Shown here in pieces: positions 1 to 64,000 of a stretch of 64,000 nucleotides of DNA; position 1 is the stretch's first letter; each line of letters starts with the position of its first letter. The notes below the pieces were generated by a model, which worked only from the letters and a program-made list of their open reading frames with translations, did no database searches and had not been told where the DNA came from. Source of the DNA: a phage. The DNA is taken from NCBI GenBank assembly GCA_025829515.1, contig GCA_025829515.1_4865.1; one strand, 5' to 3'. The position numbers and the translations under genes were made by a program.

Positions 1-40
1 TGCCGAGACCACTAAGAATGGTCGTAACACGGTAATTACG

Positions 41-1330
41 TTGGTAGGTAAACCCGGTAAAGGTTTCTCTGGGGAGTGCACGGTTTATTACGACCGTTTA
101 ACATTATCAGATCTATTTAAAATAGCTCCGCGCGTCTACGTACCACAAACGGCCAAGACCGTGCGGGATCTTCTCCCAGCTCTACGTGATTTATACGGTG
201 TTTGGTTATCTGATAGCAGTGTACAGTCGGTAGACGCGCCTATCAAATCGCTGGCAACGCCAACACGTATTAATTTAACCGCGTATAATAGCGTATGCTA
301 TCGCGGCTATATCCCGGTCGATTATTTGAATGAAGCCGTAGGGTACTATCCAGATTCTGGGCCAGGCAATAAATATTTGTTGGCAGGGGACAGCACAAAC
401 GGATACTTCGGTCACGTTTCTCAGCAAGAGTTATTTACCTTTGCTGAACTAAACAACCTAATTCGTCCTGATGTTTCCCCAACGAAAATGACTTTCGAGT
501 GGTTGAAATTTTTCAAGGACGGTAAGATTGTTTATCTACCGACTACCGGAACGTTAACAGCAACCTGGACGGCCCTTTATCAAGCGGGTGCCATTTTCGG
601 TACAGGTGACGCTGGTCCGTATCCAGACGGTATCGAACCTGTTGACCAGGCTTTGATTGTCACGAAAACTGAGAATAACAAGACGCATTATTACCGTGTC
701 TCCGTTCCGGTTAGCCCTGATTTATCAAAGGCCACGCCGTTGTGGCTTATTTCACAACTCGGTGACGGTTCTACGGGTGGCGACTGGGCAAATGACACCA
801 CGTTAACCAGAACCACCGTCTTCTTCACGCAACAACTGTTAACCGGGGGTAACCCTGTTAAAGTACAACGTTGCAATATGCGCGGTGGCTCAGTTGAATG
901 GGTAACCCTTGCAGATACCACTTACTGGTGGCCTGTTTTAGAGGAAATCAATAAGGACGACATCGTCTTACCTTTAGCTGATGTGGAAGGGGATGTTGTG
1001 TGGCGCGTTAGGGTTATTCCTAATGTACCATCACCACAACCTGATAGCATTCGCCCTCTTGCAGTCGAGGTTGCGACAACAGATGCGCCGAGACCTCTAG
1101 CAACAACTGCGGAACAGGTGGAAGAACCTATCAGCCCGATTGTGGTGGGTGAACCAAACGTCGATACTGCGCTGCCGTTATCGACAGTGTCGAAGAGCGT
1201 AGGTACAGTTAGGCCGATGGTTGTACTTGAACCACACGTCGACGCACCGCGTCCACTACCGCCTACTCAGGCAGAACCTCCACTTAAAACAGATTTAGCA
1301 ACCGCGAACGGTGAGTTGAACGGCTTCTAA
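41..1330 (+). CDS. putative tail fiber / receptor-binding protein, paralog family member (429 aa)
   Basis: ORF track; TTG start (all three frames hit stops within the first 35 nt, so nothing reads in from upstream). Shares GECT[IV]YYD[RK]L block with ORFs 3257 and 3563 and an AELNxLI...F[KE]...K[IG]...[LI]P block with ORF 2343. Pro-rich C-terminal repeats (VDAPRPL); terminal KTDLxTxNGELxGF motif shared with ORF 9967. Confidence 0.5.
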   Translation: MVGKPGKGFSGECTVYYDRLTLSDLFKIAPRVYVPQTAKTVRDLLPALRDLYGVWLSDSSVQSVDAPIKSLATPTRINLTAYNSVCYRGYIPVDYLNEAVGYYPDSGPGNKYLLAGDSTNGYFGHVSQQELFTFAELNNLIRPDVSPTKMTFEWLKFFKDGKIVYLPTTGTLTATWTALYQAGAIFGTGDAGPYPDGIEPVDQALIVTKTENNKTHYYRVSVPVSPDLSKATPLWLISQLGDGSTGGDWANDTTLTRTTVFFTQQLLTGGNPVKVQRCNMRGGSVEWVTLADTTYWWPVLEEINKDDIVLPLADVEGDVVWRVRVIPNVPSPQPDSIRPLAVEVATTDAPRPLATTAEQVEEPISPIVVGEPNVDTALPLSTVSKSVGTVRPMVVLEPHVDAPRPLPPTQAEPPLKTDLATANGELNGF

Positions 1331-1340
1331 GGAGTAACAG

Positions 1341-2339
1341 ATGGCTTTCACACTACGCTGGAAAAATGAAAATCCGGCAGGTTCAATTGTTAACATTTAT
1401 CGGGGCACGGCTAAAATAAATACAGCCGCATTACCAGCCCCTATTGCAACTTTAAGTAATGGCGAAACGGAATGGACGGACGAAACCGTTATTCTTAACA
1501 CCCGTTACTGGTATCTTTTAACAGTAACTGTTAACGGTCGTACCGTAGGTAGTCCACAAAAATCCATTGTCATTAAAAACCGTCGTGGTGTGGGTGGCGT
1601 CGACCAGATTAACTATTCCGATACTGACGACTTGGCGTTTCTGGGGCAGTTGCCGTTCGAAGAACAGATGACCTATGACGCGTTGCCTGCAGGCTTTCGT
1701 GCATTAACAGGGATATCGGGCACGGGCACGCTAATCATGAACAAGTTTTATCGTCATGGTAAAGTTTACTACATGATGAACAGCGGCGGACGATTTAACT
1801 CTACACTTTACTCGTGGAATGACATTTATAACGCGGGGCTTGTGTACGGTGTTGATGGATTTGGTCCTGATAACGGACGTGGGGATTTGGCAGGTGTTGA
1901 CCAGAGTGGGTTGTTTGAATGGCAAGGCGACACCTATCGGATGCGATTGCTGCGCGGTTTAACCGACGGGGACGAACCGACAGTAATGACATTGGATGAA
2001 TCGTTGCGAAACGCAGACCATGATGACTTGGAATATGGTCGCTGCGAATATAACGATTTTGTTTATCCGTTCGGAGAATGTATCCCTAACAAACAAATGC
2101 TCCCTAACTGGACTAATATTAGTCCAGCGTCCATTTATGGGAGCGGTAGCGCTTACCAAGGCAAAGGTTTCTTGTGCCAAGAACGTGATCCTGAATCGGG
2201 ATTAGTTCTGGTTCGCGGGTCTGCGCCTATCGATTCAAGCATAACCAATACGTCGAAACGTAACCTCTCCCAAGTTACGTTAGTTGATAGTGCTGAGAAG
2301 GTCGGTTTGTACGCATTCGTTATCGAGTTAGTGGAGTAA
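1341..2339 (+). CDS. putative tail fiber / adhesin paralog with Ig/FN3-like N-terminal module (332 aa)
   Basis: ATG with AAGGAG RBS. N-terminus (LRWKNEN...IVNIYRG...WYLLTVTVNG) is paralogous to ORF 2343 (LNWKQQ...IEIYRY...YQYRIVAVKG), and both end in IELV; beta-sandwich-like pattern is an inference. Confidence 0.5.
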   Translation: MAFTLRWKNENPAGSIVNIYRGTAKINTAALPAPIATLSNGETEWTDETVILNTRYWYLLTVTVNGRTVGSPQKSIVIKNRRGVGGVDQINYSDTDDLAFLGQLPFEEQMTYDALPAGFRALTGISGTGTLIMNKFYRHGKVYYMMNSGGRFNSTLYSWNDIYNAGLVYGVDGFGPDNGRGDLAGVDQSGLFEWQGDTYRMRLLRGLTDGDEPTVMTLDESLRNADHDDLEYGRCEYNDFVYPFGECIPNKQMLPNWTNISPASIYGSGSAYQGKGFLCQERDPESGLVLVRGSAPIDSSITNTSKRNLSQVTLVDSAEKVGLYAFVIELVE

Positions 2340-2342
2340 AAC

Positions 2343-3245
2343 ATGTCGATTATCTTAAACTGGAAACAACAGTCAGGTCAGACTTTAGATTCCATTGAAA
2401 TCTATCGTTACGACAACCCTAGACAAAGTGTTAACCCAGTAGCACCGGGGGAACCCATTGTAACACTACCAGGTAACACAACGACGTACGAGGACAAGAC
2501 CACCGAAGCGTATAAAACGTATCAATATCGCATCGTGGCGGTAAAGGGCACTGAAAAGGTTATGGGGCTGCCGATTGTACAGGGCGACTTTCCAATGACA
2601 GGGCCCGGCCCACAGGAACTTATTCGTGGCGATTGGCATCGTGGCTACTTTGGCACACTGACAAACAAAGAATTTATTCTTAACCATGCCGAGCTGAATG
2701 GTTTAATTGGCTTTAATGCCTGGAACCAAGCTCCAACATTGTTCCATAAATTCGTTTTCAAAGGACGCATTCTGTTCATTCCTGACACGGTGACCCGTTT
2801 AGGGACGTCGTGGGAAGAACAATACCGGCAAGGTCTGGCCTGGGGAACAGATGACTACGGTTTCCCGCCAGGGGGCGTCACTACCACTAACCAGCGTCGG
2901 ACATTTAATAAAGACGGTTACGAGTATGTGGTACGCTTGCCTCGACTCGGAGACTACAGTTATGGGCACAGCACCTACCTAAGCAGCGGTGGTTATTTTC
3001 AAGACGGCGAGTGGCACAACACGTTCGCAAGCTTGTTCCGGTACGCGGGCGTCGTAAGACGTTTTGGCGACTTACCGATGCGCTCCGGCGGTAGTCCAAC
3101 CGATTCAAGCGCAACATTGTTTGCCAACGGTCGTGACATCTACAACGCCTGGTACTATCGCAGCAACTCACCAGACTCACCATCGTATACCTATTCGACC
3201 GATAGCGCGTCGGTAGTCCACGTTATCGAATTGGTTCTTAGCTAA
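2343..3245 (+). CDS. putative tail fiber / adhesin paralog with Ig/FN3-like N-terminal module (300 aa)
   Basis: ATG 3 nt after the previous stop, GGAG RBS. Paralog of ORF 1341; central block shared with ORF 41. Confidence 0.5.
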   Translation: MSIILNWKQQSGQTLDSIEIYRYDNPRQSVNPVAPGEPIVTLPGNTTTYEDKTTEAYKTYQYRIVAVKGTEKVMGLPIVQGDFPMTGPGPQELIRGDWHRGYFGTLTNKEFILNHAELNGLIGFNAWNQAPTLFHKFVFKGRILFIPDTVTRLGTSWEEQYRQGLAWGTDDYGFPPGGVTTTNQRRTFNKDGYEYVVRLPRLGDYSYGHSTYLSSGGYFQDGEWHNTFASLFRYAGVVRRFGDLPMRSGGSPTDSSATLFANGRDIYNAWYYRSNSPDSPSYTYSTDSASVVHVIELVLS

Positions 3246-3256
3246 CAGGAGCTAAT

Positions 3257-3553
3257 ATGGGGTTTTACTCATCCACTGCACTTGAGCTGTTGTGTCGGCT
3301 CATTCAGCGGGATAATCCCCAACACGCAGGTCGAATCAGCGCAGATTCAATTGGGGAGTGTACGATCTATTACGATAAGTCGTTAAGCAGTAACACAGTG
3401 GCCGATGTTACCACCGCATCCAACTCGTTCGCTAATAAAGCGTACGGCCGCGCGGTTATCCAAACTGACGTCGAAGCAGCTGGAGTTAAAGGGATAGCGT
3501 ACTTCACCATAACAGCTAAAAATAGGCCCCGAAGGGCCTATTTTCTTTTTTAG
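3257..3553 (+). CDS. short N-terminal-module paralog of the receptor-binding family (98 aa), possibly a truncated remnant
   Basis: ATG with AGGAG RBS. Contains the RDNPQ and GECTIYYD motifs found at the N-termini of ORFs 3563 and 41. Its last codons overlap a strong terminator hairpin. Confidence 0.35.
   Translation: MGFYSSTALELLCRLIQRDNPQHAGRISADSIGECTIYYDKSLSSNTVADVTTASNSFANKAYGRAVIQTDVEAAGVKGIAYFTITAKNRPRRAYFLF
3523..3551 (+). terminator. rho-independent terminator (stem TAGGCCC / GGGCCTA, T-run)
   Basis: 7-bp GC-rich stem, CGAA loop, followed by TTTTCTTTTTT. Confidence 0.6.
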
Positions 3554-3562
3554 GACGTTGCA

Positions 3563-4882
3563 ATGATCAACTATAACAAACCTGTCATGCAGCTGGTTTG
3601 GGATCAGATTAATCGTGATAACCCGCAGCTCAAGAAACCACTCAACGCAACCAACGTGGCGTTATTACAAGGTCCTTTAACCAATGCCTTGCGCGATGGC
3701 CGCAACAGCCGTATAGTGGTAAACGGATTACAGGGTGGCGGTTACAGCGGTAAGATGGACATCTACTACGACCGCTTAAACCTTTCGCAGTATTTTAAAG
3801 GCGTCAGCGTACCGGTTAAAGTACCTTATCGGGCGACGTCCTACCGCGACATCATCGACCGGATTTCCGCAGCTTGTGGGCTGGTGCTTACTGCTGACGA
3901 TTTAACGTATCCTGACAGCCAGTTTGCAATGATCACTGTGGCAACGGGCGATCGGACGGTGGCGATTAAATCGGATAACCCCGCATTCACGGGTCACATT
4001 CCTATTAGCTTTATTCGTGAAGAGCCCAGCTTTGCCGACTTGTACCACACCACCGAAACCGGAGCTTGGGAACCCATGGATGTTTACAGCACGGTCTATC
4101 GACTCGACTGGAGCATGTACACCCAACAGATAATCAATATTCCAATGGGTACCCCGCTGCGACTAAACAGTAACTCGTACATGACCCAGTTCATCGCGGC
4201 GCTGTCGGCATGGTCGGGCATCCCGTTCACTATCGGTAATGCTGCTACCGATAACCCGTATGACCTCTATGGGTATGTCGCTACACGCAATAACAACCCA
4301 GGCTTAGACCCTGATATGCGTGGGGAGTACAATTACTGCGTGAAGTTGACGCCACCTGAGGATATGGGTAATCTCCGTCGTCCGTTCTTCTTGCACTTTG
4401 GTCCGAAAAATAACGTGGCCTATTTGGCGCAGGAAAAGGACGTCGAACGTTATGCGCGTTACATGAGGTTCCGGGAAACCAGCTCAAATTCGATGAGCGT
4501 CACGTTGTATCAAAACGAGTACGTGTTGACTCGGGCAGAATCGCCTGAAACTGCGGATGATTTAACGGGTTCCCCGTATGGCACTCGATACTGTACCGGG
4601 AGTATTCGACGGCTGATGCAACACGCGTTTCCGACCGAAGAGATGTTCCAAGAAAGTATTGCTAACCGACGTCGGGTACTGTACCACACTGCTTACACCA
4701 CCACGACATCAGCTATTACTTACCAGGGACTATACCGTAACGGATACCAATCCAAACAAATGACGAGCCTCTACTCGAATTACTGTAACTATTTCATCTA
4801 TTACGACCCAAGCAAAGGCGGCTATATGGTCTACAGTCCATATAGCAAAACCGCCCCGGTCCCTTGGTATCCAGCGCTATAG
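3563..4882 (+). CDS. putative tail fiber / receptor-binding protein (439 aa)
   Basis: ATG with RBS. N-terminal RDNPQ...YYDRLNLSQYF module; C-terminal YYDPSKGGYMVYSPYSKTAPVPW module shared with ORF 4897. Confidence 0.5.
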   Translation: MINYNKPVMQLVWDQINRDNPQLKKPLNATNVALLQGPLTNALRDGRNSRIVVNGLQGGGYSGKMDIYYDRLNLSQYFKGVSVPVKVPYRATSYRDIIDRISAACGLVLTADDLTYPDSQFAMITVATGDRTVAIKSDNPAFTGHIPISFIREEPSFADLYHTTETGAWEPMDVYSTVYRLDWSMYTQQIINIPMGTPLRLNSNSYMTQFIAALSAWSGIPFTIGNAATDNPYDLYGYVATRNNNPGLDPDMRGEYNYCVKLTPPEDMGNLRRPFFLHFGPKNNVAYLAQEKDVERYARYMRFRETSSNSMSVTLYQNEYVLTRAESPETADDLTGSPYGTRYCTGSIRRLMQHAFPTEEMFQESIANRRRVLYHTAYTTTTSAITYQGLYRNGYQSKQMTSLYSNYCNYFIYYDPSKGGYMVYSPYSKTAPVPWYPAL

Positions 4883-4896
4883 ACTAAGGTGTCACC

Positions 4897-7074
4897 ATGT
4901 CCTACACTCCTGATTTAGTGGCGACCGTGATTCGGTCGCTCAACCGTAAAAACGCGGTCGCCAAAGCAGTAGACCCCGCTAACGTACGCCTGGTGTCCGT
5001 GGCGCATCGTGACGAAAAAACCCTAGACGTCACACTGACAGGGGGTCCGGGGTATTCAAGTTACGGTCAAATTACGGCCCAAGTCACGAAGCAAAATATT
5101 GCTGATTATTTCGCCAAGGTTAAGTTGGATGCCATTCCCACTTGTGCGTCCATCCACGAACTGTTGCCGCATTTAGACACTCTACTAGGGATTACCTTTT
5201 TAACTGACGACTTTGAAGACCTGCCTATCACTTGGACAAACAATGCTGCGTGTATCACGTTCCAGGCGAAACAGACAAGTCTTATCTGGTACGGCAGCCA
5301 AACGCTAGATGTGATAAACGGTGACGTGGATATCAACACCGTCTACACTGTTACCAACATCATTCTCACGCTAAAGGCTGCGAATAAACAGCAGTGGATT
5401 AACTTCTACTCTAATGCAACCAAACGGATCGTGGATCTTGATAAAGTCGATGTCAGCTCCCCGATGTCCCCGGAGGATATAGGCCAAACCTCTGCGTATA
5501 ACAGCGTCGTAGCTTTGACCGCTAGACCGGGGAGCGGGATGTTTGGAACGAAGTATGTGTTCTTTTCACGTAACAAACTCGAGACATATGCAGGCAAAAC
5601 CACATACGTCCCGGATGATTTCACCGGTAGCCTGCACGATGCTCTGGCCATCGAGACACTCGGCATTCGGAGTGTTTTTGATGTAAACGAAATTGCTCCT
5701 GTAGAGAACCTGGCAGGCGAGTGGCCGAGACAAGTGCAATTGGCACCCGTAGAGGGTTCGTACAAAGTCATGGGCAGTGCCACGTTGAATGTGGCACGCT
5801 ATCAAGATAACGAGCAAACCCTTAACCTGAACTACACAACTACGTCGCAACTTTCGGACAGCTACTGGGCCACAACGTTGACCAACCATGCGGCGTGCGG
5901 GCGTTTGTTTGTTAACGTGACCGTAGATGCGGGGGCTTTCGTTTATCGCGACAGCAACCTGAAACCGACGTTCGTTATCGACGAATTGCCGCAAATTGGC
6001 GAGGTGGTTTGGAACTTCGTTAACCGGGGAACCATTCTTGGTCGTGGTGGTTCGGGTATGGTCTACTCTATGCCTGCGAACACATCAGCGGACGGAGCTG
6101 ACGCAATCCACATTACCGATGCCTTCCGCGGCAAAGTCACCATCGAAAACTACGGCACCATCGCCGGAGGTGGGGGCGGGGGCGACTACTATGCGTTTAG
6201 CACCACCAAGATCGGTGGAGCTGGTGGTGCGCCACTCGGGACAGGCGCGGTGGTGCCCAGCGGCACCAATAACCGTAACGGCTTAGCTGGGTCCCGTGAC
6301 AAAGGCGGTGCTACTCAGTTAGTCGTCGCACAATTTACCGGCTACCAGAGTCGCTACTATGGCGGTCCGGGTGGGGATTGGGGCCAGCCGGGACGATATA
6401 CAGCGTTCGAGCAATGGAACACCCCGGCTACCGGCTCGCCGATCTATGTCTACGGTCGTGAAGACGGGATGTCATGGACTCGCCCTGGGATGGCAGGCGA
6501 AGCCGTCGGTGGGAATAAAAGTATCGTCAACTGGGTATCCGTCGGAACGGTGAAACCGAATGTCACCAACGAGTACCAAGAGTTCCTCGACTACCTCGCA
6601 GATTTAGATGCCAACCGATTGGCCAGTGCGGATGGGATAGATAAAGTCACCGACCCAACCAAGCCTGTAGTTGTGGAGTTCTTAGGTACGATTATTTCAG
6701 GTACGCTGTTCCAAAAGCAAAACATACCCGGCGGTTTGGTGGGAACACCATACGGCGATGCTGTAGCCAACTTACCAGCCACCACATTGTTTGGTATCAT
6801 GGCACACTGTGTATCGGAGTTTGATATTGTGCACGACACTTGGCGTTACAACCGCGCGGTGATGTTCACGCTAAAACCCGCACCTACCGGGGCGATTAGC
6901 CTCGCTGTGGAACGCAACCGGGTGAAATCGGCTACCAGTAGTGCACCGGTGGAGAAGTTCTACGTCGATCGCTTCGTGTATTACGATGCGTATCTCGGTA
7001 AAATGATGGAATGTAATCCGTATACCAAATCTGCCCCTAAACCGTGGGTGCGGCCAACGATACCGTTATCGTAA
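4897..7074 (+). CDS. putative tail fiber protein with Gly-rich segment (725 aa)
   Basis: ATG with AAGGTG RBS. Gly-rich stretch (GGGGGGDYY...GGAGGAPLGTG); C-terminal YYDAYLGKMMECNPYTKSAPKPW module paralogous to the end of ORF 3563. Confidence 0.5.
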   Translation: MSYTPDLVATVIRSLNRKNAVAKAVDPANVRLVSVAHRDEKTLDVTLTGGPGYSSYGQITAQVTKQNIADYFAKVKLDAIPTCASIHELLPHLDTLLGITFLTDDFEDLPITWTNNAACITFQAKQTSLIWYGSQTLDVINGDVDINTVYTVTNIILTLKAANKQQWINFYSNATKRIVDLDKVDVSSPMSPEDIGQTSAYNSVVALTARPGSGMFGTKYVFFSRNKLETYAGKTTYVPDDFTGSLHDALAIETLGIRSVFDVNEIAPVENLAGEWPRQVQLAPVEGSYKVMGSATLNVARYQDNEQTLNLNYTTTSQLSDSYWATTLTNHAACGRLFVNVTVDAGAFVYRDSNLKPTFVIDELPQIGEVVWNFVNRGTILGRGGSGMVYSMPANTSADGADAIHITDAFRGKVTIENYGTIAGGGGGGDYYAFSTTKIGGAGGAPLGTGAVVPSGTNNRNGLAGSRDKGGATQLVVAQFTGYQSRYYGGPGGDWGQPGRYTAFEQWNTPATGSPIYVYGREDGMSWTRPGMAGEAVGGNKSIVNWVSVGTVKPNVTNEYQEFLDYLADLDANRLASADGIDKVTDPTKPVVVEFLGTIISGTLFQKQNIPGGLVGTPYGDAVANLPATTLFGIMAHCVSEFDIVHDTWRYNRAVMFTLKPAPTGAISLAVERNRVKSATSSAPVEKFYVDRFVYYDAYLGKMMECNPYTKSAPKPWVRPTIPLS

Positions 7075-7118
7075 TTTAACGAGGAACTTGACGGGTTTAA
7101 AGCCTGAAGATAATCCAT

Positions 7119-7152
7119 GCCCTCTTCCCCACGGGGAAGAGGCTTTCTTTTT
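7119..7152 (+). terminator. rho-independent terminator (CCTCTTCC...GGAAGAGG, T-run)
   Basis: GC-rich hairpin followed by CTTTCTTTTT; lies inside the 5' end of the track ORF 7117, which argues against that start. Confidence 0.6.
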
Positions 7153-7179
7153 ATGACCCTATCAACTCAGGAGGTTATC

Positions 7180-7770
7180 GTGGTCGATCGTTGGAGTAAA
7201 GAGGGCATTATTCGTGCCAAAGTAAACATCGAAGCCGGTTACGTTAATAACCCGAAAGATTTGGGCAAAGCAACGAACCGCGGTGTCACCGAACTCACTG
7301 CGCGCGAATATGGCTATAAAGGGGATATGCGTGACCTGAGCTTAGAAATCGCGTTAGACATTTACAACAAGCTCTGGTGGCAGCGGATGCGTTTAGACCA
7401 GATTATGAAAATGAATGTCCTGCTAGCTGACCGAATGTTTGATTTCGGCATTAACGCAGGACGCGGTAACTGTATCAAGTCCCTGCAACGTATTCTGAAC
7501 GTATTAAACCGTCAGGGTAAACTATACGATGATATCGATGCCGATGGTGGTATCGGGCCACGTACGTTAACAGCGTTAGAAGGCTTCATCAAAGCCCGTG
7601 GGGAAGAGGGCCTGAATCGACTGATGTTCGCTTTAACCTGTCATCAGGTTGCGTACTACACGGAAATCAGTGAAGGGCGTGAGGATAACGAAGAGTTTAC
7701 TTACGGCTGGTATGGCCGCGTCTATCAGGAAATGCCAGACTACGTGGCTAAGTTGGGGATGTGCAAATGA
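7180..7770 (+). CDS. GH108-family lysozyme-like protein with probable C-terminal peptidoglycan-binding domain
   Basis: Start revised to GTG at 7180 (AGGAGG RBS 5 nt upstream; the track start at 7117 would include the terminator). N-terminal EAGYVNNPKDLGKATNRGVT...GDMRDL...IY...LWW matches the conserved GH108 N-terminal signature from established knowledge of that family. Confidence 0.6.
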   Translation: MVDRWSKEGIIRAKVNIEAGYVNNPKDLGKATNRGVTELTAREYGYKGDMRDLSLEIALDIYNKLWWQRMRLDQIMKMNVLLADRMFDFGINAGRGNCIKSLQRILNVLNRQGKLYDDIDADGGIGPRTLTALEGFIKARGEEGLNRLMFALTCHQVAYYTEISEGREDNEEFTYGWYGRVYQEMPDYVAKLGMCK

Positions 7771-7958
7771 AACAGAATTGGTTTGCTGCCTTAATGAAAG
7801 CTATCTGGCGCGCCCTTGTTTTTGCCGCAAGGAGAAAACGTAATGACCCACCGTCCAACTCCGCCTAAGTTCCCCGAAGTACAAACCGTTCCGGAAACGT
7901 ATTACGATTCTGGGTTCTTCAAACTATTACGCGCGATCTTCTGTCGGAGGGTAAAGCC

Positions 7959-8051
7959 ATGCAATACGACAACGACGACTGGCCGAAAGGCTTAATGCCC
8001 ATTTTACTGGGATTAATGGTCCTCACGATGCTCGTGCGTTATATGACGTGA
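7959..8051 (+). CDS. tiny predicted membrane peptide (30 aa), holin-like candidate
   Basis: ATG with GGAGGG RBS; MQYDNDDWPKGLMPILLGLMVLTMLVRYMT has a single hydrophobic helix. Not in the ORF track (too short). An alternative 50-aa ORF at 7843-7995 in another frame competes. Confidence 0.2.
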   Translation: MQYDNDDWPKGLMPILLGLMVLTMLVRYMT

Positions 8052-8058
8052 GGTCAGT

Positions 8059-8700
8059 ATGGAAGCACTTAAGTATAAGTTGTTAGAGAAGCCGTGGTTT
8101 ATCCTCACGGATGATTTCCATTTCGAGTTTACGTTGCGCAGCCTCTATCGTGAACACGCCGGAATGGATGCGATGGTAGCATTAGCAGGTCTGCATCCGG
8201 ATACCCCGTTATGGGTAACGGTACCGAAAGGATTTGTGACGGACCTGGCAAGCATTCCAGAAGCGTTACGTCCTATCCTGCATCCGGATGGGCCTTGGGC
8301 TGCTGCCGCTTGTGTGCATGATTTGTTTTACCAGAAACGTTCATCGGTAGGCTTTTACCCTGACACTGTCGAAGGTAATCTATCTCGTGCATGTGACAAA
8401 ACATTCGCTGACCTGATGTTCTTACGTATCATGGAGGCATTAGGCGTTGACACCTTTATTCGTAAGTCCTTCTACCATGCCGTTCACGAGTTTGGTTGGC
8501 CGTCCTATGTAGACGATAACTCTAAGGTGGTTTATAGCCGGCCGGTAGAAAAGACGTTGTCCTATAATCGCAACTACCTGTTCTTTAGAACGTCGCGTAC
8601 GTTAGCGATTCCTGAACACGAACGTGTTGACATTACTAATGGGCAACCGGTAAACGTGCAGTATTTGAATATCAAACGTGCGTTCCTGACTACCCCTTAA
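8059..8700 (+). CDS. DUF1353-like phage protein (213 aa)
   Basis: VPKGFVTDLASIP...AAAACVHDLFY resembles the DUF1353 signature (VPxGFxTDGASIP...HD); GAGG RBS. Confidence 0.5.
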   Translation: MEALKYKLLEKPWFILTDDFHFEFTLRSLYREHAGMDAMVALAGLHPDTPLWVTVPKGFVTDLASIPEALRPILHPDGPWAAAACVHDLFYQKRSSVGFYPDTVEGNLSRACDKTFADLMFLRIMEALGVDTFIRKSFYHAVHEFGWPSYVDDNSKVVYSRPVEKTLSYNRNYLFFRTSRTLAIPEHERVDITNGQPVNVQYLNIKRAFLTTP

Positions 8701-8709
8701 GGAGAGAAA

Positions 8710-9225
8710 ATGTTTCATCCGAATCCTGCCAACTTCGCGTTAAAAGAGTTGATGCCGCAGGAGTACATCGCGAAATACGGTGAAGGTGCTATTCGTTTCC
8801 TTAATCCGTTACTGCTAATCTCGCTCCAACAGATTCGTAATCGTTTTGGGCGGATGGTGATTTTAACCAGTTCCCAGCAACAGCGTAGTCTGCGTACCCT
8901 GCAGTTCTTTATTAATCAAGAGAAACCAAAGGGTGGAGATTGGCAAACTCGTGCAAACAAACTGTACGCCGAATCAGGCAGTATGCATAAATTCGGTAAT
9001 GCGTTTGATGCAACAATGCTTGATACTCCGTTGCAGAAAGTACACGACTATATTGCCGCGAACCCTAACGAGTTTCCGTTTATTCACTTTATCGAGTGCG
9101 ATATTACCTGGCTGCATGTTGACGTACGCAACCAGCCTGATATCACCTTCTGGTCACCGACACGTGGTACCGTTAAAGTGGTTAAGCAACAACCCATCGA
9201 TTGGAGCAAGCTAGTTAAAATCTAA
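8710..9225 (+). CDS. peptidase M15-family (VanY / L-alanoyl-D-glutamate peptidase-like) cell-wall hydrolase
   Basis: HKFGNAFDAT and WLHVDVRN motifs match the H-x-x-G-x-A-x-D and H-V-D/E zinc-ligand motifs of M15 phage endolysins; AAGGAGAG RBS. Confidence 0.6.
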   Translation: MFHPNPANFALKELMPQEYIAKYGEGAIRFLNPLLLISLQQIRNRFGRMVILTSSQQQRSLRTLQFFINQEKPKGGDWQTRANKLYAESGSMHKFGNAFDATMLDTPLQKVHDYIAANPNEFPFIHFIECDITWLHVDVRNQPDITFWSPTRGTVKVVKQQPIDWSKLVKI

Positions 9226-9317
9226 GCCACTTTAATCAAAAGTAATATCATTTATCATTTGATACGTTTAATGCGCTTAGAGAGCGTTACAGAGCGTTTT
9301 AGAGGGTAAATAAAGCC

Positions 9318-9348
9318 CTTACCCACTCCCCTTACGGGAGTGGGTAAG
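9318..9348. terminator. bidirectional terminator hairpin (CTTACCCACTCCC / GGGAGTGGGTAAG)
   Basis: Perfect 13-bp stem, 5-nt loop, flanked by A-rich 5' and T-rich 3' tracts; sits between convergent genes 8710(+) and 9351(-). Confidence 0.6.
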
Positions 9349-9350
9349 CA

Positions 9351-9842
9351 TTATTTATTTTCTTCTAACGGAACAATCGTAATCGGAGTAGGAACTTCAC
9401 CGATAAACCCGCTGCTGCAGCGAAAGAATGTCATCCCTTTACCTTCGCCGGTATACGGGTTCACATCCGAAAAAGAGTAAGTGGGGCTATCGTTTACGGT
9501 TTTATTAATACGGTAATAACGCTCACCTGTGGTGGTGTTAACATTCCCGTCGATTTTGCCAATTGTATCTTTAAACATCATCGGTGACTCTAGTTTGCCA
9601 CCGTCCCACGTTGCTACCCAGTTTGCACCCACATCCATTACTGTTACTGACCGCGGCATCATCTGTAGATTGTCCAGAACCGGACGGTAGTCTATAAACT
9701 TCTCCTGCGTCCCTGTGCATGTATAAATCACCAAGTCGTGATTCTTTACTGGTGTGGCGCTAAATTGTCCTATGTTGCTTGGCGACTGAACACAACCGGC
9801 CAACAGGTTTATAATCGCGAGTACGATAAATAGACGTTTCAT
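9351..9842 (-). CDS. putative lipoprotein (163 aa)
   Basis: N-terminal signal peptide with lipobox LAGC (MKRLFIVLAIINLLAGCVQS); RBS present. Confidence 0.55.
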   Translation of the reverse strand: MKRLFIVLAIINLLAGCVQSPSNIGQFSATPVKNHDLVIYTCTGTQEKFIDYRPVLDNLQMMPRSVTVMDVGANWVATWDGGKLESPMMFKDTIGKIDGNVNTTTGERYYRINKTVNDSPTYSFSDVNPYTGEGKGMTFFRCSSGFIGEVPTPITIVPLEENK

Positions 9843-9966
9843 AGAGTACCTTTCAGTGGTAAAAAAATTTCTCGTTTAACAGCCAACTTTACTGTCATAT
9901 TAAGCCCACTATGTTGTTTTTAGAACGATTTAGTATGCACCACAAACCTACTATAAGGAAACAACC

Positions 9967-10494
9967 ATGGCAGTCATCTCTGCAAAAGACCAACTCGTCG
10001 CGCTGTTTAATGCTGCAAACAGCGGACTGTCTAGTCCGTTAACTTCTGCTGACGTTACATTCGGCGCTGTTGCTGACTATTCACCAGCAGATTCTGGAGA
10101 CACCCGCAACTCCAAACTCACCATCACTGCCACCGCGGAATCCGCTAACTTTACTGGCGAGAAAGAGCTGCATTATACCCGCCTCGATTCATTGAACATC
10201 ATCGGTGCGAAAGCAGTTACCGCTGACCAGGCAGAATGGGATACCGATGAAGAAGTGCTTGCTTTTGTCAACGCAGATCTAATTGCCGCCGGTAAAACGG
10301 AAGATGCGTTTGCATTGTCTGAACTCACCATTTCACGCGAGGACGGCGACAGTGGTGAGAAAATCATCACTGTTATGGTGAAAGAAGGCCACATTAAATA
10401 CCAGCCTGCCAGCCTTGCAGTTTATACTGTAACGCAGCCAATCGTTAAAACTGACCTGAGCACCACCAACGGTGAACTGGACGGATTCGTTTAA
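9967..10494 (+). CDS. hypothetical protein, possible virion component (175 aa)
   Basis: AAGGAA RBS; C-terminal VKTDLSTTNGELDGFV is near-identical in pattern to the C-terminus of ORF 41. Confidence 0.5.
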   Translation: MAVISAKDQLVALFNAANSGLSSPLTSADVTFGAVADYSPADSGDTRNSKLTITATAESANFTGEKELHYTRLDSLNIIGAKAVTADQAEWDTDEEVLAFVNADLIAAGKTEDAFALSELTISREDGDSGEKIITVMVKEGHIKYQPASLAVYTVTQPIVKTDLSTTNGELDGFV

Positions 10495-10534
10495 CAAAAC
10501 AACTTAGTAGTTTCTAAGAAATAAATAAAAGGTA

Positions 10535-10558
10535 CCTACCTCCCTTCGGGGAGGTAGG
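10535..10558. terminator. bidirectional terminator hairpin (CCTACCTCCC-TTCG-GGGAGGTAGG)
   Basis: 10-bp stem, TTCG tetraloop, A-run upstream and T-run downstream; between convergent genes. Confidence 0.6.
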
Positions 10559-10575
10559 GCCTTTATTTTCTTTGC

Positions 10576-11247
10576 TTACATGCCGAGTGACTCGGACAAT
10601 GTTTTTAATCCAGTGTAATCGCGCTTTTCAGCTAACTCACGGATTTGGCGTTTGTTATCTGCCATTGCTGAGTGCAACACCTGGTCACGTGCAACAATAG
10701 CGGCCAGCAACGCTTTACATTGGGCTACTGTAAACGGACTGTGCTTAGTATTCAGCGTATCGAGCCAGTATTCTGGTGCGGTATCTGCCTGAATGTATTG
10801 ACCGAGGATGGTACGCGACGATTCATCGGCTTGAAAGTGGCTACCTTCAAACTCGATATAACCATGGCGCTCATCTTCGTAGCGGTGGTCGAGTTCCAAC
10901 AGCATCTTCTGCACGTCTTCGTAAATGTAACGCGCGGTAGATTTCAGATTCCCGCGAATTTCGTCGAGGTCAATCTCCAGCACATTAGCAATAAACTCTT
11001 TCGTGCGTTTCAATGTGAAGTTAGCTTCAATCTCCGACATCTCATACAGCTTCATGCGTGCCAGGGCTTCTTTATCAGACATCCCTTCGATGAGATGGTA
11101 ATGGAGTAATGCACAAAATCCGGTACGGCCCTGATCCTGCGCACCGATTCGTTCCATGAAATTACCGTGACGATCAATCGGCAAATCACGCTGGAAATAA
11201 CGGGCGCGGATCTCTTCGTTCGTTAAGCTTTTGTCAGTAACAGACAT
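10576..11247 (-). CDS. hypothetical protein, last gene of the rSAM/Cys-rich module (223 aa)
   Basis: ATG with GAGGAGG RBS; 25-nt overlap with the upstream gene suggests translational coupling. No recognisable motif. Confidence 0.5.
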   Translation of the reverse strand: MSVTDKSLTNEEIRARYFQRDLPIDRHGNFMERIGAQDQGRTGFCALLHYHLIEGMSDKEALARMKLYEMSEIEANFTLKRTKEFIANVLEIDLDEIRGNLKSTARYIYEDVQKMLLELDHRYEDERHGYIEFEGSHFQADESSRTILGQYIQADTAPEYWLDTLNTKHSPFTVAQCKALLAAIVARDQVLHSAMADNKRQIRELAEKRDYTGLKTLSESLGM

Positions 11248-11789
11248 TCGTCCTCCTCAATCAGGCCAAGTTCTAACAACAAACCGAAGTCCAGCATCTG
11301 GAAGTCCTGATCGAGGTTACCGGCCCACAACAGAGAAATGTTGTGTTGCTCTTCTTCTTCCAACTGCGGGAGCAGGTGTTCTTCGAAGATTTGACGCTCT
11401 GTGTAATAAGCGTCAACCGGGTTATTGGAGCGTAAGTTACGAATACGCATCCGCGGGAAAGACAAGCCCAAAGCCACTAAACTTTCAGGACTGGCTTCAT
11501 CAATAGAGTGACGTAGCAGTTCGATTTTGTGGCGTGGGTATGCAAGCAGTCGCTTCTCAAAGCCAGGGTTGCGCTTTTCGATTTCCGCGACAGACTCGTG
11601 TCCTTTCTCAACGCAGTAGACCGGGATCATCACGTTCAGCCCGTATTTAATCAACAGGCTTTGGATTTCATCAGTGAAGTCTTCCCCTGCCACAATTGCG
11701 TGCACATTGTACAGCTTGCTTTTGCGCAGGAAGCGATCGACCAAGTGCAGTTTACGCTTCGTAAAATTGTGAATCAGTATTGACTTCAT
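11223..11789 (-). CDS. hypothetical protein in rSAM module (about 189 aa from ATG 11789)
   Basis: Start chosen at the internal ATG with ACGGAG RBS; the track start at 11867 would overlap the rSAM gene by about 116 nt. Confidence 0.4.
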   Translation of the reverse strand: MKSILIHNFTKRKLHLVDRFLRKSKLYNVHAIVAGEDFTDEIQSLLIKYGLNVMIPVYCVEKGHESVAEIEKRNPGFEKRLLAYPRHKIELLRHSIDEASPESLVALGLSFPRMRIRNLRSNNPVDAYYTERQIFEEHLLPQLEEEEQHNISLLWAGNLDQDFQMLDFGLLLELGLIEEDECLLLTKA

Positions 11790-13080
11790 TCTGGGCTCCG
11801 TTTTGTAATTTTTCTGCTTCGGCACGTTGGCGTACACAACGTGAACAATAGCACATGGATTTATCATGCAAATCTGATGCGCGAGTCGTACCAGTTTTCT
11901 GATACCAATATTCCGCCGCCATCAGCTTCGCAGTAGTCCAACCACACTGACGACGCTCGGCGTGATACGCTTTACGGTCTTCCAGTGTACCTTCACCGTT
12001 TTCGTACGATGCTGCTGCGCAGCTACCGCAGCTGTGTTTCATCGGACACCCTAAACAGGTTTCTGGGTAGTTGGTGTACTGCGTTTGAATCTCTTCTAAC
12101 AGCTTACCGCCGTCCAGGCTCACAAACTCACGACCAACCAGTTCCGCTACAGCAGAGCGGGAAGTTACCGTGGACATGAAACGGTTACAACCGTAAATCT
12201 TGCGATCAAAGCCGAGACAGGTCATGTGCGTCAACGTACCGCAGTACGGTTTCAGGCGTTCTGGGTCGAGACGAACAGAGTCGTCATGTAAGAGTTTGTC
12301 ACGCCAATCCGGGTCCCAAGTTGCCATAAAGTTCAGGCCATCCGGGATGATGTGTGTAATCGTGTTACGCGGGTTGGTGTGCAGACCCTTCTCAATCCAG
12401 TAGTCCATCACGTCCATCATCTGGTTCGCGATATCCAACGCCATATGGCGCGGCAGGATATCTTCGTACGTTACGTTACCAGAGATGGTACCACCGCCGG
12501 ACATGTCAATTAACGATTTCATGCTGGCGGCATAGTGCGGCAATGTATCGATCGTAAACGTCGCCTTTACGCCCAGCTCAGCGATGCCAACACTCTTCAG
12601 ATAATTGTAACCGCGTACCGCAGCTTCGTACGACCCTTCACGCGTCGTGGTAAAGATACGATATTTGTCATGGACTTCAGGTAAACCATCGATGGAGACC
12701 CCAATAGACAGTTTGTCTTTCCAGCGCTCGATAATTTCTTTGTTCAGCGGACGGTCCAGAAGCGTACCGTTCGTGGAGATACTGAACATATACGGGCGAT
12801 TGTGTTCTGCGCATAACTTCTCTGCGGTTTCAAAGGCCGCCAAAAGAAGTTTAGGCTGCATGAACGGCTCACCACCGATGATATCGATGATGACTTCAAC
12901 GTTCGGGATATCTTTATCACGCTCGAAACAAGCGTGGATAAAATCAATCACGTCTGCTACTTTGTTGTTACGCGGATATTTACGCTCGTAGCAGTATTCG
13001 CAGTCCAGGTTACATGACAGGTTAGTCACAACCTGATACGTGCGTGGTGTGTACTGGATTTGCTGTTCGCTATTACTCAT
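11752..13080 (-). CDS. radical SAM enzyme with Cys-rich C-terminal SPASM-like domain (442 aa), putative peptide/protein maturase
   Basis: N-terminal CNLDCEYCY (CxxxCxxC radical-SAM cluster motif); C-terminal Cys cluster (CLGCPMKHSCGSCAA...CGW...CYCSRC) typical of SPASM auxiliary Fe-S domains (anSME / sacti- / ranthipeptide maturase type). Confidence 0.7.
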   Translation of the reverse strand: MSNSEQQIQYTPRTYQVVTNLSCNLDCEYCYERKYPRNNKVADVIDFIHACFERDKDIPNVEVIIDIIGGEPFMQPKLLLAAFETAEKLCAEHNRPYMFSISTNGTLLDRPLNKEIIERWKDKLSIGVSIDGLPEVHDKYRIFTTTREGSYEAAVRGYNYLKSVGIAELGVKATFTIDTLPHYAASMKSLIDMSGGGTISGNVTYEDILPRHMALDIANQMMDVMDYWIEKGLHTNPRNTITHIIPDGLNFMATWDPDWRDKLLHDDSVRLDPERLKPYCGTLTHMTCLGFDRKIYGCNRFMSTVTSRSAVAELVGREFVSLDGGKLLEEIQTQYTNYPETCLGCPMKHSCGSCAAASYENGEGTLEDRKAYHAERRQCGWTTAKLMAAEYWYQKTGTTRASDLHDKSMCYCSRCVRQRAEAEKLQNGAQNEVNTDSQFYEA

Positions 13081-13987
13081 TGTTCGCCGCCCGTTTACGC
13101 TTAGCAGAAATTACACGGTTGATGTAGTTATACGCATCAACGCCGATAGAACGCGCCAGGCGATTACAGCCGACTTCCAATATCTCTGGGGCGTTCTGAA
13201 TTTGCTCCTGCGTACCGTCGGCGTTAAGCCACAGCACTTCACTGCACGTGTTGCACTCGGTATCGAACATTTTACTGATCGCAAGCCCACATTCAGAATC
13301 GTTCTGCATGTTAAGGCGTTCGATATTGTCGAGTATTTTCCAATACCCGTACATGAAGTTCATGACGTGGTCTGGCGATAACGGTTTCGGCATCATCGCA
13401 TCAAACAACAACGACACACCACCTGGACGGTAATGATAGATTGCTCGGTGCAGCTCGATGAAATCTTCGTACCAGCGTTTATCACCTAACTGGTCACGCG
13501 TCATCACACCCCAGGTGTAATAGTTGTCCAGCTCGTACAGCACTTCCAGCGCTTCGTGATTACCACCGTTTACAAAGTTCATAAACGGACGTTCCGACTT
13601 CTTGTAGCCGTCAATGGACACAAAGATAAGGTCGAACTGTTTCAGCAACGGCAGATGTGACTTACGCATCTTTAAACCGTTGGTGTACATGTGATGACGG
13701 AGGTTCGGATGAGACTCCTTCAACTCGTTCACGAAGTCTTCAATCTTACGCTGCGCTAACAGCGGCTCACCGCCCGTCCAATGAATCTCACCGATATCCG
13801 GATTCTTCTCTAAAATAGAGAGAATCTCTTCACGTTGAAACTCACGAGAAGTATCTTCTCTATCCATGTAATAAGCCCCTCCACAGAAGCTACAGTCTAA
13901 GTTACACTTAGAAGTTGCGACAACCGACAGAATTGACGGTTTGTCGTACAGTTCAGACGAGATCCTGGATTCTACTTGATCTGTCAT
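13073..13987 (-). CDS. radical SAM enzyme (second maturase-like, about 304 aa from ATG 13987)
   Basis: SKCNLDCSFCGG (CxxxCxxC) near the N-terminus; C-terminal ECGLAIS...ECNTCSE...GCN partial auxiliary-cluster (twitch-like) pattern. The track TTG start at 14023 is an alternative. Confidence 0.65.
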   Translation of the reverse strand: MTDQVESRISSELYDKPSILSVVATSKCNLDCSFCGGAYYMDREDTSREFQREEILSILEKNPDIGEIHWTGGEPLLAQRKIEDFVNELKESHPNLRHHMYTNGLKMRKSHLPLLKQFDLIFVSIDGYKKSERPFMNFVNGGNHEALEVLYELDNYYTWGVMTRDQLGDKRWYEDFIELHRAIYHYRPGGVSLLFDAMMPKPLSPDHVMNFMYGYWKILDNIERLNMQNDSECGLAISKMFDTECNTCSEVLWLNADGTQEQIQNAPEILEVGCNRLARSIGVDAYNYINRVISAKRKRAANNE

Positions 13988-14009
13988 TGCAGGTTGCTCC
14001 AGTATATTT

Positions 14010-14897
14010 TTAAATATAATCAATGGCGAATAAAGGATCTTCGTCTACATTAGCGCCGGGCACCAGTAACATCGGGTCGTGATAGGCAGCTAAAATTTTG
14101 TTCAGGTCGGCGTGTCTTTCGTTCAGGCGTTTCAAATCGGCCAACGTTACCGAACGACCACGAATCTCAGAAACAGCTTCTGCTTCTTCTTTCGTTAAAT
14201 CCACCTTCGTTAAGAGGAAACTTACCAGCTTACTCAAATCCGCTTCCGTCGCCGGATAATCCCCATATCGGGTTTGAACCAGATGTTGCATCCACGGTTT
14301 ACGAATACGTTTGGTGATTTCAAAATCGTCAGTCAACGCATACCAGACAGAACGCTTTTTATCCCACACGAACTTATAGCTATACGCCATCATGTCCGCT
14401 AAACGGGTGATGCCAAGTTCTTTATACCCCTCGATATCGATGTATGGTTCGGTGTCGAAATACGTTTCCGTATCGGCAGGTACCAGTACAAAGTAGTAAG
14501 GGAACGAGCCCAGATAGTCCGGACTCCACCAACGGCGCGCCATCGGTTTTGCTTCAAGTTCGTCAAACGGTGTAAACATCAGTTCTAAATCGACGCTGTT
14601 GTTCAAAATCCCTTCACTGAAGAAATACTTACCGTCGACTAACACGCCACGAGAGTTACCATCGCCGTTAAAGATAACGATGGCCTCTGCAACCATATCA
14701 CGGATCTTAAACGTATTTTCTACGGTGTAGTTCTTCTTGTCGGTCAAGAAGCGACCACGAACCTTTGGCCACTCACCAGGAATCTGTGCAATCAGTCTGA
14801 CTTTGTCAGCAAGGTGCGCACGCACTGAATCTGGGGAAGATAGATGCAGCGGGTGGTTGAATGTGGTTTTATACGCAAGATGCAAATCGTTTTTCAT
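14010..14897 (-). CDS. hypothetical protein between Cys-rich genes and rSAM genes (295 aa)
   Basis: ATG with GGAG RBS; no recognisable motif; candidate leader-recognition or accessory protein by position only. Confidence 0.5.
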   Translation of the reverse strand: MKNDLHLAYKTTFNHPLHLSSPDSVRAHLADKVRLIAQIPGEWPKVRGRFLTDKKNYTVENTFKIRDMVAEAIVIFNGDGNSRGVLVDGKYFFSEGILNNSVDLELMFTPFDELEAKPMARRWWSPDYLGSFPYYFVLVPADTETYFDTEPYIDIEGYKELGITRLADMMAYSYKFVWDKKRSVWYALTDDFEITKRIRKPWMQHLVQTRYGDYPATEADLSKLVSFLLTKVDLTKEEAEAVSEIRGRSVTLADLKRLNERHADLNKILAAYHDPMLLVPGANVDEDPLFAIDYI

Positions 14898-14919
14898 TTA
14901 ATACTCCGAACGTTTTCTG

Positions 14920-15126
14920 TTATCGATTCCCCGCTCCACGGCTACAGCTTCCGCTGCAGGACCAGCTACACCCACCATTACAGTTATAGTGAGAAAGCGG
15001 TAAGCCAGCCAGGTTATTTGTGGTCGACACGGTGCCCTGGTTAGCGATATAGTTGTTTGCCTGTGCGGTTGTAATGTAACCTTCTGCCGTAACGAGACGG
15101 TTTCGAATAGTCTTGAGACTGATCAC
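14920..15126 (-). CDS. Cys-rich precursor-like small protein 3 (68 aa)
   Basis: GTG start with GGAGG RBS. N-terminal region (ISLKTIRNRL...ANNYI) is paralogous to the N-termini of ORFs 15142 and 15557; short C-terminal core HYNCNGGCSWSCSGSCS. Confidence 0.5.
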   Translation of the reverse strand: MISLKTIRNRLVTAEGYITTAQANNYIANQGTVSTTNNLAGLPLSHYNCNGGCSWSCSGSCSRGAGNR

Positions 15127-15141
15127 ATAAGCCTCCGTCAG

Positions 15142-15546
15142 TTAGGAGTTAGGACCTGAACAACCACCAGAGCACGCACCTGAGCAGTTTGCGGAGCAGG
15201 ATTTACCACAACCCCCAGAACAGCTGCCTGTGCACGTGCCGCTACAACCACCAGAGCACGAAGAGCTACAGCCCGTGCAGCTGCTGCTACAGCCTGATAC
15301 ACAGTTTGCCGAGCAAGTCGACCCACAACCACCTGTCGCGGACCCTGTGCAGCCGCCAGAGCAACTTGAGCAGCTAAAAGAGCATGTCCCACCACAGTCA
15401 TAGTGCGAACGGCCTTGACCTGCGAACAAGTCGGCGTTATTCGTAGCTTTATTGCGAATGTAGTTTTGCACATTCGTGGTGTTCTTTAAAGCGTTTGCAT
15501 CGATCGTGTTTAATCGGTTATTCAGTTCTTTTAATCCAATTGCCAT
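15142..15546 (-). CDS. Cys-rich precursor-like protein 2 (134 aa), (C-x-x-x)n Ser/Gly/Thr core
   Basis: ATG with AAGGGGG RBS. Leader-like N-terminal ~50 aa, then HYDCGGTCSFSCSS... with about 20 Cys, mostly one every fourth residue. Confidence 0.55.
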   Translation of the reverse strand: MAIGLKELNNRLNTIDANALKNTTNVQNYIRNKATNNADLFAGQGRSHYDCGGTCSFSCSSCSGGCTGSATGGCGSTCSANCVSGCSSSCTGCSSSCSGGCSGTCTGSCSGGCGKSCSANCSGACSGGCSGPNS

Positions 15547-15556
15547 TTAATCCCCC

Positions 15557-15949
15557 TTAGCGACCTGAACAGCCGCCGGAGCAGGCCCCGGAACAACTGG
15601 AAGAACATGAGCCACCGCAACCACCAGTGCAGTTACCGGTACAGCTACTACTGCAACCACCAGAACAACCAGAGCAACCAGAACAGTTACCGCCACACGT
15701 CGAAGAACAGCTACCGATGCAAGAAGCAGAACAGCTTCCTGAACAGCTCGAACAACCGTGAGAACAGCCATTCGAACACGTCCAAGAACATGTCCCGCCG
15801 CAATCTAGCTGTGCTTTCGTCCAACCCCCAAATCGGTCTGCCGCATTATGGGCTTTAGAGGCCACTTGCGCGTCGATGCGGGGGCCTGTCGCCATGTTAG
15901 CTTCGACTATCTGGACGCGGTTTCTGACGTCTTTAATAGATATCGCCAT
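15557..15949 (-). CDS. Cys-rich precursor-like protein 1 (130 aa), (C-x-x-x)n Ser/Gly/Thr core
   Basis: ATG with AAGGAAG RBS. Leader-like N-terminus (IKDVRNRVQIVEAN...), then QLDCGGTCSWTCSNGCSHGCSSCSGSC... with about 21 Cys. Confidence 0.55.
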   Translation of the reverse strand: MAISIKDVRNRVQIVEANMATGPRIDAQVASKAHNAADRFGGWTKAQLDCGGTCSWTCSNGCSHGCSSCSGSCSASCIGSCSSTCGGNCSGCSGCSGGCSSSCTGNCTGGCGGSCSSSCSGACSGGCSGR

Positions 15950-15970
15950 TACGCTTCCTTAAAAAGTAGA

Positions 15971-16007
15971 ACGAGCGGACTATGTCCATAAACATAGTCC
16001 GGCTCGT
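15971..16007 (-). promoter_or_regulatory. intergenic stem-loop upstream of the Cys-rich genes (attenuator / processing-site candidate)
   Basis: CGGACTATG / CATAGTCCG 9-bp stem, extended by ACGAG/CTCGT; on the minus strand it is followed by CTTTTT and then the RBS of gene 15949. Confidence 0.4.
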
Positions 16008-16014
16008 AAACAAA

Positions 16015-17217
16015 TTACTTAGTACCCGCTTCAGCTTGAACATCGTCGCGCGTGGTGAGGTTGTTGTTGACGTGAACAGCAGCCTGCACAACACCTCCAT
16101 ACTGTTTATGGAGGTAATTCGGGTGTGGGTTATCCGCAGCCGCATGGTTCGCCAGATTCTGGTTTGCCTGCGAAATTGCGTTGGTGTTGTTTATAACCTG
16201 AGTTTTAAGACTGTTGATTTGTCCTTGCAGGTTATCAATTTGCTGTTGGAAGTCCTTGCCCTGATTCTCAAGATCCGTGACGCGCTGATTTGTTTCATTC
16301 AGTGCAGACTGCAGATCGTTAACCATCTTCTGTAATTGCAACACCAGAGAATTAAGGTTAGCTAATGCTAACGACATTTTCTGGTAATTTTGAGCAACCA
16401 CATTAAGCTGGTCGTTCCACGCGGCTAACGAAGCCACAATTGCATCGATGCGTTTCCCCAACGCCGTGTCTGCTGCTCTTAAGTCGCCGATATCGTTGAT
16501 AGTGGCGTCAATGGCAGTCTGTACACTTTGAATCAGGGCACGAATCTCCGTCTCCGTCAGGCCATTAACCTGATGAATGTCGAGATTGTGTACGTTACCT
16601 TCGGCGTTGATGTGTGTATTTAAGGCGTCGAGGAAGTCGTTTCTCAGACCGTCCAGAATACCTTTAATTTCTTCCAGCTGTACTGCAGAGCCGGAGTTAA
16701 TCGCATCTTTAATCCCCGCGAGTACGGTAATGATATACTCAAAACCGTAGATATCGCCAAGGTCTTTATACGTCGGGGCGGACGGGAACGTATCGGGTAC
16801 GTTTCGAAGATCCTTGAAGTCCACCACACGGTCTTCAATTTTCAACGACGCAATCGCTTGTCGGATACCTTCGACGTTCGCGGACTGAAAACCACCAACG
16901 ACTTGCGCAGAGACTTCGATATCAGTAGGAATGGCCGAGTTAGTTACCACCACACCCATGACCACTTCGCGGTTCTTGGTCATTTTCTGATATGCAGTAT
17001 GTGCAAAAATCAGTTCGTAGTCTGTGCCGCGTTTGTACGGGTAGACACCTGGTTTATTCGCAGCTGCCAAGCGGAAGGTATCCGCGTAGAAAGCTCCGTC
17101 AGGAAAAGCAAAAGCCCGGTTAACTTTACCAGAACCTAACGTAATACGCCGTGTAACGGCGTTCGACGTTAATGTCCCGGTAAGGTCGAGCGGGTACTGA
17201 TGAATGATTTCGGCCAT
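16015..17217 (-). CDS. putative short tail fiber with coiled-coil shaft (about 400 aa)
   Basis: Start chosen at ATG 17217 (AAAGGAG RBS). N-terminal FYADTFRL...GTDYELIF block shared with the three giant fibre proteins; long heptad-like region (LQLQKMVNDLQSALNETNQRVTDLENQ...). Confidence 0.55.
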   Translation of the reverse strand: MAEIIHQYPLDLTGTLTSNAVTRRITLGSGKVNRAFAFPDGAFYADTFRLAAANKPGVYPYKRGTDYELIFAHTAYQKMTKNREVVMGVVVTNSAIPTDIEVSAQVVGGFQSANVEGIRQAIASLKIEDRVVDFKDLRNVPDTFPSAPTYKDLGDIYGFEYIITVLAGIKDAINSGSAVQLEEIKGILDGLRNDFLDALNTHINAEGNVHNLDIHQVNGLTETEIRALIQSVQTAIDATINDIGDLRAADTALGKRIDAIVASLAAWNDQLNVVAQNYQKMSLALANLNSLVLQLQKMVNDLQSALNETNQRVTDLENQGKDFQQQIDNLQGQINSLKTQVINNTNAISQANQNLANHAAADNPHPNYLHKQYGGVVQAAVHVNNNLTTRDDVQAEAGTK

Positions 17218-17264
17218 TGCCAAACTCCTTTGATTGGGGCTTCCTTGCCCCATAGCGCTATCTG

Positions 17265-20200
17265 TTAGGTACGGAACATAAGATTGACCTGGATAATATC
17301 AGGCTGTTGACGTCCTCTCTCGTTCACCCAATCGTGCGCAATCGTTAACGTAAGATCATCGCCATCCCACGCCACGATCGGTGGTGGGAATAAACCCTGA
17401 GCGCCCGTGGTAACAACCGGGATTGCACCCGTCACATTCGTAAACGTGTAGCTACGACTGTTCAGAACAACTGGTGTGCCGTTGGTCTCTCCCGGCTGTG
17501 GTAAGATTTGAATCTTACTATCCGAAAGATCGGTGGTGATTGGTAGACCCCCAGCGTCCGTGAAAAGCCAAGAGCAAATATGCTGGTTAGCTGTTTCGAG
17601 CGCTGAAGAACTTACCGCCGCGACAAATGTAAAGGTGCACGGCACGCCTGCTGGCAGAGAGTGCTGTTTGTGGTGCACGGTATGTGGTGACGGCAATAAC
17701 ACTTCTGGATTTTCATCAATGTTAACATCCGTACCTTCCGCCTCGACGTTGTAGAAAAAGCCATCCACCGCCTCCCATGGGGCAACGTGAACATTAAAGG
17801 TCGTTTCTACTCCCGGTGTACCTGGGACGACGAATTTACTTTGCACCACCACCATCAAGTTCGTTGAGGTCGGTGAGAAAGCGGGCGTTGGAATACCTAC
17901 CCACTCCATGCCCAACGATGTCGCTTCACTGTTCTCATCGGCCGTTACCGTCGCAATTGTTGTAGGATGTTTCCAAAACGCCCCCGACTTGTTTGCCTGA
18001 GTAAACGCCGGCAAAGTTTTCAAGCCTTCGAAACGTTTGGACACCATCGCTTTACCGCGACGCTGTGCGTCAGATACGGTATAAAGCAACTGACTATCCA
18101 GATAGCCTTTCGTAGCATCGATCGACAAAGGACCCATCGCTTCTTTACGCAATGGTGCCAGTCTGCCCGTTGCTGCATCCCTTCCCACCTCCACATCATG
18201 CTTATTCTCAACCGCCGCATGTTCCAACAGTTGTTTCACCGCCCCTAATCGCTTAGCATGTTCGACGTTAGTCTCGACGACTCGCGACGAGCCCGTTTTA
18301 ACATACCCGATATAGAGTTCCGTTTCAGTGTCTGGATGTTGAATCACGTCCATTACGTACTTCGGTGTACCATTTTCTACCTTGGCGTGCAGGTAGAATG
18401 TCCGGTTCTGATGGTTTGTTGGAAATGCTGCGCTGAGGTCAATATACCACGTAGGCAGTTTATAAGTGCTCGAGCCGAAACGCAGGTTAACTTCCTCAGT
18501 CACATATACCAGCCAACCTTCGGCTGTTTCCACACCAGCAATGACAACCGATTCAGTCGGGCCACTAAAATTAGGAGCCGCGACAAAATCACTCGACGAC
18601 ATTGCGATACCACCACAATAGACGTAGTCGAGAGATGAGTTGTGTAGCATCACCTGATCACGATGAGCCAGATAAGCTGGGCTGACTGGGGTGTGGGATG
18701 GTGCCATACGTCCAATGCCGTGTGGAGCAGAAGAACGCGTCCAGGTACCGTTAGACAGCGTAAGACCAACACCGTAGTTAAGCGCACCCAAGTCGCCAAT
18801 TTGGCGCAAGGTTAACGTGTGTGGAAGATACAACCCGAACTGAGTACCATCTACTGACACCAGTGTAGGTTGTCCCGGCCGGCGTGTTTTTCCTCCCGTT
18901 ATCTCGCCCAACGTAGCATAACTCAAGCCATAGTCGAGGTTGTTATAGAAGTCAAACAGTGCCAATATCGCTGCGGGGAATGTTACCTGCCCGTTGCTGA
19001 TCGTTGGTTTCAGTGTAAAGTAGTAGATATCCAACACATTAACATTGTTCACAGTACGCATACATGCTACTTGTGCTAACGTGAGCGGTGTGGCCGTACC
19101 AATGCCGATGAACCAAATGGAGAACAGTGCCTTTCCGGCGTTATTTGCGGCAAGGATAAATTCCGAAGCATAACCATTCGCAGCGCCAGCCGGTGCACCG
19201 TCGATGATCATCTGCTTCATCTTATCCCATTCGGCTTGTGACAGCGTCAACCGATCGGCATGAATCGTGAAAGTGCCAGAAACGTTGTGGTAAGGGAATG
19301 TTTCTGGTCCTGTGCAATACCAGCCGTTTAACTCTGTACCAGGCGACGCCGGTGTAACAATGTGGCACATCTGCGACAGATTCTCGTACGTGGTAGAATC
19401 TACTACACGACGATTGTTAGTTGGGCCATACCCCGCCTTACCTGAGTAAGTGGTGTTCGGATCAAACTCAACTTCAATTGCCAAACGGGTACGCGGCTGT
19501 GACAACCAGATAAGTCTGGAATTCGCTCCCAGAGTCAGCGGATACGCCATACCTAGCTCGTAGATAGAACCACGACCTTGGTTTAACATTACCGCACTAA
19601 AACTTCTGGCAGTGAAGTTGTAGTCGCACGACAGGTACTCGTACCAACTCACACCGTCGTCTAACGTTGTAATCGTGACATAAGGCATTAGGTCGCGATC
19701 GTTTGCATGTCCTTGCGAAACGATATACTTGTCTTGCGATGTTGCAAAGGTTCGGTTATTAGCTTGACCTTCGCCCCACTTCCGGCTCGGAATCCCAATC
19801 TCAGCGCCACCGTTATAACGAACCGTGGTAAGATCGGCCACGATAGGGAATCGATCGGCACCTTCCAGCGTTACCGTCATTGAACCGCAATCAACAACAA
19901 AGCTTGACACCCATTGTTTAAAGTTAATAGTTTGCCCTGTAGTAGAAGCAAACCAGACTGTTGGCGTTAAACCAACACGAAAGTTCAGCCCATCCACAGC
20001 AATCGCGTGATTACATTCCGGACCATGGACGAAATTTCGCGCACTATTCCACTTCGCCGATGCGTCTGCGTAGATTTGTGTTACTGGCGCTACCAACACA
20101 TCTGTATCAGAACGTTTCTGACCCTGACGCAAGTAGATATTATCTCCCGACGTTAACATCCCACCTGTTAACACATCCGCCACAAACGTGTTGCTACCAC

Positions 20201-22448
20201 CCAGATTAAGTTCGTTGAGTGCGATGCTACGCATACTCACGAAATAGTCACCGGAGGTAAGCACAGTACGGAGCAGATAAACCCGCTCGTTGCAAACGAT
20301 CAAATCGTTTGTTGATGGATCAGCAACCCATGGAGCGGTTGTAATCACACCGGCCGCGTTACCATTTCGGTAATCGCCCAACTGAACTTTAACAACACGA
20401 TGATGTTTTGCATGGTCAATGGTTCCGTCAAAGATGACCAGGTAGTACGCACCGTCACTGCCTAAGCAGATCATTGCATCTGTACCGGTAATCACAATAG
20501 CAACCAGATTCACCCCAGGATACGCCGACATTCCAGCGGGGTGATAACGTACGGACGTCTGCTGCATATTTTCCAGCGTATTGCTTGGCGACACATCAGC
20601 ATAGGCGTAATAGATAGCCCAGTCACCTGGTGGATTCCCGTTAGAACCGTTACGGAGCGAGTAAACCTTACCAGACTCGTAACGCGCCAAACCTTTCTGC
20701 CAGGTTTGGTTTTTGGTATACCCTTCGTAGTTCCCCTGGACAGGTATAGGCAAGAAGTTATTGTTGCCGTACGATGATCCGCCGACAGTCCATGCGGGCA
20801 ACAGCGTAGCAATCTTGTCATTCAGTGTGTCAATCTTTTGTTCAAGCAAGAAGCCCTGACGCGAAGTGACCATCTTATCCGAGGTAGTGTCGATTGCATC
20901 CCACAGTTTAGCCAAACCTGTAACAGACGTGGATGCGTACGGCACGTTATCGAGATCTGCAATGGTGTGGGTGTGCGTTGTAAGCGCTTTGCCTGATAGC
21001 ACGGTGCGCAACGCATTAGTAACCGGTTTCTCCAGCGGCCCGGTATTGTTCATCTTCTCAATACCGAAATCTGCCGCGGTTAAGGTCAGATGCATCTGCC
21101 CGTTTGAATCTAATACAAACCCTTTACCATTGACTGTATACGTGTCGTCCACATATCCGTCGAGTTTGTTCTTCAAGTCAGTAACAGCTTTTTGGGAAAT
21201 CGCTGTGGACGCCGCAGCGGACGCCGAAAGGTTAGTAATCGCAAACAAACCCTGCACAGTTGTGGTTGCTGCAGGCAGCTCCGCATTCATGTAAACTTTG
21301 TTTGTTTCTTTACCAGAGCCGTAAATCTTCAACGTGTCGCTGGACTTGAAGTAGGCGTTTGCTGGAAGTATCTTCACCGAGGTCAAGTACATCTTAACCA
21401 TATCCGGTGTAACGAGATACACGCTGTTATACACAGGTGCAAGCACACCTGCATCATAAGCGCCCCACTTGTCACCTGCTTTACCCGAGTGAACCCAAAG
21501 CGTGTTCAGACCAGCACTGAACTCCGTAGCGATACCCGGTTCGTTGTTATCCTGGTCAGCTTTTAATACCAGCGGTTTTGTCGAGGTGATAATGAACTTC
21601 TCACCCTTCATGCTGATAACGTGACCAGACGTTGTTTGGAACGTAATCGCGTCGTTATTCAGAACACGCATACGGCCCAGTAAATCGCCCAGGGTATTAT
21701 CCAGAAGCATGTCAACGTGTTTCTGTTGGATGCCACTGGTAGACATTAACGTCACTAACTCTGCCAGTGTACGTCCAAACGCTTTAGTCGCATCCACGGC
21801 CTTACCGAGCACAGGGAGTGCGCCAATGTCACCGCAGGTGTAACCATGTGCATTTTTAATCAGGTGGTGTTGATACATTTCGTCATCAAACACCTGTTTA
21901 CCGTTCTGATAAATCAAATCGGTAACTTCGGCAAATGCCTCATCCAGTTCGTGGGCGCGCTCTAAAATGCCCAGACGGATATCTTCCAACGCCTTTACGA
22001 TTTCATCGCGAAGAATCGCTTCTTCGAGATCTTTTGGCGGGTCGATTGGCGAGATAATCGGTGGATATTTCATCAGCTCAGACCAATCGCAGTTGCGCGG
22101 GTCTTTCATATCCGTCTTAACCAGATACTTGCCGATTTCAGAAGCAGGGATGCGATACTGTCGACCAACCGACAACAACTCGTATTCTACCTCTGTGGCG
22201 TTCAGCAGCATTATGCTGCCGTATATTGCATCGTTCTCAGCCTCGGCTAATTCCTGGAAGTAATGTCCTAAGAAATAATCAAGACCTTCTATTAACTTGC
22301 GTTTGGTTCCGGTTGTTTTATCGGTAACGGTTAACGTTAACCCGATGCGATAGAACGGTGCTTCGACGGGAATGACCGTCGAATAACGGTTCGGGTAAGT
22401 AGCGGTACTGAGGGTACCGTTAAACTGCGCCGCATCTTCTCTCGGCAT
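17265..22448 (-). CDS. giant tail fiber / tailspike protein (about 1727 aa)
   Basis: Start chosen at ATG 22448 (AGGAGTG RBS; the track start is TTG at 22493). N-terminal APFYRIGLTLTV...GLDYFL anchor-like block shared with ORFs 22544, 26687 and 16015. Confidence 0.55.
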   Translation of the reverse strand: MPREDAAQFNGTLSTATYPNRYSTVIPVEAPFYRIGLTLTVTDKTTGTKRKLIEGLDYFLGHYFQELAEAENDAIYGSIMLLNATEVEYELLSVGRQYRIPASEIGKYLVKTDMKDPRNCDWSELMKYPPIISPIDPPKDLEEAILRDEIVKALEDIRLGILERAHELDEAFAEVTDLIYQNGKQVFDDEMYQHHLIKNAHGYTCGDIGALPVLGKAVDATKAFGRTLAELVTLMSTSGIQQKHVDMLLDNTLGDLLGRMRVLNNDAITFQTTSGHVISMKGEKFIITSTKPLVLKADQDNNEPGIATEFSAGLNTLWVHSGKAGDKWGAYDAGVLAPVYNSVYLVTPDMVKMYLTSVKILPANAYFKSSDTLKIYGSGKETNKVYMNAELPAATTTVQGLFAITNLSASAAASTAISQKAVTDLKNKLDGYVDDTYTVNGKGFVLDSNGQMHLTLTAADFGIEKMNNTGPLEKPVTNALRTVLSGKALTTHTHTIADLDNVPYASTSVTGLAKLWDAIDTTSDKMVTSRQGFLLEQKIDTLNDKIATLLPAWTVGGSSYGNNNFLPIPVQGNYEGYTKNQTWQKGLARYESGKVYSLRNGSNGNPPGDWAIYYAYADVSPSNTLENMQQTSVRYHPAGMSAYPGVNLVAIVITGTDAMICLGSDGAYYLVIFDGTIDHAKHHRVVKVQLGDYRNGNAAGVITTAPWVADPSTNDLIVCNERVYLLRTVLTSGDYFVSMRSIALNELNLGGSNTFVADVLTGGMLTSGDNIYLRQGQKRSDTDVLVAPVTQIYADASAKWNSARNFVHGPECNHAIAVDGLNFRVGLTPTVWFASTTGQTINFKQWVSSFVVDCGSMTVTLEGADRFPIVADLTTVRYNGGAEIGIPSRKWGEGQANNRTFATSQDKYIVSQGHANDRDLMPYVTITTLDDGVSWYEYLSCDYNFTARSFSAVMLNQGRGSIYELGMAYPLTLGANSRLIWLSQPRTRLAIEVEFDPNTTYSGKAGYGPTNNRRVVDSTTYENLSQMCHIVTPASPGTELNGWYCTGPETFPYHNVSGTFTIHADRLTLSQAEWDKMKQMIIDGAPAGAANGYASEFILAANNAGKALFSIWFIGIGTATPLTLAQVACMRTVNNVNVLDIYYFTLKPTISNGQVTFPAAILALFDFYNNLDYGLSYATLGEITGGKTRRPGQPTLVSVDGTQFGLYLPHTLTLRQIGDLGALNYGVGLTLSNGTWTRSSAPHGIGRMAPSHTPVSPAYLAHRDQVMLHNSSLDYVYCGGIAMSSSDFVAAPNFSGPTESVVIAGVETAEGWLVYVTEEVNLRFGSSTYKLPTWYIDLSAAFPTNHQNRTFYLHAKVENGTPKYVMDVIQHPDTETELYIGYVKTGSSRVVETNVEHAKRLGAVKQLLEHAAVENKHDVEVGRDAATGRLAPLRKEAMGPLSIDATKGYLDSQLLYTVSDAQRRGKAMVSKRFEGLKTLPAFTQANKSGAFWKHPTTIATVTADENSEATSLGMEWVGIPTPAFSPTSTNLMVVVQSKFVVPGTPGVETTFNVHVAPWEAVDGFFYNVEAEGTDVNIDENPEVLLPSPHTVHHKQHSLPAGVPCTFTFVAAVSSSALETANQHICSWLFTDAGGLPITTDLSDSKIQILPQPGETNGTPVVLNSRSYTFTNVTGAIPVVTTGAQGLFPPPIVAWDGDDLTLTIAHDWVNERGRQQPDIIQVNLMFRT

Positions 22449-22481
22449 TGCAAACACTCCTAATCTGTAATAAAACGGAGA

Positions 22482-22542
22482 CCGCCCTCCCAATAACGGA
22501 AGGGCGGTTTACCTACGGACTACCCGCCCGTAGGCAGTCCGT
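22482..22542 (-). promoter_or_regulatory. paired intergenic hairpins between the fibre genes (partial terminator / RNA processing candidate)
   Basis: CCGCCCT...AGGGCGG and ACGGACT...AGTCCGT stems (with alternative CCTACGG/CCGTAGG pairing); in the minus sense they are followed by a U-rich tract just before the RBS of gene 22448. Confidence 0.35.
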
Positions 22543-22543
22543 C

Positions 22544-25500
22544 CTAAGAGGCCCACTCACCCGAGTTGTTGCCTTCGTTTCTACGTTCAGTATCCAACGT
22601 TTGTAAAATCCAATCCCATGTCCTGGTGGGGATGTGGAATGGATTACGCTTCTCAATGAGAATCGTCTCGCCACCCGTGCGAAGTTCCACCGGTGTCGTT
22701 TCAGTAATCACGAACATCGGATTACCACTACTGCCCACGCCATTAATAGTGAACTTCGCTTGCAGCGGCGGCACAGAACCTTCCGGAGGCACGAACACGA
22801 TGTGAATTGGCTGCATCGGTTTCGTGCGGGCAAGTGTCCCAGATATCTGAACAGCTGTTGTCGATGCACTGAAAGGTATAACATTACCCGGAATTTTCTC
22901 ACTACCCACGATGATATATCCAGGGTAGTTAGAGAGCATTGTCCCATTTACCGACACAAAACGCTCATTTTGAGTTGGGCGATAAGCCCGCATAAAGCCG
23001 TACTTCCATTCACCACCGTTAGACGTATAGTCTGCAGGAGCCGACTCAAGTAGCGGAGCACCACGTTTCTGCAGCCCTTTGTAAAACGGCGCTGGGAGTT
23101 TACCGTTCGGTGCAAGTTCCGGATAACCCTCACTTGCAGCAGACATCGTGATGTATTCCGTAACCGGGTTATCGACGTTATCTCCAAAGTTCGCGAACGC
23201 GACGGTTGATATCGACATCTCCTCATGCCCAGAAGACTGGCTGTCCGGAGAACGCTCAATATACGACTCAAATAGCGAGCGTAGATAATGGAAACGATTT
23301 AAATCTACTTCTGTTGTGGAAGGGTCCATCAAACCGTGGTTGATAGTGACACCTTCACCAGTTTCGAGGCCAGTAACACTAATCGATAAAGCGCCGCCTT
23401 TAAAATAATCAATCGCGTCAAACGGAATGTCGTATTCTATCTCACGAACAGTCGCCGAAGCCTGCCCACCTATCTTACTAATCGACGATATTCGCAGTAT
23501 CTGCGTATCAACAATATAGCGATAACGAATAAGCCAGCGCGAACCAATGGCTGCGAACTCGCTAGCGATTGAAACCGGGAGATAGTCTAAACAGTCAGGC
23601 GACTGAACATCCACGCTCTTGATTACACGAGGAGCATCAACCAGCGTATTAGTAACGCTGGATTGTGTGCTGGCAATTCTTCCGGTTGGTTTATCGTACG
23701 GCGCGGCAATAAAGCCACAATTTAAACTGGTCTTGGAGTTACTCCACCGCAGGACTCTGGTTTTACCTTTCTCATCAGCAGAAGGGGCCATGAAGTTTAA
23801 TGAAACTTCGACGTCCGAGGTTTTTGGGACTTCAGGATAATCAGTGTCGATTACCACCGAACCCTCGAATGTCGCCATTCCGTTTTCTTTCGGGTTGCTT
23901 GGTGTAAACCAGCAATACGGGGACGCGTTTTCAGTAGAAACAACCGCCGCAAGAAGAATCCTGAGCGAGGTGGCACTTACGAATTTATAATCAAATAACC
24001 CACGGTCTAAACGAACGAGGTTATCCCCAGAAACAGACGGGTTAGTTGGATACGCGTACAGCCATTGTTTAGGTAACGGATCAACCTTATTCAACGGCAG
24101 CATTTTCGGGTTATCCGTCAATGACCAGTCGGTGTTACTCACCCCGTGTGCCAGACGTGTTTCGAAGTGCCGTTTAAGTTCGGACGCCATGCCAAAATCA
24201 AACGTCGTTTCAAACTCGTAAGTCGTGCCTGCAACCAATCCCGCGTCAGGGACATCGATGTGTCCGATATAGCCGCGTTCCAAGTTAATACCTTCCGTGT
24301 CCACAATAGGTTCGGCGCGCGAATATAACGCATCGGTTATCATGTTCACATAGAGGTAATGCCTTAAACCGTTCGGCGTCTTAACAAACTCCTGCAGGCG
24401 GGCAACTTTAGTGTTTTTATCCGAGGCCCCAACCGCAAAGTCACCGTCGTAAACTGTGAAACGAATTGCGGCTGCTTTAGCGCTATCGTTACACTCGGCA
24501 CGGAATGCTAAGCAATGTTGCTTCCACCCCTTCTTGACAGTCGCCTCCAGATACCCCGCTTCTGTAATACCCGCACCGATAATTTCACCGTCCAGATAAA
24601 CAGAAACAGCACCACCGCCACGAACCCAAATCCGCAGCTTACCAGAGTCGCAACGAACCCATGTTTTCGCCAAGAGGTTAACGACCGACAAATCACCCAT
24701 TCCGGTTGTCGTTAAACCAATCTGCGCACCGTAGTTCGTTTCCGGGACGGCAACCTCAAACCCACTAAAATCAATACCGGCACCGGTATTGATTACCGCG
24801 TTCTGCCACGTTCTTTCCATACGGTTATCTGGAGAGAACCACTGGAACATCGGCGTGGTTTGCAGGTCTATCGAACCAGATACCGTCCCCTCTTTACGTG
24901 CACCATTTAACAGATAGAAATAATTCAAATCCGTTACGGCGAGTGTGGTACGTGTAGATCCCACAGTCCAAGTCTTGCCGCGCACCGCGGCAAAATCGGT
25001 CACGGAGTCCTCTTTCGCGTTTGCTAGCGCAGCTGCAACTACGTCTAAACGTTTTGACAAATCGTTCAGAACGTTTGGGGTAACGCCGCGATTATCCGAC
25101 AAGCCATTTAGGTTGGTAGAATATCGAGCGATACCGGGCACTGTTTGAGAAGCCGTTGGGATCTGTAAATCGGCGAAGTTGTGATGGTGGCCTTTATCAC
25201 TAAGACCAGTAACTGCTTCTGCCAACGCATCAGAAAGTGGTTTATCGACGTCAGCTGTGTTATCAGCCAAGTCCAGACCCAAATCCTTTTTCGTTAGCGT
25301 TCGGCTACCAGTGTCCATCGGCTGGTTATTCAGCAGCGTTGTCTTCCTGACGTACGAAGACAGATCACCCTCGTACGGTAAGAGCGAAGCTGGGGTGGCT
25401 GCTTGTCCCTTGACTACATCGCTCGGCTTATCAGTCAGCGTCACAACGCCGGGTTCAGAGGTCGTCGCGGGTTTGGCTGTGACCTTCCCGGTGACGGGAT

Positions 25501-26674
25501 CGGCTTTTGACCCTTTACCCGTGAAAGTAATGCCGTTCACCCCGCTAATGTACAGTTTGTTGTCATCCGGGTCAACGGTACCACCGCCGGTACCAGGGTC
25601 TTGTTGATAGCCCATGAGAGCAGTTGTGGTCAGTAACGTCGTACCATTAAGCGTCAGCTTATCCATCCCCAAGGCACTGCCAGTCGACTCAATACGTAAT
25701 GTATTGATGCCTGCTTTCCACTCCATAAACCGGACGGTTCCAGTAGTGTCGGCATACCCACACGCCAACACAACAGAGCCATTAGATTTAAGAGTGAATG
25801 CCTCAGCAGAGAACACAATTTCGGATTCACCAGCAGGAGAACGGAACAGGGCACGAGTACCGGATATCGTCGCATTAAACACCCCTCTGGATTCTTTCGA
25901 TACCCATTTAGAAATGTACTTGTCGATATCCGATTGTTGCAGACCCAGTGCACGGACCTCGCTGGTTAACTGACGCAACGTCTTTCCATACGCCAGGAAA
26001 GTATCTGGCGTTTTCAGGTTGACAGGATGCGCACCGGCCTGCGCCGCGGTAGTCCCATGAGGGTTAGTCGACGCAATGTGTCCGGGGTAGTTAAATGTGG
26101 CGATTTCAGTTCCTAAGCCCAAAACCGCATCTTTCAGCTCAGTAAGCTTTTCACGAATCTGCTCGTTGGCCGCCCCGGCATCTAACTCCACATCATGCAC
26201 TGCAGAGGCAACATACTTTTTATTCAGCATGTCTGACCAAGCTACCGCTGCAGGGGTGGCTGGGTACAGGGAAGGTCGATTACCTAAAAGCAGCCAATCT
26301 GCAGCCGTTGGATTGTTGAGTGCCTTAATTAGCTCATCCAACATCTCAATCAAACCACTGTAAAACGTACCCCCGAGCATCTGGCCTTCAAAGACCACCG
26401 CACCACGCAGTTTAGGGTTAATAAGATGCACCCCGCAAAACACCGGGGTCGTCACCGAGTCGTCCAACGGTGTTAAAGCATACTCCAGCTCATAGTCCGT
26501 CCCGCGGGTAAGCGGTATGGACGAGCCGGCGAGCCTTACCACCAATCCTTCGAAAAACGGGCGATGATCTAGCATCACCACCCGATCGTTAGGATTGTCG
26601 GAGTCGATGATACGTTCCTCGATGAAGTGACACTCGGGATTCACACCCCGAGGATCGTAAGGATACGTTTTCAT
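22544..26674 (-). CDS. giant tail fiber / tailspike protein (1376 aa)
   Basis: ATG with AAGGAGA RBS; N-terminal RPFFEGLVVRL...GTDYELEYA anchor-like block shared with the other fibre genes. Confidence 0.55.
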   Translation of the reverse strand: MKTYPYDPRGVNPECHFIEERIIDSDNPNDRVVMLDHRPFFEGLVVRLAGSSIPLTRGTDYELEYALTPLDDSVTTPVFCGVHLINPKLRGAVVFEGQMLGGTFYSGLIEMLDELIKALNNPTAADWLLLGNRPSLYPATPAAVAWSDMLNKKYVASAVHDVELDAGAANEQIREKLTELKDAVLGLGTEIATFNYPGHIASTNPHGTTAAQAGAHPVNLKTPDTFLAYGKTLRQLTSEVRALGLQQSDIDKYISKWVSKESRGVFNATISGTRALFRSPAGESEIVFSAEAFTLKSNGSVVLACGYADTTGTVRFMEWKAGINTLRIESTGSALGMDKLTLNGTTLLTTTALMGYQQDPGTGGGTVDPDDNKLYISGVNGITFTGKGSKADPVTGKVTAKPATTSEPGVVTLTDKPSDVVKGQAATPASLLPYEGDLSSYVRKTTLLNNQPMDTGSRTLTKKDLGLDLADNTADVDKPLSDALAEAVTGLSDKGHHHNFADLQIPTASQTVPGIARYSTNLNGLSDNRGVTPNVLNDLSKRLDVVAAALANAKEDSVTDFAAVRGKTWTVGSTRTTLAVTDLNYFYLLNGARKEGTVSGSIDLQTTPMFQWFSPDNRMERTWQNAVINTGAGIDFSGFEVAVPETNYGAQIGLTTTGMGDLSVVNLLAKTWVRCDSGKLRIWVRGGGAVSVYLDGEIIGAGITEAGYLEATVKKGWKQHCLAFRAECNDSAKAAAIRFTVYDGDFAVGASDKNTKVARLQEFVKTPNGLRHYLYVNMITDALYSRAEPIVDTEGINLERGYIGHIDVPDAGLVAGTTYEFETTFDFGMASELKRHFETRLAHGVSNTDWSLTDNPKMLPLNKVDPLPKQWLYAYPTNPSVSGDNLVRLDRGLFDYKFVSATSLRILLAAVVSTENASPYCWFTPSNPKENGMATFEGSVVIDTDYPEVPKTSDVEVSLNFMAPSADEKGKTRVLRWSNSKTSLNCGFIAAPYDKPTGRIASTQSSVTNTLVDAPRVIKSVDVQSPDCLDYLPVSIASEFAAIGSRWLIRYRYIVDTQILRISSISKIGGQASATVREIEYDIPFDAIDYFKGGALSISVTGLETGEGVTINHGLMDPSTTEVDLNRFHYLRSLFESYIERSPDSQSSGHEEMSISTVAFANFGDNVDNPVTEYITMSAASEGYPELAPNGKLPAPFYKGLQKRGAPLLESAPADYTSNGGEWKYGFMRAYRPTQNERFVSVNGTMLSNYPGYIIVGSEKIPGNVIPFSASTTAVQISGTLARTKPMQPIHIVFVPPEGSVPPLQAKFTINGVGSSGNPMFVITETTPVELRTGGETILIEKRNPFHIPTRTWDWILQTLDTERRNEGNNSGEWAS

Positions 26675-26686
26675 TCAAAAATCTCC

Positions 26687-29600
26687 TTAATCACGAATAA
26701 TAAGTGTTCGAGCTGACGTGTTTTTCGGATTGAACGTCATCATCTTGGATGGGTGTGCCGCCAGTGGAATTTTACCTGCATCCACTGGTCGGAACGAACT
26801 GTATGAATAGTTGCACATCGCGCTGTTCATCTCATTAATCGTTGAACCTGCATCCACCACGCCAGTAAAGAATCTTGCGCGGTTTAAGCCGGAATAGTTA
26901 ATCGCATAGTCAAGGAACGTGGCGTAATAACGATTCTTTGTCGGCATCGTGTTCAGGTTAGCGTAAGTCAAACGCGCTTCTGTGTCGGAACTAAACAAAC
27001 CACCCACGCCGTGATAAATCGGCGTACTCGGATCGGTAATCAGTTTCGTCAAGTCGATATAGTCAGGACGGAGACGGGTAGACAAATCCTCAGTCCACGA
27101 CTCGCCGGTCGACTGCAAGGTGTATTTCAGCGTCTTTGTTGTCGCGGTTAGCGTCAGCTCAAAGTTGATCGTTTTAGAATCGATGTTAATCGTTCCCACG
27201 AACGAAATACCGTCCGCTGTTCGCGCGTGGCTGAAACGCACCGATGGATTAAGTGCCGTCCAGTCATGGCCGGAACCAGTAACGCCGTTCAAGCCAATAA
27301 CAACCTGTGCAGCACGTCCGTAGTTAACCGCGATTCCCGCATACGTGCTCACGCCGCCTGGAGTGGTAATACGCCCTGCGGTGCGTGCGACGAGTACAGA
27401 AATACGGTGCATGAACGTGGCCGAGTGATGGCAACACCCAATTACCGTTTCTAGCACACTGTCCGCTGTTGCGGTTAAAGGTGTCCACGTTGCGGTAATG
27501 CCGTTATTCTGGAACATCGGGAATGTGTTGTGGACAAAACGATAGTCGGTTACAGATAAACTGGTTGTTTTAAACGTCCATTTATCAGCAGCCGGATCGT
27601 AGTCCGCTTTCAACATAGGCGTATAGCTGCTAGCCTGCGCGTAACGCCAATCGGCATCTATACGTTTTGTACCTGGTGCACCCGTGGACCACACAGGCCC
27701 GCCCGTACCGTAAGTAAATCCGAAATCAGCTTGCGTCATACCCCGACGAATATGGGCGTTATCATCCTCGATATGCTCGCCTAATTCACGGAACTCACCT
27801 AAACGCGTCACGTTGCGGATTTCTACAAAAACCACACCGGTTTCACTGGTGATGATGGAACCTATTTTGGTCATCGTCTCAGTTTCTGCCGTGTTTGGAT
27901 TTTCGTAGATAATGTACTTGCCGTCATCGCCCGCCGCGTCAACATACACGCCAAACTCAGCATCTTCGTGCGTCGCTGGGAATAGCTCCGCCAAGTTAAA
28001 TGTGGAGAGAGGTACTTTGTACTCGCGACCAACGAAATAATCGTTCGCTTTAATAGTAACCATCCAGTCGGTGTAAGTGATGCCGTTTTCAATGGTATCC
28101 GTGCCGGGTAAACCGTAACGAATAATGTTGATTGAAGCACCAGAGTCGACTGTCTTCGCAACCTTCTCTATCTCTGTGATAGCGTCCGCCTGTCGGATGA
28201 CCTCACCGCCGTCTAATGCCAGCGTGGCATCGTCAACCGCGGTGCCGAACTGTACTAAACCGAACTCCGTCGTTGTTGCACGCTTAATCCCGAGCGCAGC
28301 AGGAGCGTGTGTGTGACCGACGACTGCATACTTGTCCAGCTCAGCTCGTTGGAGCGGGGAAATCGGCAATTGCACGTCTGGGATGTTCTGTACGTTCGAT
28401 AAGCCGAAGTTAGTTTTATCGATGTAAATAGAACTCGTCAGTGGCATGTCGTTGATGTACGATTTAACGGCAACCAACTTGCCCGTAAACTGCTGATCCA
28501 ATTTCTTGATGAGTGCCGGCGTTGCGGCCAAGTCCTCACGATCACCGAATTCAGTAGCCAACAAACGGACAGCCATCAGGCCAAGGTCGTCGGACTCCGG
28601 TGGAACAAAAGTACAAATGAACGGAACAGACTGAATACCGTTGCCGTTAATGGTTACAGTAGCTGTGGATGTTCCGTAAAACAGTCCATCACCACCTGAC
28701 TCGTTACCCGGCAGGTACGGTCCGACCGTAGTAGGGTCCAATAGTTTCTTACCGTTGAACTCCAATCCACGGGAATCCGGATAAAGGATGAGTTGGTTAG
28801 CCCCACCTTGCCATGTAATCGGGTTATTCCCGGCGTTAACGGTTTGCGAATCGCGGCCAATAAAACGGATAACCCTCGGGTCAACCGTGAATTGTGCACC
28901 CACGCCTTCAGACTCATCGGTACCCACTGCTGACGTTATCGAAGTCAGGCCAGGCTTCATACCGAAAGTGCCGTTGATAGACTGTGCAGCCGCCGGTAAA
29001 CGTAAAAGCTTATTCGCCAGCGTTGACAGTTTCGGCAACAGATTGTTAACGTAATCTGTCAGCTGCGGTTGCGTTTTTCCGTATACCAGTGTCGCGTCCG
29101 AAGCAATACCGTTATTCTCCAAAGCACGGATTGCGCCCCACGAATCGCGATGTGGGTTATCCTTGCGCGGCACGTGCGTATGTGCTGGTGCATCACGGTA
29201 CAGCTTATCGACAATCTGGTGATATTTTACCAGCAGCTGGTACACGTCGTTGTTAACGTCAGGTGCCGGTGCGCCTGGTAATGAACGAATCTGGACGTAA
29301 TCGTTCTCACCTGCCCACCAGTTTAGGTTGACGCCCGATTTAAACTTCAACCATTTTGCGACATCAGTTTTCTGATACCCTGGTGCAAATTCGCTCGGTG
29401 GGTTGTCAACGTTAAAGCTGTAGTTAACGGTTTGCTTGCTTGTTTTAACGGTAATGTCGTAAACGCCGTTACCTTCGCGTCTGACCACGCTAAGCTCAAT
29501 ATCACCCGCCAACTCGGTATCGGTCAGGCCAGTCGTCAACGTATAGCTGTAATTAGACGAACCAGAACCAATCGCCGTCGTTAAGGTAAGATAAATCGCG

Positions 29601-30400
29601 CGTTGCTTCAACTGAAGACGCAGGATACTTGTCCCACCGTTTGCGTAACAGAGCATCCAATCGATCAACTCGCCTGGGTTCAACGTTGTTTCCGGTGGAA
29701 TGCTCGGTAAACGGTATTTTGCCGCTAACGAATACGCACCGAACGTCGTGTTCTGGTAAGATAACGAATAACGACGACGCGACGCGTTATACGTGTAGCC
29801 GCCAGTACCGTCGTACGTCGCATACTGCTCGGATGTGATAAGCGTGACACCGGCGCGATATTGAAGGTCTAACGTGTTACGAGCAATCGGGTCAACGCGA
29901 CTGATCGCTTCACCGAGCTTAGCACCAACCGCAACAATGGCTTCCATCAACTCGGATTCGCCACGCCAGTTTTCCCAGTCGAACTTAATATCGACCGGTG
30001 GGAAATATAAATCCCCAATGACGTTATCCCATTGGCAGTCTACGGGATAGCGATCTTTATTCGCTTCTCGTTCTGCGGCGATCATTTCTGCAGTGGCTTC
30101 ACCGATGCCAATTGCGTGGTAATCGAGTGTAAAGCCACTCTGATATTTCGGGTTGGTAATCCACACACCGCCGTGACAAACATGGCCAGTGCGTGCCATG
30201 CCCGTAACGTATGCATGGGTGATGACGTAATCATCACCTAATGTTAATTTCTTGCCGCCACTCTTGACCACCAGGGATGTGGTATAAAAGGGGGCGTGTG
30301 CGGGGAACAGCATCCGGTACTTAGTACCGATCGGCGTTACCGCTTCACCGGTCTGCATATTCCCCGGTTCTTGATAGTGCGGGTCAGGGACGACAGCCAT
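26687..30400 (-). CDS. giant tail fiber / tailspike protein (1237 aa), first gene of the minus-strand structural operon
   Basis: ATG with GGAGTG RBS; N-terminal APFYTTSLVV...GDDYVITHAY anchor-like block. Confidence 0.55.
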   Translation of the reverse strand: MAVVPDPHYQEPGNMQTGEAVTPIGTKYRMLFPAHAPFYTTSLVVKSGGKKLTLGDDYVITHAYVTGMARTGHVCHGGVWITNPKYQSGFTLDYHAIGIGEATAEMIAAEREANKDRYPVDCQWDNVIGDLYFPPVDIKFDWENWRGESELMEAIVAVGAKLGEAISRVDPIARNTLDLQYRAGVTLITSEQYATYDGTGGYTYNASRRRYSLSYQNTTFGAYSLAAKYRLPSIPPETTLNPGELIDWMLCYANGGTSILRLQLKQRAIYLTLTTAIGSGSSNYSYTLTTGLTDTELAGDIELSVVRREGNGVYDITVKTSKQTVNYSFNVDNPPSEFAPGYQKTDVAKWLKFKSGVNLNWWAGENDYVQIRSLPGAPAPDVNNDVYQLLVKYHQIVDKLYRDAPAHTHVPRKDNPHRDSWGAIRALENNGIASDATLVYGKTQPQLTDYVNNLLPKLSTLANKLLRLPAAAQSINGTFGMKPGLTSITSAVGTDESEGVGAQFTVDPRVIRFIGRDSQTVNAGNNPITWQGGANQLILYPDSRGLEFNGKKLLDPTTVGPYLPGNESGGDGLFYGTSTATVTINGNGIQSVPFICTFVPPESDDLGLMAVRLLATEFGDREDLAATPALIKKLDQQFTGKLVAVKSYINDMPLTSSIYIDKTNFGLSNVQNIPDVQLPISPLQRAELDKYAVVGHTHAPAALGIKRATTTEFGLVQFGTAVDDATLALDGGEVIRQADAITEIEKVAKTVDSGASINIIRYGLPGTDTIENGITYTDWMVTIKANDYFVGREYKVPLSTFNLAELFPATHEDAEFGVYVDAAGDDGKYIIYENPNTAETETMTKIGSIITSETGVVFVEIRNVTRLGEFRELGEHIEDDNAHIRRGMTQADFGFTYGTGGPVWSTGAPGTKRIDADWRYAQASSYTPMLKADYDPAADKWTFKTTSLSVTDYRFVHNTFPMFQNNGITATWTPLTATADSVLETVIGCCHHSATFMHRISVLVARTAGRITTPGGVSTYAGIAVNYGRAAQVVIGLNGVTGSGHDWTALNPSVRFSHARTADGISFVGTINIDSKTINFELTLTATTKTLKYTLQSTGESWTEDLSTRLRPDYIDLTKLITDPSTPIYHGVGGLFSSDTEARLTYANLNTMPTKNRYYATFLDYAINYSGLNRARFFTGVVDAGSTINEMNSAMCNYSYSSFRPVDAGKIPLAAHPSKMMTFNPKNTSARTLIIRD

Positions 30401-30467
30401 TTTACACTCCTTTTCTCTGAGGGCGTCGAGTTCATACTATGACCCGAATCCTTAGAGGAAACAGCCA

Positions 30468-31730
30468 GTGACTACTGCTTATCAAGTGCGGGCCGACAGC
30501 GCTTTTGGCTTCTCTCGAGACACCCGAACTTGGGGAACCATCGATGTCACGCAGCCCTTAAATACCCTTTGTGCTAACTACCACTTTTTCGAAGTAGGAC
30601 TAGAAGCACTAGGTGCTGAATATACCTTCTATAGCCAGTATCACCTGGCTGATTTACAAAACCGTACGGACACGTTGCAAGATTGGTTAAACACCAAGTC
30701 AGGAATCGCGATTCCAACGCTTGGGAAGGGCCTACCGAAGCTCGAATTCGTTGAGGCACATTACCAGTCTATTAATGCAGATGTGCCCGTAGAAACGCAC
30801 CTGTGCCCTCCTGGGTACCACTACACCCAGGACTTCAATCCTGATGATGCACACGACGTTGTTGTAGTCTGCGACGATGAGTGGAAAGAGAAATACCGTA
30901 CTGGAGTGCTGTACAACATCAACGGCCAGTGGGTACCTCACCAATCTGACCCAGTGGGCGTTCGCTTAACCGGCGCTGGTAATATCGTGCGGCGTGCCAA
31001 TACGCCAGACATTGGCTGTCTGGTGATGGCAAATATCGGTAAAGTAAAGACCTACCCCATATCCGGTTTAACGATGAACAAACTCGATACTACGCGAGAT
31101 TACTATTCTTCGTTAATGCTGACCTTACCCGATTCCATTACAGGGAAAACCGTTGGGTTCGTCATCGGAGGTATTCTGCATTGGTTGCCGCCGCAGGGCT
31201 ATTTCAGCGACCGTGCGATTATGCTGAGTCTGCCAAACCTTAGCGTGGCGAAGATTGTATTGGAAACCCGTCGCTATTACGATTGGGACGCCATCGGTGT
31301 AGGTGATTTAAGTACGCCTACGTCCGTTCAACGTATTCGTAACTCAGAAACGTTAAAAGCGTTGCTGACGCACGAATCCTCGTTTATCTTTACGATAGAC
31401 AACCCGTATCTCGAAAAAGAGATTCACGGAATAAGCCACAACGCTATCTGGGGCCGGTTCTATTTAAAAGACCCGACTGACCCAGATGGGAAGAAGACGC
31501 TAGGTCCTATCTTTAACCGTATTGGTAAATGTGTAGGGTACTGGCCGACCTGGGAAGAAGGGGAGTGGGTCTTTAATACCACATTCTTCGACCGGGAAAA
31601 CTTTTTGTTGGGGAACGCGCGTTGGTATAACCAGAATTTGGTAAACGACGCGCAGGCAATCGTCGGGCCTTTCGGGGCTTGGGGTAAGCCGTTTGTTGAA
31701 ATGCATCGCTACAAAGCAAGAAAAAAATAA
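30468..31730 (+). CDS. hypothetical protein (420 aa)
   Basis: GTG start with AGAGGAA RBS; long ORF; transcribed divergently from the fibre operon. Confidence 0.45.
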   Translation: MTTAYQVRADSAFGFSRDTRTWGTIDVTQPLNTLCANYHFFEVGLEALGAEYTFYSQYHLADLQNRTDTLQDWLNTKSGIAIPTLGKGLPKLEFVEAHYQSINADVPVETHLCPPGYHYTQDFNPDDAHDVVVVCDDEWKEKYRTGVLYNINGQWVPHQSDPVGVRLTGAGNIVRRANTPDIGCLVMANIGKVKTYPISGLTMNKLDTTRDYYSSLMLTLPDSITGKTVGFVIGGILHWLPPQGYFSDRAIMLSLPNLSVAKIVLETRRYYDWDAIGVGDLSTPTSVQRIRNSETLKALLTHESSFIFTIDNPYLEKEIHGISHNAIWGRFYLKDPTDPDGKKTLGPIFNRIGKCVGYWPTWEEGEWVFNTTFFDRENFLLGNARWYNQNLVNDAQAIVGPFGAWGKPFVEMHRYKARKK

Positions 31731-31738
31731 AAGGTAAA

Positions 31739-31761
31739 CCCTACTCCCATTGGGAGTAGGG
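31739..31761. terminator. bidirectional terminator hairpin (CCCTACTCCC-ATT-GGGAGTAGGG)
   Basis: 10-bp perfect stem; A7-rich tract upstream and T6 downstream; between convergent genes 30468(+) and 31791(-). Confidence 0.6.
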
Positions 31762-31790
31762 TACCTATATCTTTTTTGCCCGCAGGCCGA

Positions 31791-32000
31791 TTACGCGTTT
31801 ACGTAATAGATGGCGTTGCCGAACATTTTGTTGTTGCCGCCACAAGCGGTAACTTTGAATGCTACGCCGCCTTCAGCTTCAGCTTTTTTAGCCAGCGCTT
31901 CGGTAACTTCGGTAACGGTGCTCAGTCCAGAAACCTGAACAGTGCCTGCTTCTACCAGACCAGAAACGTCGCTGCCTGCGGTGATTTCACGAATGCTCAT
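31791..32000 (-). CDS. DUF1471 (YdgH/BhsA/McbA-like) domain protein without signal peptide (69 aa)
   Basis: GTVQVSG...ALAKKAEAEGG.AFKVTA.GGNNKMFGNAIYY matches the DUF1471 consensus (GT[IV]S..G...[LA]A.KA.E.GA..[FY][RK][IV]T[SA]....N...G.A..Y) known from enterobacterial stress proteins; GGAGA RBS. Confidence 0.55.
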   Translation of the reverse strand: MSIREITAGSDVSGLVEAGTVQVSGLSTVTEVTEALAKKAEAEGGVAFKVTACGGNNKMFGNAIYYVNA

Positions 32001-32208
32001 TTACTTATCTCCATTAACAAATGATAGCAGAAGAACCCTATGTCCAACTACTTGTACTTCGAGGCATATTAACTGCCCCGTCTCGTAAATTAGTTGACAA
32101 TAAACCGGCTTTTGTGCGAAAAAAGTGGCTAACCGTGTACAAGCGATTTGGGTTATCGTTACAGTTAGGAGGTTTATTGTCACAATATACAGCTCACACG
32201 TAATTAAA

Positions 32209-33141
32209 TTAGTGCGGTGTGCTAGTGTCGTTGCCCGGACCATGGCCAGTATGCAAGTGAAGACTAAAGGTAATGCCGCCGATAACCGATTCGGTAACTG
32301 TGAATGTGCCCTTACCTTCACCCTTGCCGTTATAGAGGAAATCCTTACCTACTTCCAGGTTACCGGTAAATAGATTCGTTGGGCATGTGGTCTTCCAGTC
32401 TTCAGTCGTCCATGCCATGTTTTTCGACGCTGTAGAGTTGCGAGTTTCGCACTTCTCGTTAATCGTCTTTGTCTCGAGATTAATAGAACGTTTAGCATAA
32501 ATGAAAGCGTCCTCTTTATTAATATTAATCTTCGACCGGCAGGCGTTTTCAAACCCTAAGTCATCCTCTGGGGAGTTAAGGTAGAACTTACGCCCTTCGT
32601 CATCTACTAACTGGAAAAACCCATCGCGCGTGTTCAATTGAAATAGATACGCATTTTTCTCACCGTTAGTCATACTGGTACGTAAAGTAACGTGACCATC
32701 CATCGGGGAGATATTCAGTACGTAGGCGTTAGAGAGGTCATCGGCCATCTGGTTTACTGGGTCAGCAGACCAGGCGTATACCCCATCTTCCAGTCGCTTA
32801 ACGTTACTGTTGTTTAAATCTTCCCAGAAGTACATATCGGTTTCACCGATACGCCAGATTCTTACGTAATCTTCTTTTTTCACATCCGGAGGGTTAACCC
32901 GGTTGCTGTTGGACTTCATCCATTTTGCAGTGATGGCATTACCTTGCTTTACAGTAAGGTTGTCAGTACCACTTAAACTGTTGTGTTGCTTCTCTACAGG
33001 TGTCTCTGTTGCATCGACAGCTGTTGGATTAATAAAGTTAACTTCGATAGGGATGACTTTAACTCGAGTGGCACCACGAGGTTTATCTTCCGCGACGATA
33101 CCTATCGAGAAGATGTGCAACCCTGACTTAGATTTATTCAT
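32209..33141 (-). CDS. hypothetical protein (310 aa)
   Basis: ATG with AGGAGGG RBS; Lys/Asn-rich; no recognised motif. Confidence 0.5.
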   Translation of the reverse strand: MNKSKSGLHIFSIGIVAEDKPRGATRVKVIPIEVNFINPTAVDATETPVEKQHNSLSGTDNLTVKQGNAITAKWMKSNSNRVNPPDVKKEDYVRIWRIGETDMYFWEDLNNSNVKRLEDGVYAWSADPVNQMADDLSNAYVLNISPMDGHVTLRTSMTNGEKNAYLFQLNTRDGFFQLVDDEGRKFYLNSPEDDLGFENACRSKININKEDAFIYAKRSINLETKTINEKCETRNSTASKNMAWTTEDWKTTCPTNLFTGNLEVGKDFLYNGKGEGKGTFTVTESVIGGITFSLHLHTGHGPGNDTSTPH

Positions 33142-33321
33142 ACCACCCTCCTCTCATACTACACTTTTTTACGTTTCGATCTCATCGTTTGACAATCGAG
33201 GAGTGTACGGGGGTAAGGGGGTTTATGTATTGGATGCGAACATAAACGGAGGTATCCGTAGGATACCGACATCCTTTTTGTAGTTGACCTTGACTTTTAA
33301 CCTAACGAGGAGTGCAGTACC

Positions 33322-33639
33322 ATGTCTTTATTTCAAACCATTAAAAGTGCATTAGAGCGTAATGATGCAGACAGTGCCTTTACTGCGTTGCAGAAAGCCA
33401 GTAACGGGAAGCTAGACAGCGTCTTTGCTAACAATCAAAGAATGCGCTTTTACAAAGTCGGGGAAGTAGACCAGTTCTACGACGAACTGTTTACGGGGGT
33501 AGTGCAAAGCGCGGTATACGCCATGCCGACTGAACAATTAAGTCAGTTTGAAAAAGGGATGCGTTACCAGCGGTTAAGTAACGACTACGCATTACTGAAT
33601 CTGGCTATCGATGACTGCATCGTACTGGTTGTATACTAA
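33322..33639 (+). CDS. hypothetical protein (105 aa)
   Basis: ATG with GAGGAG RBS. Confidence 0.45.
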   Translation: MSLFQTIKSALERNDADSAFTALQKASNGKLDSVFANNQRMRFYKVGEVDQFYDELFTGVVQSAVYAMPTEQLSQFEKGMRYQRLSNDYALLNLAIDDCIVLVVY

Positions 33640-33759
33640 GTTTTTACAGATAGATGTCATCTTAGTGAGCATTGTGTATAAACCCACAGTCGCTTAAACA
33701 CCAACTGTTCTTTAGTAACAGTTTTTGGTCACTTTAGTGTACTTTAAAGGAAATACCGA

Positions 33760-34998
33760 ATGTATAACGAATACGAATTAGTTTACCAGACACCGAAAGA
33801 AGCATTCTTTAATGCAGTAATTACTAACTCAATTGTACTGTTGGGAATGCAGTTCAGTGTTCGGAGTATGGCTTACAGCGATGTAACGTGGCAGGATTGT
33901 GCGTACCTGCCACAAAAGCTCTCAACCGTTGTCGAAAAGCGGCTGCTTGACAAAGGGGAAGTAAAGTGCCGTTTAGGCCACCACGTCTCTGACTTAGCGC
34001 CGTGGGTTGAGTTAACCATGACGTTCGAAGGGGATTCGCGGGTAGTTTACCTATCAGGTAATCAAAACATCGGACGCGCCATTGCTGAGGGTAACACAAT
34101 GTGGGTGCACTACATTCTTACTCTGCTGACCGGTAAACCGGTGTTCGAGTTAACACCTGACATGCCGGCACTAAGCGATAGCAATTGGTGGACTGGCGGA
34201 GAGCTGAATACAGGGTTTAATGAGAAATTACAAAACTTTAATTCAGAGCGACTCGATGTTGATGCGGAAGTGTTGGTGCAGCAGTTCCCCGAATTCACTG
34301 CGTACCAAATTACTACCGTATGGAATAGAGCGGTAAGCAAGCGCAGATTCTACACAAAAAATGCACCGCGTGAAGCAGCCAAACCTGTGGAAATTGACGA
34401 AGACACCAAAGAAGCACTGCGTGATCTAGCCACCATAGCCAATGATGGCAATACGATGTTCTGGACATCTGATGAAAACGCTAACCGTTATTTCGGTGAG
34501 ATGTTAGACGCCGATGTTTGGTCAGTAATGCCGATAGCAGAGCCTGGAAACCTTAAAGATTACTATAAGGTCGAAAAGGATGAGGTGGTTAATGAGAAAG
34601 TCGTCGCTCTTCTTGCTGTTTTCCGCGAAGTTATCCAGTCAGAAATACTGTTAAGCATCTATAAACGCAAGACCCCGGCCAGTGAAAATGACACGGCGTG
34701 GGTATTTGACTGTCGACCAACAAATACAACATCGCCCGCGTTCTGGATACAGGTGTCAGGAACGCTGCAGCGCGTGAACAGTTCCGTTGTTTCTCGCCTG
34801 CCGGATTCTGAAATGCGCTCCGTTGCCGAACCTGCTTATTTGATGTCGGCGAAGGCGGTACGGGACGCGTGGGGTACCAGCGAACTGAAACAGTGGCACT
34901 ACGACGCCATCATCAAATGGGGTGTTAACAATGGCTGGAAAGAAGTGACTAAGTACGGCCGTCAACTGTTGTTTGTCGCAGATTTGCGTTTACTGTAA
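33760..34998 (+). CDS. hypothetical protein (412 aa)
   Basis: ATG with AAAGGAA RBS; followed by a terminator. Confidence 0.5.
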   Translation: MYNEYELVYQTPKEAFFNAVITNSIVLLGMQFSVRSMAYSDVTWQDCAYLPQKLSTVVEKRLLDKGEVKCRLGHHVSDLAPWVELTMTFEGDSRVVYLSGNQNIGRAIAEGNTMWVHYILTLLTGKPVFELTPDMPALSDSNWWTGGELNTGFNEKLQNFNSERLDVDAEVLVQQFPEFTAYQITTVWNRAVSKRRFYTKNAPREAAKPVEIDEDTKEALRDLATIANDGNTMFWTSDENANRYFGEMLDADVWSVMPIAEPGNLKDYYKVEKDEVVNEKVVALLAVFREVIQSEILLSIYKRKTPASENDTAWVFDCRPTNTTSPAFWIQVSGTLQRVNSSVVSRLPDSEMRSVAEPAYLMSAKAVRDAWGTSELKQWHYDAIIKWGVNNGWKEVTKYGRQLLFVADLRLL

Positions 34999-35004
34999 TC
35001 TCGT

Positions 35005-35037
35005 CATCGGGGGTCTTGTACCCCCTTCTTATTTTTT
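35005..35037 (+). terminator. rho-independent terminator (GGGGG-TCTTGTA-CCCCC, T-run)
   Basis: GC stem followed by TTCTTATTTTTT. Confidence 0.55.
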
Positions 35038-35058
35038 AACCGTAAAGAGTATTTAACC

Positions 35059-35640
35059 ATGCCACAACCAATTATTGAACAACATGAAATGAACTACGAA
35101 GAACTGACCCGCCGCTATCGCGTGAAAGCCCCACGGGTAGTAGAAGGTTGCGAGAAATACAAAGAAGCAGACTTCGTGGTATTCCAACGCGAAGGTGTTC
35201 CGATGATGGTGTTCGTAAAACACGTCACCACCGATAACGACGCCCGTCTAGTGATGTTGTATAACGTAATGGCTACCGTACTAGATACCGATATTGGACT
35301 GTTACGTCGTTATAAATCATCCTACGAACAGAAAGCGAAGGTAGTTGCTTTTGACTTACCACGCACGGTACTAGTAGATGGTTCCCGTCCGGCTATTCTT
35401 CGTTTTACGAAAAGCGAAGACGACAGTAACCCAGCGCATATTGTTCAGCCACTAACGCTGTCGCAAGATACGTTACAGCAGAACGGCGGGATGGATTGGC
35501 TAAACGTCATGTTACCGGGCCTAGCTGAAGGTCAGGAATTGCATCTGGTTTGCTACACCCCATCCGTCGAGCACACCTATGCGCGTTACCTTACCGAAGA
35601 ACACGGTTTCCGTAACCACCGCGGTATTTACATTGCGTAA
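35059..35640 (+). CDS. hypothetical protein (193 aa)
   Basis: ORF track; ATG; codon usage consistent with neighbours. Confidence 0.45.
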   Translation: MPQPIIEQHEMNYEELTRRYRVKAPRVVEGCEKYKEADFVVFQREGVPMMVFVKHVTTDNDARLVMLYNVMATVLDTDIGLLRRYKSSYEQKAKVVAFDLPRTVLVDGSRPAILRFTKSEDDSNPAHIVQPLTLSQDTLQQNGGMDWLNVMLPGLAEGQELHLVCYTPSVEHTYARYLTEEHGFRNHRGIYIA

Positions 35641-35649
35641 GGTGAATGT

Positions 35650-36213
35650 ATGTTCCGTTTACTAGAAATTCGAAACGATATCTGGCAAGAGCACATCCGC
35701 AACGATCCGGAGTGGGAAGGAGTTGAACGTGATTTACCGGATAACCCCGACCAGCTGCTGGTATTCCTTTATAGCGATAAGGCTAAACAGATCAAGGGGA
35801 TATTTGAACGTAAAACGACAAGCTTGTCGACCTTACTGAGCTGCATTTGCTGCGGCGTCAGTGAGCTTGATCCCAATCTATTCACCAACTATCTTGCGCG
35901 TAAAGTCCGTACACCGCTACTGGAGGTTACACTCCCGCCAGATATTCGTATCAGTAAAACCGTACCGACCGTTTTGCGTTTACAGGATGTGTCTGGTAGT
36001 AGCGACGACGGGGAAACAACGATTACCCTTTCCTCGTCAGAGAGTGAACTCGCAACCGAATCGTTTCTTAGCGAAGTCGAGGCCGGATTAAAGCAGGACG
36101 TAATCGTCTATAATCTCGGCGGTGTGCCCATTGATCCCATTTTACACTTCTTTGAAAGCCAAACCTGCCATCTCGTAGAAAGCTTAACATACCACTTTAA
36201 AGGAGCTTTATGA
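35650..36213 (+). CDS. hypothetical protein (187 aa)
   Basis: ATG with AAGGTG RBS. Confidence 0.45.
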   Translation: MFRLLEIRNDIWQEHIRNDPEWEGVERDLPDNPDQLLVFLYSDKAKQIKGIFERKTTSLSTLLSCICCGVSELDPNLFTNYLARKVRTPLLEVTLPPDIRISKTVPTVLRLQDVSGSSDDGETTITLSSSESELATESFLSEVEAGLKQDVIVYNLGGVPIDPILHFFESQTCHLVESLTYHFKGAL

Positions 36214-36740
36214 TGAAACTCGAAGGCTACGTTGTTACTGATAAACCTTTTGCTGAAGCCAACCTGTCGCGTTCACAGGTTGTTTATAAAGACATCGATG
36301 TGCCTGCCGAAATCGTTAAAGCGAATCCCAGCTGGCTAATCAACCACGTTTCTTTGGAAATCACCAATCCGTTTATCAACGATCCAACCGACCCATTTGT
36401 CGACATGGGTAATTTCCGCGATATTCTTTCCCCACATCAATACCAGACAGTGGCACAGAAGAAAGGGAAGCTGCTCACTGAAACGAATGAGTGGGAGCGT
36501 ATCCAAGAGCGTCATCCTGAAAAGGGTTTGATGGAAATTTATCACCAACACCCTAAAGAGTTTGACAAATTACCTCTGTGGGCATCGGTGGCGTATAACT
36601 GCAGTGGGATATATGACCATCTGTTGCTGAGCGGATACGATGGCGCAATACACGCAGCCGAAGGCCCGCACACGCCGGTAACTGTTTATCACACATTTCA
36701 CCCAGCGCGCATCACTTTCATCGAAACGTTGAGTGTGTAG
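36210..36740 (+). CDS. hypothetical protein (176 aa)
   Basis: ATGA start/stop overlap with the upstream gene; AAGGAG RBS. Confidence 0.5.
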   Translation: MMKLEGYVVTDKPFAEANLSRSQVVYKDIDVPAEIVKANPSWLINHVSLEITNPFINDPTDPFVDMGNFRDILSPHQYQTVAQKKGKLLTETNEWERIQERHPEKGLMEIYHQHPKEFDKLPLWASVAYNCSGIYDHLLLSGYDGAIHAAEGPHTPVTVYHTFHPARITFIETLSV

Positions 36741-36747
36741 TTTATCT

Positions 36748-36786
36748 CCAGTAACCACGAGGGTTACTGGAGTCCTCTTATTTTTT
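36748..36786 (+). terminator. rho-independent terminator (CCAGTAACC...GGTTACTGG, T-run)
   Basis: 9-bp stem followed by CTCTTATTTTTT. Confidence 0.55.
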
Positions 36787-36819
36787 ACACTTAACTCAAA
36801 TTAATTTGAGGTGTGGTAT

Positions 36820-37407
36820 ATGACAGAACGTATTTTACGACTGCAAGAGAACAGGTTAGAAGACCTGCACGTAATGCGTAGTCGTGGCTTGTTCCCAGTG
36901 GGGCTTGACGTAAGTGGGTTAATAACTTCTGCGCAGCACGGGGACAAGGTCATTACAATGCATTCACGTGGGAACGAAGTGGTCTCTGCGATTTTCATCG
37001 ATAAGGTTATTCCGGACTCGGAAAGTGGTAAGGCGGCGGGACACATCATTTACGAATACTTTCGCAGCATTCTATACGAGGAAAAGATAAACGTCAAAAC
37101 GTTTATGGAATACGCTAAGCGAAATAACTACATCGATGCGCGGCTGATGGTCACGGAAGGCACTCCAACTATAAACGGTAAAGTCCACCATCGTTTACTT
37201 GGAGCACAGTTGCCGAGACTAGGCGAGATACCAACGACGATAGAGCTGCACCAAAAAACAGATTGGCGACACAAAATCGAAGTGCTTCACAAGCTTTACG
37301 ATTTATCGATCGTTCAAATCAAACTGGTGGACTTTACGCCTGCAAATATGCAAATCGCTAAGCGCGCGTTGGGTTTTCGTATTCTTAACACAACCTTCAC
37401 ATTGTAA
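36820..37407 (+). CDS. hypothetical protein (about 195 aa)
   Basis: Start chosen at ATG 36820 (GAGGTG RBS); the track begins at GTG 36811. Confidence 0.45.
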   Translation: MTERILRLQENRLEDLHVMRSRGLFPVGLDVSGLITSAQHGDKVITMHSRGNEVVSAIFIDKVIPDSESGKAAGHIIYEYFRSILYEEKINVKTFMEYAKRNNYIDARLMVTEGTPTINGKVHHRLLGAQLPRLGEIPTTIELHQKTDWRHKIEVLHKLYDLSIVQIKLVDFTPANMQIAKRALGFRILNTTFTL

Positions 37408-37457
37408 AATATCTCAGATATATATTACCTAGGTGAGAGTTAAGAGATTAACTCAAT

Positions 37458-37486
37458 GGCTACCTTCGGGTAGCCTATTCTTTTTT
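37458..37486 (+). terminator. rho-independent terminator (GGCTACC-TTCG-GGTAGCC, T-run)
   Basis: 7-bp stem, TTCG loop, followed by TATTCTTTTTT. Confidence 0.6.
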
Positions 37487-37511
37487 AAACCAATCGACTA
37501 TAGAGCAAAAC

Positions 37512-37913
37512 ATGACTATCAAGAAGTTCTTACAAACAGTAGTAGTTCTGGCCGCATGTGGTATCGCAGCAACTTATGCTTTCGATAAGCCAGACGTGAC
37601 TGAATACACATCAGCTGATTCGGATTATGGCATTGCGCCGAATGAAAAACCGGAACTGATGCGTGAGGTCGAACAGTTACAAATCTACAGACTGACGGAC
37701 GGTAAGAACTGCACAGGGCTGGTTATCGCTGATAAGAAATTGAAAATGTATCAGCGGTTAATCGACATATCGTGCAATCAACCAAAAGTCACCTCGGTCA
37801 GTGTATCGCCACTGGAATTACCGAATTTGGTTGCTGTGAGCTTTTATCACAACGATGTGCTCGTCGGTCGCATCACCCTCAATCGTGGAGATATCAAAAA
37901 TGAAATGCAATAA
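37512..37913 (+). CDS. small secreted protein / lipoprotein, Cys-containing family member 1 (133 aa)
   Basis: N-terminal signal sequence with possible lipobox LAAC; first of four tandem secreted small proteins. Confidence 0.45.
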   Translation: MTIKKFLQTVVVLAACGIAATYAFDKPDVTEYTSADSDYGIAPNEKPELMREVEQLQIYRLTDGKNCTGLVIADKKLKMYQRLIDISCNQPKVTSVSVSPLELPNLVAVSFYHNDVLVGRITLNRGDIKNEMQ

Positions 37914-38391
37914 CGTTAATCGCCACTTGGCCAAAGTGGTGCTTTTTACTGTGCTGTTGATGGCAGTTGTTGTTGGGCTACGGATTTCTAAGGCGCACGC
38001 TGACGAATTCAGCGGGTTCCAGGGCAGTATTAACGGCAGCATTCCAGCATATACCCGCACCATCAATCTTAATGATAAGCCGTTCTGGTGCAATGCGCGT
38101 AAGCTGCTTAAGAAACAGTGTCGTGTAGTTGACATATCCTTCAACGGACGTGTCGCTATCGTACACCGTCCGGGCGATAAAGATTGCCCAGGTGGTTGGT
38201 GGGGTGCAGTCGACCGTCACAACGGTGACGCGTTATGGCTTATCCCTAATCGTGATGAACTATCAGTGGAGAAAATTTGCAGCAAAGATTTCAGGGCCGG
38301 TTTTGTACAGCGACCGGATACCAAAACTCTGGCATCCATCGCTATGTACTACGGTATGGAAACCATCAAAACAATCGACTATTCAGAATAA
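37900..38391 (+). CDS. small secreted protein, Cys-containing family member 2 (about 163 aa)
   Basis: Start chosen at ATG 37900 (MKCNNVNRHLAKVVLFTVLLMAVVVG signal peptide). PFWCNA...C..V...DCPGGWW motifs are similar to ORF 38414. Confidence 0.5.
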   Translation: MKCNNVNRHLAKVVLFTVLLMAVVVGLRISKAHADEFSGFQGSINGSIPAYTRTINLNDKPFWCNARKLLKKQCRVVDISFNGRVAIVHRPGDKDCPGGWWGAVDRHNGDALWLIPNRDELSVEKICSKDFRAGFVQRPDTKTLASIAMYYGMETIKTIDYSE

Positions 38392-38413
38392 CTCAAAAAA
38401 TTGAGGTACTATT

Positions 38414-38824
38414 ATGAAACATTTTTTATTACCAGTTTTACTTGCTACTCTGGCCATTAGCTTCTTCGCTCGCGCTGGAAGTATCGAGTTACCAAAAGTT
38501 GTTAACGATCACGAATACGGCGGGCCGTTCTGGTGCCAGAACTCTGACGTACAAGGCGGTAGCTGTCAGATCGTTGCGATGTCCGATAACAACCGTTACC
38601 TGTTAGTGAAAACGATGGGCGGTGTCGCATGTGGCGACCCTGAATACGGGGTTATTAACATGGCAACAGGTCAGGCCGAATCCATGAACTACAATGATAA
38701 CCAAGCCTGTAGCGGTGAAGCCGTTGCTGAGTTTACTCGCGACCCAGGTGATAATGCCCTGACGGTTATCATGTACGACCCTACGATTAAGAAAAACGTA
38801 GGCATCAATAAACTCGACTTTTAA
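38414..38824 (+). CDS. small secreted protein, Cys-containing family member 3 (136 aa)
   Basis: Signal peptide MKHFLLPVLLATLAISFFARA; GPFWCQN...C..V...CGDPEYG; GAGG RBS. Confidence 0.5.
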   Translation: MKHFLLPVLLATLAISFFARAGSIELPKVVNDHEYGGPFWCQNSDVQGGSCQIVAMSDNNRYLLVKTMGGVACGDPEYGVINMATGQAESMNYNDNQACSGEAVAEFTRDPGDNALTVIMYDPTIKKNVGINKLDF

Positions 38825-38837
38825 GTAAGGAAACAAC

Positions 38838-39221
38838 ATGCGTGGATTTATGGGTATTATCGCGGCGGTGTTCTTGACCGCTTCTGCTTCAGCTACAACC
38901 AGCGTAGAAGATTTACTGCCAGGCACACCGTATCAGTACAACCCGCCTTCATTCGAAGTCTGTACTGGCGACGATGGCAGATGTGAAGAAGTCAGCCGTC
39001 ACGACGAGTATATCCTGGTCCACGCAAAGGGCGAGGAAACTTGTCCGGCTGGTTACTACTTCTTGTTGAACTCAAAGGCACAAGAGATTGTGCCGGTAGA
39101 GACAATAACGTGCGACCCGACGCTTCGCGCGTCGCTCGCTTACAATACGAAAACCAAACAACGCCTCCTGGTTATTGAACAGCAAGGGGTGGTGCGTGGT
39201 TCAGTAGCGCTCGACCAGTAA
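38838..39221 (+). CDS. small secreted protein, Cys-containing family member 4 (127 aa)
   Basis: Signal peptide MRGFMGIIAAVFLTASASA; Cys spacing similar to the neighbours; AAGGAA RBS. Confidence 0.5.
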   Translation: MRGFMGIIAAVFLTASASATTSVEDLLPGTPYQYNPPSFEVCTGDDGRCEEVSRHDEYILVHAKGEETCPAGYYFLLNSKAQEIVPVETITCDPTLRASLAYNTKTKQRLLVIEQQGVVRGSVALDQ

Positions 39222-39350
39222 CCGAAAAGTTTTCAGACAGATGTTATAACGTGAGATGACGACCCATCTCACTTTGGCCCTGCGGTGATTTCCCCAACAC
39301 TTAGCCGCAGGGTCCTTTTTAATCGACTATTACTCGTAAGGATTAAGCAA

Positions 39351-39851
39351 ATGAACATGAACATTCTCGACGATACCCGTTCTTCTTTCTTTACTCAGAT
39401 GAACGTCAATCCCGAACGTACCCGTGCCATTCTTTCCACTGGCTGGAAGTTAAAGCTGTTAGGCGAGTTAACCCTAAACCGCACCGACTGGCCAGAAGAA
39501 GCGACCGTATTGATTAACAGCATTCACAGCGAGTGGCTAGATGCTGCGTTGAATGCCCCACAACTACGTCCGTACTATCGGATGCTTCATGCGGGTTATG
39601 AAGTATACCGCAAAGGTTGGTACGCTGCAGCCACTTATTGCAAAACCCCTGAAGGTCGTGAAGACAACACTGTCGACCACGTATTAGTAAACAATTTCTG
39701 GGGCGACCAAATCGAAGTCTTACAACTTTCCACCGGTGACCGTATTCCGGCCTGTGAGTTATTCGAAACTAACGCACAAATGTACGAACCATATGCAATG
39801 ATTCGTGGCCGTAAGGTCCCAATCATTTCCCTTATGCATATGGGGCTGTAA
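39351..39851 (+). CDS. hypothetical protein (about 166 aa)
   Basis: Start chosen at ATG 39351 (AAGGA RBS) rather than the upstream track start. Confidence 0.45.
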   Translation: MNMNILDDTRSSFFTQMNVNPERTRAILSTGWKLKLLGELTLNRTDWPEEATVLINSIHSEWLDAALNAPQLRPYYRMLHAGYEVYRKGWYAAATYCKTPEGREDNTVDHVLVNNFWGDQIEVLQLSTGDRIPACELFETNAQMYEPYAMIRGRKVPIISLMHMGL

Positions 39852-39858
39852 ATACGAG

Positions 39859-39890
39859 AGGTAGCCTACGGGCTACCTTCTTTTTTTGTT
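39859..39890 (+). terminator. rho-independent terminator (AGGTAGCC-TACG-GGCTACCT, T7 run)
   Basis: 8-bp stem followed by TCTTTTTTTGTT. Confidence 0.6.
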
Positions 39891-39905
39891 GAAGAAGGAT
39901 TAAAC

Positions 39906-40532
39906 ATGAACGAGATTACCCTGATTCGTTTCATCGACGACATGGTGACGTGTCAGAAAGCGAATCGTCAGGATACCAAACTACGTATCAATCTGATGGA
40001 AGAAGAGGTAGAAGGGTTTCTGGAATACCCGCGATTGGTGAAGTGGTTTAAAGAAGCACTGCCGCGTAGCTGGGAACAGCTCGAAGCGTGGTTTGCTCTA
40101 CCTATTGCAGAACGTAATCCCAATAATACGATCTTCACCGGAACTACTGCATTAGATTTGGCTGGTTCGGTGGAGCAACCTAAACGTTTAGTTTTCTTCT
40201 ACGTCAATGGCGATTCAATAATGGCTGATACAGTTAACTGGATTTCCGATGAGTTAACTGTAAACACCACTTTGGTCGGTAGCGCTGCTGATGCCTGGGT
40301 TGTTGGTCAGCACCAATCGCAACCGTACGAAGAAATCAAAACCGGTTATTTAATCCCGATATATCTCGACGGCGTGGCACCCGGTCGTAGTGCCGAACTG
40401 TTCAAATTCCTGCTTACTGAAACGTTAAAGGTTGTCGATTCTGATGCCGGACGTGCGTGGTACGAATTAACCAAAGAGCGCACCGATAGTTTTTGGGAAT
40501 CACTCGGACACCGTAAGTTTATTCCGCAATAA
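39906..40532 (+). CDS. hypothetical protein (208 aa)
   Basis: ATG with GAAGGA RBS; followed by a terminator. Confidence 0.5.
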   Translation: MNEITLIRFIDDMVTCQKANRQDTKLRINLMEEEVEGFLEYPRLVKWFKEALPRSWEQLEAWFALPIAERNPNNTIFTGTTALDLAGSVEQPKRLVFFYVNGDSIMADTVNWISDELTVNTTLVGSAADAWVVGQHQSQPYEEIKTGYLIPIYLDGVAPGRSAELFKFLLTETLKVVDSDAGRAWYELTKERTDSFWESLGHRKFIPQ

Positions 40533-40543
40533 CTCTCCTCTCT

Positions 40544-40575
40544 GGAACCCTTCGGGGTTCCATTTCTTCTTTTTT
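40544..40575 (+). terminator. rho-independent terminator (GGAACCC-TTCG-GGGTTCC, T-run)
   Basis: 7-bp stem, TTCG loop, followed by ATTTCTTCTTTTTT. Confidence 0.6.
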
Positions 40576-40628
40576 ACGCATGACCTTTTGGATATGAACG
40601 ACTAATACTTTCTCATTAGAAGGCAAAC

Positions 40629-43139
40629 ATGCTCAAGGTCGAACGTATCATTTTGAAAGGATTTACCGGCATGGGGTTACATGAAATCGAAACGTTTGAT
40701 TTCACCCTTAAGTCAACCGTTACCATCATCCTCGGTGGCAACGGCTGCGGTAAAACAAGCCTCCTATCTGTTTTTCTCCCCTTAGCTCCAGCAAAATCTG
40801 AATTCCGTGAAGGTGGTTCTTACACTAACTACGCGTTAGTCGGGGACGACCGTCTTAAGTTTGAAGTCCTGCGACGTGGGTCTTCTTTGTCTTGTAGTAT
40901 TTTCAATATCACTAAAGGTGTCTCCATCGTAGACTCGGTAAACGCCAAAGTTTACAACTCCATGGTGGAGCAATTAACCGGAATCACCAAAGAAATCAAA
41001 GAGTTAATTAATGGTGAGACCTTATTAACTGACGCCACTACCGAAGTTCGTCGTAAATGGTTTACGTTAATGTCAGAATCTGATCTGACGTACGTTGTTG
41101 GTTGCTATCGACGTTTGCGTAAACTCGCTTCCAGTTTAAGTGGGGCCATTGAGCACACCGGCCGTAAAATCGGTGAGGCAAAAATGCGCGTGGTGGACGA
41201 TGAAGAAGATCGTGCACGTTTGGAAGTTCGTTTGAAAGAACTCGATGCTGAGCTTCAGGAATTAAACCGCACAATTGAAGCGAGACCCGGTTTAGATAAT
41301 GCCGTTTCGGTTGATAGTATCCGGAAACGCATTGCTTCGTTGCAACCGGCTGTAAAACTCATTATGGAACGTTATGGCGTTCTGCCTTCTGACGAACTGA
41401 TTAACGAGTTTCAAAGTCGTGTGGTTGCCTGGCGTGAGCAAGCTGCCTCTGCTGAAACTGAATGCAACATGTACAATAAAGAGTTGTCACAGCTACTGGA
41501 TGAGGAGTCGCGTCAAGCGTATCTGATGCGCAACCATACCGGTCTAAAACAAACAATCGACAGCTTAAAACAGGAACTGGCAACGTTCCAACAGAACTGG
41601 ATGTTCCCGGCTCTGTTTGAAGGTACCCGCATTGATGTGGATAGCATTCAGAACGCGTTAAACGATGCCTGTAACTGGAATTTACCGTTGTCCATGCATC
41701 TGGACCAGTTAAAGACAACAGATCGCCTGGGAGCGTTAGAGAAGCGTTTACAGGGTATGGATTTAACCTCTGCGGGTCTATCTGAAAAGCTGCAACGTTG
41801 TGAGAATGTGCTACACGGTTTATACCACGACCGTCAACACTTCTTAGAAACTGCAGAAGTTGATTGTCCACAGTGTAACCACCGTTTCCGTCCTGGGATT
41901 CGTAAGTCGTTACCTGAAATTGAAAAGGCCATCAACGATAATGAAGGTTGGAAGAAGCAGCTGAAAGACGAAATGGATAGTCTTTTGCGTGACCGCAAAG
42001 AGATTGAAGAGGACGTCCGTAGCTTACGTACGATTCGCGAAATCGTCATGTCGTATTCCAACCATCCTGTTGTCGGTTTGTTTTTCCGTAAACTGCAGGA
42101 GCTGGATATCTTCACCACGGCGCGGGATCGTTATGGTGCCATTGCACGTGCCTTTACCGAAGAGTTAGATTCGGCCATGATGTATCTGCGTCAATCAGCG
42201 AAGCTTGCAACAGCGGAACGGGAATGGCAAGAGGCTGTTGCCGCAGTAGGTAATGTTGATGGTGCGCTGAGCCAGAAAATTGAACATATCCGTTCACAAC
42301 TGGACGGGGCTAACCGTCGACTGATAGAATACCGCAGACAAGCCAATGAGCTGGAACGCGAAACCACCCAACTGCAACAAACCAAAGAAGCAATCGAACG
42401 TTTCCAAAAAGGCTACGAACATCTGGTATCGGAAATGAACATCTCCGTTAACAACGTCGTGGTTCGCGAGTTGTTAAACCGACGCGAAGCGAAGCTCGAT
42501 GCGTACACTTCCGCTCGTGAACGGTTTCGTCAAATGGAAGGGGCTATTGCACGTTTAGCGGAATTGGAAAAAGAGCAAGCTGAGTTGCTCAAAGAACACC
42601 ATCATGCCAGATTGATTATCAATGCCGTCTCACCCGAAAAAGGATTATTGCGTCGTTACTTTTATGCTGCGATTACCCGCATCATGGATTTAATGAATCG
42701 GTATATCGAAATGGTGTGGGCATATCCGATGCAGGTTATTCCATGCGATCTAACCGACGGGGATTTGGATTATACTTTCCCGGTGCGATTAAAAGACCAT
42801 GAAGAACTGGTGCCGGATGTGAAGAAAGGTTCAAAAGCACAGCGTATCATTTTCAACATGATGTTTCGTTTAACGGCGTATAAAGCACTTGGTTTACAAA
42901 ATTATCCTTTGTTATTGGATGAACCATCTGAAGGCATGGATGAAGAACACAAAAACCGATTAGTTAACTTCATTAAATCGTTGGCGTTGTCGGGAGAGTT
43001 TTCTCAATTGCTGGTCGTTTCGCATGAAGCGGAAGTTCATTCTAAACTTAACGAAGCCACCTACTGTGTCGTAGAACCAGAAGGTGTAACGCTTCCACCG
43101 GTGTATAACGAAGGGGTAATAATCAAATATGCATCATAA
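40629..43139 (+). CDS. Rad50/SbcC-like recombination/repair ATPase with zinc hook (836 aa)
   Basis: N-terminal Walker A GGNGCGKTS; long coiled-coil middle containing CPQCNHRF (CxxC zinc-hook); C-terminal LLLDEPSEGMDEEH (Walker B / D-loop) and VVSHE (H-loop). Confidence 0.7.
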   Translation: MLKVERIILKGFTGMGLHEIETFDFTLKSTVTIILGGNGCGKTSLLSVFLPLAPAKSEFREGGSYTNYALVGDDRLKFEVLRRGSSLSCSIFNITKGVSIVDSVNAKVYNSMVEQLTGITKEIKELINGETLLTDATTEVRRKWFTLMSESDLTYVVGCYRRLRKLASSLSGAIEHTGRKIGEAKMRVVDDEEDRARLEVRLKELDAELQELNRTIEARPGLDNAVSVDSIRKRIASLQPAVKLIMERYGVLPSDELINEFQSRVVAWREQAASAETECNMYNKELSQLLDEESRQAYLMRNHTGLKQTIDSLKQELATFQQNWMFPALFEGTRIDVDSIQNALNDACNWNLPLSMHLDQLKTTDRLGALEKRLQGMDLTSAGLSEKLQRCENVLHGLYHDRQHFLETAEVDCPQCNHRFRPGIRKSLPEIEKAINDNEGWKKQLKDEMDSLLRDRKEIEEDVRSLRTIREIVMSYSNHPVVGLFFRKLQELDIFTTARDRYGAIARAFTEELDSAMMYLRQSAKLATAEREWQEAVAAVGNVDGALSQKIEHIRSQLDGANRRLIEYRRQANELERETTQLQQTKEAIERFQKGYEHLVSEMNISVNNVVVRELLNRREAKLDAYTSARERFRQMEGAIARLAELEKEQAELLKEHHHARLIINAVSPEKGLLRRYFYAAITRIMDLMNRYIEMVWAYPMQVIPCDLTDGDLDYTFPVRLKDHEELVPDVKKGSKAQRIIFNMMFRLTAYKALGLQNYPLLLDEPSEGMDEEHKNRLVNFIKSLALSGEFSQLLVVSHEAEVHSKLNEATYCVVEPEGVTLPPVYNEGVIIKYAS

Positions 43140-43320
43140 AGGTTGGCGCTTATGGGCTTGGTGGGGTTTTCAGTTCCTTCAGTTTGTTGTGATGGTACTG
43201 TACCTCTCCTTTTGTGCAACCGTAGTGGTTATCGCTGCGGTCGTTTATTTAGCTGCTGCTCTTAAAGAACGTCTGTTCGACACGCGTTGTGAGTGGCGAG
43301 ATATAGGGGAACGGACATGA
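43129..43320 (+). CDS. small hydrophobic membrane protein (63 aa)
   Basis: Trp-rich N-terminus and two predicted TM helices; start overlaps the end of the Rad50-like gene. Confidence 0.4.
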   Translation: MHHKGWRLWAWWGFQFLQFVVMVLYLSFCATVVVIAAVVYLAAALKERLFDTRCEWRDIGERT

Positions 43321-43421
43321 TTGAAGGTATCGTATTAACCGGTATTGCACTGTGGTTGATTCGTGGTGCCTGGGGTTGGATTATCCGCACGAAAGGATGG
43401 GCGTTCCATGGCAACACGTAA
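43317..43421 (+). CDS. tiny hydrophobic peptide (34 aa)
   Basis: ATGA overlap with the upstream stop; MIEGIVLTGIALWLIRGAWGWIIR is a single TM-like helix. Not in the track. Confidence 0.25.
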   Translation: MIEGIVLTGIALWLIRGAWGWIIRTKGWAFHGNT

Positions 43422-43611
43422 ACCACGTCGCTTAAAATCTTGGGCGGTTGTGATAATGCACACTGTAGTGTTGCTGGGTATTTTCTTGTCTCGTGCCACG
43501 CCTGCCTTTTGGGGCTTAGTTGTTTTGGTGTTCTTAGAAGGGGTTTACTTCGGTAATCTGTGGAGCAAGCCCCCGCGTTTAAGGGACCCGGCTTATGACA
43601 GTCGTGAATAG
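43408..43611 (+). CDS. small membrane protein (about 67 aa)
   Basis: Start chosen at ATG 43408 (AAAGGATGG RBS); two hydrophobic helices. Confidence 0.35.
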   Translation: MATRKPRRLKSWAVVIMHTVVLLGIFLSRATPAFWGLVVLVFLEGVYFGNLWSKPPRLRDPAYDSRE

Positions 43612-43726
43612 TGTCAACGCGGCGATGATTGCAACGGGTGCGTATGACGGTGCCACATGGACAGATGTTGGTATCACGCTTATCATTTGCGCAATCGGAG
43701 CGTTTGTAGCAACATGGTTATTTTAG
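43595..43726 (+). CDS. tiny hydrophobic peptide (43 aa)
   Basis: ATG overlapping the end of the previous ORF; GITLIICAIGAFVATWLF TM-like segment. Not in the track. Confidence 0.25.
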   Translation: MTVVNSVNAAMIATGAYDGATWTDVGITLIICAIGAFVATWLF

Positions 43727-43839
43727 TGAAATGGGTTGGGTGTATCGTCTGTAGCCTGATACTAGGAGCGGGCGCATACGCCCTAGGCGCAATCCTTGCA
43801 TTGACGCAAGGTTGGTTTTAACAGGAGGGTAATTACGAA

Positions 43840-44118
43840 GTGGGAGAAACGTCATGTAACAGTGAAACAGTCTCTGATCCCGTGGTCGTGGGTTCAGGGG
43901 CGGCCGAGCCAACCCGGCGTATCGTTCTTTCGGGCGTGGGGATGGCTATAGGGTCTTCAAAGAACCTTCTAGCAGACATCGCGGAAGTCTGCGGGCCGGA
44001 TGATTTTGCAGTTTCACGTACAGTCGGGGAAGACTGGCGTGGTAATCAGAAGCGCCATGAGCGAATGTGGCGACGGAAGGTTACCTCAGCATCGCAGCGT
44101 TTTCAACGACGTTGTTGA
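43840..44118 (+). CDS. hypothetical protein (92 aa)
   Basis: GTG start with AGGAGGG RBS. Confidence 0.35.
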   Translation: MGETSCNSETVSDPVVVGSGAAEPTRRIVLSGVGMAIGSSKNLLADIAEVCGPDDFAVSRTVGEDWRGNQKRHERMWRRKVTSASQRFQRRC

Positions 44119-44237
44119 TCAAAGACACGGTTCCGATAGAGAACTGGTCTTTACCTGCAGCGGTATACACCGCTAAGCTTTACCGGTAAACTTAAGAAAA
44201 CACAAACGCAATTCTTCGTTACTCGCTTTCATCGCAG

Positions 44238-44753
44238 GTGAAAGCTCACTTAGGAATTCAGCTCATGGCCGAAATTGTCATTCTTTCCTCATCCTCAGAT
44301 TTAACGGAAGCACAAAATAAACAGCTGTTGGGGCTGCATTATAAATTTCTGAACCACCAACGTACCATACTCCATATCGAAAAAGGTGAGATTCCGAACC
44401 TCACTCTGGAGAAACTGTTGGCGGGGAACCGTGCCTGCGTTGCTCTGGAAGGGGGCACCCCTGTTGGTTACTGTTTGTATCGCGTAATCGCTGGGGTTCT
44501 GAAGATTCGTACGATGTTCGTGTCCGAAATGGCACGCCGTCGCAAAACGATGACGCAGATTTTTGATGCGCTTGATGTGAATGAGCAGTTCACCAGTGCG
44601 CATGGGGGAATATACGCTTGCCAGGAAGCTGGTATTGCGTTCTTTACCGCTCGCGGTTTTGACAAGACCGTCTCTACAGACGGACAATGGCTTGAATTTA
44701 AGAAGCAGGTTCCTGCGGAAGCAGATGAACCTTTAAGGACTGCGGTAGCATAG
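44238..44753 (+). CDS. hypothetical protein (up to 171 aa; an ATG at 44265 is an alternative start)
   Basis: ORF track; weak RBS; no confident motif (an acetyltransferase-like fold was considered but is not supported). Confidence 0.4.
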   Translation: MKAHLGIQLMAEIVILSSSSDLTEAQNKQLLGLHYKFLNHQRTILHIEKGEIPNLTLEKLLAGNRACVALEGGTPVGYCLYRVIAGVLKIRTMFVSEMARRRKTMTQIFDALDVNEQFTSAHGGIYACQEAGIAFFTARGFDKTVSTDGQWLEFKKQVPAEADEPLRTAVA

Positions 44754-44823
44754 TCCTGTTTTAGCACTCCTTACGATTATGCCTCACTATGAGTGGGGTA
44801 TTTTTACGCGAGGAGTGCTATTT

Positions 44824-45042
44824 ATGTTTCACCGTCCTGGGTTTTCAGCTTTAAACACCGATGTCTGTTGGGCTGAGTACGAGCGGGTGAAGGAGTTCTT
44901 ACCCGTAAATCCTAAACACATCAACGTGGGTACTATCGGGCGTGTTGCGTTCGATGATACTCCGCTGAGTACGTGTATTAAAGCAGCGCTTGGTACGCTG
45001 CCTGAGCCTCACCACCACGACTGGGAGGCAACTTTACCCTAA
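44824..45042 (+). CDS. hypothetical small protein (about 72 aa)
   Basis: Start chosen at ATG 44824 with GAGGAG RBS; that RBS can pair with an upstream complement (see findings). Confidence 0.3.
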   Translation: MFHRPGFSALNTDVCWAEYERVKEFLPVNPKHINVGTIGRVAFDDTPLSTCIKAALGTLPEPHHHDWEATLP

Positions 45043-45053
45043 GGAGCATTAAA

Positions 45054-45476
45054 ATGGTTACCGCTATTCGCGAAACAAAATCACTATACGATCATTTATC
45101 AGAAGAAGAAACAGCCTTATTCTACGACCTGTTACCTGAAACCAAAGCAAACGTTCAGTGGTGGTTACGTTTAGCGCTACGTGATAAAGTTGGGGAAACG
45201 CCGGTTAGTATTCTCGCGCACACGTTGGACATGACGCCCATGATTGAAATCGCGATTACCCGCCCTAAATTCTGGCGGCCTGGTATGGTGCGTGAGGCGT
45301 ATCTACTCCAACGCTTAGGTGTTGACCCGGAGAAGTGTTGGCGTAAGATGGACGACCATCGCTACCGTGAAGAAATTACGAATAGCCTCAACACTATGTT
45401 GGCAATGAAACGGCTCGGTATCGAACACGAAGGTTTCGAGTCAGCGGTAAAAGCCTGGGTGAAAAGGAATAGCTAA
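45054..45476 (+). CDS. hypothetical protein (140 aa)
   Basis: ATG with AAGGAG RBS. Confidence 0.45.
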   Translation: MVTAIRETKSLYDHLSEEETALFYDLLPETKANVQWWLRLALRDKVGETPVSILAHTLDMTPMIEIAITRPKFWRPGMVREAYLLQRLGVDPEKCWRKMDDHRYREEITNSLNTMLAMKRLGIEHEGFESAVKAWVKRNS

Positions 45477-45725
45477 ATGCAAAAAACAATCATCGGAATA
45501 ACGGTTGGTTCTTTCTGTGGCTTCCCTACCCCACAAACAGAACCCCAATATTTGGGCGCAGGCAAACCTGACCCGGAAGTCCGTAAGTTGCGCGAAGAAG
45601 CAAAAGCCAGAGTTCTTACTGAGCTGGAATCGTTGCTTCAGTCTCCGGTTATTTCACAATGGGGTATGGCAATAGATGTCACTCGAACTGATCGACGAGG
45701 CCGTTATCTCCCACGACTTGTTTAA
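45477..45725 (+). CDS. hypothetical small protein (82 aa)
   Basis: TAAATG stop/start junction with AAAGGAA RBS; its 3' end overlaps the next gene by 50 nt. Confidence 0.3.
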   Translation: MQKTIIGITVGSFCGFPTPQTEPQYLGAGKPDPEVRKLREEAKARVLTELESLLQSPVISQWGMAIDVTRTDRRGRYLPRLV

Positions 45726-46176
45726 CGCGCCTGAGCGCTTCAAGGTCGTTACAGTTAACTGCGTTGGTGCAATGGGAAGGGGCATTGCCTTGGCGTGCCG
45801 AGAACGCTTCCCATCGCTTTATAATGACTATCGCCAGAAATGCCGTAAAGAGCAAATCGTTATCGGTGAGGTCTATTGTTATCCTGAGGAAGGGGTAATA
45901 CTCCTTCCTACTAAAACCCATTTTCGCTATAAATCGCAGATTTACTATGTCACGTCCGGCATTGATGCGCTGGCGCGACTAGGGGAAGACTTAGAAGGAG
46001 GGATTGCGATACCACCCCTAGGGATGGCTAACGGTTGGTTACGTTACCATGAGCGATTGGAAATCTTTATACACTTACAGAAACGACTACAGCACACGGA
46101 GCAGACTTATCGATTCTATTTACCGGACACCTTGCTGAGGGAAGCAGAGAAAATCATCCCAAATAGTTTCAAATAG
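45676..46176 (+). CDS. macro-domain-like protein (putative ADP-ribose binding / processing), 166 aa
   Basis: VNCVGAMGRGIA (compare macro-domain NAAN..L..GGGV.GAI) and IAIPPLGMANGW (compare IAFPAISTGVYG) match the two hallmark macro-domain motifs by eye. Confidence 0.45.
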   Translation: MSLELIDEAVISHDLFNAPERFKVVTVNCVGAMGRGIALACRERFPSLYNDYRQKCRKEQIVIGEVYCYPEEGVILLPTKTHFRYKSQIYYVTSGIDALARLGEDLEGGIAIPPLGMANGWLRYHERLEIFIHLQKRLQHTEQTYRFYLPDTLLREAEKIIPNSFK

Positions 46177-46186
46177 ATATTATCAT
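46174..46186 (+). promoter_or_regulatory. recurring AGATATTATC element (copy A)
   Basis: TAGATATTATCAT overlapping the stop of gene 45676; upstream of gene 46276. Confidence 0.3.
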
Positions 46187-46275
46187 CAGGGCACATTACA
46201 AAGGAGCACAATGCCGTCCGCGCCGTCTTCCCGGATTGGGAACGGAAAAGTATAAATCCGTTTGGAGATACATCC

Positions 46276-46998
46276 ATGTTTCGCACCATTTTATTTCTTC
46301 TGGTAGCAATGACTACGTTCAACAGCAACGCTTCTTACCAGACCACCAGTAACAAACACCAAAAAGAATTCGTCCTTATCCAGGACCAGTTCAATGAGAT
46401 TAAACCTCTCATCGTCACCGCATCTCGAAAACAAGGCGTACATGCCGGGATGCTCGCGACCACCATTTATCGTGAATCCCGTTTTAATAAAAACGTGGGT
46501 AAGAATAAATCGAGCAGTGCTAGTAGTGTTGTCCAAATGACGACAGGCACTAAACGCTCCATGATACGTCTGTATGGGAAACAACTTAACATCCCAAAGA
46601 ATGCGGACCTTAATAAACCGAAGTATGCTGTACAGCTTGCTGCCGTTTACATGAAACACATCGAGGATCATCTGACAAAACAACTCAAACGCAAGCCGAG
46701 CACAGCCGAAATCGCTTTAGGCTACCGCTTCGGTGAGGGTGCTGCTGTTGCGATGATTAAAAAGAAATCACCGGTCGGGAAACGCTGGATGGCCAGCTAC
46801 CGAAAAGACGCAGCATTCTACGGTGCGAAAATGACACCACCGAAAGCTGAAACACGTCAGCTTGCTTTTGCGAAGGAAGACCGCGACCAACGCGTCGCTG
46901 AGCTTCAGAAAATCTGGGATACGCTGTACACCAAAATATCACCTGCGGCCGGTACATTACTGGCAAATAACACTATCATGAAAGGAGCATTGCTTTGA
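46276..46998 (+). CDS. secreted lytic transglycosylase-like (SLT-domain) protein, 240 aa
   Basis: Signal peptide MFRTILFLLVAMTTFNSNA; RESRFN (catalytic E-S), VVQMT (compare GLMQ) and LGYRFGEGAA (compare AYNAG) resemble the SLT domain motif order. Confidence 0.4.
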   Translation: MFRTILFLLVAMTTFNSNASYQTTSNKHQKEFVLIQDQFNEIKPLIVTASRKQGVHAGMLATTIYRESRFNKNVGKNKSSSASSVVQMTTGTKRSMIRLYGKQLNIPKNADLNKPKYAVQLAAVYMKHIEDHLTKQLKRKPSTAEIALGYRFGEGAAVAMIKKKSPVGKRWMASYRKDAAFYGAKMTPPKAETRQLAFAKEDRDQRVAELQKIWDTLYTKISPAAGTLLANNTIMKGALL

Positions 46999-47588
46999 CA
47001 CTCGTAACACGCCCCTGGTATCCAGGTCTTAAAACAGCCGCACAAATCACCGCCAAAGACGTTTACGAACTGATTCGCGCGGGTGCGGAACACGTTCAAA
47101 CCAATCCGAACTACGTTGAGCGTCCTATCGGTGAAGTCGATGGGGAAGCTGTCGAAGCACCTGTCTACGTTGAGTACGGCGAATGGTTCGCAGAGAACCA
47201 CGGTTTCTACGACGCGTTAAACGCGGCGTTTGGTGATGACGAAGACGAAGGTATCGAATTCGACTGGAACGTTAATCTGGCGCTGATGTGGATTTGTGGT
47301 TTACGTCCAGCAATTAACGAAACCGAAGCAGGCTTCGTGCTGACGTGGCGACAGTCGGCGGGTTACGATAAAGAACTCGACTTCAAACAGGCGTATATGG
47401 ATGTGTCGATTGCACTGCAGAAACTGTTCTTCGGCGATCGTGCTTTCTGCCAGCTCAGCTGGTTGACCATCCTGGAAAAACTGGCAACGTGCCACAAACT
47501 GTGGCGAGCAGAAGATGCCCCAGAACATCTTTTCGTGCTCGAATATGCAGTGGTACCGAACCAGCCGTTCTTTGAGGCCGAAGCGTAA
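46995..47588 (+). CDS. hypothetical acidic protein (197 aa)
   Basis: ORF track; start overlaps the upstream stop; followed by a terminator. Confidence 0.45.
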   Translation: MTLVTRPWYPGLKTAAQITAKDVYELIRAGAEHVQTNPNYVERPIGEVDGEAVEAPVYVEYGEWFAENHGFYDALNAAFGDDEDEGIEFDWNVNLALMWICGLRPAINETEAGFVLTWRQSAGYDKELDFKQAYMDVSIALQKLFFGDRAFCQLSWLTILEKLATCHKLWRAEDAPEHLFVLEYAVVPNQPFFEAEA

Positions 47589-47593
47589 TTAAC

Positions 47594-47630
47594 GGTCAGA
47601 CCTTCGGGTCTGACCACCTTTTATTTAATT
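47594..47630 (+). terminator. rho-independent terminator (GGTCAGACC-TTCG-GGTCTGACC, T-run)
   Basis: Perfect 9-bp stem, TTCG loop, followed by ACCTTTTATTT. Confidence 0.6.
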
Positions 47631-47639
47631 CTTGGGTGT

Positions 47640-47906
47640 GTGTTCGTGAAACGTTTAATAAATTTTCTCTACTGGATGGAGAAACGCTATAGCCACAACA
47701 TTCCGATGATGTATAGTTTGTTATTCTCCACGGTAATGTTGGTAATCGGTGCGATCGTCGCACATCTGATGGAACTCACGTCCCCATGGGCGCAACTCTT
47801 TCTTACCATCTGGATGTTGTTCTCAGGCTACCACATACGTGGTTTCATAACCCGATTCTTTCGCTGGCGGAGTACCTGGCACGTCTTTAATTCCGACCGT
47901 AACTAG
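47640..47906 (+). CDS. small membrane protein (88 aa)
   Basis: Two hydrophobic helices (LLFSTVMLVIGAIVAHLM; LFLTIWMLFSGY). Confidence 0.4.
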   Translation: MFVKRLINFLYWMEKRYSHNIPMMYSLLFSTVMLVIGAIVAHLMELTSPWAQLFLTIWMLFSGYHIRGFITRFFRWRSTWHVFNSDRN

Positions 47907-47966
47907 TTTTTTACAGCAGTAACTAATCATCTGAAAATACCATTGACTTTTATAAGGACTATTAAC

Positions 47967-49100
47967 ATGCAATTTCCAATTTCCGTAATCGAAGATATGG
48001 CTCGTGTAGTACGTGACCGTGCGTATGTGCTTAGCTACGAAGGTATTCGTGCATATTCAGAAGCTCTGATTGCACAACACGTCACTGGCACCGGTGTTAT
48101 CAACCCGGATCTTTACAATGCGCTGGTCGATAACAATGTGGAGGCTTATCTGCCGCTGCCGCACCTGCGTAATAAGTTGTGCCTTTCTTCTCAAACTCTT
48201 CAGTTTGATAACCTGCCGCCACTGAAATATTCGCCAGATGACCGTTGGGGAAGTATGCTGGGCGTAGCTTTCCAAAATTGCCACGCGCCTTATAACTGGT
48301 CTATTCTCGTTGAAGGTGTTGATGGCGTCTGGTATGCCATTGCACATTCTGACGGATTCTTCTTCGAACCAGGTGAGTTGATTAAACCAGTAAGTGCCCC
48401 ACAAGGCCGTGCTAAGGTTGGGCATTGTTACATTGAATTGACTCATGTCCAGTGGACTATCGAAGACTGGCGTGCTGCCTCCGTTATCTTCGGTGACGGT
48501 AAACCACACTCAGTTACTTTCGAGCGTTGTGAAGCAGAGCATGTTGAAGAGACTGACAATGACGAAGTGGGAGATCGTTACGCGCCGCTGGAAGAGTGCC
48601 GTAACATCGCGAACATCGACTGGGTGAAAGTCTTTACGGCCAACCCCGGTTTCCGTGGCCAGACTATCAACCCCGGCGAAGTAACCTGGGAAGGTTTCGT
48701 ACAACTCGCAGATAAACTCGGTTATGACGTGTGGGATTACACCTACAAACGTCCATACCCGAATGCGTCGGAAGATGAAGACCACGATGAAATCATTCTG
48801 GAAAACCTGGCTGATATCGAAAACGTGTTCATCGATGATGAAATCTTCATCACCCTCGGCATTGAGCGTCCGAAATCAACCGCATATCCGGTATCGGTTG
48901 CCAACGTTATTCAGGAACTGGGCAAGATGCAGGAGCAGACCGTCGAAGTGAAAATCGACGAAGAGCAAATGCATATCGCTGCACAGGTACAGAAAACTCT
49001 GAACCTGGATAAGCTGTACGCGGAAATCCGCAAGCAGCCGAAAAAGAAACGTACTGCTGCCACAATCAAAGCAATGATGCGTGAAATTATCGGCAAGTAA
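47967..49100 (+). CDS. hypothetical protein (about 377 aa)
   Basis: Start chosen at ATG 47967 (AAGGA RBS); the track start is TTG at 47943. Confidence 0.5.
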   Translation: MQFPISVIEDMARVVRDRAYVLSYEGIRAYSEALIAQHVTGTGVINPDLYNALVDNNVEAYLPLPHLRNKLCLSSQTLQFDNLPPLKYSPDDRWGSMLGVAFQNCHAPYNWSILVEGVDGVWYAIAHSDGFFFEPGELIKPVSAPQGRAKVGHCYIELTHVQWTIEDWRAASVIFGDGKPHSVTFERCEAEHVEETDNDEVGDRYAPLEECRNIANIDWVKVFTANPGFRGQTINPGEVTWEGFVQLADKLGYDVWDYTYKRPYPNASEDEDHDEIILENLADIENVFIDDEIFITLGIERPKSTAYPVSVANVIQELGKMQEQTVEVKIDEEQMHIAAQVQKTLNLDKLYAEIRKQPKKKRTAATIKAMMREIIGK

Positions 49101-49119
49101 TGCGATAAAAAATAAAAGC

Positions 49120-49145
49120 CTACCTACTCCCTTGGGAGTAGGTAG
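49120..49145. terminator. bidirectional terminator hairpin (CTACCTACTCCC / GGGAGTAGGTAG)
   Basis: Stem of about 11 bp flanked by AAAAAATAAAAG upstream and TTCTTTTTTTCTTT downstream; between convergent genes. Confidence 0.6.
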
Positions 49146-49157
49146 TTCTTTTTTTCT

Positions 49158-49781
49158 TTAATTTGTTAACCCGTTATCTTTCAGGATTTTCAACATCGCA
49201 TCATTCAACGCCTGCAGTTCTTGATTCTGCTTAGTGAGTGTTGCAACTTGTTCTGTCAGAGGAACCTGCTCACGGATTTTGGCTTTACGCACCGCTTCCA
49301 TTTGCAAGTGTTCTTCTTCCGTCACCGTCCCTTCGTAATCCATCGATGTGATGTCCACACGTGCATCGATTCCTAAACCGCGTTCTAAGATGCTTTTCAG
49401 GTCGTTCGTTAGCAGTGTGACATCGACGTATTCGGGTATTAATGCCAGGTCAATAACCACCACATTGCGTCTATAATTTAACCCATTCAGTCCAGGATAC
49501 GTCTCAATGTACGTATCAGGCAACTCGTAGACTTGACCGTCCCTCGACTTTAATGTTACAATCGAGGCTTCGACATTAGCGTCGCTGATATAGTCGTCAC
49601 GAGTTAGGCCGACAGGTTTATAATACTTGTTATAAACGTCAATATTATTACGTTGGAGTTTCGGAAAGTTCTGTACCGCGTCAACACGGTAAATCACTTT
49701 ATCTGGCAACGTATAAGGTGCCTTAACCTTGAACAACCCCTCAAGGTTAACCTGAGGCGTGTTAGGCAACAGTTGTGCCAT
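49158..49781 (-). CDS. hypothetical protein (207 aa)
   Basis: ORF track; C-terminal coiled-coil-like region; co-oriented with the next gene. Confidence 0.45.
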   Translation of the reverse strand: MAQLLPNTPQVNLEGLFKVKAPYTLPDKVIYRVDAVQNFPKLQRNNIDVYNKYYKPVGLTRDDYISDANVEASIVTLKSRDGQVYELPDTYIETYPGLNGLNYRRNVVVIDLALIPEYVDVTLLTNDLKSILERGLGIDARVDITSMDYEGTVTEEEHLQMEAVRKAKIREQVPLTEQVATLTKQNQELQALNDAMLKILKDNGLTN

Positions 49782-49791
49782 TTAACCCTCC

Positions 49792-51171
49792 TTAGGCTTC
49801 TGGCTCTGCCGCAGGGACATCCCAAACAGCTTTGCGGGCCAAGACACGATACTCCACGTTATCGAATTCGAAGACGTAGAAGTAAACGTTAGGATCGACG
49901 TCGTCTACGAGCTTCACGATATCCAGCGGGGTGGAATGTGGGTGATACTCTTCCGCTGCGATTAACGCCTGGAAGAACAAGTCCAGCCACTCGGTGGTTT
50001 TCTTCGACATTCTCGCAATATCTGCATTGTTAGTGCCGATTAATGCGTAGTCGGGAATCGTATCGTGCAGGGTCGTTTTGCGTGAATCGTTTTCAGGGCC
50101 TGCGATAACTACAGCGTTTAGTGATTTATAGATGGACGGTAAATCCGTTACATCGGTAGTTGGAGTTGAGATTGCTCCACTATTTTTTTCCGTAATGGTT
50201 TGAACAGTCCACTCCCCAAATCGGGAGATTGCTTTGACCCAGAAATCATATGGGAGAATCGGCGAGTATAATGCCGCAACGTCTTCCTCATTTGGAATCC
50301 CACGAATTGACCAACCGGGAACAATTGTGAACTTGGTGGTCGTAAAGATTTCTGGGAACACCTTGACACCCAACGCCACAGTAAAACTGGAGTTTGCCAA
50401 AATGTAATCACGCAACGCTTGTTTAATCCTGCTCGGGTTACGACCCGCGCGTCCGTAGATGATAGCCGACATCGGTATCGGTAAGGTGGAATCAAAGTCT
50501 TCCTGGTCGTGCCAAGTATAGATGTTAGTAATCAGGCTAGTGTACGGATAACCGTCAGCTAATTCGTTAATCTTATTATGGTGATCCGGAAGGTTGAACC
50601 CTTCCATTGCCTTTTCGACTACAGATTTCACAGCCAAGAAAGTATCAACCGGTAATATCGGCATTTGGACTTCAATTTCAAATCCGGTATAGTCCTGATT
50701 GAAATCTTCATCAGCAAACCAGAGAATAATCTGGTTATTCACATCAGATGGGTCTTCGACTTTATCTGCTGTGGTTTCAAGTTTCCAACTGACCCAACGT
50801 GGGAACCAGTTACTGTTAGTCTGAATCATCGCGCCAGACTGAACACCGCTGATGACACTATTAAATTGCCCCAACAGCAAACGCTGGAATTCAACTTCGT
50901 CGTTTCTTAAGTTGCCCAGGATAGACTGTTGGTAGATCCATTGGGAAACAGTAAGAACGTGGTCGCTAAAGACGGCCGGGGTCTTAATAGGCAACTCGTC
51001 ACGTTTAGAAGTAAAAGCAACCAGTTCCACCTGCAGATTTTCTTTAGTAAAATACTGCTTGCTTTTAGCGAACGAATATGACAGCTCAGACAACTCACCT
51101 ACCGGAGCGGTGTTGCCAGGGCCATTATCAATCAGAGCCGCTATTTGAATAAAGCCTTGTAAATCATACAT
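49792..51171 (-). CDS. hypothetical protein (459 aa)
   Basis: ATG with GGAGAG RBS; long ORF. Confidence 0.5.
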   Translation of the reverse strand: MYDLQGFIQIAALIDNGPGNTAPVGELSELSYSFAKSKQYFTKENLQVELVAFTSKRDELPIKTPAVFSDHVLTVSQWIYQQSILGNLRNDEVEFQRLLLGQFNSVISGVQSGAMIQTNSNWFPRWVSWKLETTADKVEDPSDVNNQIILWFADEDFNQDYTGFEIEVQMPILPVDTFLAVKSVVEKAMEGFNLPDHHNKINELADGYPYTSLITNIYTWHDQEDFDSTLPIPMSAIIYGRAGRNPSRIKQALRDYILANSSFTVALGVKVFPEIFTTTKFTIVPGWSIRGIPNEEDVAALYSPILPYDFWVKAISRFGEWTVQTITEKNSGAISTPTTDVTDLPSIYKSLNAVVIAGPENDSRKTTLHDTIPDYALIGTNNADIARMSKKTTEWLDLFFQALIAAEEYHPHSTPLDIVKLVDDVDPNVYFYVFEFDNVEYRVLARKAVWDVPAAEPEA

Positions 51172-51189
51172 AATTAAAAACTCTCCGAG

Positions 51190-51705
51190 GTGAGCATGAT
51201 AGCATCAGTTTTCAAACTGCTTCCATTCTTACAGATGCTGTGGGAAGCATTTAAACCGGGCGAGGGGGAGAAAGTAACACGAGCCGGGAAAATAGTGACA
51301 CTAGTGATAGTGGCACTGATCGCGTTCTCTGCATTTGTCTCATATGCCTATATTGTTCAATACCACACACTGGTTAGCGTTCAATCGCGTACTCAGTATC
51401 TGGAGATATCCTATAAGGAGCTAAAAGAGAAGTCCGATCATAGCGAAGTGGAGAACAATAAGTTGTACGATCGTCTCTTCACGTGCCTGGGTTCTCGACC
51501 GCCATATGATGGTACCAAATCTCCAACAGGAACAGGCACTGAGGCCGCGGTTCCGCCTGTAGATCTCAAGCCGGTAACACCGCCGGCACCGTTAAATCCG
51601 TCTAGCCCACCTGCCAAGAAATACCAGGCCGCTTCTCGCCCGGTAGGGTCGCAGGAGGCAAATGATTTCCGACAGGAGATTATCAGTACGCTTAATAATC
51701 CATGA
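51190..51705 (+). CDS. membrane-anchored coiled-coil protein, i-spanin-like candidate (171 aa)
   Basis: N-terminal TM helix (IVTLVIVALIAFSAFVSYAYIV), then a charged coiled-coil-like region and a Pro-rich tail; immediately followed by a lipoprotein gene. The start is GTG 51190 or ATG 51196. Confidence 0.3.
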   Translation: MSMIASVFKLLPFLQMLWEAFKPGEGEKVTRAGKIVTLVIVALIAFSAFVSYAYIVQYHTLVSVQSRTQYLEISYKELKEKSDHSEVENNKLYDRLFTCLGSRPPYDGTKSPTGTGTEAAVPPVDLKPVTPPAPLNPSSPPAKKYQAASRPVGSQEANDFRQEIISTLNNP

Positions 51706-51714
51706 GGAGTATAC

Positions 51715-52194
51715 ATGAAGTTATTTTTGGTGGCGATACTGGTGCTATTGTTGACAGGATGCCCTGGAGCCATCCGTCACGTAGACCCAGATTACTCCTC
51801 AACCGGAGATTGGCCTTTTCGTCCTTTAGAACACCCACCAGTTTATGCTGGTGGGAACAGTCCTGAGGTGAAAAAGCTGGCAGGGAAAATGTTTGTTGCG
51901 GATGTGAACGCTTATGCTTATTACGTTTATCTGTACGCTAAGTCGTTGAACAATTACGCAGAAGCTAAGGGGTGGCGCACCCCGATGGCCGCACCGCTTT
52001 GTGAAGAGTTTATTCGCCCCACTCTTCATGATATACCCTCCGGGATATATCTCGACCCTGGTTCTCGTAGCCCTCAAGACATTAGTCGTGATTTGTCACG
52101 ACAGATTAAGTCTCTCATTCGCAGCTATCGCGAAGACAGAGAGTCTTTTAATCATGCCTACGAACGGCACAAAAGTAGTTGCCTTGTGCAATGA
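51715..52194 (+). CDS. lipoprotein, o-spanin-like candidate (159 aa)
   Basis: Signal peptide with lipobox LTGC; GAGGAG RBS. Longer than typical o-spanins, so the assignment is tentative. Confidence 0.35.
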   Translation: MKLFLVAILVLLLTGCPGAIRHVDPDYSSTGDWPFRPLEHPPVYAGGNSPEVKKLAGKMFVADVNAYAYYVYLYAKSLNNYAEAKGWRTPMAAPLCEEFIRPTLHDIPSGIYLDPGSRSPQDISRDLSRQIKSLIRSYREDRESFNHAYERHKSSCLVQ

Positions 52195-52198
52195 AAAC

Positions 52199-52237
52199 TC
52201 CCTCTTACCTTCGGGTAAGAGGGGATTTCCTTTTTTT
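52199..52237 (+). terminator. rho-independent terminator (CCCTCTTACC-TTCG-GGTAAGAGGG, T7 run)
   Basis: 10-bp stem, TTCG loop, followed by GATTTCCTTTTTTT. Confidence 0.6.
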
Positions 52238-52239
52238 AC

Positions 52240-52270
52240 GTTAATAGTCAATAGTGTGATATATAATCTC
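52240..52270 (+). promoter_or_regulatory. promoter-like element (TGTGATATATAATC) immediately after a terminator
   Basis: TATAAT hexamer at 52262-52267 with TG a few nt upstream, 17 nt before the ATG of gene 52284; no clear -35. Confidence 0.3.
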
Positions 52271-52283
52271 GTGGAGAGTTGAA

Positions 52284-53003
52284 ATGACATATCCTAAAAT
52301 TCTGCCTGTTTTAACACCAACCGTGGTTGTTGGGACGGACTTAGAAACTCTGGCCTTGCGTCCAGATGCCTACATCTTAACGTTGGCAAACGTGGCATTC
52401 GATGTTCCGACAATGAAAATGATCGGTTCATGTTACCACAAAATCGACCCCAACGATGCAAAAGCAAAAGAAATCTTCTACATCGATCCACAAACGGTCG
52501 GTTATTGGGAAGGTAAAGGCGACCCCGAATACGCACCGAGCGAGAAAGCACGTATTGAAGCGTTTTCTGGGACCACTCCACTGCCAGAAGCACTGTGGGC
52601 GGCCAAAAAATGGTTGGATGATCTGGGCAACGTGAAAATGGTTATCACCATGCGCGGTCCCGATTTCGATGCTCCAATTCTGATGAACGCATTCGCGCAG
52701 TGCGATATCCCGCCGGGCAAGTACCGCAAGTTTTCTATATTGGACTCTGACCGGACTGCAGAACGTATTGCATATGCGTTTGGCCTGGAACCGAACTGGC
52801 ACGCAGAAGCGCACCACTGGACCCGTGGCAAAGAAGCGTACGAGCATAACGCTAACTTTGATGCTGCGAAGGAAGCGTATTCTACGGCACGCATCTATCA
52901 TTTGGCCCTGGTCGCGCGTACGTACGGCTTCGAACGCATGTTAGAAGCCCACCGCGAAATGTGCACAGGTGAATACATTCCACCGCAGTTGCGAGGAGAA
53001 TAA
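52284..53003 (+). CDS. DEDDh-type 3'-5' exonuclease (DnaQ-like fold), 239 aa
   Basis: Exo I GTDLET (D-x-E), Exo II GPDFDAPIL, Exo III HNANFDA (H-x4-D) in the canonical order; GGAGAG RBS. Confidence 0.55.
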   Translation: MTYPKILPVLTPTVVVGTDLETLALRPDAYILTLANVAFDVPTMKMIGSCYHKIDPNDAKAKEIFYIDPQTVGYWEGKGDPEYAPSEKARIEAFSGTTPLPEALWAAKKWLDDLGNVKMVITMRGPDFDAPILMNAFAQCDIPPGKYRKFSILDSDRTAERIAYAFGLEPNWHAEAHHWTRGKEAYEHNANFDAAKEAYSTARIYHLALVARTYGFERMLEAHREMCTGEYIPPQLRGE

Positions 53004-54517
53004 TGAAAGACGTCGACGTAGCGGTTATTTATACCGATGGTAGTCATACTGAGTCCCCGAAAGGTTCGGGGGCTGGTATTCATGGTTATTTATTCAACAA
53101 CGGAGATTTGGAAGACAGTCAGGCTTATAGCCATCCGGGTGTTTCAGAACGGATTACCACTGTTGGATACAAAAAAGTGCCGCAGGATGTGAAGTGTCCG
53201 GAGTTGCCGGACACCGTTCAATTTGTCGACGCCGTTATTCCCGTTCCGAAAGAGTTCTACTCAGATGTGGGCGAGTTAATCGCCTTCATCACGTTGTTTG
53301 AGAACGCGCCCTTCCGCGCGAAGAACTATATCATCTACGTGGATGCCAGTTACGTTGTAAACACTTTTAACGAGTGGATAGACGGGTGGCATAAACGTGG
53401 TTGGGTTCGTGCTGACGGTACTCCGCTGGCGAACAAAGAACTTATTGTTCGTATCTGGGAAATCAAACAGCAGATGAAAAAAGAAGGACGGGGTGTTAAG
53501 GTTATCAAAATCAAAGGACACTCCGGCCACTACGGTAACGACCGGGCGGACGAATTGGCTAGAAAAGGTTCAGCCATCACAGCGACCAACGACGGCGTTC
53601 CATATCAGCCGTACTGGTCGAAGGATGAGTTGCCTGCATCCGCGGAACCCGAGCCCATCGCCGCTGGGATGAACCTTGCGGCATATCCGCCGGTTTGTAC
53701 GGTTAAATATTGCTATCCGTTGGTGAACGAGGACCATCCTACTGTAAAAGTGAAAGATGAAACTTTCTATTACATGTTTGGTGGCAACCATGCAAAGAAC
53801 AAGGACGACTTGGTGTTTATTGGGAAAATGATTCCTGATGCACACTTTTCCGTAATGTTCACTAAACAACCGTGGGATAACATCTACACGATTGTAAACA
53901 ACCACGCCGCCCTGGCATGGAAAGATACACCGAAGATGCGGCAGTATGATCCAATCGGTGTTGTTAACAATGAGTTCGTTAAACGTAAGAAGTTCGTTGA
54001 CGTGGCAGGTGATGGATTACCGGCAGACAAGATGCATTTCAGTGGAGAAGATTCCAATGTCTGGTTCTTTGAAGACCTGGCCATCTCCAGAATGCTTCGC
54101 CCGCCCTTATTGTCGTACCGTGCGCTGGATATTCGTGACGAACTCGCTACAACGTTGAGAGATGTTCTGCATCAGGAAAAGGGTTATGTCTTAAATGATA
54201 TTACTGACTTGTTGTTCGATGACAAAGGTAAGCCTGTTAAGGAATACTACCGTAGCGTCGATAAGTCAATAACGTTAAAGATTGACTTTCCGATGGGTAA
54301 ACGACCTGTCTCGGTTATTTTGACGCGTGGTATTGATATTCCATCGCGTACGGAAATCAACCGTATTAAAGAACCCGAAGGCCGTTATTACATCGCGGTG
54401 TGTCGTCCTGAAAAATACTACATCCGTTACTTCTTAATCTATATCGGTAAAGAGTATCATGGGTTGTGGTGTGCGTATTACGCAAACCGTCGCATACTGC
54501 GAGAAGAAGAGGTGTAA
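53003..54517 (+). CDS. RNase H (type 1) domain protein with about 300-aa C-terminal extension (504 aa)
   Basis: N-terminal VIYTDGS...GAGIHGY, and KIKGHSGHYGNDRADELARKG matching the RNase H1 catalytic C-terminal motif (H..G..N..AD.LA); TAATG overlap with the upstream gene. Confidence 0.6.
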   Translation: MKDVDVAVIYTDGSHTESPKGSGAGIHGYLFNNGDLEDSQAYSHPGVSERITTVGYKKVPQDVKCPELPDTVQFVDAVIPVPKEFYSDVGELIAFITLFENAPFRAKNYIIYVDASYVVNTFNEWIDGWHKRGWVRADGTPLANKELIVRIWEIKQQMKKEGRGVKVIKIKGHSGHYGNDRADELARKGSAITATNDGVPYQPYWSKDELPASAEPEPIAAGMNLAAYPPVCTVKYCYPLVNEDHPTVKVKDETFYYMFGGNHAKNKDDLVFIGKMIPDAHFSVMFTKQPWDNIYTIVNNHAALAWKDTPKMRQYDPIGVVNNEFVKRKKFVDVAGDGLPADKMHFSGEDSNVWFFEDLAISRMLRPPLLSYRALDIRDELATTLRDVLHQEKGYVLNDITDLLFDDKGKPVKEYYRSVDKSITLKIDFPMGKRPVSVILTRGIDIPSRTEINRIKEPEGRYYIAVCRPEKYYIRYFLIYIGKEYHGLWCAYYANRRILREEEV

Positions 54518-54518
54518 C

Positions 54519-55259
54519 ATGTTGCGAGTCGTGAGTGAATCGCTCACGCTCCACACACAAAGTCTGATTAACTGTGTGGAGCAATACGGATGGATGTCGT
54601 GGATGGCAACGAACCGTGAGTTTGGTGCTGCGCCCATGGAAGATTACGACGTGTTGTACAAGTGGGGATTTGAAGCGGCTTGTGATGTTGTGGCAGAGCT
54701 GGTTACCGAAACAATTGCGCGTTACAACGCAAGATGTGATGAACCGATGCCTAAACAAGTCCCGCCGCAAATACCTCCGCTACCGACAATCGATCGTGAG
54801 CATTGTCGAATCTGGACAATGGAAGAGTTGTACGACGAACACGTTAGAATGCTGAAACCGAACGAGCTAATAACCGGTGCGTTGAACTGGTTCTTACATC
54901 GGTTCTGGACAGAGTTGGTCGATGTGGCGGGTGACGAAGATAATTGTTCTCAGGTTATTTGGTACGATCGAGCGATGTTTCATCGCAGTCTTAAAGATCG
55001 TAGTCTCTGCAACCTGTATATTGTTGACCCGTGTGAAGACATTGTAAAGGTAGCAGAAGGTAACTCTTATTCCGACTTGGTGATGCCCGTGGTAGAAAAA
55101 CCGATGGGTATTTTCCTGCAGGGAGACGCTTGGGTTTTAACGGATGATATCTCGGGCTACCTGCTGGACCCGGATGACATTCACTCGGACGAACCTGATA
55201 CCATCGAGTATTTTCACTTTACAGAACAGGCAGCACGCTTCTTGCATCTCTTAAAGTAA
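54519..55259 (+). CDS. hypothetical protein (about 246 aa)
   Basis: Start chosen at ATG 54519 (GAGG RBS), 2 nt after the RNase H stop; the track start at 54459 would overlap it. Confidence 0.45.
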   Translation: MLRVVSESLTLHTQSLINCVEQYGWMSWMATNREFGAAPMEDYDVLYKWGFEAACDVVAELVTETIARYNARCDEPMPKQVPPQIPPLPTIDREHCRIWTMEELYDEHVRMLKPNELITGALNWFLHRFWTELVDVAGDEDNCSQVIWYDRAMFHRSLKDRSLCNLYIVDPCEDIVKVAEGNSYSDLVMPVVEKPMGIFLQGDAWVLTDDISGYLLDPDDIHSDEPDTIEYFHFTEQAARFLHLLK

Positions 55260-55262
55260 TCT

Positions 55263-55286
55263 GAGATAGATATTATCTACAGGGAC
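55263..55286 (+). promoter_or_regulatory. recurring AGATATTATC element (copy B), promoter/operator candidate
   Basis: GAGATAGATATTATCTACAGGGAC; the motif ends 36 nt before ATG 55313. Confidence 0.35.
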
Positions 55287-55312
55287 GTAACCTTAAGGAG
55301 AATTTATTCACG

Positions 55313-56047
55313 ATGCTTAAAGTCGAAGTGCCAGTGCTTTTAAACCTCACGCCCCAGTTCTTTGAAGCGTTGTTCGAAAAGCATTGGCCCGCGTTCGCGA
55401 AGAACGAACTAAAGGATAACCCACAGTGGTATCCACTGCGCGATGAATTCAAGTACACAGCCATCAACGTCTGTATAGAAGTCTTCACTGCGTGGTTACA
55501 AGAGATGTACGACTGCATCAACACCGAACGGTTGTTCACGCTAGAACATGTAGAGATTAATGTTGTTGACGTCTACGAAGGTTACACCTACGAAGAAGGC
55601 ATTACTGCCACGGGGTTAAGCCAACAAGACGTTGAAGAACAAATCTTTGCGTGGATCGAGTGGTTTACGGAAAAGTTGATGCTGGCTGATTTTGTCACGC
55701 AGGTGGAAGATGTATTCATCCCAATGTACGAGCGGTTAGCTGAGATACGTCGTAACCATCGTCTGCTCGGTTACTGGTATGACACTTATACCACCTCCTC
55801 AACACTGTGGTCTTCCGCTACTGCCGCATTTGGCATAACTGATGGCGATTACGATGTCGTTCATTCCGGCCCTTGGCAGTATGGTTTCGGCACCCTGTGG
55901 CACGAGCTGACCGATGCCATGTGTCTGGACTTTTATCTGTGTGAAGGTAAGTTTTACACGGATAACTGCGTGAGCCAAATTCCGAATGGTGCGATGGTGG
56001 TGATGTGTCGCATCCGTAAAGAAGTCGCTGAGAAACTAAACTACTGA
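55313..56047 (+). CDS. hypothetical protein (244 aa)
   Basis: ATG with AAGGAG RBS; preceded by a GATATTATC motif. Confidence 0.5.
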   Translation: MLKVEVPVLLNLTPQFFEALFEKHWPAFAKNELKDNPQWYPLRDEFKYTAINVCIEVFTAWLQEMYDCINTERLFTLEHVEINVVDVYEGYTYEEGITATGLSQQDVEEQIFAWIEWFTEKLMLADFVTQVEDVFIPMYERLAEIRRNHRLLGYWYDTYTTSSTLWSSATAAFGITDGDYDVVHSGPWQYGFGTLWHELTDAMCLDFYLCEGKFYTDNCVSQIPNGAMVVMCRIRKEVAEKLNY

Positions 56048-56060
56048 AGGAGTATTTAAA

Positions 56061-56438
56061 ATGACGCAAGACGAATTTGAAACGATGGTAAAACAGTATT
56101 ACAAAGAAGGTGTGATTCTCTATATTGTCGAACCGGGACAAGAAGCCTGGTTAAATAAAGCAACGCTGAGTGTCGCTATTCGTGGAGAAGTGACAGTAGA
56201 GATGCGCAATATGGCACGTCTTATTCGCGATACTGCGATTACTGGCGGTAAACTGGTGTCTCTTGCGCATTTCAGAACACAGGGTCGCGATCAGGTATCG
56301 CTGGATGCTGAAGTTGATGTCGTTGCTACTGTTGGTTTTGATTTAGATGGTCTTCCAGGCTCGAACCTTGTCACGATTAAGAAATGGCGTGGATACGATG
56401 CAATCCCATCGCCAGGGGTGTGGCCGGCAACCAACTAG
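56061..56438 (+). CDS. hypothetical protein (125 aa)
   Basis: ATG with AAGGAG RBS. Confidence 0.45.
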   Translation: MTQDEFETMVKQYYKEGVILYIVEPGQEAWLNKATLSVAIRGEVTVEMRNMARLIRDTAITGGKLVSLAHFRTQGRDQVSLDAEVDVVATVGFDLDGLPGSNLVTIKKWRGYDAIPSPGVWPATN

Positions 56439-56449
56439 AGGTGGTCGCT

Positions 56450-56857
56450 ATGTTAAAGGTGTATAGCGAGTCATTGATGGACTTGCAAGAGTATCTAAAG
56501 CATGTGGAAATTAACGGCAACCGTGGAATGATATACTCCATGGTTGTCGAGATTTTAATTAAAATCGTGCTTGTTTCATTCCACGTAGCAGAAAACGGCA
56601 CTGCTGTACCAGGAGATGTTTATAAAGGCGTTATTAAGCATCTTAGCGAGCGCTACAGTTGTTTACGTGAACCGGATATCTTTAATGAGGTGCAGCGTGT
56701 TGTGTTGCTTATCCTCGACAACCGTGAAGACTTGGCGTACAAACTTGCGCATGAATTGGCAGACACGTCACAGCACGGTGGACAACTGAAATATAACGTT
56801 GTGGATCTCGTAGCGTGCAGATACTGGTATACGCAGCCCGAGGTAAGTAACTTTTAA
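56450..56857 (+). CDS. hypothetical protein (about 135 aa)
   Basis: Start chosen at ATG 56450 (AGAGGTGG RBS) to avoid the overlap implied by the track start at 56384. Confidence 0.4.
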   Translation: MLKVYSESLMDLQEYLKHVEINGNRGMIYSMVVEILIKIVLVSFHVAENGTAVPGDVYKGVIKHLSERYSCLREPDIFNEVQRVVLLILDNREDLAYKLAHELADTSQHGGQLKYNVVDLVACRYWYTQPEVSNF

Positions 56858-56867
56858 GGAGCATTAG

Positions 56868-57407
56868 ATGCAAATCGTAATTGACTTCGCTCTGTCGGAG
56901 TCGAGACGTCAGCTGGATGAAATTCTGTTAGGATTAAAACGTGACGTGGAATTTGAACTTCACGATGCGTTGGCCGTCCACGAAAATCGTTTGTCTGACG
57001 AAATAGGTTCGGGTGTAGATGTGGCTATCTGTGACACTGGGGATATGGTAAATCAGCTTATTGAACGTATGTTCACGCGGCTGCGTAACATTCTGAACTA
57101 TCCCCATCGTTTTGAACTGGTAGAAGGGACGGACCAAATCACCGACTTATTGAGTGAAGCCTTTGATAAGGTTGGTGAATCTCTGGCGGGGTTACATCAA
57201 GAGAACCTGGGCGAGACATATGTTGCTGTGGTCATTAACGGGCAAACGTCGAACGTTACGGACACGGTAACATGGTCCGATATCGTTGACCAGCCAATCA
57301 TTGACAAAATCACCAAGTTGTATCGTGAAGCAGAAATGAAAGTGCTGGCTATCTGTCGCCGTGAGTTGTTATACCTCGGTGAGAAATACGGGAAACCTAT
57401 TGAATGA
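56868..57407 (+). CDS. hypothetical protein (179 aa)
   Basis: ATG with AAGGAG RBS. Confidence 0.5.
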   Translation: MQIVIDFALSESRRQLDEILLGLKRDVEFELHDALAVHENRLSDEIGSGVDVAICDTGDMVNQLIERMFTRLRNILNYPHRFELVEGTDQITDLLSEAFDKVGESLAGLHQENLGETYVAVVINGQTSNVTDTVTWSDIVDQPIIDKITKLYREAEMKVLAICRRELLYLGEKYGKPIE

Positions 57408-57946
57408 AAATATTCATTGATTTACTCGATGACGAATTTCGTGAAATATTTCCAGCGGCGTTGTTCGAGTTTAAACGCAAGTGTGAAGACTATCTGATAC
57501 CGAAGAATATCGATCGTCAGCACCTCGCTGGGCTTATCTCTGCAGCGTATGTCAATATCGCGGTAAATGAAGTTCATCAACTCGCGCAACGTATTGCGTG
57601 TTTCGAATACAACGACGAAGACATTGAAGACGGTTTCCTGCAGTCTAAGATGGGTCGCTTCTCACTCGAACTCAAGACCGATGAAGTTATTGATAAGGTC
57701 GGTAAAGCGTTTGATGAAATGAAAGACATCGAAATGATGATTAAGATGTCTGGACCGGAAGCAGGCCCATTGAAAGAAGCGTGGGAACATCTCAACCGCG
57801 ACGAGTATAAAGAGATGTACATGGGTGAGTTCACCACCATGCTACGTCACCTCGAAGCACAGGTCTGGGAGCATATCGTTTCACGTCTGAAAGAAATACT
57901 GATTGTGGTCGAGCCAATGCAGCCTCTTGCTATCAGTAAATTCTAA
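57404..57946 (+). CDS. hypothetical protein (180 aa)
   Basis: ATGA overlap with the upstream gene; acidic protein. Confidence 0.5.
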   Translation: MKIFIDLLDDEFREIFPAALFEFKRKCEDYLIPKNIDRQHLAGLISAAYVNIAVNEVHQLAQRIACFEYNDEDIEDGFLQSKMGRFSLELKTDEVIDKVGKAFDEMKDIEMMIKMSGPEAGPLKEAWEHLNRDEYKEMYMGEFTTMLRHLEAQVWEHIVSRLKEILIVVEPMQPLAISKF

Positions 57947-57969
57947 ATCGGTCCGAAATAAAATAAAGC

Positions 57970-57998
57970 CTACCCACTCCCGTAAGGGGAGTGGGTAC
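57970..57998. terminator. bidirectional terminator hairpin (TACCCACTCCC-GTAA-GGGGAGTGGGTA)
   Basis: Stem nearly identical to the hairpin at 9318; flanked by AAATAAAATAAAG upstream and CTTACTTTTTATTTTTTG downstream. Confidence 0.6.
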
Positions 57999-58008
57999 TG
58001 CTTACTTT

Positions 58009-58764
58009 TTATTTTTTGTTTGCTTTCAGGGTCTTGAGGCGATCACCGGTTACGTTCAGGCATTCTGTCAGTTCATTAATCTGTTTCATAAACAGTCCGA
58101 ACAGCTCAACCCAGTCAGCACCCATGTCAGCCATTTTCACTAACTCTGCCGCCACATTAGGATGGACTTGTGAATTAGAGATAATGTCTACAGAGACGTT
58201 GATGCTTTCAACTGTACGGTCAATACCTTTCTGGAGTTTCTTAGTCACTTCCAGGTTCAGCGCTTTGGCACGATTAAACGCAACGTCAATCTCACCTGCA
58301 CTGTGGTAGGTCTTTTCAATCGCACGCTGGTCGATCACGTTGTTGGTATACGACTTCGCCAGTTTCTCAACCAGATCTTTTGGATTGATATTTTTCAGCG
58401 GGTAGTTCAGGTCTTTGAACTTAAACCCAATCGGCAGAGTTAACATGCCCAGGTCATGGGTCATCGCACCGAAACGTTTATCGATGGGTGTTAAAACCCC
58501 TTCCTGAATCTTCTGGAGCACAGCCCATACAGATTCCAACCGTTCTATGTGGTCCATCACATACGTGTTGAAGCCCGGAGGTACGGGTACAAGCATTCCG
58601 GTAAAGTTTAAAAACTTCTCTTGCTGCATCCACTTGGACACATCAGACATGTCGTCATAGGTGGTCAGCGCGAGTTCCTGTTGAGAGCCGCTAAAGGCTT
58701 TAGGCAGAATCGTGGATGCTTTGGCAACAAAGCCCGACAACGCTGCAAGTGGATTAACATTCAT
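58009..58764 (-). CDS. hypothetical protein (251 aa)
   Basis: ORF track; a single minus-strand gene between the terminator and a divergent intergenic region. Confidence 0.5.
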   Translation of the reverse strand: MNVNPLAALSGFVAKASTILPKAFSGSQQELALTTYDDMSDVSKWMQQEKFLNFTGMLVPVPPGFNTYVMDHIERLESVWAVLQKIQEGVLTPIDKRFGAMTHDLGMLTLPIGFKFKDLNYPLKNINPKDLVEKLAKSYTNNVIDQRAIEKTYHSAGEIDVAFNRAKALNLEVTKKLQKGIDRTVESINVSVDIISNSQVHPNVAAELVKMADMGADWVELFGLFMKQINELTECLNVTGDRLKTLKANKK

Positions 58765-58862
58765 TCTATCAACCTCGAATATATAAGGGATTGGGCTACA
58801 TAGTAAGTCTTTTACGTATCACCCAAACCTTATGTACGAGAACTGCATAAAGGTAACATCTG

Positions 58863-59162
58863 ATGAGAATCAAATTACTGACTCGCGCTTTAACCTCTCG
58901 TATCGAACCTGAGATTTACACCACCCCGACGAAGAAGAATACCGATGGTAGTCCGATCGTGGTTGGTAAAATCCTGAACGTGACCACTCGTGCTGATGGT
59001 CAGCGCGTTCTGGAAATCGAAATCGACGAACGTAACCGTAACCGCTTCAAGGGCATTTCTAATATCAACCCTAAAGATGACAGTCAAGTCACCGAGTGGG
59101 CAGAAATGCATTTCGAAGTTTGGCATAAACGTCGTCTGTTACTCCCACTGAAAAAACGCTAA
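58863..59162 (+). CDS. hypothetical protein (99 aa)
   Basis: ORF track; basic small protein. Confidence 0.4.
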   Translation: MRIKLLTRALTSRIEPEIYTTPTKKNTDGSPIVVGKILNVTTRADGQRVLEIEIDERNRNRFKGISNINPKDDSQVTEWAEMHFEVWHKRRLLLPLKKR

Positions 59163-59177
59163 TTGACGGAGCGCTAA

Positions 59178-60671
59178 ATGGCAGGTCCAGCTAAACAAGT
59201 CATGGGTGAAGTGATTCGCCCTCGTTTTAACGTATATACCATCATGGACCACGCTCTCGGTAACTACGAGCGCGGGGAAGATGGCTTGTACTACCTCAAC
59301 GGTGGTTTTGCCCACATCATGGGCTTCGCAGGTCGTGGGAACACTTTTAAGTCTACCTTATTAGACTTCTGCATTTTCATGATTCTGCAACGTTATAATG
59401 CAGCCTGGGGATCGAAATACGATACCGAAGTTACGGCAGCATTAAGTCGTCTGGAAACAGGGTACATTTCCGCAGCGAAAGCAAACGGATTAGAAGTATC
59501 ACCAACGGGCGGCGTGCTGGACCTGATCCACGAAGGTCGTTACAACATGGTTGGCTCGGATATCATGGCAGGTGAAGAATATTACTCTGCCTATATCCGT
59601 GACGAAGTCGAAAAACGTTTCAAAGAGTATATGGCTGGTAAGGCACGCGAAACACCATTCCCTGACCCAATCCGTCGCTCTGCGAAAAAGATTCTCGACC
59701 CGTGGTTGTACTCGATTGACTCCCTGTCCGAATGGCACACTTCTTCCCTGGAAGAGAAACATGCCAAATCAGAAGTCGGTGATTCTGAACAGAACATCCT
59801 GAACGCCCACGATGCCCTGCAGAAATCGAATATGATGAGCCGTTGGCCGTCTGCGTTTGCGCGTGGTGGTTTCTATATGGGCTTCGTTGCTCAGTTGGCC
59901 GACGATGCGGGTAAAGCAATGGCGGCAGGTGGCCGTGGTGGACCGAAGGCGAACGGTAAACTGTTGGACGATGCAGGCGATGATCTGAAGTTTGCGGGTA
60001 TCCCGCGCCGTCAGTTGTCGTTCTTAACTAACTCCCTGCTGGTTGCAACCAAGTCTGGTGAGTTGAAGCAGGATCAGACTTACAACGCGAAGACCGGTGT
60101 AAACGAAGAGAAATACCCGACTGCGCGTTCGAAAGCAATGAATGCTTCGGTGAACGACCTGAAAGAAATTGTTTTCACGCAGTACCGTGCGAAGGGTGGT
60201 CACACAGGCGTTAAGTTCAAAATGGTCTTCTCGCAGGAGATGGGTCTGCTTTATCACCTCTCTCTGTGGCATTACCTGAGCGACACACTGAAAGATGAAT
60301 GGGGCTACAAACGTAGTGGTGCTAACTATACCCTCGATTTGCTACCTGGTACATCTTTCATGCGTACCACGATTCGCGACATGTGTGACAGCAACCCGCG
60401 TTTGCGCCGGGCGTTGGAAATCACCGCCGCACTAGCGTACATGCAGAATAACTACCACCGACTGGAAATGAAGTACCATCTCTCACCGGCGGAGCTTTAT
60501 AAAGTTATCGACGAAAAGTGGGACTGGAATGAAATTCTGGACAATACAGTGGAATACTGGATGTTCAAGGATCAGGAAGTCAAAGGTGGTAAGCGTTGCT
60601 TAACAGCAATGTCATTACTGGCGATGGCCGTGGATGGTCTGGAACCTAAGTTCTTGACTAAGAAGAAATAA
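59178..60671 (+). CDS. hypothetical protein (497 aa)
   Basis: ORF track; long ORF followed by a terminator; no confident motif. Confidence 0.5.
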   Translation: MAGPAKQVMGEVIRPRFNVYTIMDHALGNYERGEDGLYYLNGGFAHIMGFAGRGNTFKSTLLDFCIFMILQRYNAAWGSKYDTEVTAALSRLETGYISAAKANGLEVSPTGGVLDLIHEGRYNMVGSDIMAGEEYYSAYIRDEVEKRFKEYMAGKARETPFPDPIRRSAKKILDPWLYSIDSLSEWHTSSLEEKHAKSEVGDSEQNILNAHDALQKSNMMSRWPSAFARGGFYMGFVAQLADDAGKAMAAGGRGGPKANGKLLDDAGDDLKFAGIPRRQLSFLTNSLLVATKSGELKQDQTYNAKTGVNEEKYPTARSKAMNASVNDLKEIVFTQYRAKGGHTGVKFKMVFSQEMGLLYHLSLWHYLSDTLKDEWGYKRSGANYTLDLLPGTSFMRTTIRDMCDSNPRLRRALEITAALAYMQNNYHRLEMKYHLSPAELYKVIDEKWDWNEILDNTVEYWMFKDQEVKGGKRCLTAMSLLAMAVDGLEPKFLTKKK

Positions 60672-60675
60672 GCAT

Positions 60676-60700
60676 GGGCGGGGCAACCCGCCTGTTTTTT
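60676..60700 (+). terminator. rho-independent terminator (GGCGGG-GCAA-CCCGCC, T6)
   Basis: GC stem followed by TGTTTTTT. Confidence 0.55.
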
Positions 60701-60716
60701 CCCCTGAGGATTAGCG

Positions 60717-60992
60717 ATGCGTTATCAGAAAGATATTGTAGAGCGTCTGTGTCTGGGTCTCGCTGGTATTAGCCAGGAACTTAGCACCGCGTTCCATAAC
60801 GAGTTCTCAGCACCGCGACATGCACTGTCTGAATTTAGTCATCAGGTAAATGCCCATTACGGCAACCTGATTAATGATAAACCGAAGGTTGATGCGGTCG
60901 GTGTGCCTGAACACAATGAAGATATCCCGTACTGGATTGAAGACCTGGAACGTGTGGTTCTTCCAGTGCTCCGTGAGAGGATGAAAAAATGA
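60717..60992 (+). CDS. hypothetical protein (91 aa)
   Basis: ATG with TGAGGA RBS. Confidence 0.45.
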   Translation: MRYQKDIVERLCLGLAGISQELSTAFHNEFSAPRHALSEFSHQVNAHYGNLINDKPKVDAVGVPEHNEDIPYWIEDLERVVLPVLRERMKK

Positions 60993-61657
60993 GATTAGAC
61001 CCGGCACGGCGAAAAAAAGCAGAAGCTTATGCTTTACAGTTACTGAACTTAGTTGACCCGACCGGGATTAACGCGGAAGCTGCCAAGCGCGCTTTCTCAC
61101 GAATGTCTGACGAAGAGTTCAATCGTCTGCGCGAAGGGTTGCCTGTTTACAACCCAACTGGTGGCAAGGTCAAAATTGACCATATGCGCAATATTAAAAT
61201 TTGCGAAGCGATGGGACTGAACTTGTGTCAGCGCCTGTGGCTCACGGAACCGAAAACCGGTATCCTACAGCGTACCCGTTACCCCCATTTAGTCTTCCGG
61301 CTACCTGCACGTCGCCAGACGCAGATGCAAGAGAAGAAAATGGCGGTGGCGAAGAACGATAAAGTCCGCGATAAACTCTCGGGTCAGGTAGTAGGGCCTT
61401 CCAAAGCTTCGGGTGTTTCGTTTCCAGAAGCGTACATCATGTACTCGGATGGACACGACTCAACGCTCCAGGAGTTCCTGTGGGCGCGTGGTGGTAACGA
61501 TACGTTACAACGTGCGTTCTATCAATCGCTACGGCAAACCGGTAAAGGTCGCATCAACCTGGAAGGGGCTGAGCGTACCAGTTCAAAAGCGCCGCGTACA
61601 TGGTCTTCGTACTTTAAAGCAATGCACATCGGTAACAACTTAGGACGCCCGGAATGA
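60989..61657 (+). CDS. hypothetical protein (222 aa)
   Basis: ATGA overlap with the upstream gene. Confidence 0.5.
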   Translation: MRLDPARRKKAEAYALQLLNLVDPTGINAEAAKRAFSRMSDEEFNRLREGLPVYNPTGGKVKIDHMRNIKICEAMGLNLCQRLWLTEPKTGILQRTRYPHLVFRLPARRQTQMQEKKMAVAKNDKVRDKLSGQVVGPSKASGVSFPEAYIMYSDGHDSTLQEFLWARGGNDTLQRAFYQSLRQTGKGRINLEGAERTSSKAPRTWSSYFKAMHIGNNLGRPE

Positions 61658-62382
61658 GATTAGGACGCCGTTTCTTAGTCGATATCGACACAATCTTCGA
61701 TACACGAATTGGTTGGGCGAAAGTGCTGCAGCCTGATGTATTAGAGAAGCTTGATTTAGAAGTGTATCGGATGCGGTTCACAGATGCGTGGGCCGAAGTG
61801 GTAGGAATTCAGGACTGGAATAAAAAGTTCGCGGAGCGTGATAAACGCGCGTTGCAGAACGCGCAGCCAACAGAAATGTTGCTTACGCTAAAGAACGAAG
61901 TACAGGCAATGTTAATGACGATACAGATGCACGCTCCTATTGAGCGACCTGTCTTAACGTTTAACCTGTGGCCATACGCTGATCTCGATGATGAAGAACG
62001 TCATGCGTTTTTGGAAGAACTGCGTTACTACTATAACGAAGTGCAAGTAGACGTCGTTGTTATTCCTCACAGCGATCTTACACCAGGACGACTTGCTTCT
62101 GCATGGGACGGTTGGATAATGTACGATTGGTATCCGTGGATAGAACAACACGCGAACCATTTCCAGAAACCGATTCCGGATTTCACCATTACCCGACCGA
62201 GTATGCTGACCAGCGAATTAACGGAAGAAGCCATCGCGCAAATAAAAAGAGATAAGGTGAACCCCTTTAAGGAGTCCACCCGTTTTCTTGCTCAATACGT
62301 CGGTACTGACGTAAAGGACACTGCGCTGTTTAGTCTTCGTCGTCATCAGCAGGACGACGACTCGCAAACGCAGACGCCATGA
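61654..62382 (+). CDS. hypothetical protein (242 aa)
   Basis: ATGA overlap with the upstream gene. Confidence 0.5.
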   Translation: MRLGRRFLVDIDTIFDTRIGWAKVLQPDVLEKLDLEVYRMRFTDAWAEVVGIQDWNKKFAERDKRALQNAQPTEMLLTLKNEVQAMLMTIQMHAPIERPVLTFNLWPYADLDDEERHAFLEELRYYYNEVQVDVVVIPHSDLTPGRLASAWDGWIMYDWYPWIEQHANHFQKPIPDFTITRPSMLTSELTEEAIAQIKRDKVNPFKESTRFLAQYVGTDVKDTALFSLRRHQQDDDSQTQTP

Positions 62383-62800
62383 TCTGGTCAACGTCAATCT
62401 TTTCGCCTACTGGTGCCAACTCACCTTCTTTCGGAGGCCGTACTGCGGCAATCTGTGGGACGGTGGGTTGGTATCCATTATTTAAATCTTCTTCATCGTC
62501 GTGACGTTTGATACCAACGCCAGCACGGGTCATTAAGAAGCCGTTTAAACTGTTGGCCAAATCTTGAGTCGCCTCAGCGCCTTTCTCAGCAGCTTTAATT
62601 TTCCGCTTCGTCATGACCTGTTTGTCGATGCCGTTGATTAGGCGTTCGATTCGGTCGACGGCTTTTAAGTCTTTGTGTACTTCACCGTCGTTCACCATAT
62701 CTGTGACGAGCTTAACGCGTAGCTGTTGTGTTTGGCGGAGAAGCGAATCTTCGTTGTCCACATCTCCGTCGAACGCTTGGTATTTCACTTCTTCGCTCAT
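62330..62800 (-). CDS. hypothetical acidic protein (156 aa)
   Basis: ATG with TGAGG RBS; its 3' end overlaps convergent gene 61654-62382 by 53 nt. Confidence 0.45.
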   Translation of the reverse strand: MSEEVKYQAFDGDVDNEDSLLRQTQQLRVKLVTDMVNDGEVHKDLKAVDRIERLINGIDKQVMTKRKIKAAEKGAEATQDLANSLNGFLMTRAGVGIKRHDDEEDLNNGYQPTVPQIAAVRPPKEGELAPVGEKIDVDQIMASAFASRRPADDDED

Positions 62801-62827
62801 GGGATAACCTCATCTCAAAAAGAACTC

Positions 62828-62850
62828 AGACAGATATTATCTATCCGAGA
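62828..62850 (+). promoter_or_regulatory. recurring AGATATTATC element (copy C), promoter/operator candidate
   Basis: AGACAGATATTATCTATCCGAGA; the motif ends 36 nt before ATG 62877, the same spacing as copy B. Confidence 0.35.
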
Positions 62851-62876
62851 CAACATCTCATAATAGGATAACACCT

Positions 62877-63407
62877 ATGCTTTTTAAATGGCTTTCAACA
62901 CTCCTGCGTCGTAAGGCTGTAGAAGCTCGCAGACGCTCTTTGGAGGCTGAGTTTCATAAGAATACCCATAACACCCTGCACAGAGTGATGGTGGGCTTAG
63001 AACTCATTACAGAGCCTCTGGAATATAATGGGAAAGAATACCTTCCTTTTTCATTGCGTGGACAACTCGAATTACGTATTCGAGATTTTGACACGTTGGT
63101 GGAGCGATTGGAATTCTTCATTTCTGAGTATAACCGTGTATCCAGTAGCAACATTCCCAATCAACGTTGGTTAGAGTTGCCTGAGGCAATCGATAGAAAA
63201 GGAGAGAGTTCAGAACCACGATGGCTTGATCATTATTTCGGTGCATCCGATCCTGAAGTCGCGCGCGATAAACTGCGCACAGTCTTCGCTATGTTAGAAC
63301 TGTATCAGCGTGCATTTGATAAACAAACACCCGAACAGGATACGCTGTTTAATCAAACCGCACATATCTTCCGCGAGTTAGAAGTGATAGTGGAACACTA
63401 TCTCTAA
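62877..63407 (+). CDS. hypothetical protein (176 aa)
   Basis: ATG; preceded by a GATATTATC motif 36 nt upstream. Confidence 0.5.
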   Translation: MLFKWLSTLLRRKAVEARRRSLEAEFHKNTHNTLHRVMVGLELITEPLEYNGKEYLPFSLRGQLELRIRDFDTLVERLEFFISEYNRVSSSNIPNQRWLELPEAIDRKGESSEPRWLDHYFGASDPEVARDKLRTVFAMLELYQRAFDKQTPEQDTLFNQTAHIFRELEVIVEHYL

Positions 63408-63440
63408 CTTTTAATCTATTCCCTTGTAACAAGGTGATGT

Positions 63441-64000
63441 ATGGATGATGAGAAAAAGCCGCCGCTGAATAGCACACGCGAGCAAATTTGGCACGGTACG
63501 CCACCGGCGTCAGATTCCAGCTACCCGTTAAGGAAAGCTTATTGGAATCTGGTTAAGTTGATGGGTATTAGCGACGGGATATGGAAAGACCTTATCCGTC
63601 AACATGTCAACGACCCGGAGTATCTGAAACAGTTTCGTGACAGCAAACTGACCACGATGACCGACCGCGTTAACCGGCTGAACACCTCACTTACGGGTGG
63701 TTCGGTACGTAACCTGACAGTCGATTTTACGTGGAAACGTTTCATCGAGGGATTAGTTATCCTGGAGATGCAAACGCTAACAGTCACCCTGCTGACTAAG
63801 CGGGGAAGCTTTGACACGAAGTGTTTTGTATTCGACAGTACGTTTGTGCGTGAGGACTTCATTAAGAACTTACGTAATGAGAACAGGAAGAAACGTAAAG
63901 AGCGTTTCGAGCATCCTGCATCTTACGACGTTAACGAGTATGTCGCGAACATCGACCACACTATCGAACATGTGATGAAGCACATTCTCCTGCGTTTAAT
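63441..64000 (+). CDS. hypothetical protein, 3'-truncated at the window end
   Basis: ATG with AAGGTG RBS; open frame with no stop to the window edge (I translated it by eye). Not in the ORF track because no stop is present. Confidence 0.45.
   Translation, partial: MDDEKKPPLNSTREQIWHGTPPASDSSYPLRKAYWNLVKLMGISDGIWKDLIRQHVNDPEYLKQFRDSKLTTMTDRVNRLNTSLTGGSVRNLTVDFTWKRFIEGLVILEMQTLTVTLLTKRGSFDTKCFVFDSTFVREDFIKNLRNENRKKRKERFEHPASYDVNEYVANIDHTIEHVMKHILLRL

What the first reader, a model, noticed from the sequence alone, without database searches (positions are those of the whole stretch)
53003..54517. RNase H domain fused to a roughly 300-aa C-terminal extension of unknown function
The RNase H1 signature motifs occupy only about the first 200 residues of a 504-aa protein; the C-terminal portion has no motif I recognise. 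Typical phage RNase H proteins are much shorter, so this may be a fusion with a novel nucleic-acid-binding or targeting domain. It is adjacent to a DEDDh exonuclease.
Basis: partly seen in the sequence, partly recalled or inferred. Interest (0 to 1): 0.45.

Follow-up and report, generated by a model that had tools for sequence, protein, structure and literature searches.

The report
Jumbo-phage RNase H–clamp polymerase subunit (Rhc)
The long tail on this phage RNase H is a degenerate DNA sliding-clamp domain that helps the phage's split DNA polymerase hold DNA, and this protein family (Rhc, phiKZ gp155) was already described in 2025-2026, so the finding is real but not new.

Summary
Window 53003-54517 (+) encodes a 504-aa protein with an intact RNase HI domain (aa 1-~205), a disordered linker (aa 209-215) and a well-folded ~280-aa C-terminal domain with no Pfam, NCBIfam or PDB sequence match. 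The window is an SPN3US-like Salmonella jumbo phage (Seoulvirus, Chimalliviridae).

The extension is not novel. The whole protein matches PHROG 3265 end to end. It is homologous over its full length to phiKZ gp155/Nlp2 and Goslar gp190. A profile of the C-terminal domain finds 543 cluster representatives, almost all ~500 aa with the same layout.

This reproduces two October 2026 preprints that name the family Rhc (RNase H-clamp). There the clamp-derived domain binds the split B-family polymerase (DNAP-N/DNAP-C) and the exiting duplex and boosts synthesis. The tethered RNase H removes RNA from hybrids. Both polymerase partners are encoded elsewhere in SPN3US-like genomes.

Verdict: already-known family, ordinary orthologue, low interest. 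The one clade-specific feature is a DEDDh exonuclease gene whose stop overlaps the Rhc start.

The parts
53003..54517 (+). Rhc (RNase H-clamp) gene, 504 aa plus stop. It is the orthologue of SPN3US ACQ60_gp059 / YP_009153501.1, phiKZ gp155 (Nlp2) and Goslar gp190.
   Evidence: ORF. phrog_3265 covers aa 1-504 at E 2e-189. 99.6% identical to the SPN3US protein, annotated 'ribonuclease'. BLASTP E 1e-37 to phiKZ155 and 5e-37 to Goslar gp190.
53003..53617 (+). N-terminal RNase HI domain (aa 1-~205) with an intact active site: D12, E91, D114, H173, D183.
   Evidence: Pfam PF00075 E 8e-22. Alignment to E. coli RNase HI structures. D114 equals Goslar D119 and phiKZ D102, the residues mutated to make the catalytic-dead proteins. 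The catalytic columns are conserved in ≥96% of 160 family members.
53096..53218 (+). Family-specific ~40-aa insertion inside the RNase HI domain (aa ~32-72, between strands 2 and 3). Function unknown.
   Evidence: The D12-E91 spacing is 79 aa, against 38 in E. coli RNase HI. The Pfam match breaks here. It is confidently modelled, pLDDT ~87-92. It is also present in phiKZ155 and Goslar gp190.
53627..53647 (+). [quoted passage not shown]
   Evidence: This is the only segment with pLDDT <50. The full-length pTM is 0.57, against 0.88 for the C-terminal domain alone. This is consistent with the RNase H domain being invisible in the phiKZ cryo-EM maps.
53663..54514 (+). C-terminal sliding-clamp-derived domain (aa ~221-504; modelled as 225-504). 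It is the predicted dsDNA-binding and DNAP-C-binding module and the nuclear-localisation determinant.
52284..53003 (+). Upstream DEDDh 3'-5' exonuclease (239 aa). Its stop codon overlaps the Rhc start. It is a clade-specific neighbour, not part of the characterised Rhc-polymerase complex.
   Evidence: Pfam PF16473 E 1.2e-8 and phrog_255 E 8e-53. TAATG overlap, and no similarity to Goslar DNAP-N gp68. The same pair occurs in Erwinia phage Machina. It is absent next to Rhc in phiKZ, Goslar, Proteus phage 10 and RSF1.
54519..55259 (+). Downstream conserved gene of unknown function (246 aa, SPN3US ACQ60_gp058). It starts one base after the Rhc stop.
   Evidence: phrog_9472 E 1.7e-112, with the match starting at residue 21 of the longer ORF. 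SPN3US annotation. Junction sequence.
49792..51171 (-). Virion structural protein, a synteny anchor that is divergently oriented upstream of the Rhc gene cluster.
   Evidence: phrog_3293 E 3.5e-176. Homologous to phiKZ gp157 (E 1e-53) and Goslar gp188 (E 8e-32), which flank Rhc in those phages.
59178..60671 (+). Homologue of phiKZ gp152 (Nlp1, RecA/UvsX-like nuclear protein) and Goslar gp193. It is a second synteny anchor, downstream of Rhc.
   Evidence: tblastn E 1e-50 (phiKZ152) and 3e-41 (Goslar gp193).

Best explanation
The gene encodes the SPN3US-clade orthologue of Rhc (RNase H-clamp), a core replication protein of nucleus-forming jumbo phages (Chimalliviridae).

Proposed mechanism, by homology to phiKZ gp155 and Goslar gp190:
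1. [quoted passage not shown]
2. Inside the nucleus, a single copy of the C-terminal clamp-derived domain docks on the thumb, palm and palm-insertion region of the split B-family DNA polymerase (DNAP-N + DNAP-C).
3. Together with the thumb it cradles the newly made duplex on a concave basic surface that corresponds to the inner face of a sliding clamp.
4. This shifts the polymerase from exonucleolysis to processive synthesis without a closed ring or a clamp loader.
5. The RNase HI domain hangs on a flexible linker, where it can cut RNA in RNA:DNA hybrids on the template (primers or R-loops). In Goslar it also supports late transcription.

Shown here:
- The two-domain architecture.
- An intact RNase HI active site.
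- The clamp-like fold.
- Full-length homology and synteny with the studied orthologues.
- Presence of both polymerase partners in the closest complete genomes.

Inferred from orthologues and not tested for this protein: DNA binding, polymerase binding and stimulation, nuclear import, and the role in transcription.
For: Architecture and family:
- The ORF is present, and phrog_3265 matches its full length.
- The window is 98-99% identical to SPN3US/SPFM jumbo phages. Seoulvirus is classified in Chimalliviridae.
- Full-length homology: phiKZ155 at 25% identity over aa 5-494, E 1e-37; Goslar gp190 at 26% identity over aa 76-501, E 5e-37.
- Synteny with phiKZ and Goslar is conserved on both sides.
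- A C-terminal-only HMM finds 543 representatives, nearly all 450-570 aa with the domain at the C-terminus.

RNase H domain:
- The catalytic residues are conserved.

Fold:
- The models are confident. The linker at 209-215 is disordered.
- Foldseek against PDB gives the same families.
- BFVD shows the fold is shared by other jumbo-phage RNase H proteins.

Interface residues:
- Goslar L363/W365 and phiKZ M346 align with window L370/Y372, in the invariant RPxLLSYR motif.
- Goslar DNA-binding residues K262, R264 and R318 align with H263, K265 and K329, in the invariant GNHAKNK and KRKK motifs.

Partners:
- DNAP-C is present in SPN3US and SPFM4 (E ~1e-97).
- DNAP-N is present in SPFM3, SEGD1 and Proteus phage 7 (E 4e-49).

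Experimental basis in orthologues: PMC12571901, PMC13648698, PMC13648687, and bioRxiv 10.1101/2024.03.27.586873.
Against: - No experiment exists for the SPN3US-clade protein. Identity to the two studied orthologues is only ~25%.
- The residue mapping in loop regions is unreliable. Goslar R233 aligns with Y236, although the neighbouring K235 is basic. K259 falls in a gap. The C-terminal-tail residues (Goslar Y505/L507, phiKZ F478/I479) align only approximately with I498/L499.
- phiKZ and Goslar disagree on whether RNase H catalysis and transcription support are needed. Which behaviour applies here cannot be said.
- The two key papers are unreviewed preprints.
- The polymerase partners are not in this window.
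Confidence: 0.85

Rival explanations
1. The C-terminal domain is mainly a targeting or import module. It exists to be recognised by the phage nuclear import factor (PicA/Imp1) and to deliver an RNase HI into the phage nucleus. Any clamp resemblance is vestigial and there is no role at the polymerase.
For: phiKZ gp155 (Nlp2) is a model import cargo and is reported to interact with PicA. The isolated Goslar clamp domain localises to nascent nuclei, while the isolated RNase H domain does not. Clamp fold scores are only modest.
Against: In the orthologues the clamp domain alone stimulates the polymerase in vitro. Its DNA-binding and assembly mutants still localise to the nucleus but do not rescue replication. 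Cryo-EM shows it bound to DNAP-C and to the duplex. Catalytic-dead phiKZ Rhc still complements, so delivering RNase H activity cannot be the essential role. Many invariant basic residues in the window's clade fit DNA binding.
Confidence: 0.07
2. The C-terminal domain is a true ring-forming sliding clamp. It would oligomerise, for example as a trimer like PCNA or gp45, encircle DNA, and tether both the polymerase and the RNase H.
For: The best structural matches are ring-forming clamps: 9-1-1, PCNA, gp45 and beta-clamp. The domain is about the size of one PCNA protomer, with four main helices that carry conserved basic residues.
Against: The phiKZ cryo-EM structures show a single Rhc subunit. 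The authors report that the oligomerisation elements are missing and that no confident oligomer could be predicted. Global superposition on clamps is poor, TM ~0.25. According to the papers, no clamp loader has been identified in chimalliviruses. Oligomerisation was not tested here.
Confidence: 0.04
3. The protein works mainly as a stand-alone R-loop or primer-removal nuclease. The C-terminal domain acts only as a generic nucleic-acid-binding handle, analogous to the hybrid-binding domain of eukaryotic RNase H1, and is not a polymerase subunit.
For: The RNase HI active site is intact and highly conserved. phiKZ155 and Goslar Rhc cleave RNA:DNA hybrids in vitro. Goslar Rhc has a transcription role that is independent of polymerase association but depends on clamp DNA binding. 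The gene is translationally coupled to another nuclease in this clade.
Against: The catalytic-dead mutant complements fully in phiKZ and partially in Goslar. The assembly mutants that only break polymerase contact abolish stimulation and replication. The polymerase-contact motif is invariant in this clade.
Confidence: 0.04

Closest known systems
Rhc (RNase H-clamp) of Chimalliviridae: phiKZ gp155/PHIKZ155/Nlp2, PhiPA3 gp176, Goslar gp190
   Same: - Same length class (482-508 aa) and the same order: RNase HI, flexible linker, clamp-derived domain.
- Same insertion in the RNase H domain.
- Conserved catalytic residues and conserved polymerase-contact motif.
- Conserved gene neighbourhood.
- Same set of partner genes in the genome.
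   Different: - Only ~25% identical to the studied proteins.
- In this clade the gene is preceded by, and overlaps, a DEDDh exonuclease gene that phiKZ and Goslar lack at this position.
- No experimental data exist for this orthologue.
Herpesvirus DNA polymerase processivity factors (HSV-1 UL42, HCMV UL44, KSHV PF-8, EBV BMRF1)
   Different: They have no RNase H domain. They bind the polymerase C-terminal tail rather than the thumb and palm insertion. UL44, PF-8 and BMRF1 are reported to form dimers or higher assemblies (my recollection, not checked here). There is no detectable sequence relationship.
Ring-forming sliding clamps (PCNA, 9-1-1, T4/RB69 gp45, bacterial beta-clamp)
   Same: They are the best structural matches for the C-terminal domain. 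Basic residues on the helices correspond to the DNA-facing inner surface, by inference and from the description.
Bacterial/phage RNase HI (E. coli RnhA, T5 rnhA; Pfam PF00075)
   Same: The N-terminal domain has the RNase HI fold, including the DEDD(H) active site and the basic-protrusion region 'WIDGWHKRGWVRADG'.
   Different: The window protein carries a ~40-aa insertion between strands 2 and 3 and a ~300-aa C-terminal extension. It is not the T4-type 'RNase H', which is a FEN-family 5' nuclease (notes that Goslar encodes that separately as gp177).

Membership tests
Rhc (RNase H-clamp), Chimalliviridae | N-terminal RNase HI domain with a conserved catalytic site | tested here: met
   PF00075 E 8e-22. 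D12/E91/D114/H173/D183 align with E. coli D10/E48/D70/H124/D134. D114 equals Goslar D119 and phiKZ D102.
Rhc (RNase H-clamp), Chimalliviridae | C-terminal ~280-300-aa domain homologous to that of phiKZ gp155 / Goslar gp190 | tested here: met
   BLASTP alignments run through the C-terminal domain to aa 494 and aa 501. phrog_3265 matches the full length. The C-terminal-only profile retrieves the family. BFVD TM 0.72-0.94 to other jumbo-phage RNase H proteins.
Rhc (RNase H-clamp), Chimalliviridae | C-terminal domain has a sliding-clamp-protomer-like fold | tested here: met
Rhc (RNase H-clamp), Chimalliviridae | Flexible tether between the two domains | tested here: met
   pLDDT is below 50 only at aa 209-215. 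pTM is 0.57 for the full length against 0.88 for the C-terminal domain alone. This is a prediction only.
Rhc (RNase H-clamp), Chimalliviridae | Conserved surface for binding DNAP-C (Goslar S272/L363/W365/Y505/L507; phiKZ M346/F478/I479) | tested here: inconclusive
   L363/M346 maps to L370 and W365 to Y372, both invariant in this clade. S272 maps to P278. The C-terminal-tail residues align only approximately, near I498/L499. No complex model was possible with these tools.
Rhc (RNase H-clamp), Chimalliviridae | Basic DNA-binding surface (Goslar R233/K259/K262/R264/R318) | tested here: inconclusive
   These map to Y236 (with K235 adjacent), a gap, H263, K265 and K329. The clade has invariant H263, K265, K275, R328 and K329, plus K267 and K330 at ≥90%. 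The loop alignment is uncertain, and electrostatics were not computed.
Rhc (RNase H-clamp), Chimalliviridae | Genome also encodes the split B-family polymerase partners DNAP-N and DNAP-C | tested here: met
   They are not in the window. They are present in the closest complete genomes: DNAP-C in SPN3US and SPFM4 (E ~1e-97), and DNAP-N in SPFM3, SEGD1 and Proteus phage 7 (E 4e-49).
Rhc (RNase H-clamp), Chimalliviridae | Host phage belongs to the nucleus-forming Chimalliviridae | tested here: met
   The window is 98-99% identical to SPN3US/SPFM phages. Seoulvirus is listed under Chimalliviridae. The chimallin gene itself is not in the window.
Rhc (RNase H-clamp), Chimalliviridae | [quoted passage not shown] | not testable with these tools
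   Known only for phiKZ, PhiPA3 and Goslar.
Canonical ring-forming sliding clamp (PCNA / gp45 / beta-clamp) | Oligomerises into a closed ring around DNA and is loaded by a clamp loader | not testable with these tools
   No multimer prediction was available. The literature reports a single subunit and missing oligomerisation elements in phiKZ and Goslar Rhc. I therefore do not file it as a canonical clamp.
T4-type phage RNase H (FEN / 5'-3' exonuclease family) | FEN/PIN-like 5' nuclease domain | tested here: not met
   The only Pfam hit is RNase_H PF00075, which is type 1. The PDB sequence hits are all RNase HI or retroviral RNase H.

The most novel reading that the evidence does not exclude
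In the SPN3US/Machina clade, Rhc is translationally coupled to a DEDDh 3'-5' exo(ribo)nuclease (stop/start overlap TAATG). This gene does not sit next to Rhc in phiKZ, Goslar, RSF1 or Proteus phage 10.

The most novel reading not excluded is that this exonuclease is a clade-specific fourth accessory of the Rhc-polymerase machine. For example, it could trim the RNA or DNA 3' ends left after RNase H cleavage, during primer removal or R-loop processing. It could also interact physically with Rhc.

Separately, the conserved and confidently folded ~40-aa insertion in the RNase H domain, which the Rhc papers do not describe, might be a docking site, for example for the non-virion RNA polymerase that co-purifies with Goslar Rhc.
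Probability: 0.12. Interest if true: 0.4.

Novelty: already known. Interest (0 to 1): 0.15.

Why it matters
The underlying biology is interesting. Nucleus-forming jumbo phages have no recognisable sliding clamp or clamp loader. Instead they use a single degenerate clamp protomer, fused to an RNase H, as an integrated processivity subunit of a split B-family polymerase.

That has now been shown for phiKZ and Goslar (Nature 2025 and two October 2026 preprints). This window only adds one more orthologue, which was already annotated in GenBank as 'ribonuclease H'.

Its practical value is a better annotation for SPN3US-like therapeutic Salmonella phages: 'Rhc, RNase H-clamp DNA polymerase subunit' instead of 'ribonuclease'. 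It also points to a clade-specific exonuclease neighbour that could be tested.

Tried and rejected
1. Pfam, NCBIfam and PDB sequence searches: nothing beyond RNase HI. Pfam and NCBIfam were run on the C-terminal 309 aa alone; the PDB search used the full-length protein. No Rhc structure is yet present in the PDB copy.

2. Word-index homologue search with the C-terminal region: it reached only ~42-44% identity relatives, all ~500 aa and carrying RNase H. The exhaustive profile search was needed to see the wider family.

3. A stand-alone or differently fused version of the clamp domain: the short hits whose ends are informative are truncated, starting inside the RNase H domain or partway through the clamp. 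P0079 (233 aa) has no close cultured-phage match and aligns only inside full-length Rhc genes, so I dropped it. Two short BFVD proteins (I1VX43, G4KKB4) could not be identified with the tools.

4. The idea that the adjacent exonuclease is the DNAP-N polymerase subunit: rejected. It has no significant similarity to Goslar gp68, and no DNAP-N, DNAP-C, DnaB, ChmA, PhuZ or ChmC homologue of Goslar lies in the window.

6. The sigma-70 promoter and terminator scan was not run, because these phages transcribe with their own RNA polymerases and the scan does not cover them.

Full report
**Observation.** Pfam finds only RNase_H (PF00075), on aa 89-190 (E 8e-22), plus a weak fragment on aa 8-29 that holds the first catalytic strand 'IYTDGS'. 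Alignment to E. coli RNase HI structures gives E91=E48, D114=D70, H173=H124 and D183=D134. With D12 as the first aspartate, the RNase HI active site is complete. The break in the Pfam match reflects a ~40-aa insertion (aa ~32-72) between strands 2 and 3. The C-terminal 309 aa give no hit in Pfam or NCBIfam, and the full-length protein gives no PDB sequence hit beyond RNase H. Ordinary phage RNase HI genes cover only 15-36% of the protein. The upstream gene 52284..53003 is a DEDDh-type exonuclease (PF16473 Rv2179c-like, phrog_255).

**Where the window comes from.** The region is 98-99% identical to Salmonella jumbo phages of the SPN3US/SPFM group. The protein is 99.6% identical to the SPN3US product (ACQ60_gp059, annotated 'ribonuclease'). 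Seoulvirus is classified in Chimalliviridae, the nucleus-forming phiKZ-like phages.

**Is the C-terminal extension peculiar to this protein?** No.
- PHROG 3265 ('ribonuclease', 496 positions) matches residues 1-504 at E 2e-189.
- tblastn finds 186 phage records covering ≥80% of the query. They include phiKZ (PHIKZ155, 25% identity over 97% of the query), Phabio, RSF1, Desertfox and Proteus phage 10.
- A search with the C-terminal region alone returns only ~500-aa proteins that also carry PF00075.
- An HMM of the C-terminal domain, run exhaustively against 1.84 billion representatives, finds 543 proteins at E ≤ 1e-3. Almost all are 450-570 aa with the domain at the C-terminus.
- The short hits whose ends are informative are truncated gene calls that begin inside the RNase H domain or partway through the clamp.
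- Within the SPN3US-like clade the C-terminal domain is as conserved as the RNase H domain. It has many invariant charged residues, in motifs such as GNHAKNKDD, KRKKF, RPxLLSYR, NDITD and GIDIPxRT.

**What the C-terminal domain is.**
- A full-length AlphaFold2 model (32-sequence alignment) has mean pLDDT 87.3, with a single disordered stretch at aa 209-215 and pTM 0.57.
- The C-terminal domain alone (aa 225-504) has pLDDT 88.3 and pTM 0.88. This indicates two rigid domains on a flexible tether.
- Foldseek against PDB gives the same families on top, but weakly (best E 1e-3, TM ~0.25).
- Foldseek against BFVD shows the fold is shared at TM 0.72-0.94 by 450-557-aa 'ribonuclease H' proteins of other jumbo phages. 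Viral beta-clamps and PCNAs appear at the weak end of the list.
- The domain has four main helices (292-305, 329-335, 368-389, 449-455) carrying conserved basic residues R328/K329/K330, R366, R373, R378, R449 and R454. I infer that these correspond to the inner, DNA-facing helices of one PCNA-like protomer.
- The clamp relationship is therefore supported by two methods, but it is remote.

**Literature.**
- phiKZ gp155 is 'Nlp2', an RNase H-like cargo of the phage nuclear import pathway (bioRxiv 10.1101/2024.03.27.586873).
- Gerovac et al. (Nature 2025, PMC12571901) showed that PHIKZ155 is a core gene and a bona fide RNase H in vitro. [quoted passage not shown] They noted a well-structured but uncharacterised C-terminal domain.
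- Rani et al. (PMC13648698) named the family Rhc (RNase H-clamp). For Goslar gp190 they showed that the C-terminal domain is related to PCNA and 9-1-1, binds DNAP-C, and stimulates the split polymerase in vitro without needing RNase H catalysis. They also showed that it needs defined DNA-binding and assembly surfaces, that it localises to the nucleus on its own, and that it supports late transcription.
- Basu et al. (PMC13648687) solved cryo-EM structures of phiKZ DNAP-N/DNAP-C with Rhc and with DNA. A single clamp domain, lacking ring-forming elements, sits against the DNAP-C thumb and binds the exiting duplex. The RNase H domain is flexible and not resolved.
- My fold search reproduces their structural assignment independently.

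**Is the window protein an orthologue of the studied proteins?**
- Pairwise BLASTP gives E 1e-37 to phiKZ155 (aa 5-494) and E 5e-37 to Goslar gp190 (aa 76-501), both running through the C-terminal domain.
- In a 160-sequence family alignment, D114 aligns with Goslar D119 and phiKZ D102. Goslar assembly residues L363/W365 and phiKZ M346 align with the invariant L370/Y372.
- Goslar DNA-binding residues K262/R264/R318 align with H263/K265/K329. R233, K259 and the C-terminal tail residues map only approximately.
- The catalytic columns are ≥96% conserved across the family.
- Synteny is conserved. The divergent virion structural gene 49792-51171 is homologous to phiKZ gp157 and Goslar gp188. The gene at 59178-60671 is homologous to phiKZ gp152 (Nlp1) and Goslar gp193. 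Both flank Rhc in those phages.
- The polymerase partners are not in this 64-kb window. They are encoded in the nearest complete genomes: DNAP-C in SPN3US and SPFM4 (30% identity, E ~1e-97), and DNAP-N in SPFM3, SEGD1 and Proteus phage 7 (29% identity, E 4e-49).

**Mechanism.** By homology, I conclude with ~0.85 confidence that this protein is the Rhc subunit of the SPN3US replication machine. It would be imported into the phage nucleus. A single clamp-derived domain would dock on the split B-family polymerase and, with the thumb, hold the nascent duplex, acting as a processivity subunit without a ring or a loader. The tethered RNase HI would remove RNA from hybrids on the template or in R-loops. 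The architecture, fold, active site, orthology and partner genes are shown here. The biochemical and cellular steps are inferred from phiKZ and Goslar, which differ from each other on how much RNase H catalysis and transcription support matter. Rivals are listed with low confidence: an import-tag-only role, a true ring clamp, and a stand-alone R-loop nuclease with a generic binding handle.

**What differs in this clade.**
- The DEDDh exonuclease gene's stop overlaps the Rhc start (TAATG). The same pair is found in Erwinia phage Machina.
- In phiKZ, Goslar, Proteus phage 10 and RSF1, small unrelated ORFs occupy that position instead.
- The exonuclease is not DNAP-N. Whether it cooperates with Rhc is open.
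- The RNase H-domain insertion is family-wide, and neither term-search of the Rani preprint nor the parts of the Basu preprint I read mention it.

**Verdict.** Novelty: already known. Interest: low (0.15).

Noticed in passing
window 52284-53003 (+) and junction at 53001-53005: A DEDDh (Rv2179c-like) 3'-5' exonuclease gene has its stop codon overlapping the Rhc start (TAATG). The pair is shared with Erwinia phage Machina but is absent next to Rhc in phiKZ, Goslar, RSF1 and Proteus phage 10. It is not the DNAP-N polymerase subunit.
   Followed up: partly
window 53096-53218 (aa ~32-72 of Rhc): A ~40-aa, confidently modelled insertion lies between strands 2 and 3 of the RNase HI domain. It contains a conserved G-Y and is also present in phiKZ155 and Goslar gp190. 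I found no discussion of it in what I read of the two Rhc preprints, and its function is unknown.
   Followed up: partly
GenBank records of SPFM1, SPFM5, SPFM9, SPFM12, SPFM14, SPFM15 and SPFM20 (hits H24, H25; proteins P0028, P0029, P0031, P0033, P0037, P0038): Several deposited SPFM phage genomes carry scrambled versions of this region. megablast breaks it into 40 short pieces, and the predicted proteins have permuted segments of Rhc. This looks like an assembly or deposition artefact rather than biology.
   Followed up: no
BFVD hits I1VX43 (233 aa, E 1.7e-10) and G4KKB4 (247 aa, E 7e-5): Two short viral proteins without an RNase H domain resemble the Rhc clamp domain more closely than any canonical clamp does. 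They might be stand-alone or intermediate clamp-like proteins. Their source phages could not be identified with the tools.
   Followed up: partly
window 49158-51171 (-) and 59178-60671 (+): Gene order around Rhc is conserved across very distant chimalliviruses. Upstream lies a divergent virion structural gene (homologue of phiKZ gp157 / Goslar gp188), with a Goslar gp187 homologue next to it. Downstream lies the RecA/UvsX-like Nlp1 (homologue of phiKZ gp152 / Goslar gp193).
   Followed up: yes
window 54459-55259 (+): The longest ORF for the downstream gene overlaps Rhc by 59 nt. However, the PHROG match starts at residue 21 and the RefSeq annotation starts at 54519, one base after the Rhc stop. 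The shorter start is therefore the likely one. The function is unknown (phrog_9472).
   Followed up: partly
P0019: A 488-aa family member is labelled 'MAG: RNase H family protein [Shewanella sp.]' and sits on a 222,728-bp contig. This is probably a jumbo-phage genome binned as a bacterial MAG.
   Followed up: no

What the first reader, a model, noticed from the sequence alone, without database searches (positions are those of the whole stretch)
55263..55286. Recurring (T)AGATATTATC(T)A element upstream of genes, twice at identical spacing
Copies at 46174-46186, 55263-55286 and 62828-62850 share GATATTATC in a partially palindromic context (AGATA-TTATCT). Copies B and C both end exactly 36 nt before the downstream ATG. 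Related variants occur at 52255-52270 (TGTGATATATAATC, directly after a terminator) and 37411-37432. This is likely a phage promoter -10-type element or an operator for a phage regulator.
Basis: seen in the sequence. Interest (0 to 1): 0.5.

Follow-up and report, generated by a model that had tools for sequence, protein, structure and literature searches.

The report
Jumbo-phage early promoters (virion RNA polymerase)
The recurring GATATTATC element is the core of a roughly 35-base promoter that giant phiKZ-like phages use to switch on their first genes with an RNA polymerase carried inside the virus particle; this class of element is already described in related phages, so the finding is real but ordinary.

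Summary
GATATTATC occurs 5 times in the window against 0.36 expected. The three intergenic copies (46176, 55269, 62833) belong to a longer, strand-specific motif: aAAa.atTTCAGATA[G/T]ATATTA[T/C][C/T]TAgGTGAG.

The window is a SPN3US-like jumbo phage (Seoulvirus, 99.5% identical to Salmonella phage 1252). A weight-matrix scan finds six members in the window, all on the + strand and all just upstream of genes.

SPN3US carries 24 copies, all on one strand. They sit in front of the three non-virion RNA polymerase gene clusters I identified, and none sits directly in front of a gene annotated as structural. The copies are conserved at syntenic positions in a different genus (Erwinia phage Asesino).

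The consensus matches published virion-RNA-polymerase early promoters of phiKZ, 201phi2-1, OBP, N1M2 and AR9. AR9's mapped form, TATATTAT-N6-G(+1), places the start at the near-invariant G 14 nt after the core begins.

The promoter reading is supported and the operator reading is not. This is a new member of a known kind, of low interest. Side notes: stem-loops at the predicted 5' ends, terminators inside two leaders, and a TAATCGACYATTA box.

The parts
33635..33669 (+). Early-promoter copy 1. Core GATGTCATC at 33653-33661; predicted start G at 33667. Lies between the stop of ORF 33322-33639 and the gene at 33760.
Evidence: 43.6 bits with the full matrix and 32.9 bits with the independent matrix. 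Sequence.
37403..37437 (+). Early-promoter copy 2, TATATTACC subclass. Core at 37421-37429; predicted start G at 37435.
Evidence: Best score in the window: 50.7 bits and 45.2 bits with the independent matrix. Sequence.
37437..37454 (+). Stem-loop at the predicted 5' end of the transcript: GAGTTAA-gaga-TTAACTC.
   Evidence: Fold and sequence. The same feature is seen in about 11 of 24 SPN3US leaders and 26 of 60 IMG/VR leaders.
37458..37486 (+). Intrinsic-terminator-like hairpin inside the leader: GGCTACC-ttcg-GGTAGCC followed by TATTCTTTTTT. It lies between the promoter and the ATG at 37512.
   Evidence: Fold and sequence. 5'UTR terminators that give short RNAs are reported in phiKZ and 201phi2-1.
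39222..39255 (+). Early-promoter copy 3, degenerate. Core GATGTTATA at 39240-39248; GTGAG lies one nt closer (N5 spacer); predicted start G at 39253.
   Evidence: 18.0 bits on the core block, within the range of genome shuffles (mean 15.0, maximum 21.7). Membership therefore rests on context: TTTTCAGACA upstream, GTGAG downstream, a hairpin at 39251-39272, and its intergenic position. The orthologous copy is SPN3US 167511.
39276..39320 (+). Terminator-like hairpin in the leader of copy 3 (GGCCCTGCGG...CCGCAGGGTCC then TTTTT). It is followed by the box TAATCGACTATTA at 39320-39332 and the ATG at 39351.
   Evidence: Sequence, fold, box scan.
46158..46192 (+). Core GATATTATC at 46176-46184; predicted start G at 46190. 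It overlaps the stop codon of ORF 45676-46176. Weakest clear member (CAAATA in place of CAGATA).
   Evidence: 35.0 bits. 22.1 bits with the independent matrix, against a shuffle maximum of 20.0. Sequence.
55251..55285 (+). Core at 55269-55277; predicted start G at 55283; AAGGAG at 55295-55300; ATG at 55313 (30-nt leader).
   Evidence: 46.2 bits. The motif is nearly invariant in orthologous regions of SPAsTU, pEa_SNUABM_29 and Asesino, whose flanks are about 65% identical.
62815..62849 (+). Core at 62833-62841; predicted start G at 62847; ATG at 62877 (30-nt leader). Lies in a divergent intergenic region.
   Evidence: 43.7 bits and 37.0 bits with the independent matrix. Sequence.
33760..34998 (+). 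First gene downstream of copy 1 (412 aa, function unknown).
37512..37913 (+). First gene downstream of copy 2 (133 aa, function unknown).
39351..39851 (+). First gene downstream of copy 3. The start is taken from the SPN3US annotation; the ORF listing gives a longer GTG-initiated frame from 39285.
46276..46998 (+). First annotated gene downstream of copy 4: SLT-domain transglycosylase (240 aa). The two-gene unit ends at the terminator-like hairpin 47594-47615.
55313..56047 (+). First gene downstream of copy 5 (244 aa, function unknown).
62877..63407 (+). First gene downstream of copy 6 (176 aa, function unknown).
60989..61657 (+). Context only: the ORF at the position of the SPN3US gene annotated 'RNA polymerase beta subunit' (RefSeq gp048, original gp218). 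That gene encodes one subunit of the virion RNA polymerase predicted to read these promoters. It has no copy of the motif directly in front of it.
   Evidence: Annotation. Subunit assignment from PMC5105663. The correspondence is by position and length; I did not align it.

Best explanation
The element is the early promoter of a phiKZ-related (SPN3US-like, Seoulvirus) jumbo phage.

Proposed mechanism: the split-subunit virion RNA polymerase is packaged in the capsid and ejected with the DNA. It is predicted to recognise a roughly 35-nt asymmetric signal with these parts:
- an A-rich patch near -30;
- TTT near -22;
- a continuous block, CAGATA[G/T]ATATTAY, from -20 to -7;
- a G start 6 nt after TATATTAY, within a conserved GTGAG.

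Transcription runs rightward into clusters of mostly uncharacterised early genes. Leaders are of two kinds: about 30 nt and unstructured (copies B and C, which explains their identical spacing), or 50-100 nt beginning with a stem-loop at the 5' end.

Shown here: the motif, its statistics, its orientation, its position, its conservation, and its sequence match to mapped promoters of relatives.

Inferred: the start site, early timing, and which polymerase reads it.
For: 1. Enrichment. The 9-mer occurs 5 times against 0.36 expected. The extended matrix gives five window sites at 35-51 bits. The next best is 8.6 bits, the reverse complement of copy C, and the shuffle maximum is 9.2. A matrix built only from the 18 SPN3US sites outside the window's region still scores them 22-45 bits, against a shuffle maximum of 20.

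2. Identity of the genome. The window is 99.5% identical to Salmonella phage 1252 and 96% to SPN3US. SPN3US encodes virion and non-virion split RNA polymerases.

3. Orientation and position. SPN3US has 24 copies, all on the + strand, 23 of them intergenic and co-oriented with the next gene (with the annotation).

4. Which genes follow. Copies precede the three non-virion polymerase gene clusters I identified: original gp22-23, gp34-35 and gp76-77. None directly precedes a virion polymerase gene. None of the 22 genes immediately downstream is annotated as structural, whereas about 19% of SPN3US genes are. In phiKZ the non-virion polymerase subunits are early-gene products.

5. Match to published promoters. 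The consensus matches predicted or mapped early promoters of relatives:
- N1M2: TTTCARRYAKATATTATYWAAGTGWA
- OBP: TTTYARRYAKATATTATYWWADTG
- 201phi2-1: TTTRARR_BTATATTACDWHDGTG
- phiKZ: TATATTAC (all four from PMC7058600)
- AR9: AAATATATATTAT-N6-G(+1), mapped by dRNA-seq and primer extension and insensitive to chloramphenicol (PMC5312081).

6. Direct check against phiKZ. The SPN3US matrix hits the site upstream of PHIKZ054 at 28.9 bits, against a shuffle maximum of 17.3, in the same register: TTGAGATTTATATTAC.....TG. That site is presumably the early promoter called P54E in PMC4666361.

7. Layout. The -10/-20/-30 arrangement fits descriptions for phiKZ and 201phi2-1.

8. Purifying selection. 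Copy B is nearly invariant across genomes that are about 65% identical. Asesino, a different genus, has 7 hits at the 7 positions syntenic with SPN3US in its first 50 kb.

9. Spread. The 19-mer TTCAGATAKATATTAYYTA occurs in 68 IMG/VR stretches, mostly several per 200-246 kb contig.

10. Start site. The G at core+14 carries 1.9 bits. Stem-loops begin at nt 1-3 from that G in about 11 of 24 SPN3US leaders and 26 of 60 IMG/VR leaders. Mean folding energy there is -4.6 against -1.8 for shuffles, p = 6.5e-8.
Against: - There are no transcript data for this phage or for any Seoulvirus in the literature I could search. Start sites, timing and the polymerase are inferred by homology.
- According to the sources read here, no virion RNA polymerase of this phage family had been purified (PMC5312081, 2017), and my later searches found no promoter-binding study.
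- In 201phi2-1 not every non-virion polymerase gene has an early promoter directly upstream, so the 'precedes non-virion polymerase genes' argument is not universal.
- Copy A (46176) and the degenerate copy at 39240 score close to the noise ceiling. AR9 data show that a single deviation can inactivate a predicted early promoter, so individual weak copies may be silent.
- Two copies are followed by terminator-like hairpins before the gene, so firing of the promoter need not mean expression of the gene.
Confidence: 0.88

Rival explanations
1. The motif is a promoter, but for the non-virion RNA polymerase (middle or late class), or it is read by both phage polymerases.
For: No direct timing data exist for this phage. 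In 201phi2-1 some non-virion polymerase genes are driven by middle promoters. AR9 has genes with both early and late promoters.
Against: The middle and late motifs known in relatives are short and different: TATG(+1) and AAAATTACC or TACT near -22 in phiKZ, and AACA-N6-TA/G in AR9. The motif here matches the early class position by position. Purified phiKZ non-virion polymerase gave robust run-off transcription only from the late promoter template, not from the early (P54E) or middle ones. No copy directly precedes a structural gene.
Confidence: 0.05
2. The motif is a strong host sigma-70 promoter (TATTAT as the -10 hexamer), used by Salmonella RNA polymerase at the start of infection.
For: The core contains TATTAT, a 5-of-6 match to TATAAT. 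Rifampicin insensitivity has not, to my knowledge, been shown for SPN3US itself.
Against: The sigma-70 consensus scan calls none of the copies in 45-64 kb on the + strand, and its total count equals chance: 26 found against 25.2 expected. There is no -35 hexamer. The strongest conservation (CAGATA at -20 to -15, and GTGAG at the start) lies where sigma-70 promoters are not conserved. Essentially the same motif is kept in phages of Pseudomonas, Klebsiella, Erwinia and Bacillus. phiKZ infection is resistant to rifampicin.
Confidence: 0.03
3. The motif is an operator: a binding site for a dimeric phage DNA-binding regulator at the palindrome AGATA-T-TATCT.
For: The GATATTATCT subclass forms an 11-13 bp dyad. 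SPN3US encodes an HTH protein (RefSeq gp165), itself preceded by a copy of the motif.
Against: The dyad is absent from the TATATTACY subclass, which contains the highest-scoring copies and the ones closest to phiKZ. All 24 copies have one orientation relative to the downstream gene. Conservation extends asymmetrically from -30 to +3. A promoter-overlapping operator on the palindromic subclass alone is not excluded.
Confidence: 0.03
4. The copies are chance recurrences of a short A+T-rich word.
For: Two of the five exact 9-mers are chance matches inside a coding region.
Against: 0 of 100 shuffles reach 5 copies. The extended matrix separates members from everything else by more than 20 bits. 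The copies are conserved at syntenic positions in another genus.
Confidence: 0.005

Closest known systems
Early promoters of Pseudomonas phage OBP and Klebsiella phage N1M2 (predicted; PMC7058600, Table 2)
   Same: The consensus is almost the same base for base, and in the same register: TTTCARRYAKATATTATYWAAGTGWA against TTTCAGATA[G/T]ATATTA[T/C][C/T]TAgGTGAG here. Both include the G/T alternative at the first core base, the upstream W-rich patch and the downstream GTG. Copy number is similar (31 in N1M2, 24 in SPN3US). In N1M2 the motif also precedes RNA polymerase beta-subunit and lytic transglycosylase genes, as it does here.
   Different: The hosts and genera differ. Those promoters are also predictions only. 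Position 7 is more often C here, in the TATATTACY subclass.
phiKZ early promoters (TATATTAC; 28-32 sites, three with mapped starts)
   Same: Same core, same spacing to an upstream TT.AGAT block, and the same downstream TG at core+13/+14. Both are described as an extended -10 with a T-rich element upstream of -19. Both sit in front of genes such as the non-virion polymerase subunits.
   Different: phiKZ is 37% G+C (first 50 kb), so its motif stands out less. The CAGATA block is looser there (AAGAT, GAGAT, AAACAG). phiKZ start sites are measured, whereas those here are inferred.
AR9 early promoters, AAATATATATTAT-N6-G(+1) (dRNA-seq and primer extension; PMC5312081)
   Same: They share the TATATTAT core and the G start 6 nt after it. 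This anchors the predicted start sites here. Transcription there is independent of new protein synthesis, which points to the virion polymerase.
   Different: AR9 has uracil in its DNA, infects Bacillus and forms no phage nucleus. Its upstream part is AAATA rather than CAGATA.
201phi2-1 early promoters and 5'UTR-derived small RNAs (ONT-cappable-seq; PMC11512511)
   Same: Conservation at -10, -20 and -30. Early promoters sit upstream of hypothetical genes. Premature termination within 5'UTRs yields short RNAs, which parallels the promoter-hairpin-terminator layout at 37421 and 39240.
   Different: Only six early promoters were detected experimentally there. Whether the window's leader terminators act on the phage polymerase is unknown.
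T4-type 'promoter-early stem-loop' (PeSL) cassettes (recalled from memory, not checked here)
   Same: A repeated early promoter immediately followed by a stem-loop, scattered between early genes of unknown function.
   Different: PeSL promoters are read by host sigma-70 holoenzyme. There is no sequence similarity. No role in recombination has been shown here.

Membership tests
phiKZ-related jumbo-phage virion-RNA-polymerase early promoter | Highly conserved A+T-rich block of about 10 nt with the core [T/G]ATATTA[C/T], centred near -10 | tested here: met
   The core columns carry 1.0-1.8 bits each across 23 SPN3US sites. The core is identical to published consensuses and to phiKZ sites read directly.
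phiKZ-related jumbo-phage virion-RNA-polymerase early promoter | Conserved start nucleotide 6 nt downstream of the conserved block (G+1 in AR9; reported also for phiKZ and phiR1-37) | tested here: met
   At the sequence level only. The G at core+14 (6 nt after TATATTAY) carries 1.9 bits, and TG is present at the same place in phiKZ. The actual 5' ends were not measurable.
phiKZ-related jumbo-phage virion-RNA-polymerase early promoter | Additional conservation near -20 (T-rich) and -30 | tested here: met
   TTT at -23 to -21 and a near-invariant A at -29. This matches the descriptions.
phiKZ-related jumbo-phage virion-RNA-polymerase early promoter | Tens of copies per genome, intergenic, co-oriented with the downstream gene at the heads of gene clusters | tested here: met
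   24 copies in SPN3US, all on the + strand, 23 of them intergenic. 6 copies in the window (with the annotation). For comparison: 28-32 in phiKZ, 31 in N1M2, 41 in AR9.
phiKZ-related jumbo-phage virion-RNA-polymerase early promoter | The genome encodes both a virion and a non-virion multisubunit RNA polymerase | tested here: met
   From annotation and literature only. SPN3US carries eight CDS annotated 'RNA polymerase beta subunit'. Original gp42/218/240/241/244 form the virion enzyme, and gp35 and gp77 are non-virion subunits. The ORF at window 60989-61657 lies at the position of gp218.
phiKZ-related jumbo-phage virion-RNA-polymerase early promoter | Drives early genes, including non-virion polymerase subunits, rather than virion structural genes | tested here: met
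   By position only. Copies precede original gp22-23, gp34-35 and gp76-77. None of the 22 downstream genes is annotated as structural, against about 19% genome-wide.
phiKZ-related jumbo-phage virion-RNA-polymerase early promoter | Transcripts appear within minutes, without new protein synthesis, and are resistant to rifampicin | not testable with these tools
   This needs infection experiments. No Seoulvirus transcriptome was found in the held literature.
Bacterial sigma-70 promoter | -35 and -10 hexamers with a 16-18 nt spacer | tested here: not met
   None of the three copies lying in 45-64 kb (46176, 55269, 62833) is called on the + strand, and the number of calls equals chance.
Operator for a dimeric DNA-binding regulator | Dyad symmetry shared by all copies, and function independent of orientation | tested here: not met
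   The dyad is present only in the GATATTATCT subclass and absent from the TATATTACY copies. All 24 copies have one orientation.

The most novel reading that the evidence does not exclude
The promoters may fall into two functional classes.

The first class is GATATTATC copies with short, unstructured leaders of 26-30 nt. Their palindrome could double as an operator for shutting off early transcription.

The second class is TATATTACY copies whose transcripts begin with a stem-loop. In at least two window cases (37421 and 39240) these run into an intrinsic terminator before the gene. Such units could make abundant short early RNAs, or be controlled by antitermination.

The box TAATCGACYATTA sits 27-29 nt before the ATG in most of its leader copies. 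It could be an undescribed translation signal or second-promoter signal shared by several jumbo-phage lineages.
Probability: 0.2. Interest if true: 0.45.

Novelty: new member of a known kind. Interest (0 to 1): 0.15.

Why it matters
It gives a ready map of predicted early transcription units for SPN3US-like phages, which are used as genetic models and as Salmonella biocontrol candidates. The map comprises six predicted start sites in this window and 24 in SPN3US. It flags the genes behind them, almost all of unknown function, as candidates for host takeover. It also supplies defined templates for future biochemistry on the virion RNA polymerase, whose mode of promoter recognition is still unknown. 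It does not change current understanding: a review states that such a motif can be found in every jumbo phage that encodes its own RNA polymerases (PMC7598289), and near-identical consensuses have been published for OBP and N1M2.

Tried and rejected
It contains a TATAAT hexamer only 16 nt from the ATG and is not a member.
- The coding copies at 17292 (- strand) and 20136 (+ strand) have no extended motif.
- The sigma-70 reading was rejected by the consensus scan.
- I looked for a published SPN3US or Seoulvirus promoter or transcriptome and found none in the held library.
- The papers most likely to show it were not held: Lavysh 2016 (AR9 genome), Ceyssens 2014 (phiKZ) and Cornelissen 2012 (OBP). 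I therefore cannot say whether the SPN3US consensus itself has been printed.
- Supplementary start-site tables for phiKZ were not held. The start offset was taken from the text of the AR9 paper instead.
- I tested whether TCGACYAT is a genome-wide second promoter motif. The 8-mer occurs 28 times against 17 expected. The extended box has only about 9 members, mostly at a fixed 27-29 nt from the ATG. It looks tied to the translation start rather than to a promoter class, and I did not pursue it further.
- The minus-strand pseudo-copy at site C (GATAATATC) breaks an invariant position and is judged probably inactive.
- Pfam and PHROGs searches gave no function for the downstream genes apart from the SLT transglycosylase.

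Full report
**Observation.** GATATTATC is present at 46176-46184, 55269-55277 and 62833-62841 on the + strand. The window holds 5 exact copies against 0.36 expected, and none of 100 dinucleotide-preserving shuffles reaches 5. The other two copies (17292 on the - strand, 20136 on the +) lie inside the 1742-aa ORF 17265-22493. The window is not AT-rich; G+C is 44-52%.

**What the genome is.** The region 54000-58000 is 99.5% identical to Salmonella phage 1252, 99.3% to the SPFM phages and about 96% to SPN3US. These are Seoulvirus, phiKZ-related jumbo phages of about 240 kb. I loaded the whole SPN3US genome with its annotation. The window corresponds to roughly 128-192 kb of SPN3US. Such phages carry two split-subunit RNA polymerases. 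One is packaged in the virion and transcribes early genes; the other is made after infection (PMC7598289; PMC5105663).

**The real extent of the motif.** SPN3US has 12 exact copies of the 9-mer. Ten of them share about 35 nt of flanking similarity on the same strand. An iterated weight matrix converges on 23 sites scoring 34-57 bits. Nothing else in 240 kb scores above 9 bits, and all 23 are on the + strand.
- The consensus is aAAa.atTTCAGATA[G/T]ATATTA[T/C][C/T]TAgGTGAGa.
- In the window the same matrix finds five sites, with the first core base at 33653, 37421, 46176, 55269 and 62833, all on the + strand (35-51 bits). The next best is 8.6 bits, which is the reverse complement of copy C, and the shuffle maximum is 9.2.
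- To avoid circularity I rebuilt the matrix from the 18 SPN3US sites that lie outside the window's region. The five window sites still score 22-45 bits, against a maximum of 20.0 in 100 shuffles.
- The next hit (39240, 7 bits) turns out to be a sixth copy in which GTGAG lies one base closer. It has the upstream TTTTCAGACA, the downstream hairpin and an intergenic position. Its core-block score (18.0 bits) is within shuffle range, so this call rests on context.
The variant at 52255-52270 is not a member.

**Position and orientation.** Every window copy lies between the stop codon of one + strand ORF (or a divergent - strand gene, for copy C) and the next + strand gene.
- In SPN3US all 24 copies (the 23 above plus the ortholog of 39240) are co-oriented with the downstream gene, and 23 are intergenic.
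- They precede original gp22-23, gp34-35 and gp76-77. RefSeq numbers equal 266 minus the original numbers. gp35 and gp77 are stated to be non-virion polymerase subunits. gp23 and gp34 are annotated as RNA polymerase beta subunits and are not among the five virion subunits.
- No copy sits directly in front of the virion polymerase genes (gp42, 218, 240, 241, 244).
- None of the 22 genes immediately downstream is annotated as structural, although about 50 of 264 SPN3US genes are.
- In phiKZ the non-virion polymerase subunits are products of early genes transcribed by the injected enzyme.
- The first genes downstream of five of the window's copies (the gene after 39240 was not searched) have no recognisable function, apart from an SLT transglycosylase.

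**Comparison with known promoters.** PMC7058600 tabulates predicted early promoters:
- N1M2: TBYAWWWWWTTTCARRYAKATATTATYWAAGTGWA
- OBP: BSHAWWWWWTTTYARRYAKATATTATYWWADTG
- 201phi2-1: ...TTTRARR_BTATATTACDWHDGTG
- EL: WTTTYAAACCTACATTATY
- phiKZ: TATATTAC

The window's consensus fits the N1M2 and OBP strings almost base for base. I checked phiKZ directly. Its first 50 kb carries TATATTAC sites with TT[G/A]AGAT immediately upstream and TG at core+13/+14, including one upstream of PHIKZ054. The SPN3US matrix scores that site 28.9 bits against a shuffle maximum of 17.3. A promoter called P54E is used as an early-promoter template in PMC4666361, where the non-virion polymerase gave robust transcription only from the late template. 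I assume P54E is this site.

For AR9, dRNA-seq and primer extension give AAATATATATTAT-N6-G(+1). Those transcripts are made in the presence of chloramphenicol, and the authors state that phiKZ and phiR1-37 also start 6 nt after the conserved block (PMC5312081). phiKZ and 201phi2-1 early promoters are described as conserved at -10, -20 and -30. That fits the three blocks seen here.

**Start site.** Transferring TATATTAT-N6-G(+1) places +1 at the G 14 nt after the first core base. That column is the most conserved outside the core, at 1.9 bits.
- Predicted starts are 33667, 37435, 46190, 55283 and 62847, plus 39253 for the shorter-spacer copy.
- Copies B and C then have 30-nt leaders. This is close to the 31-40 nt typical of phiKZ and explains the identical spacing.
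- Independent support: taking this G as nt 1, a stem-loop begins at nt 1-3 in about 11 of 24 SPN3US leaders.
- The same holds in 26 of 60 distinct leaders from IMG/VR jumbo contigs. Mean folding energy there is -4.6 against -1.8 kcal/mol for shuffles, with Wilcoxon p = 6.5e-8. The stem sequences differ between contigs.

**Conservation.** In SPAsTU, Erwinia phage pEa_SNUABM_29 and Erwinia phage Asesino (Erskinevirus), the intergenic region orthologous to copy B keeps the motif almost unchanged. It reads T.T.A.ATAGAT.TTATCT and is followed by the ribosome-binding site. The end of the upstream gene is barely alignable, and the BLAST matches of two of these genomes to the query are 66-67% identical. 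The first 50 kb of Asesino holds 7 matrix hits, all on the + strand, at the 7 positions syntenic with the SPN3US copies. This includes the one copy that lies inside a gene. The degenerate 19-mer TTCAGATAKATATTAYYTA occurs in 68 stretches of IMG/VR, mostly several per contig of 200-246 kb.

**Rivals.**
- A sigma-70 promoter is unlikely. The consensus scan calls none of the copies in 45-64 kb and finds no excess of sites. There is no -35 element. The same signal is also kept in phages of four host genera.
- An operator is unlikely. The dyad AGATA-T-TATCT exists only in the GATATTATCT subclass, and all copies have one orientation.
- A middle or late promoter is unlikely, because the known motifs of those classes are different.
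- Chance is excluded.

**Verdict.** The element is the early promoter of the phiKZ-related phage family, almost certainly read by the injected virion RNA polymerase. The kind is well known. I found no printed consensus for SPN3US-like phages in the held literature, but a review says such a motif is found in every phage of this type. I therefore file it as a new member of a known kind, of low interest. Timing, start sites and the polymerase involved remain inferences until 5'-end mapping is done.

Noticed in passing
window 37437-37454 and 39251-39272; SPN3US leaders; loci L007-L074: Transcripts predicted from many copies, mostly the TATATTACY subclass, begin with a stem-loop at nt 1-3. Stem sequences differ between phages: GAGAUUAC/GUAAUCUC, GAGAGU/ACUCUC, GAGCAUUGA/UCAAUGCUC. 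This suggests a conserved structure at the 5' end, possibly for RNA stability.
   Followed up: partly
window 37458-37486 and 39276-39320: Intrinsic-terminator-like hairpins with T-runs lie between the promoter and its gene in two leaders. The promoters would then yield short RNAs of roughly 50 to 70 nt unless termination is bypassed. Small RNAs derived from 5'UTRs by premature termination are reported for phiKZ and 201phi2-1.
   Followed up: partly
window 39320-39332 (a partial copy at 37492-37501); SPN3US 57148, 65457, 94282, 114032, 167594, 223320, 224199: A recurrent leader box, TAATCGAC[T/C]ATTA, sits 27-29 nt before the ATG in most of its copies and just upstream of AAGGAG. Some copies have no early promoter nearby. 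Similar strings occur in unrelated IMG/VR jumbo contigs (for example taatcgaccatttaaccta). Its function is unknown; the fixed distance to the start codon suggests a translation-related element.
   Followed up: partly
window 46211-46255: The leader of copy A contains a 14-codon mini-ORF (MPSAPSSRIGNGKV) with a strong AAGGAG ribosome-binding site, upstream of the transglycosylase gene at 46276. The same sequence is present in SPN3US, where a small gene on the opposite strand (RefSeq gp069) is annotated instead.
   Followed up: no
window 62825-62849, - strand: Copy C is embedded in an inverted repeat, CTCAGACAGATATTATCTATCCGAG. Read on the - strand it gives GATAATATC, with one mismatch at an invariant position. 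This lies 41 nt before the start (62800) of the divergent gene 62330-62800. A bidirectional promoter is conceivable but unlikely.
   Followed up: partly
SPN3US (L002) 25231 and Asesino (L079) 25977: One promoter copy lies inside a coding region (RefSeq gp236), about 275 nt before the next gene. It is conserved at the same place in Asesino, though with a lower score there (17.7 bits).
   Followed up: partly
SPN3US (L002, L003) 15619/15712 and 72491/72689: Tandem promoter pairs, 93 and 198 nt apart, precede two of the non-virion RNA polymerase gene clusters. The first pair is also present in Asesino (16342/16434). An unannotated small ORF with a ribosome-binding site follows the copy at 72491.
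   Followed up: no
window 49120-49145 and 52199-52224: Strong hairpins of 11 base pairs have T-runs on both strands. They look like bidirectional terminators between convergent or adjacent units.
   Followed up: no
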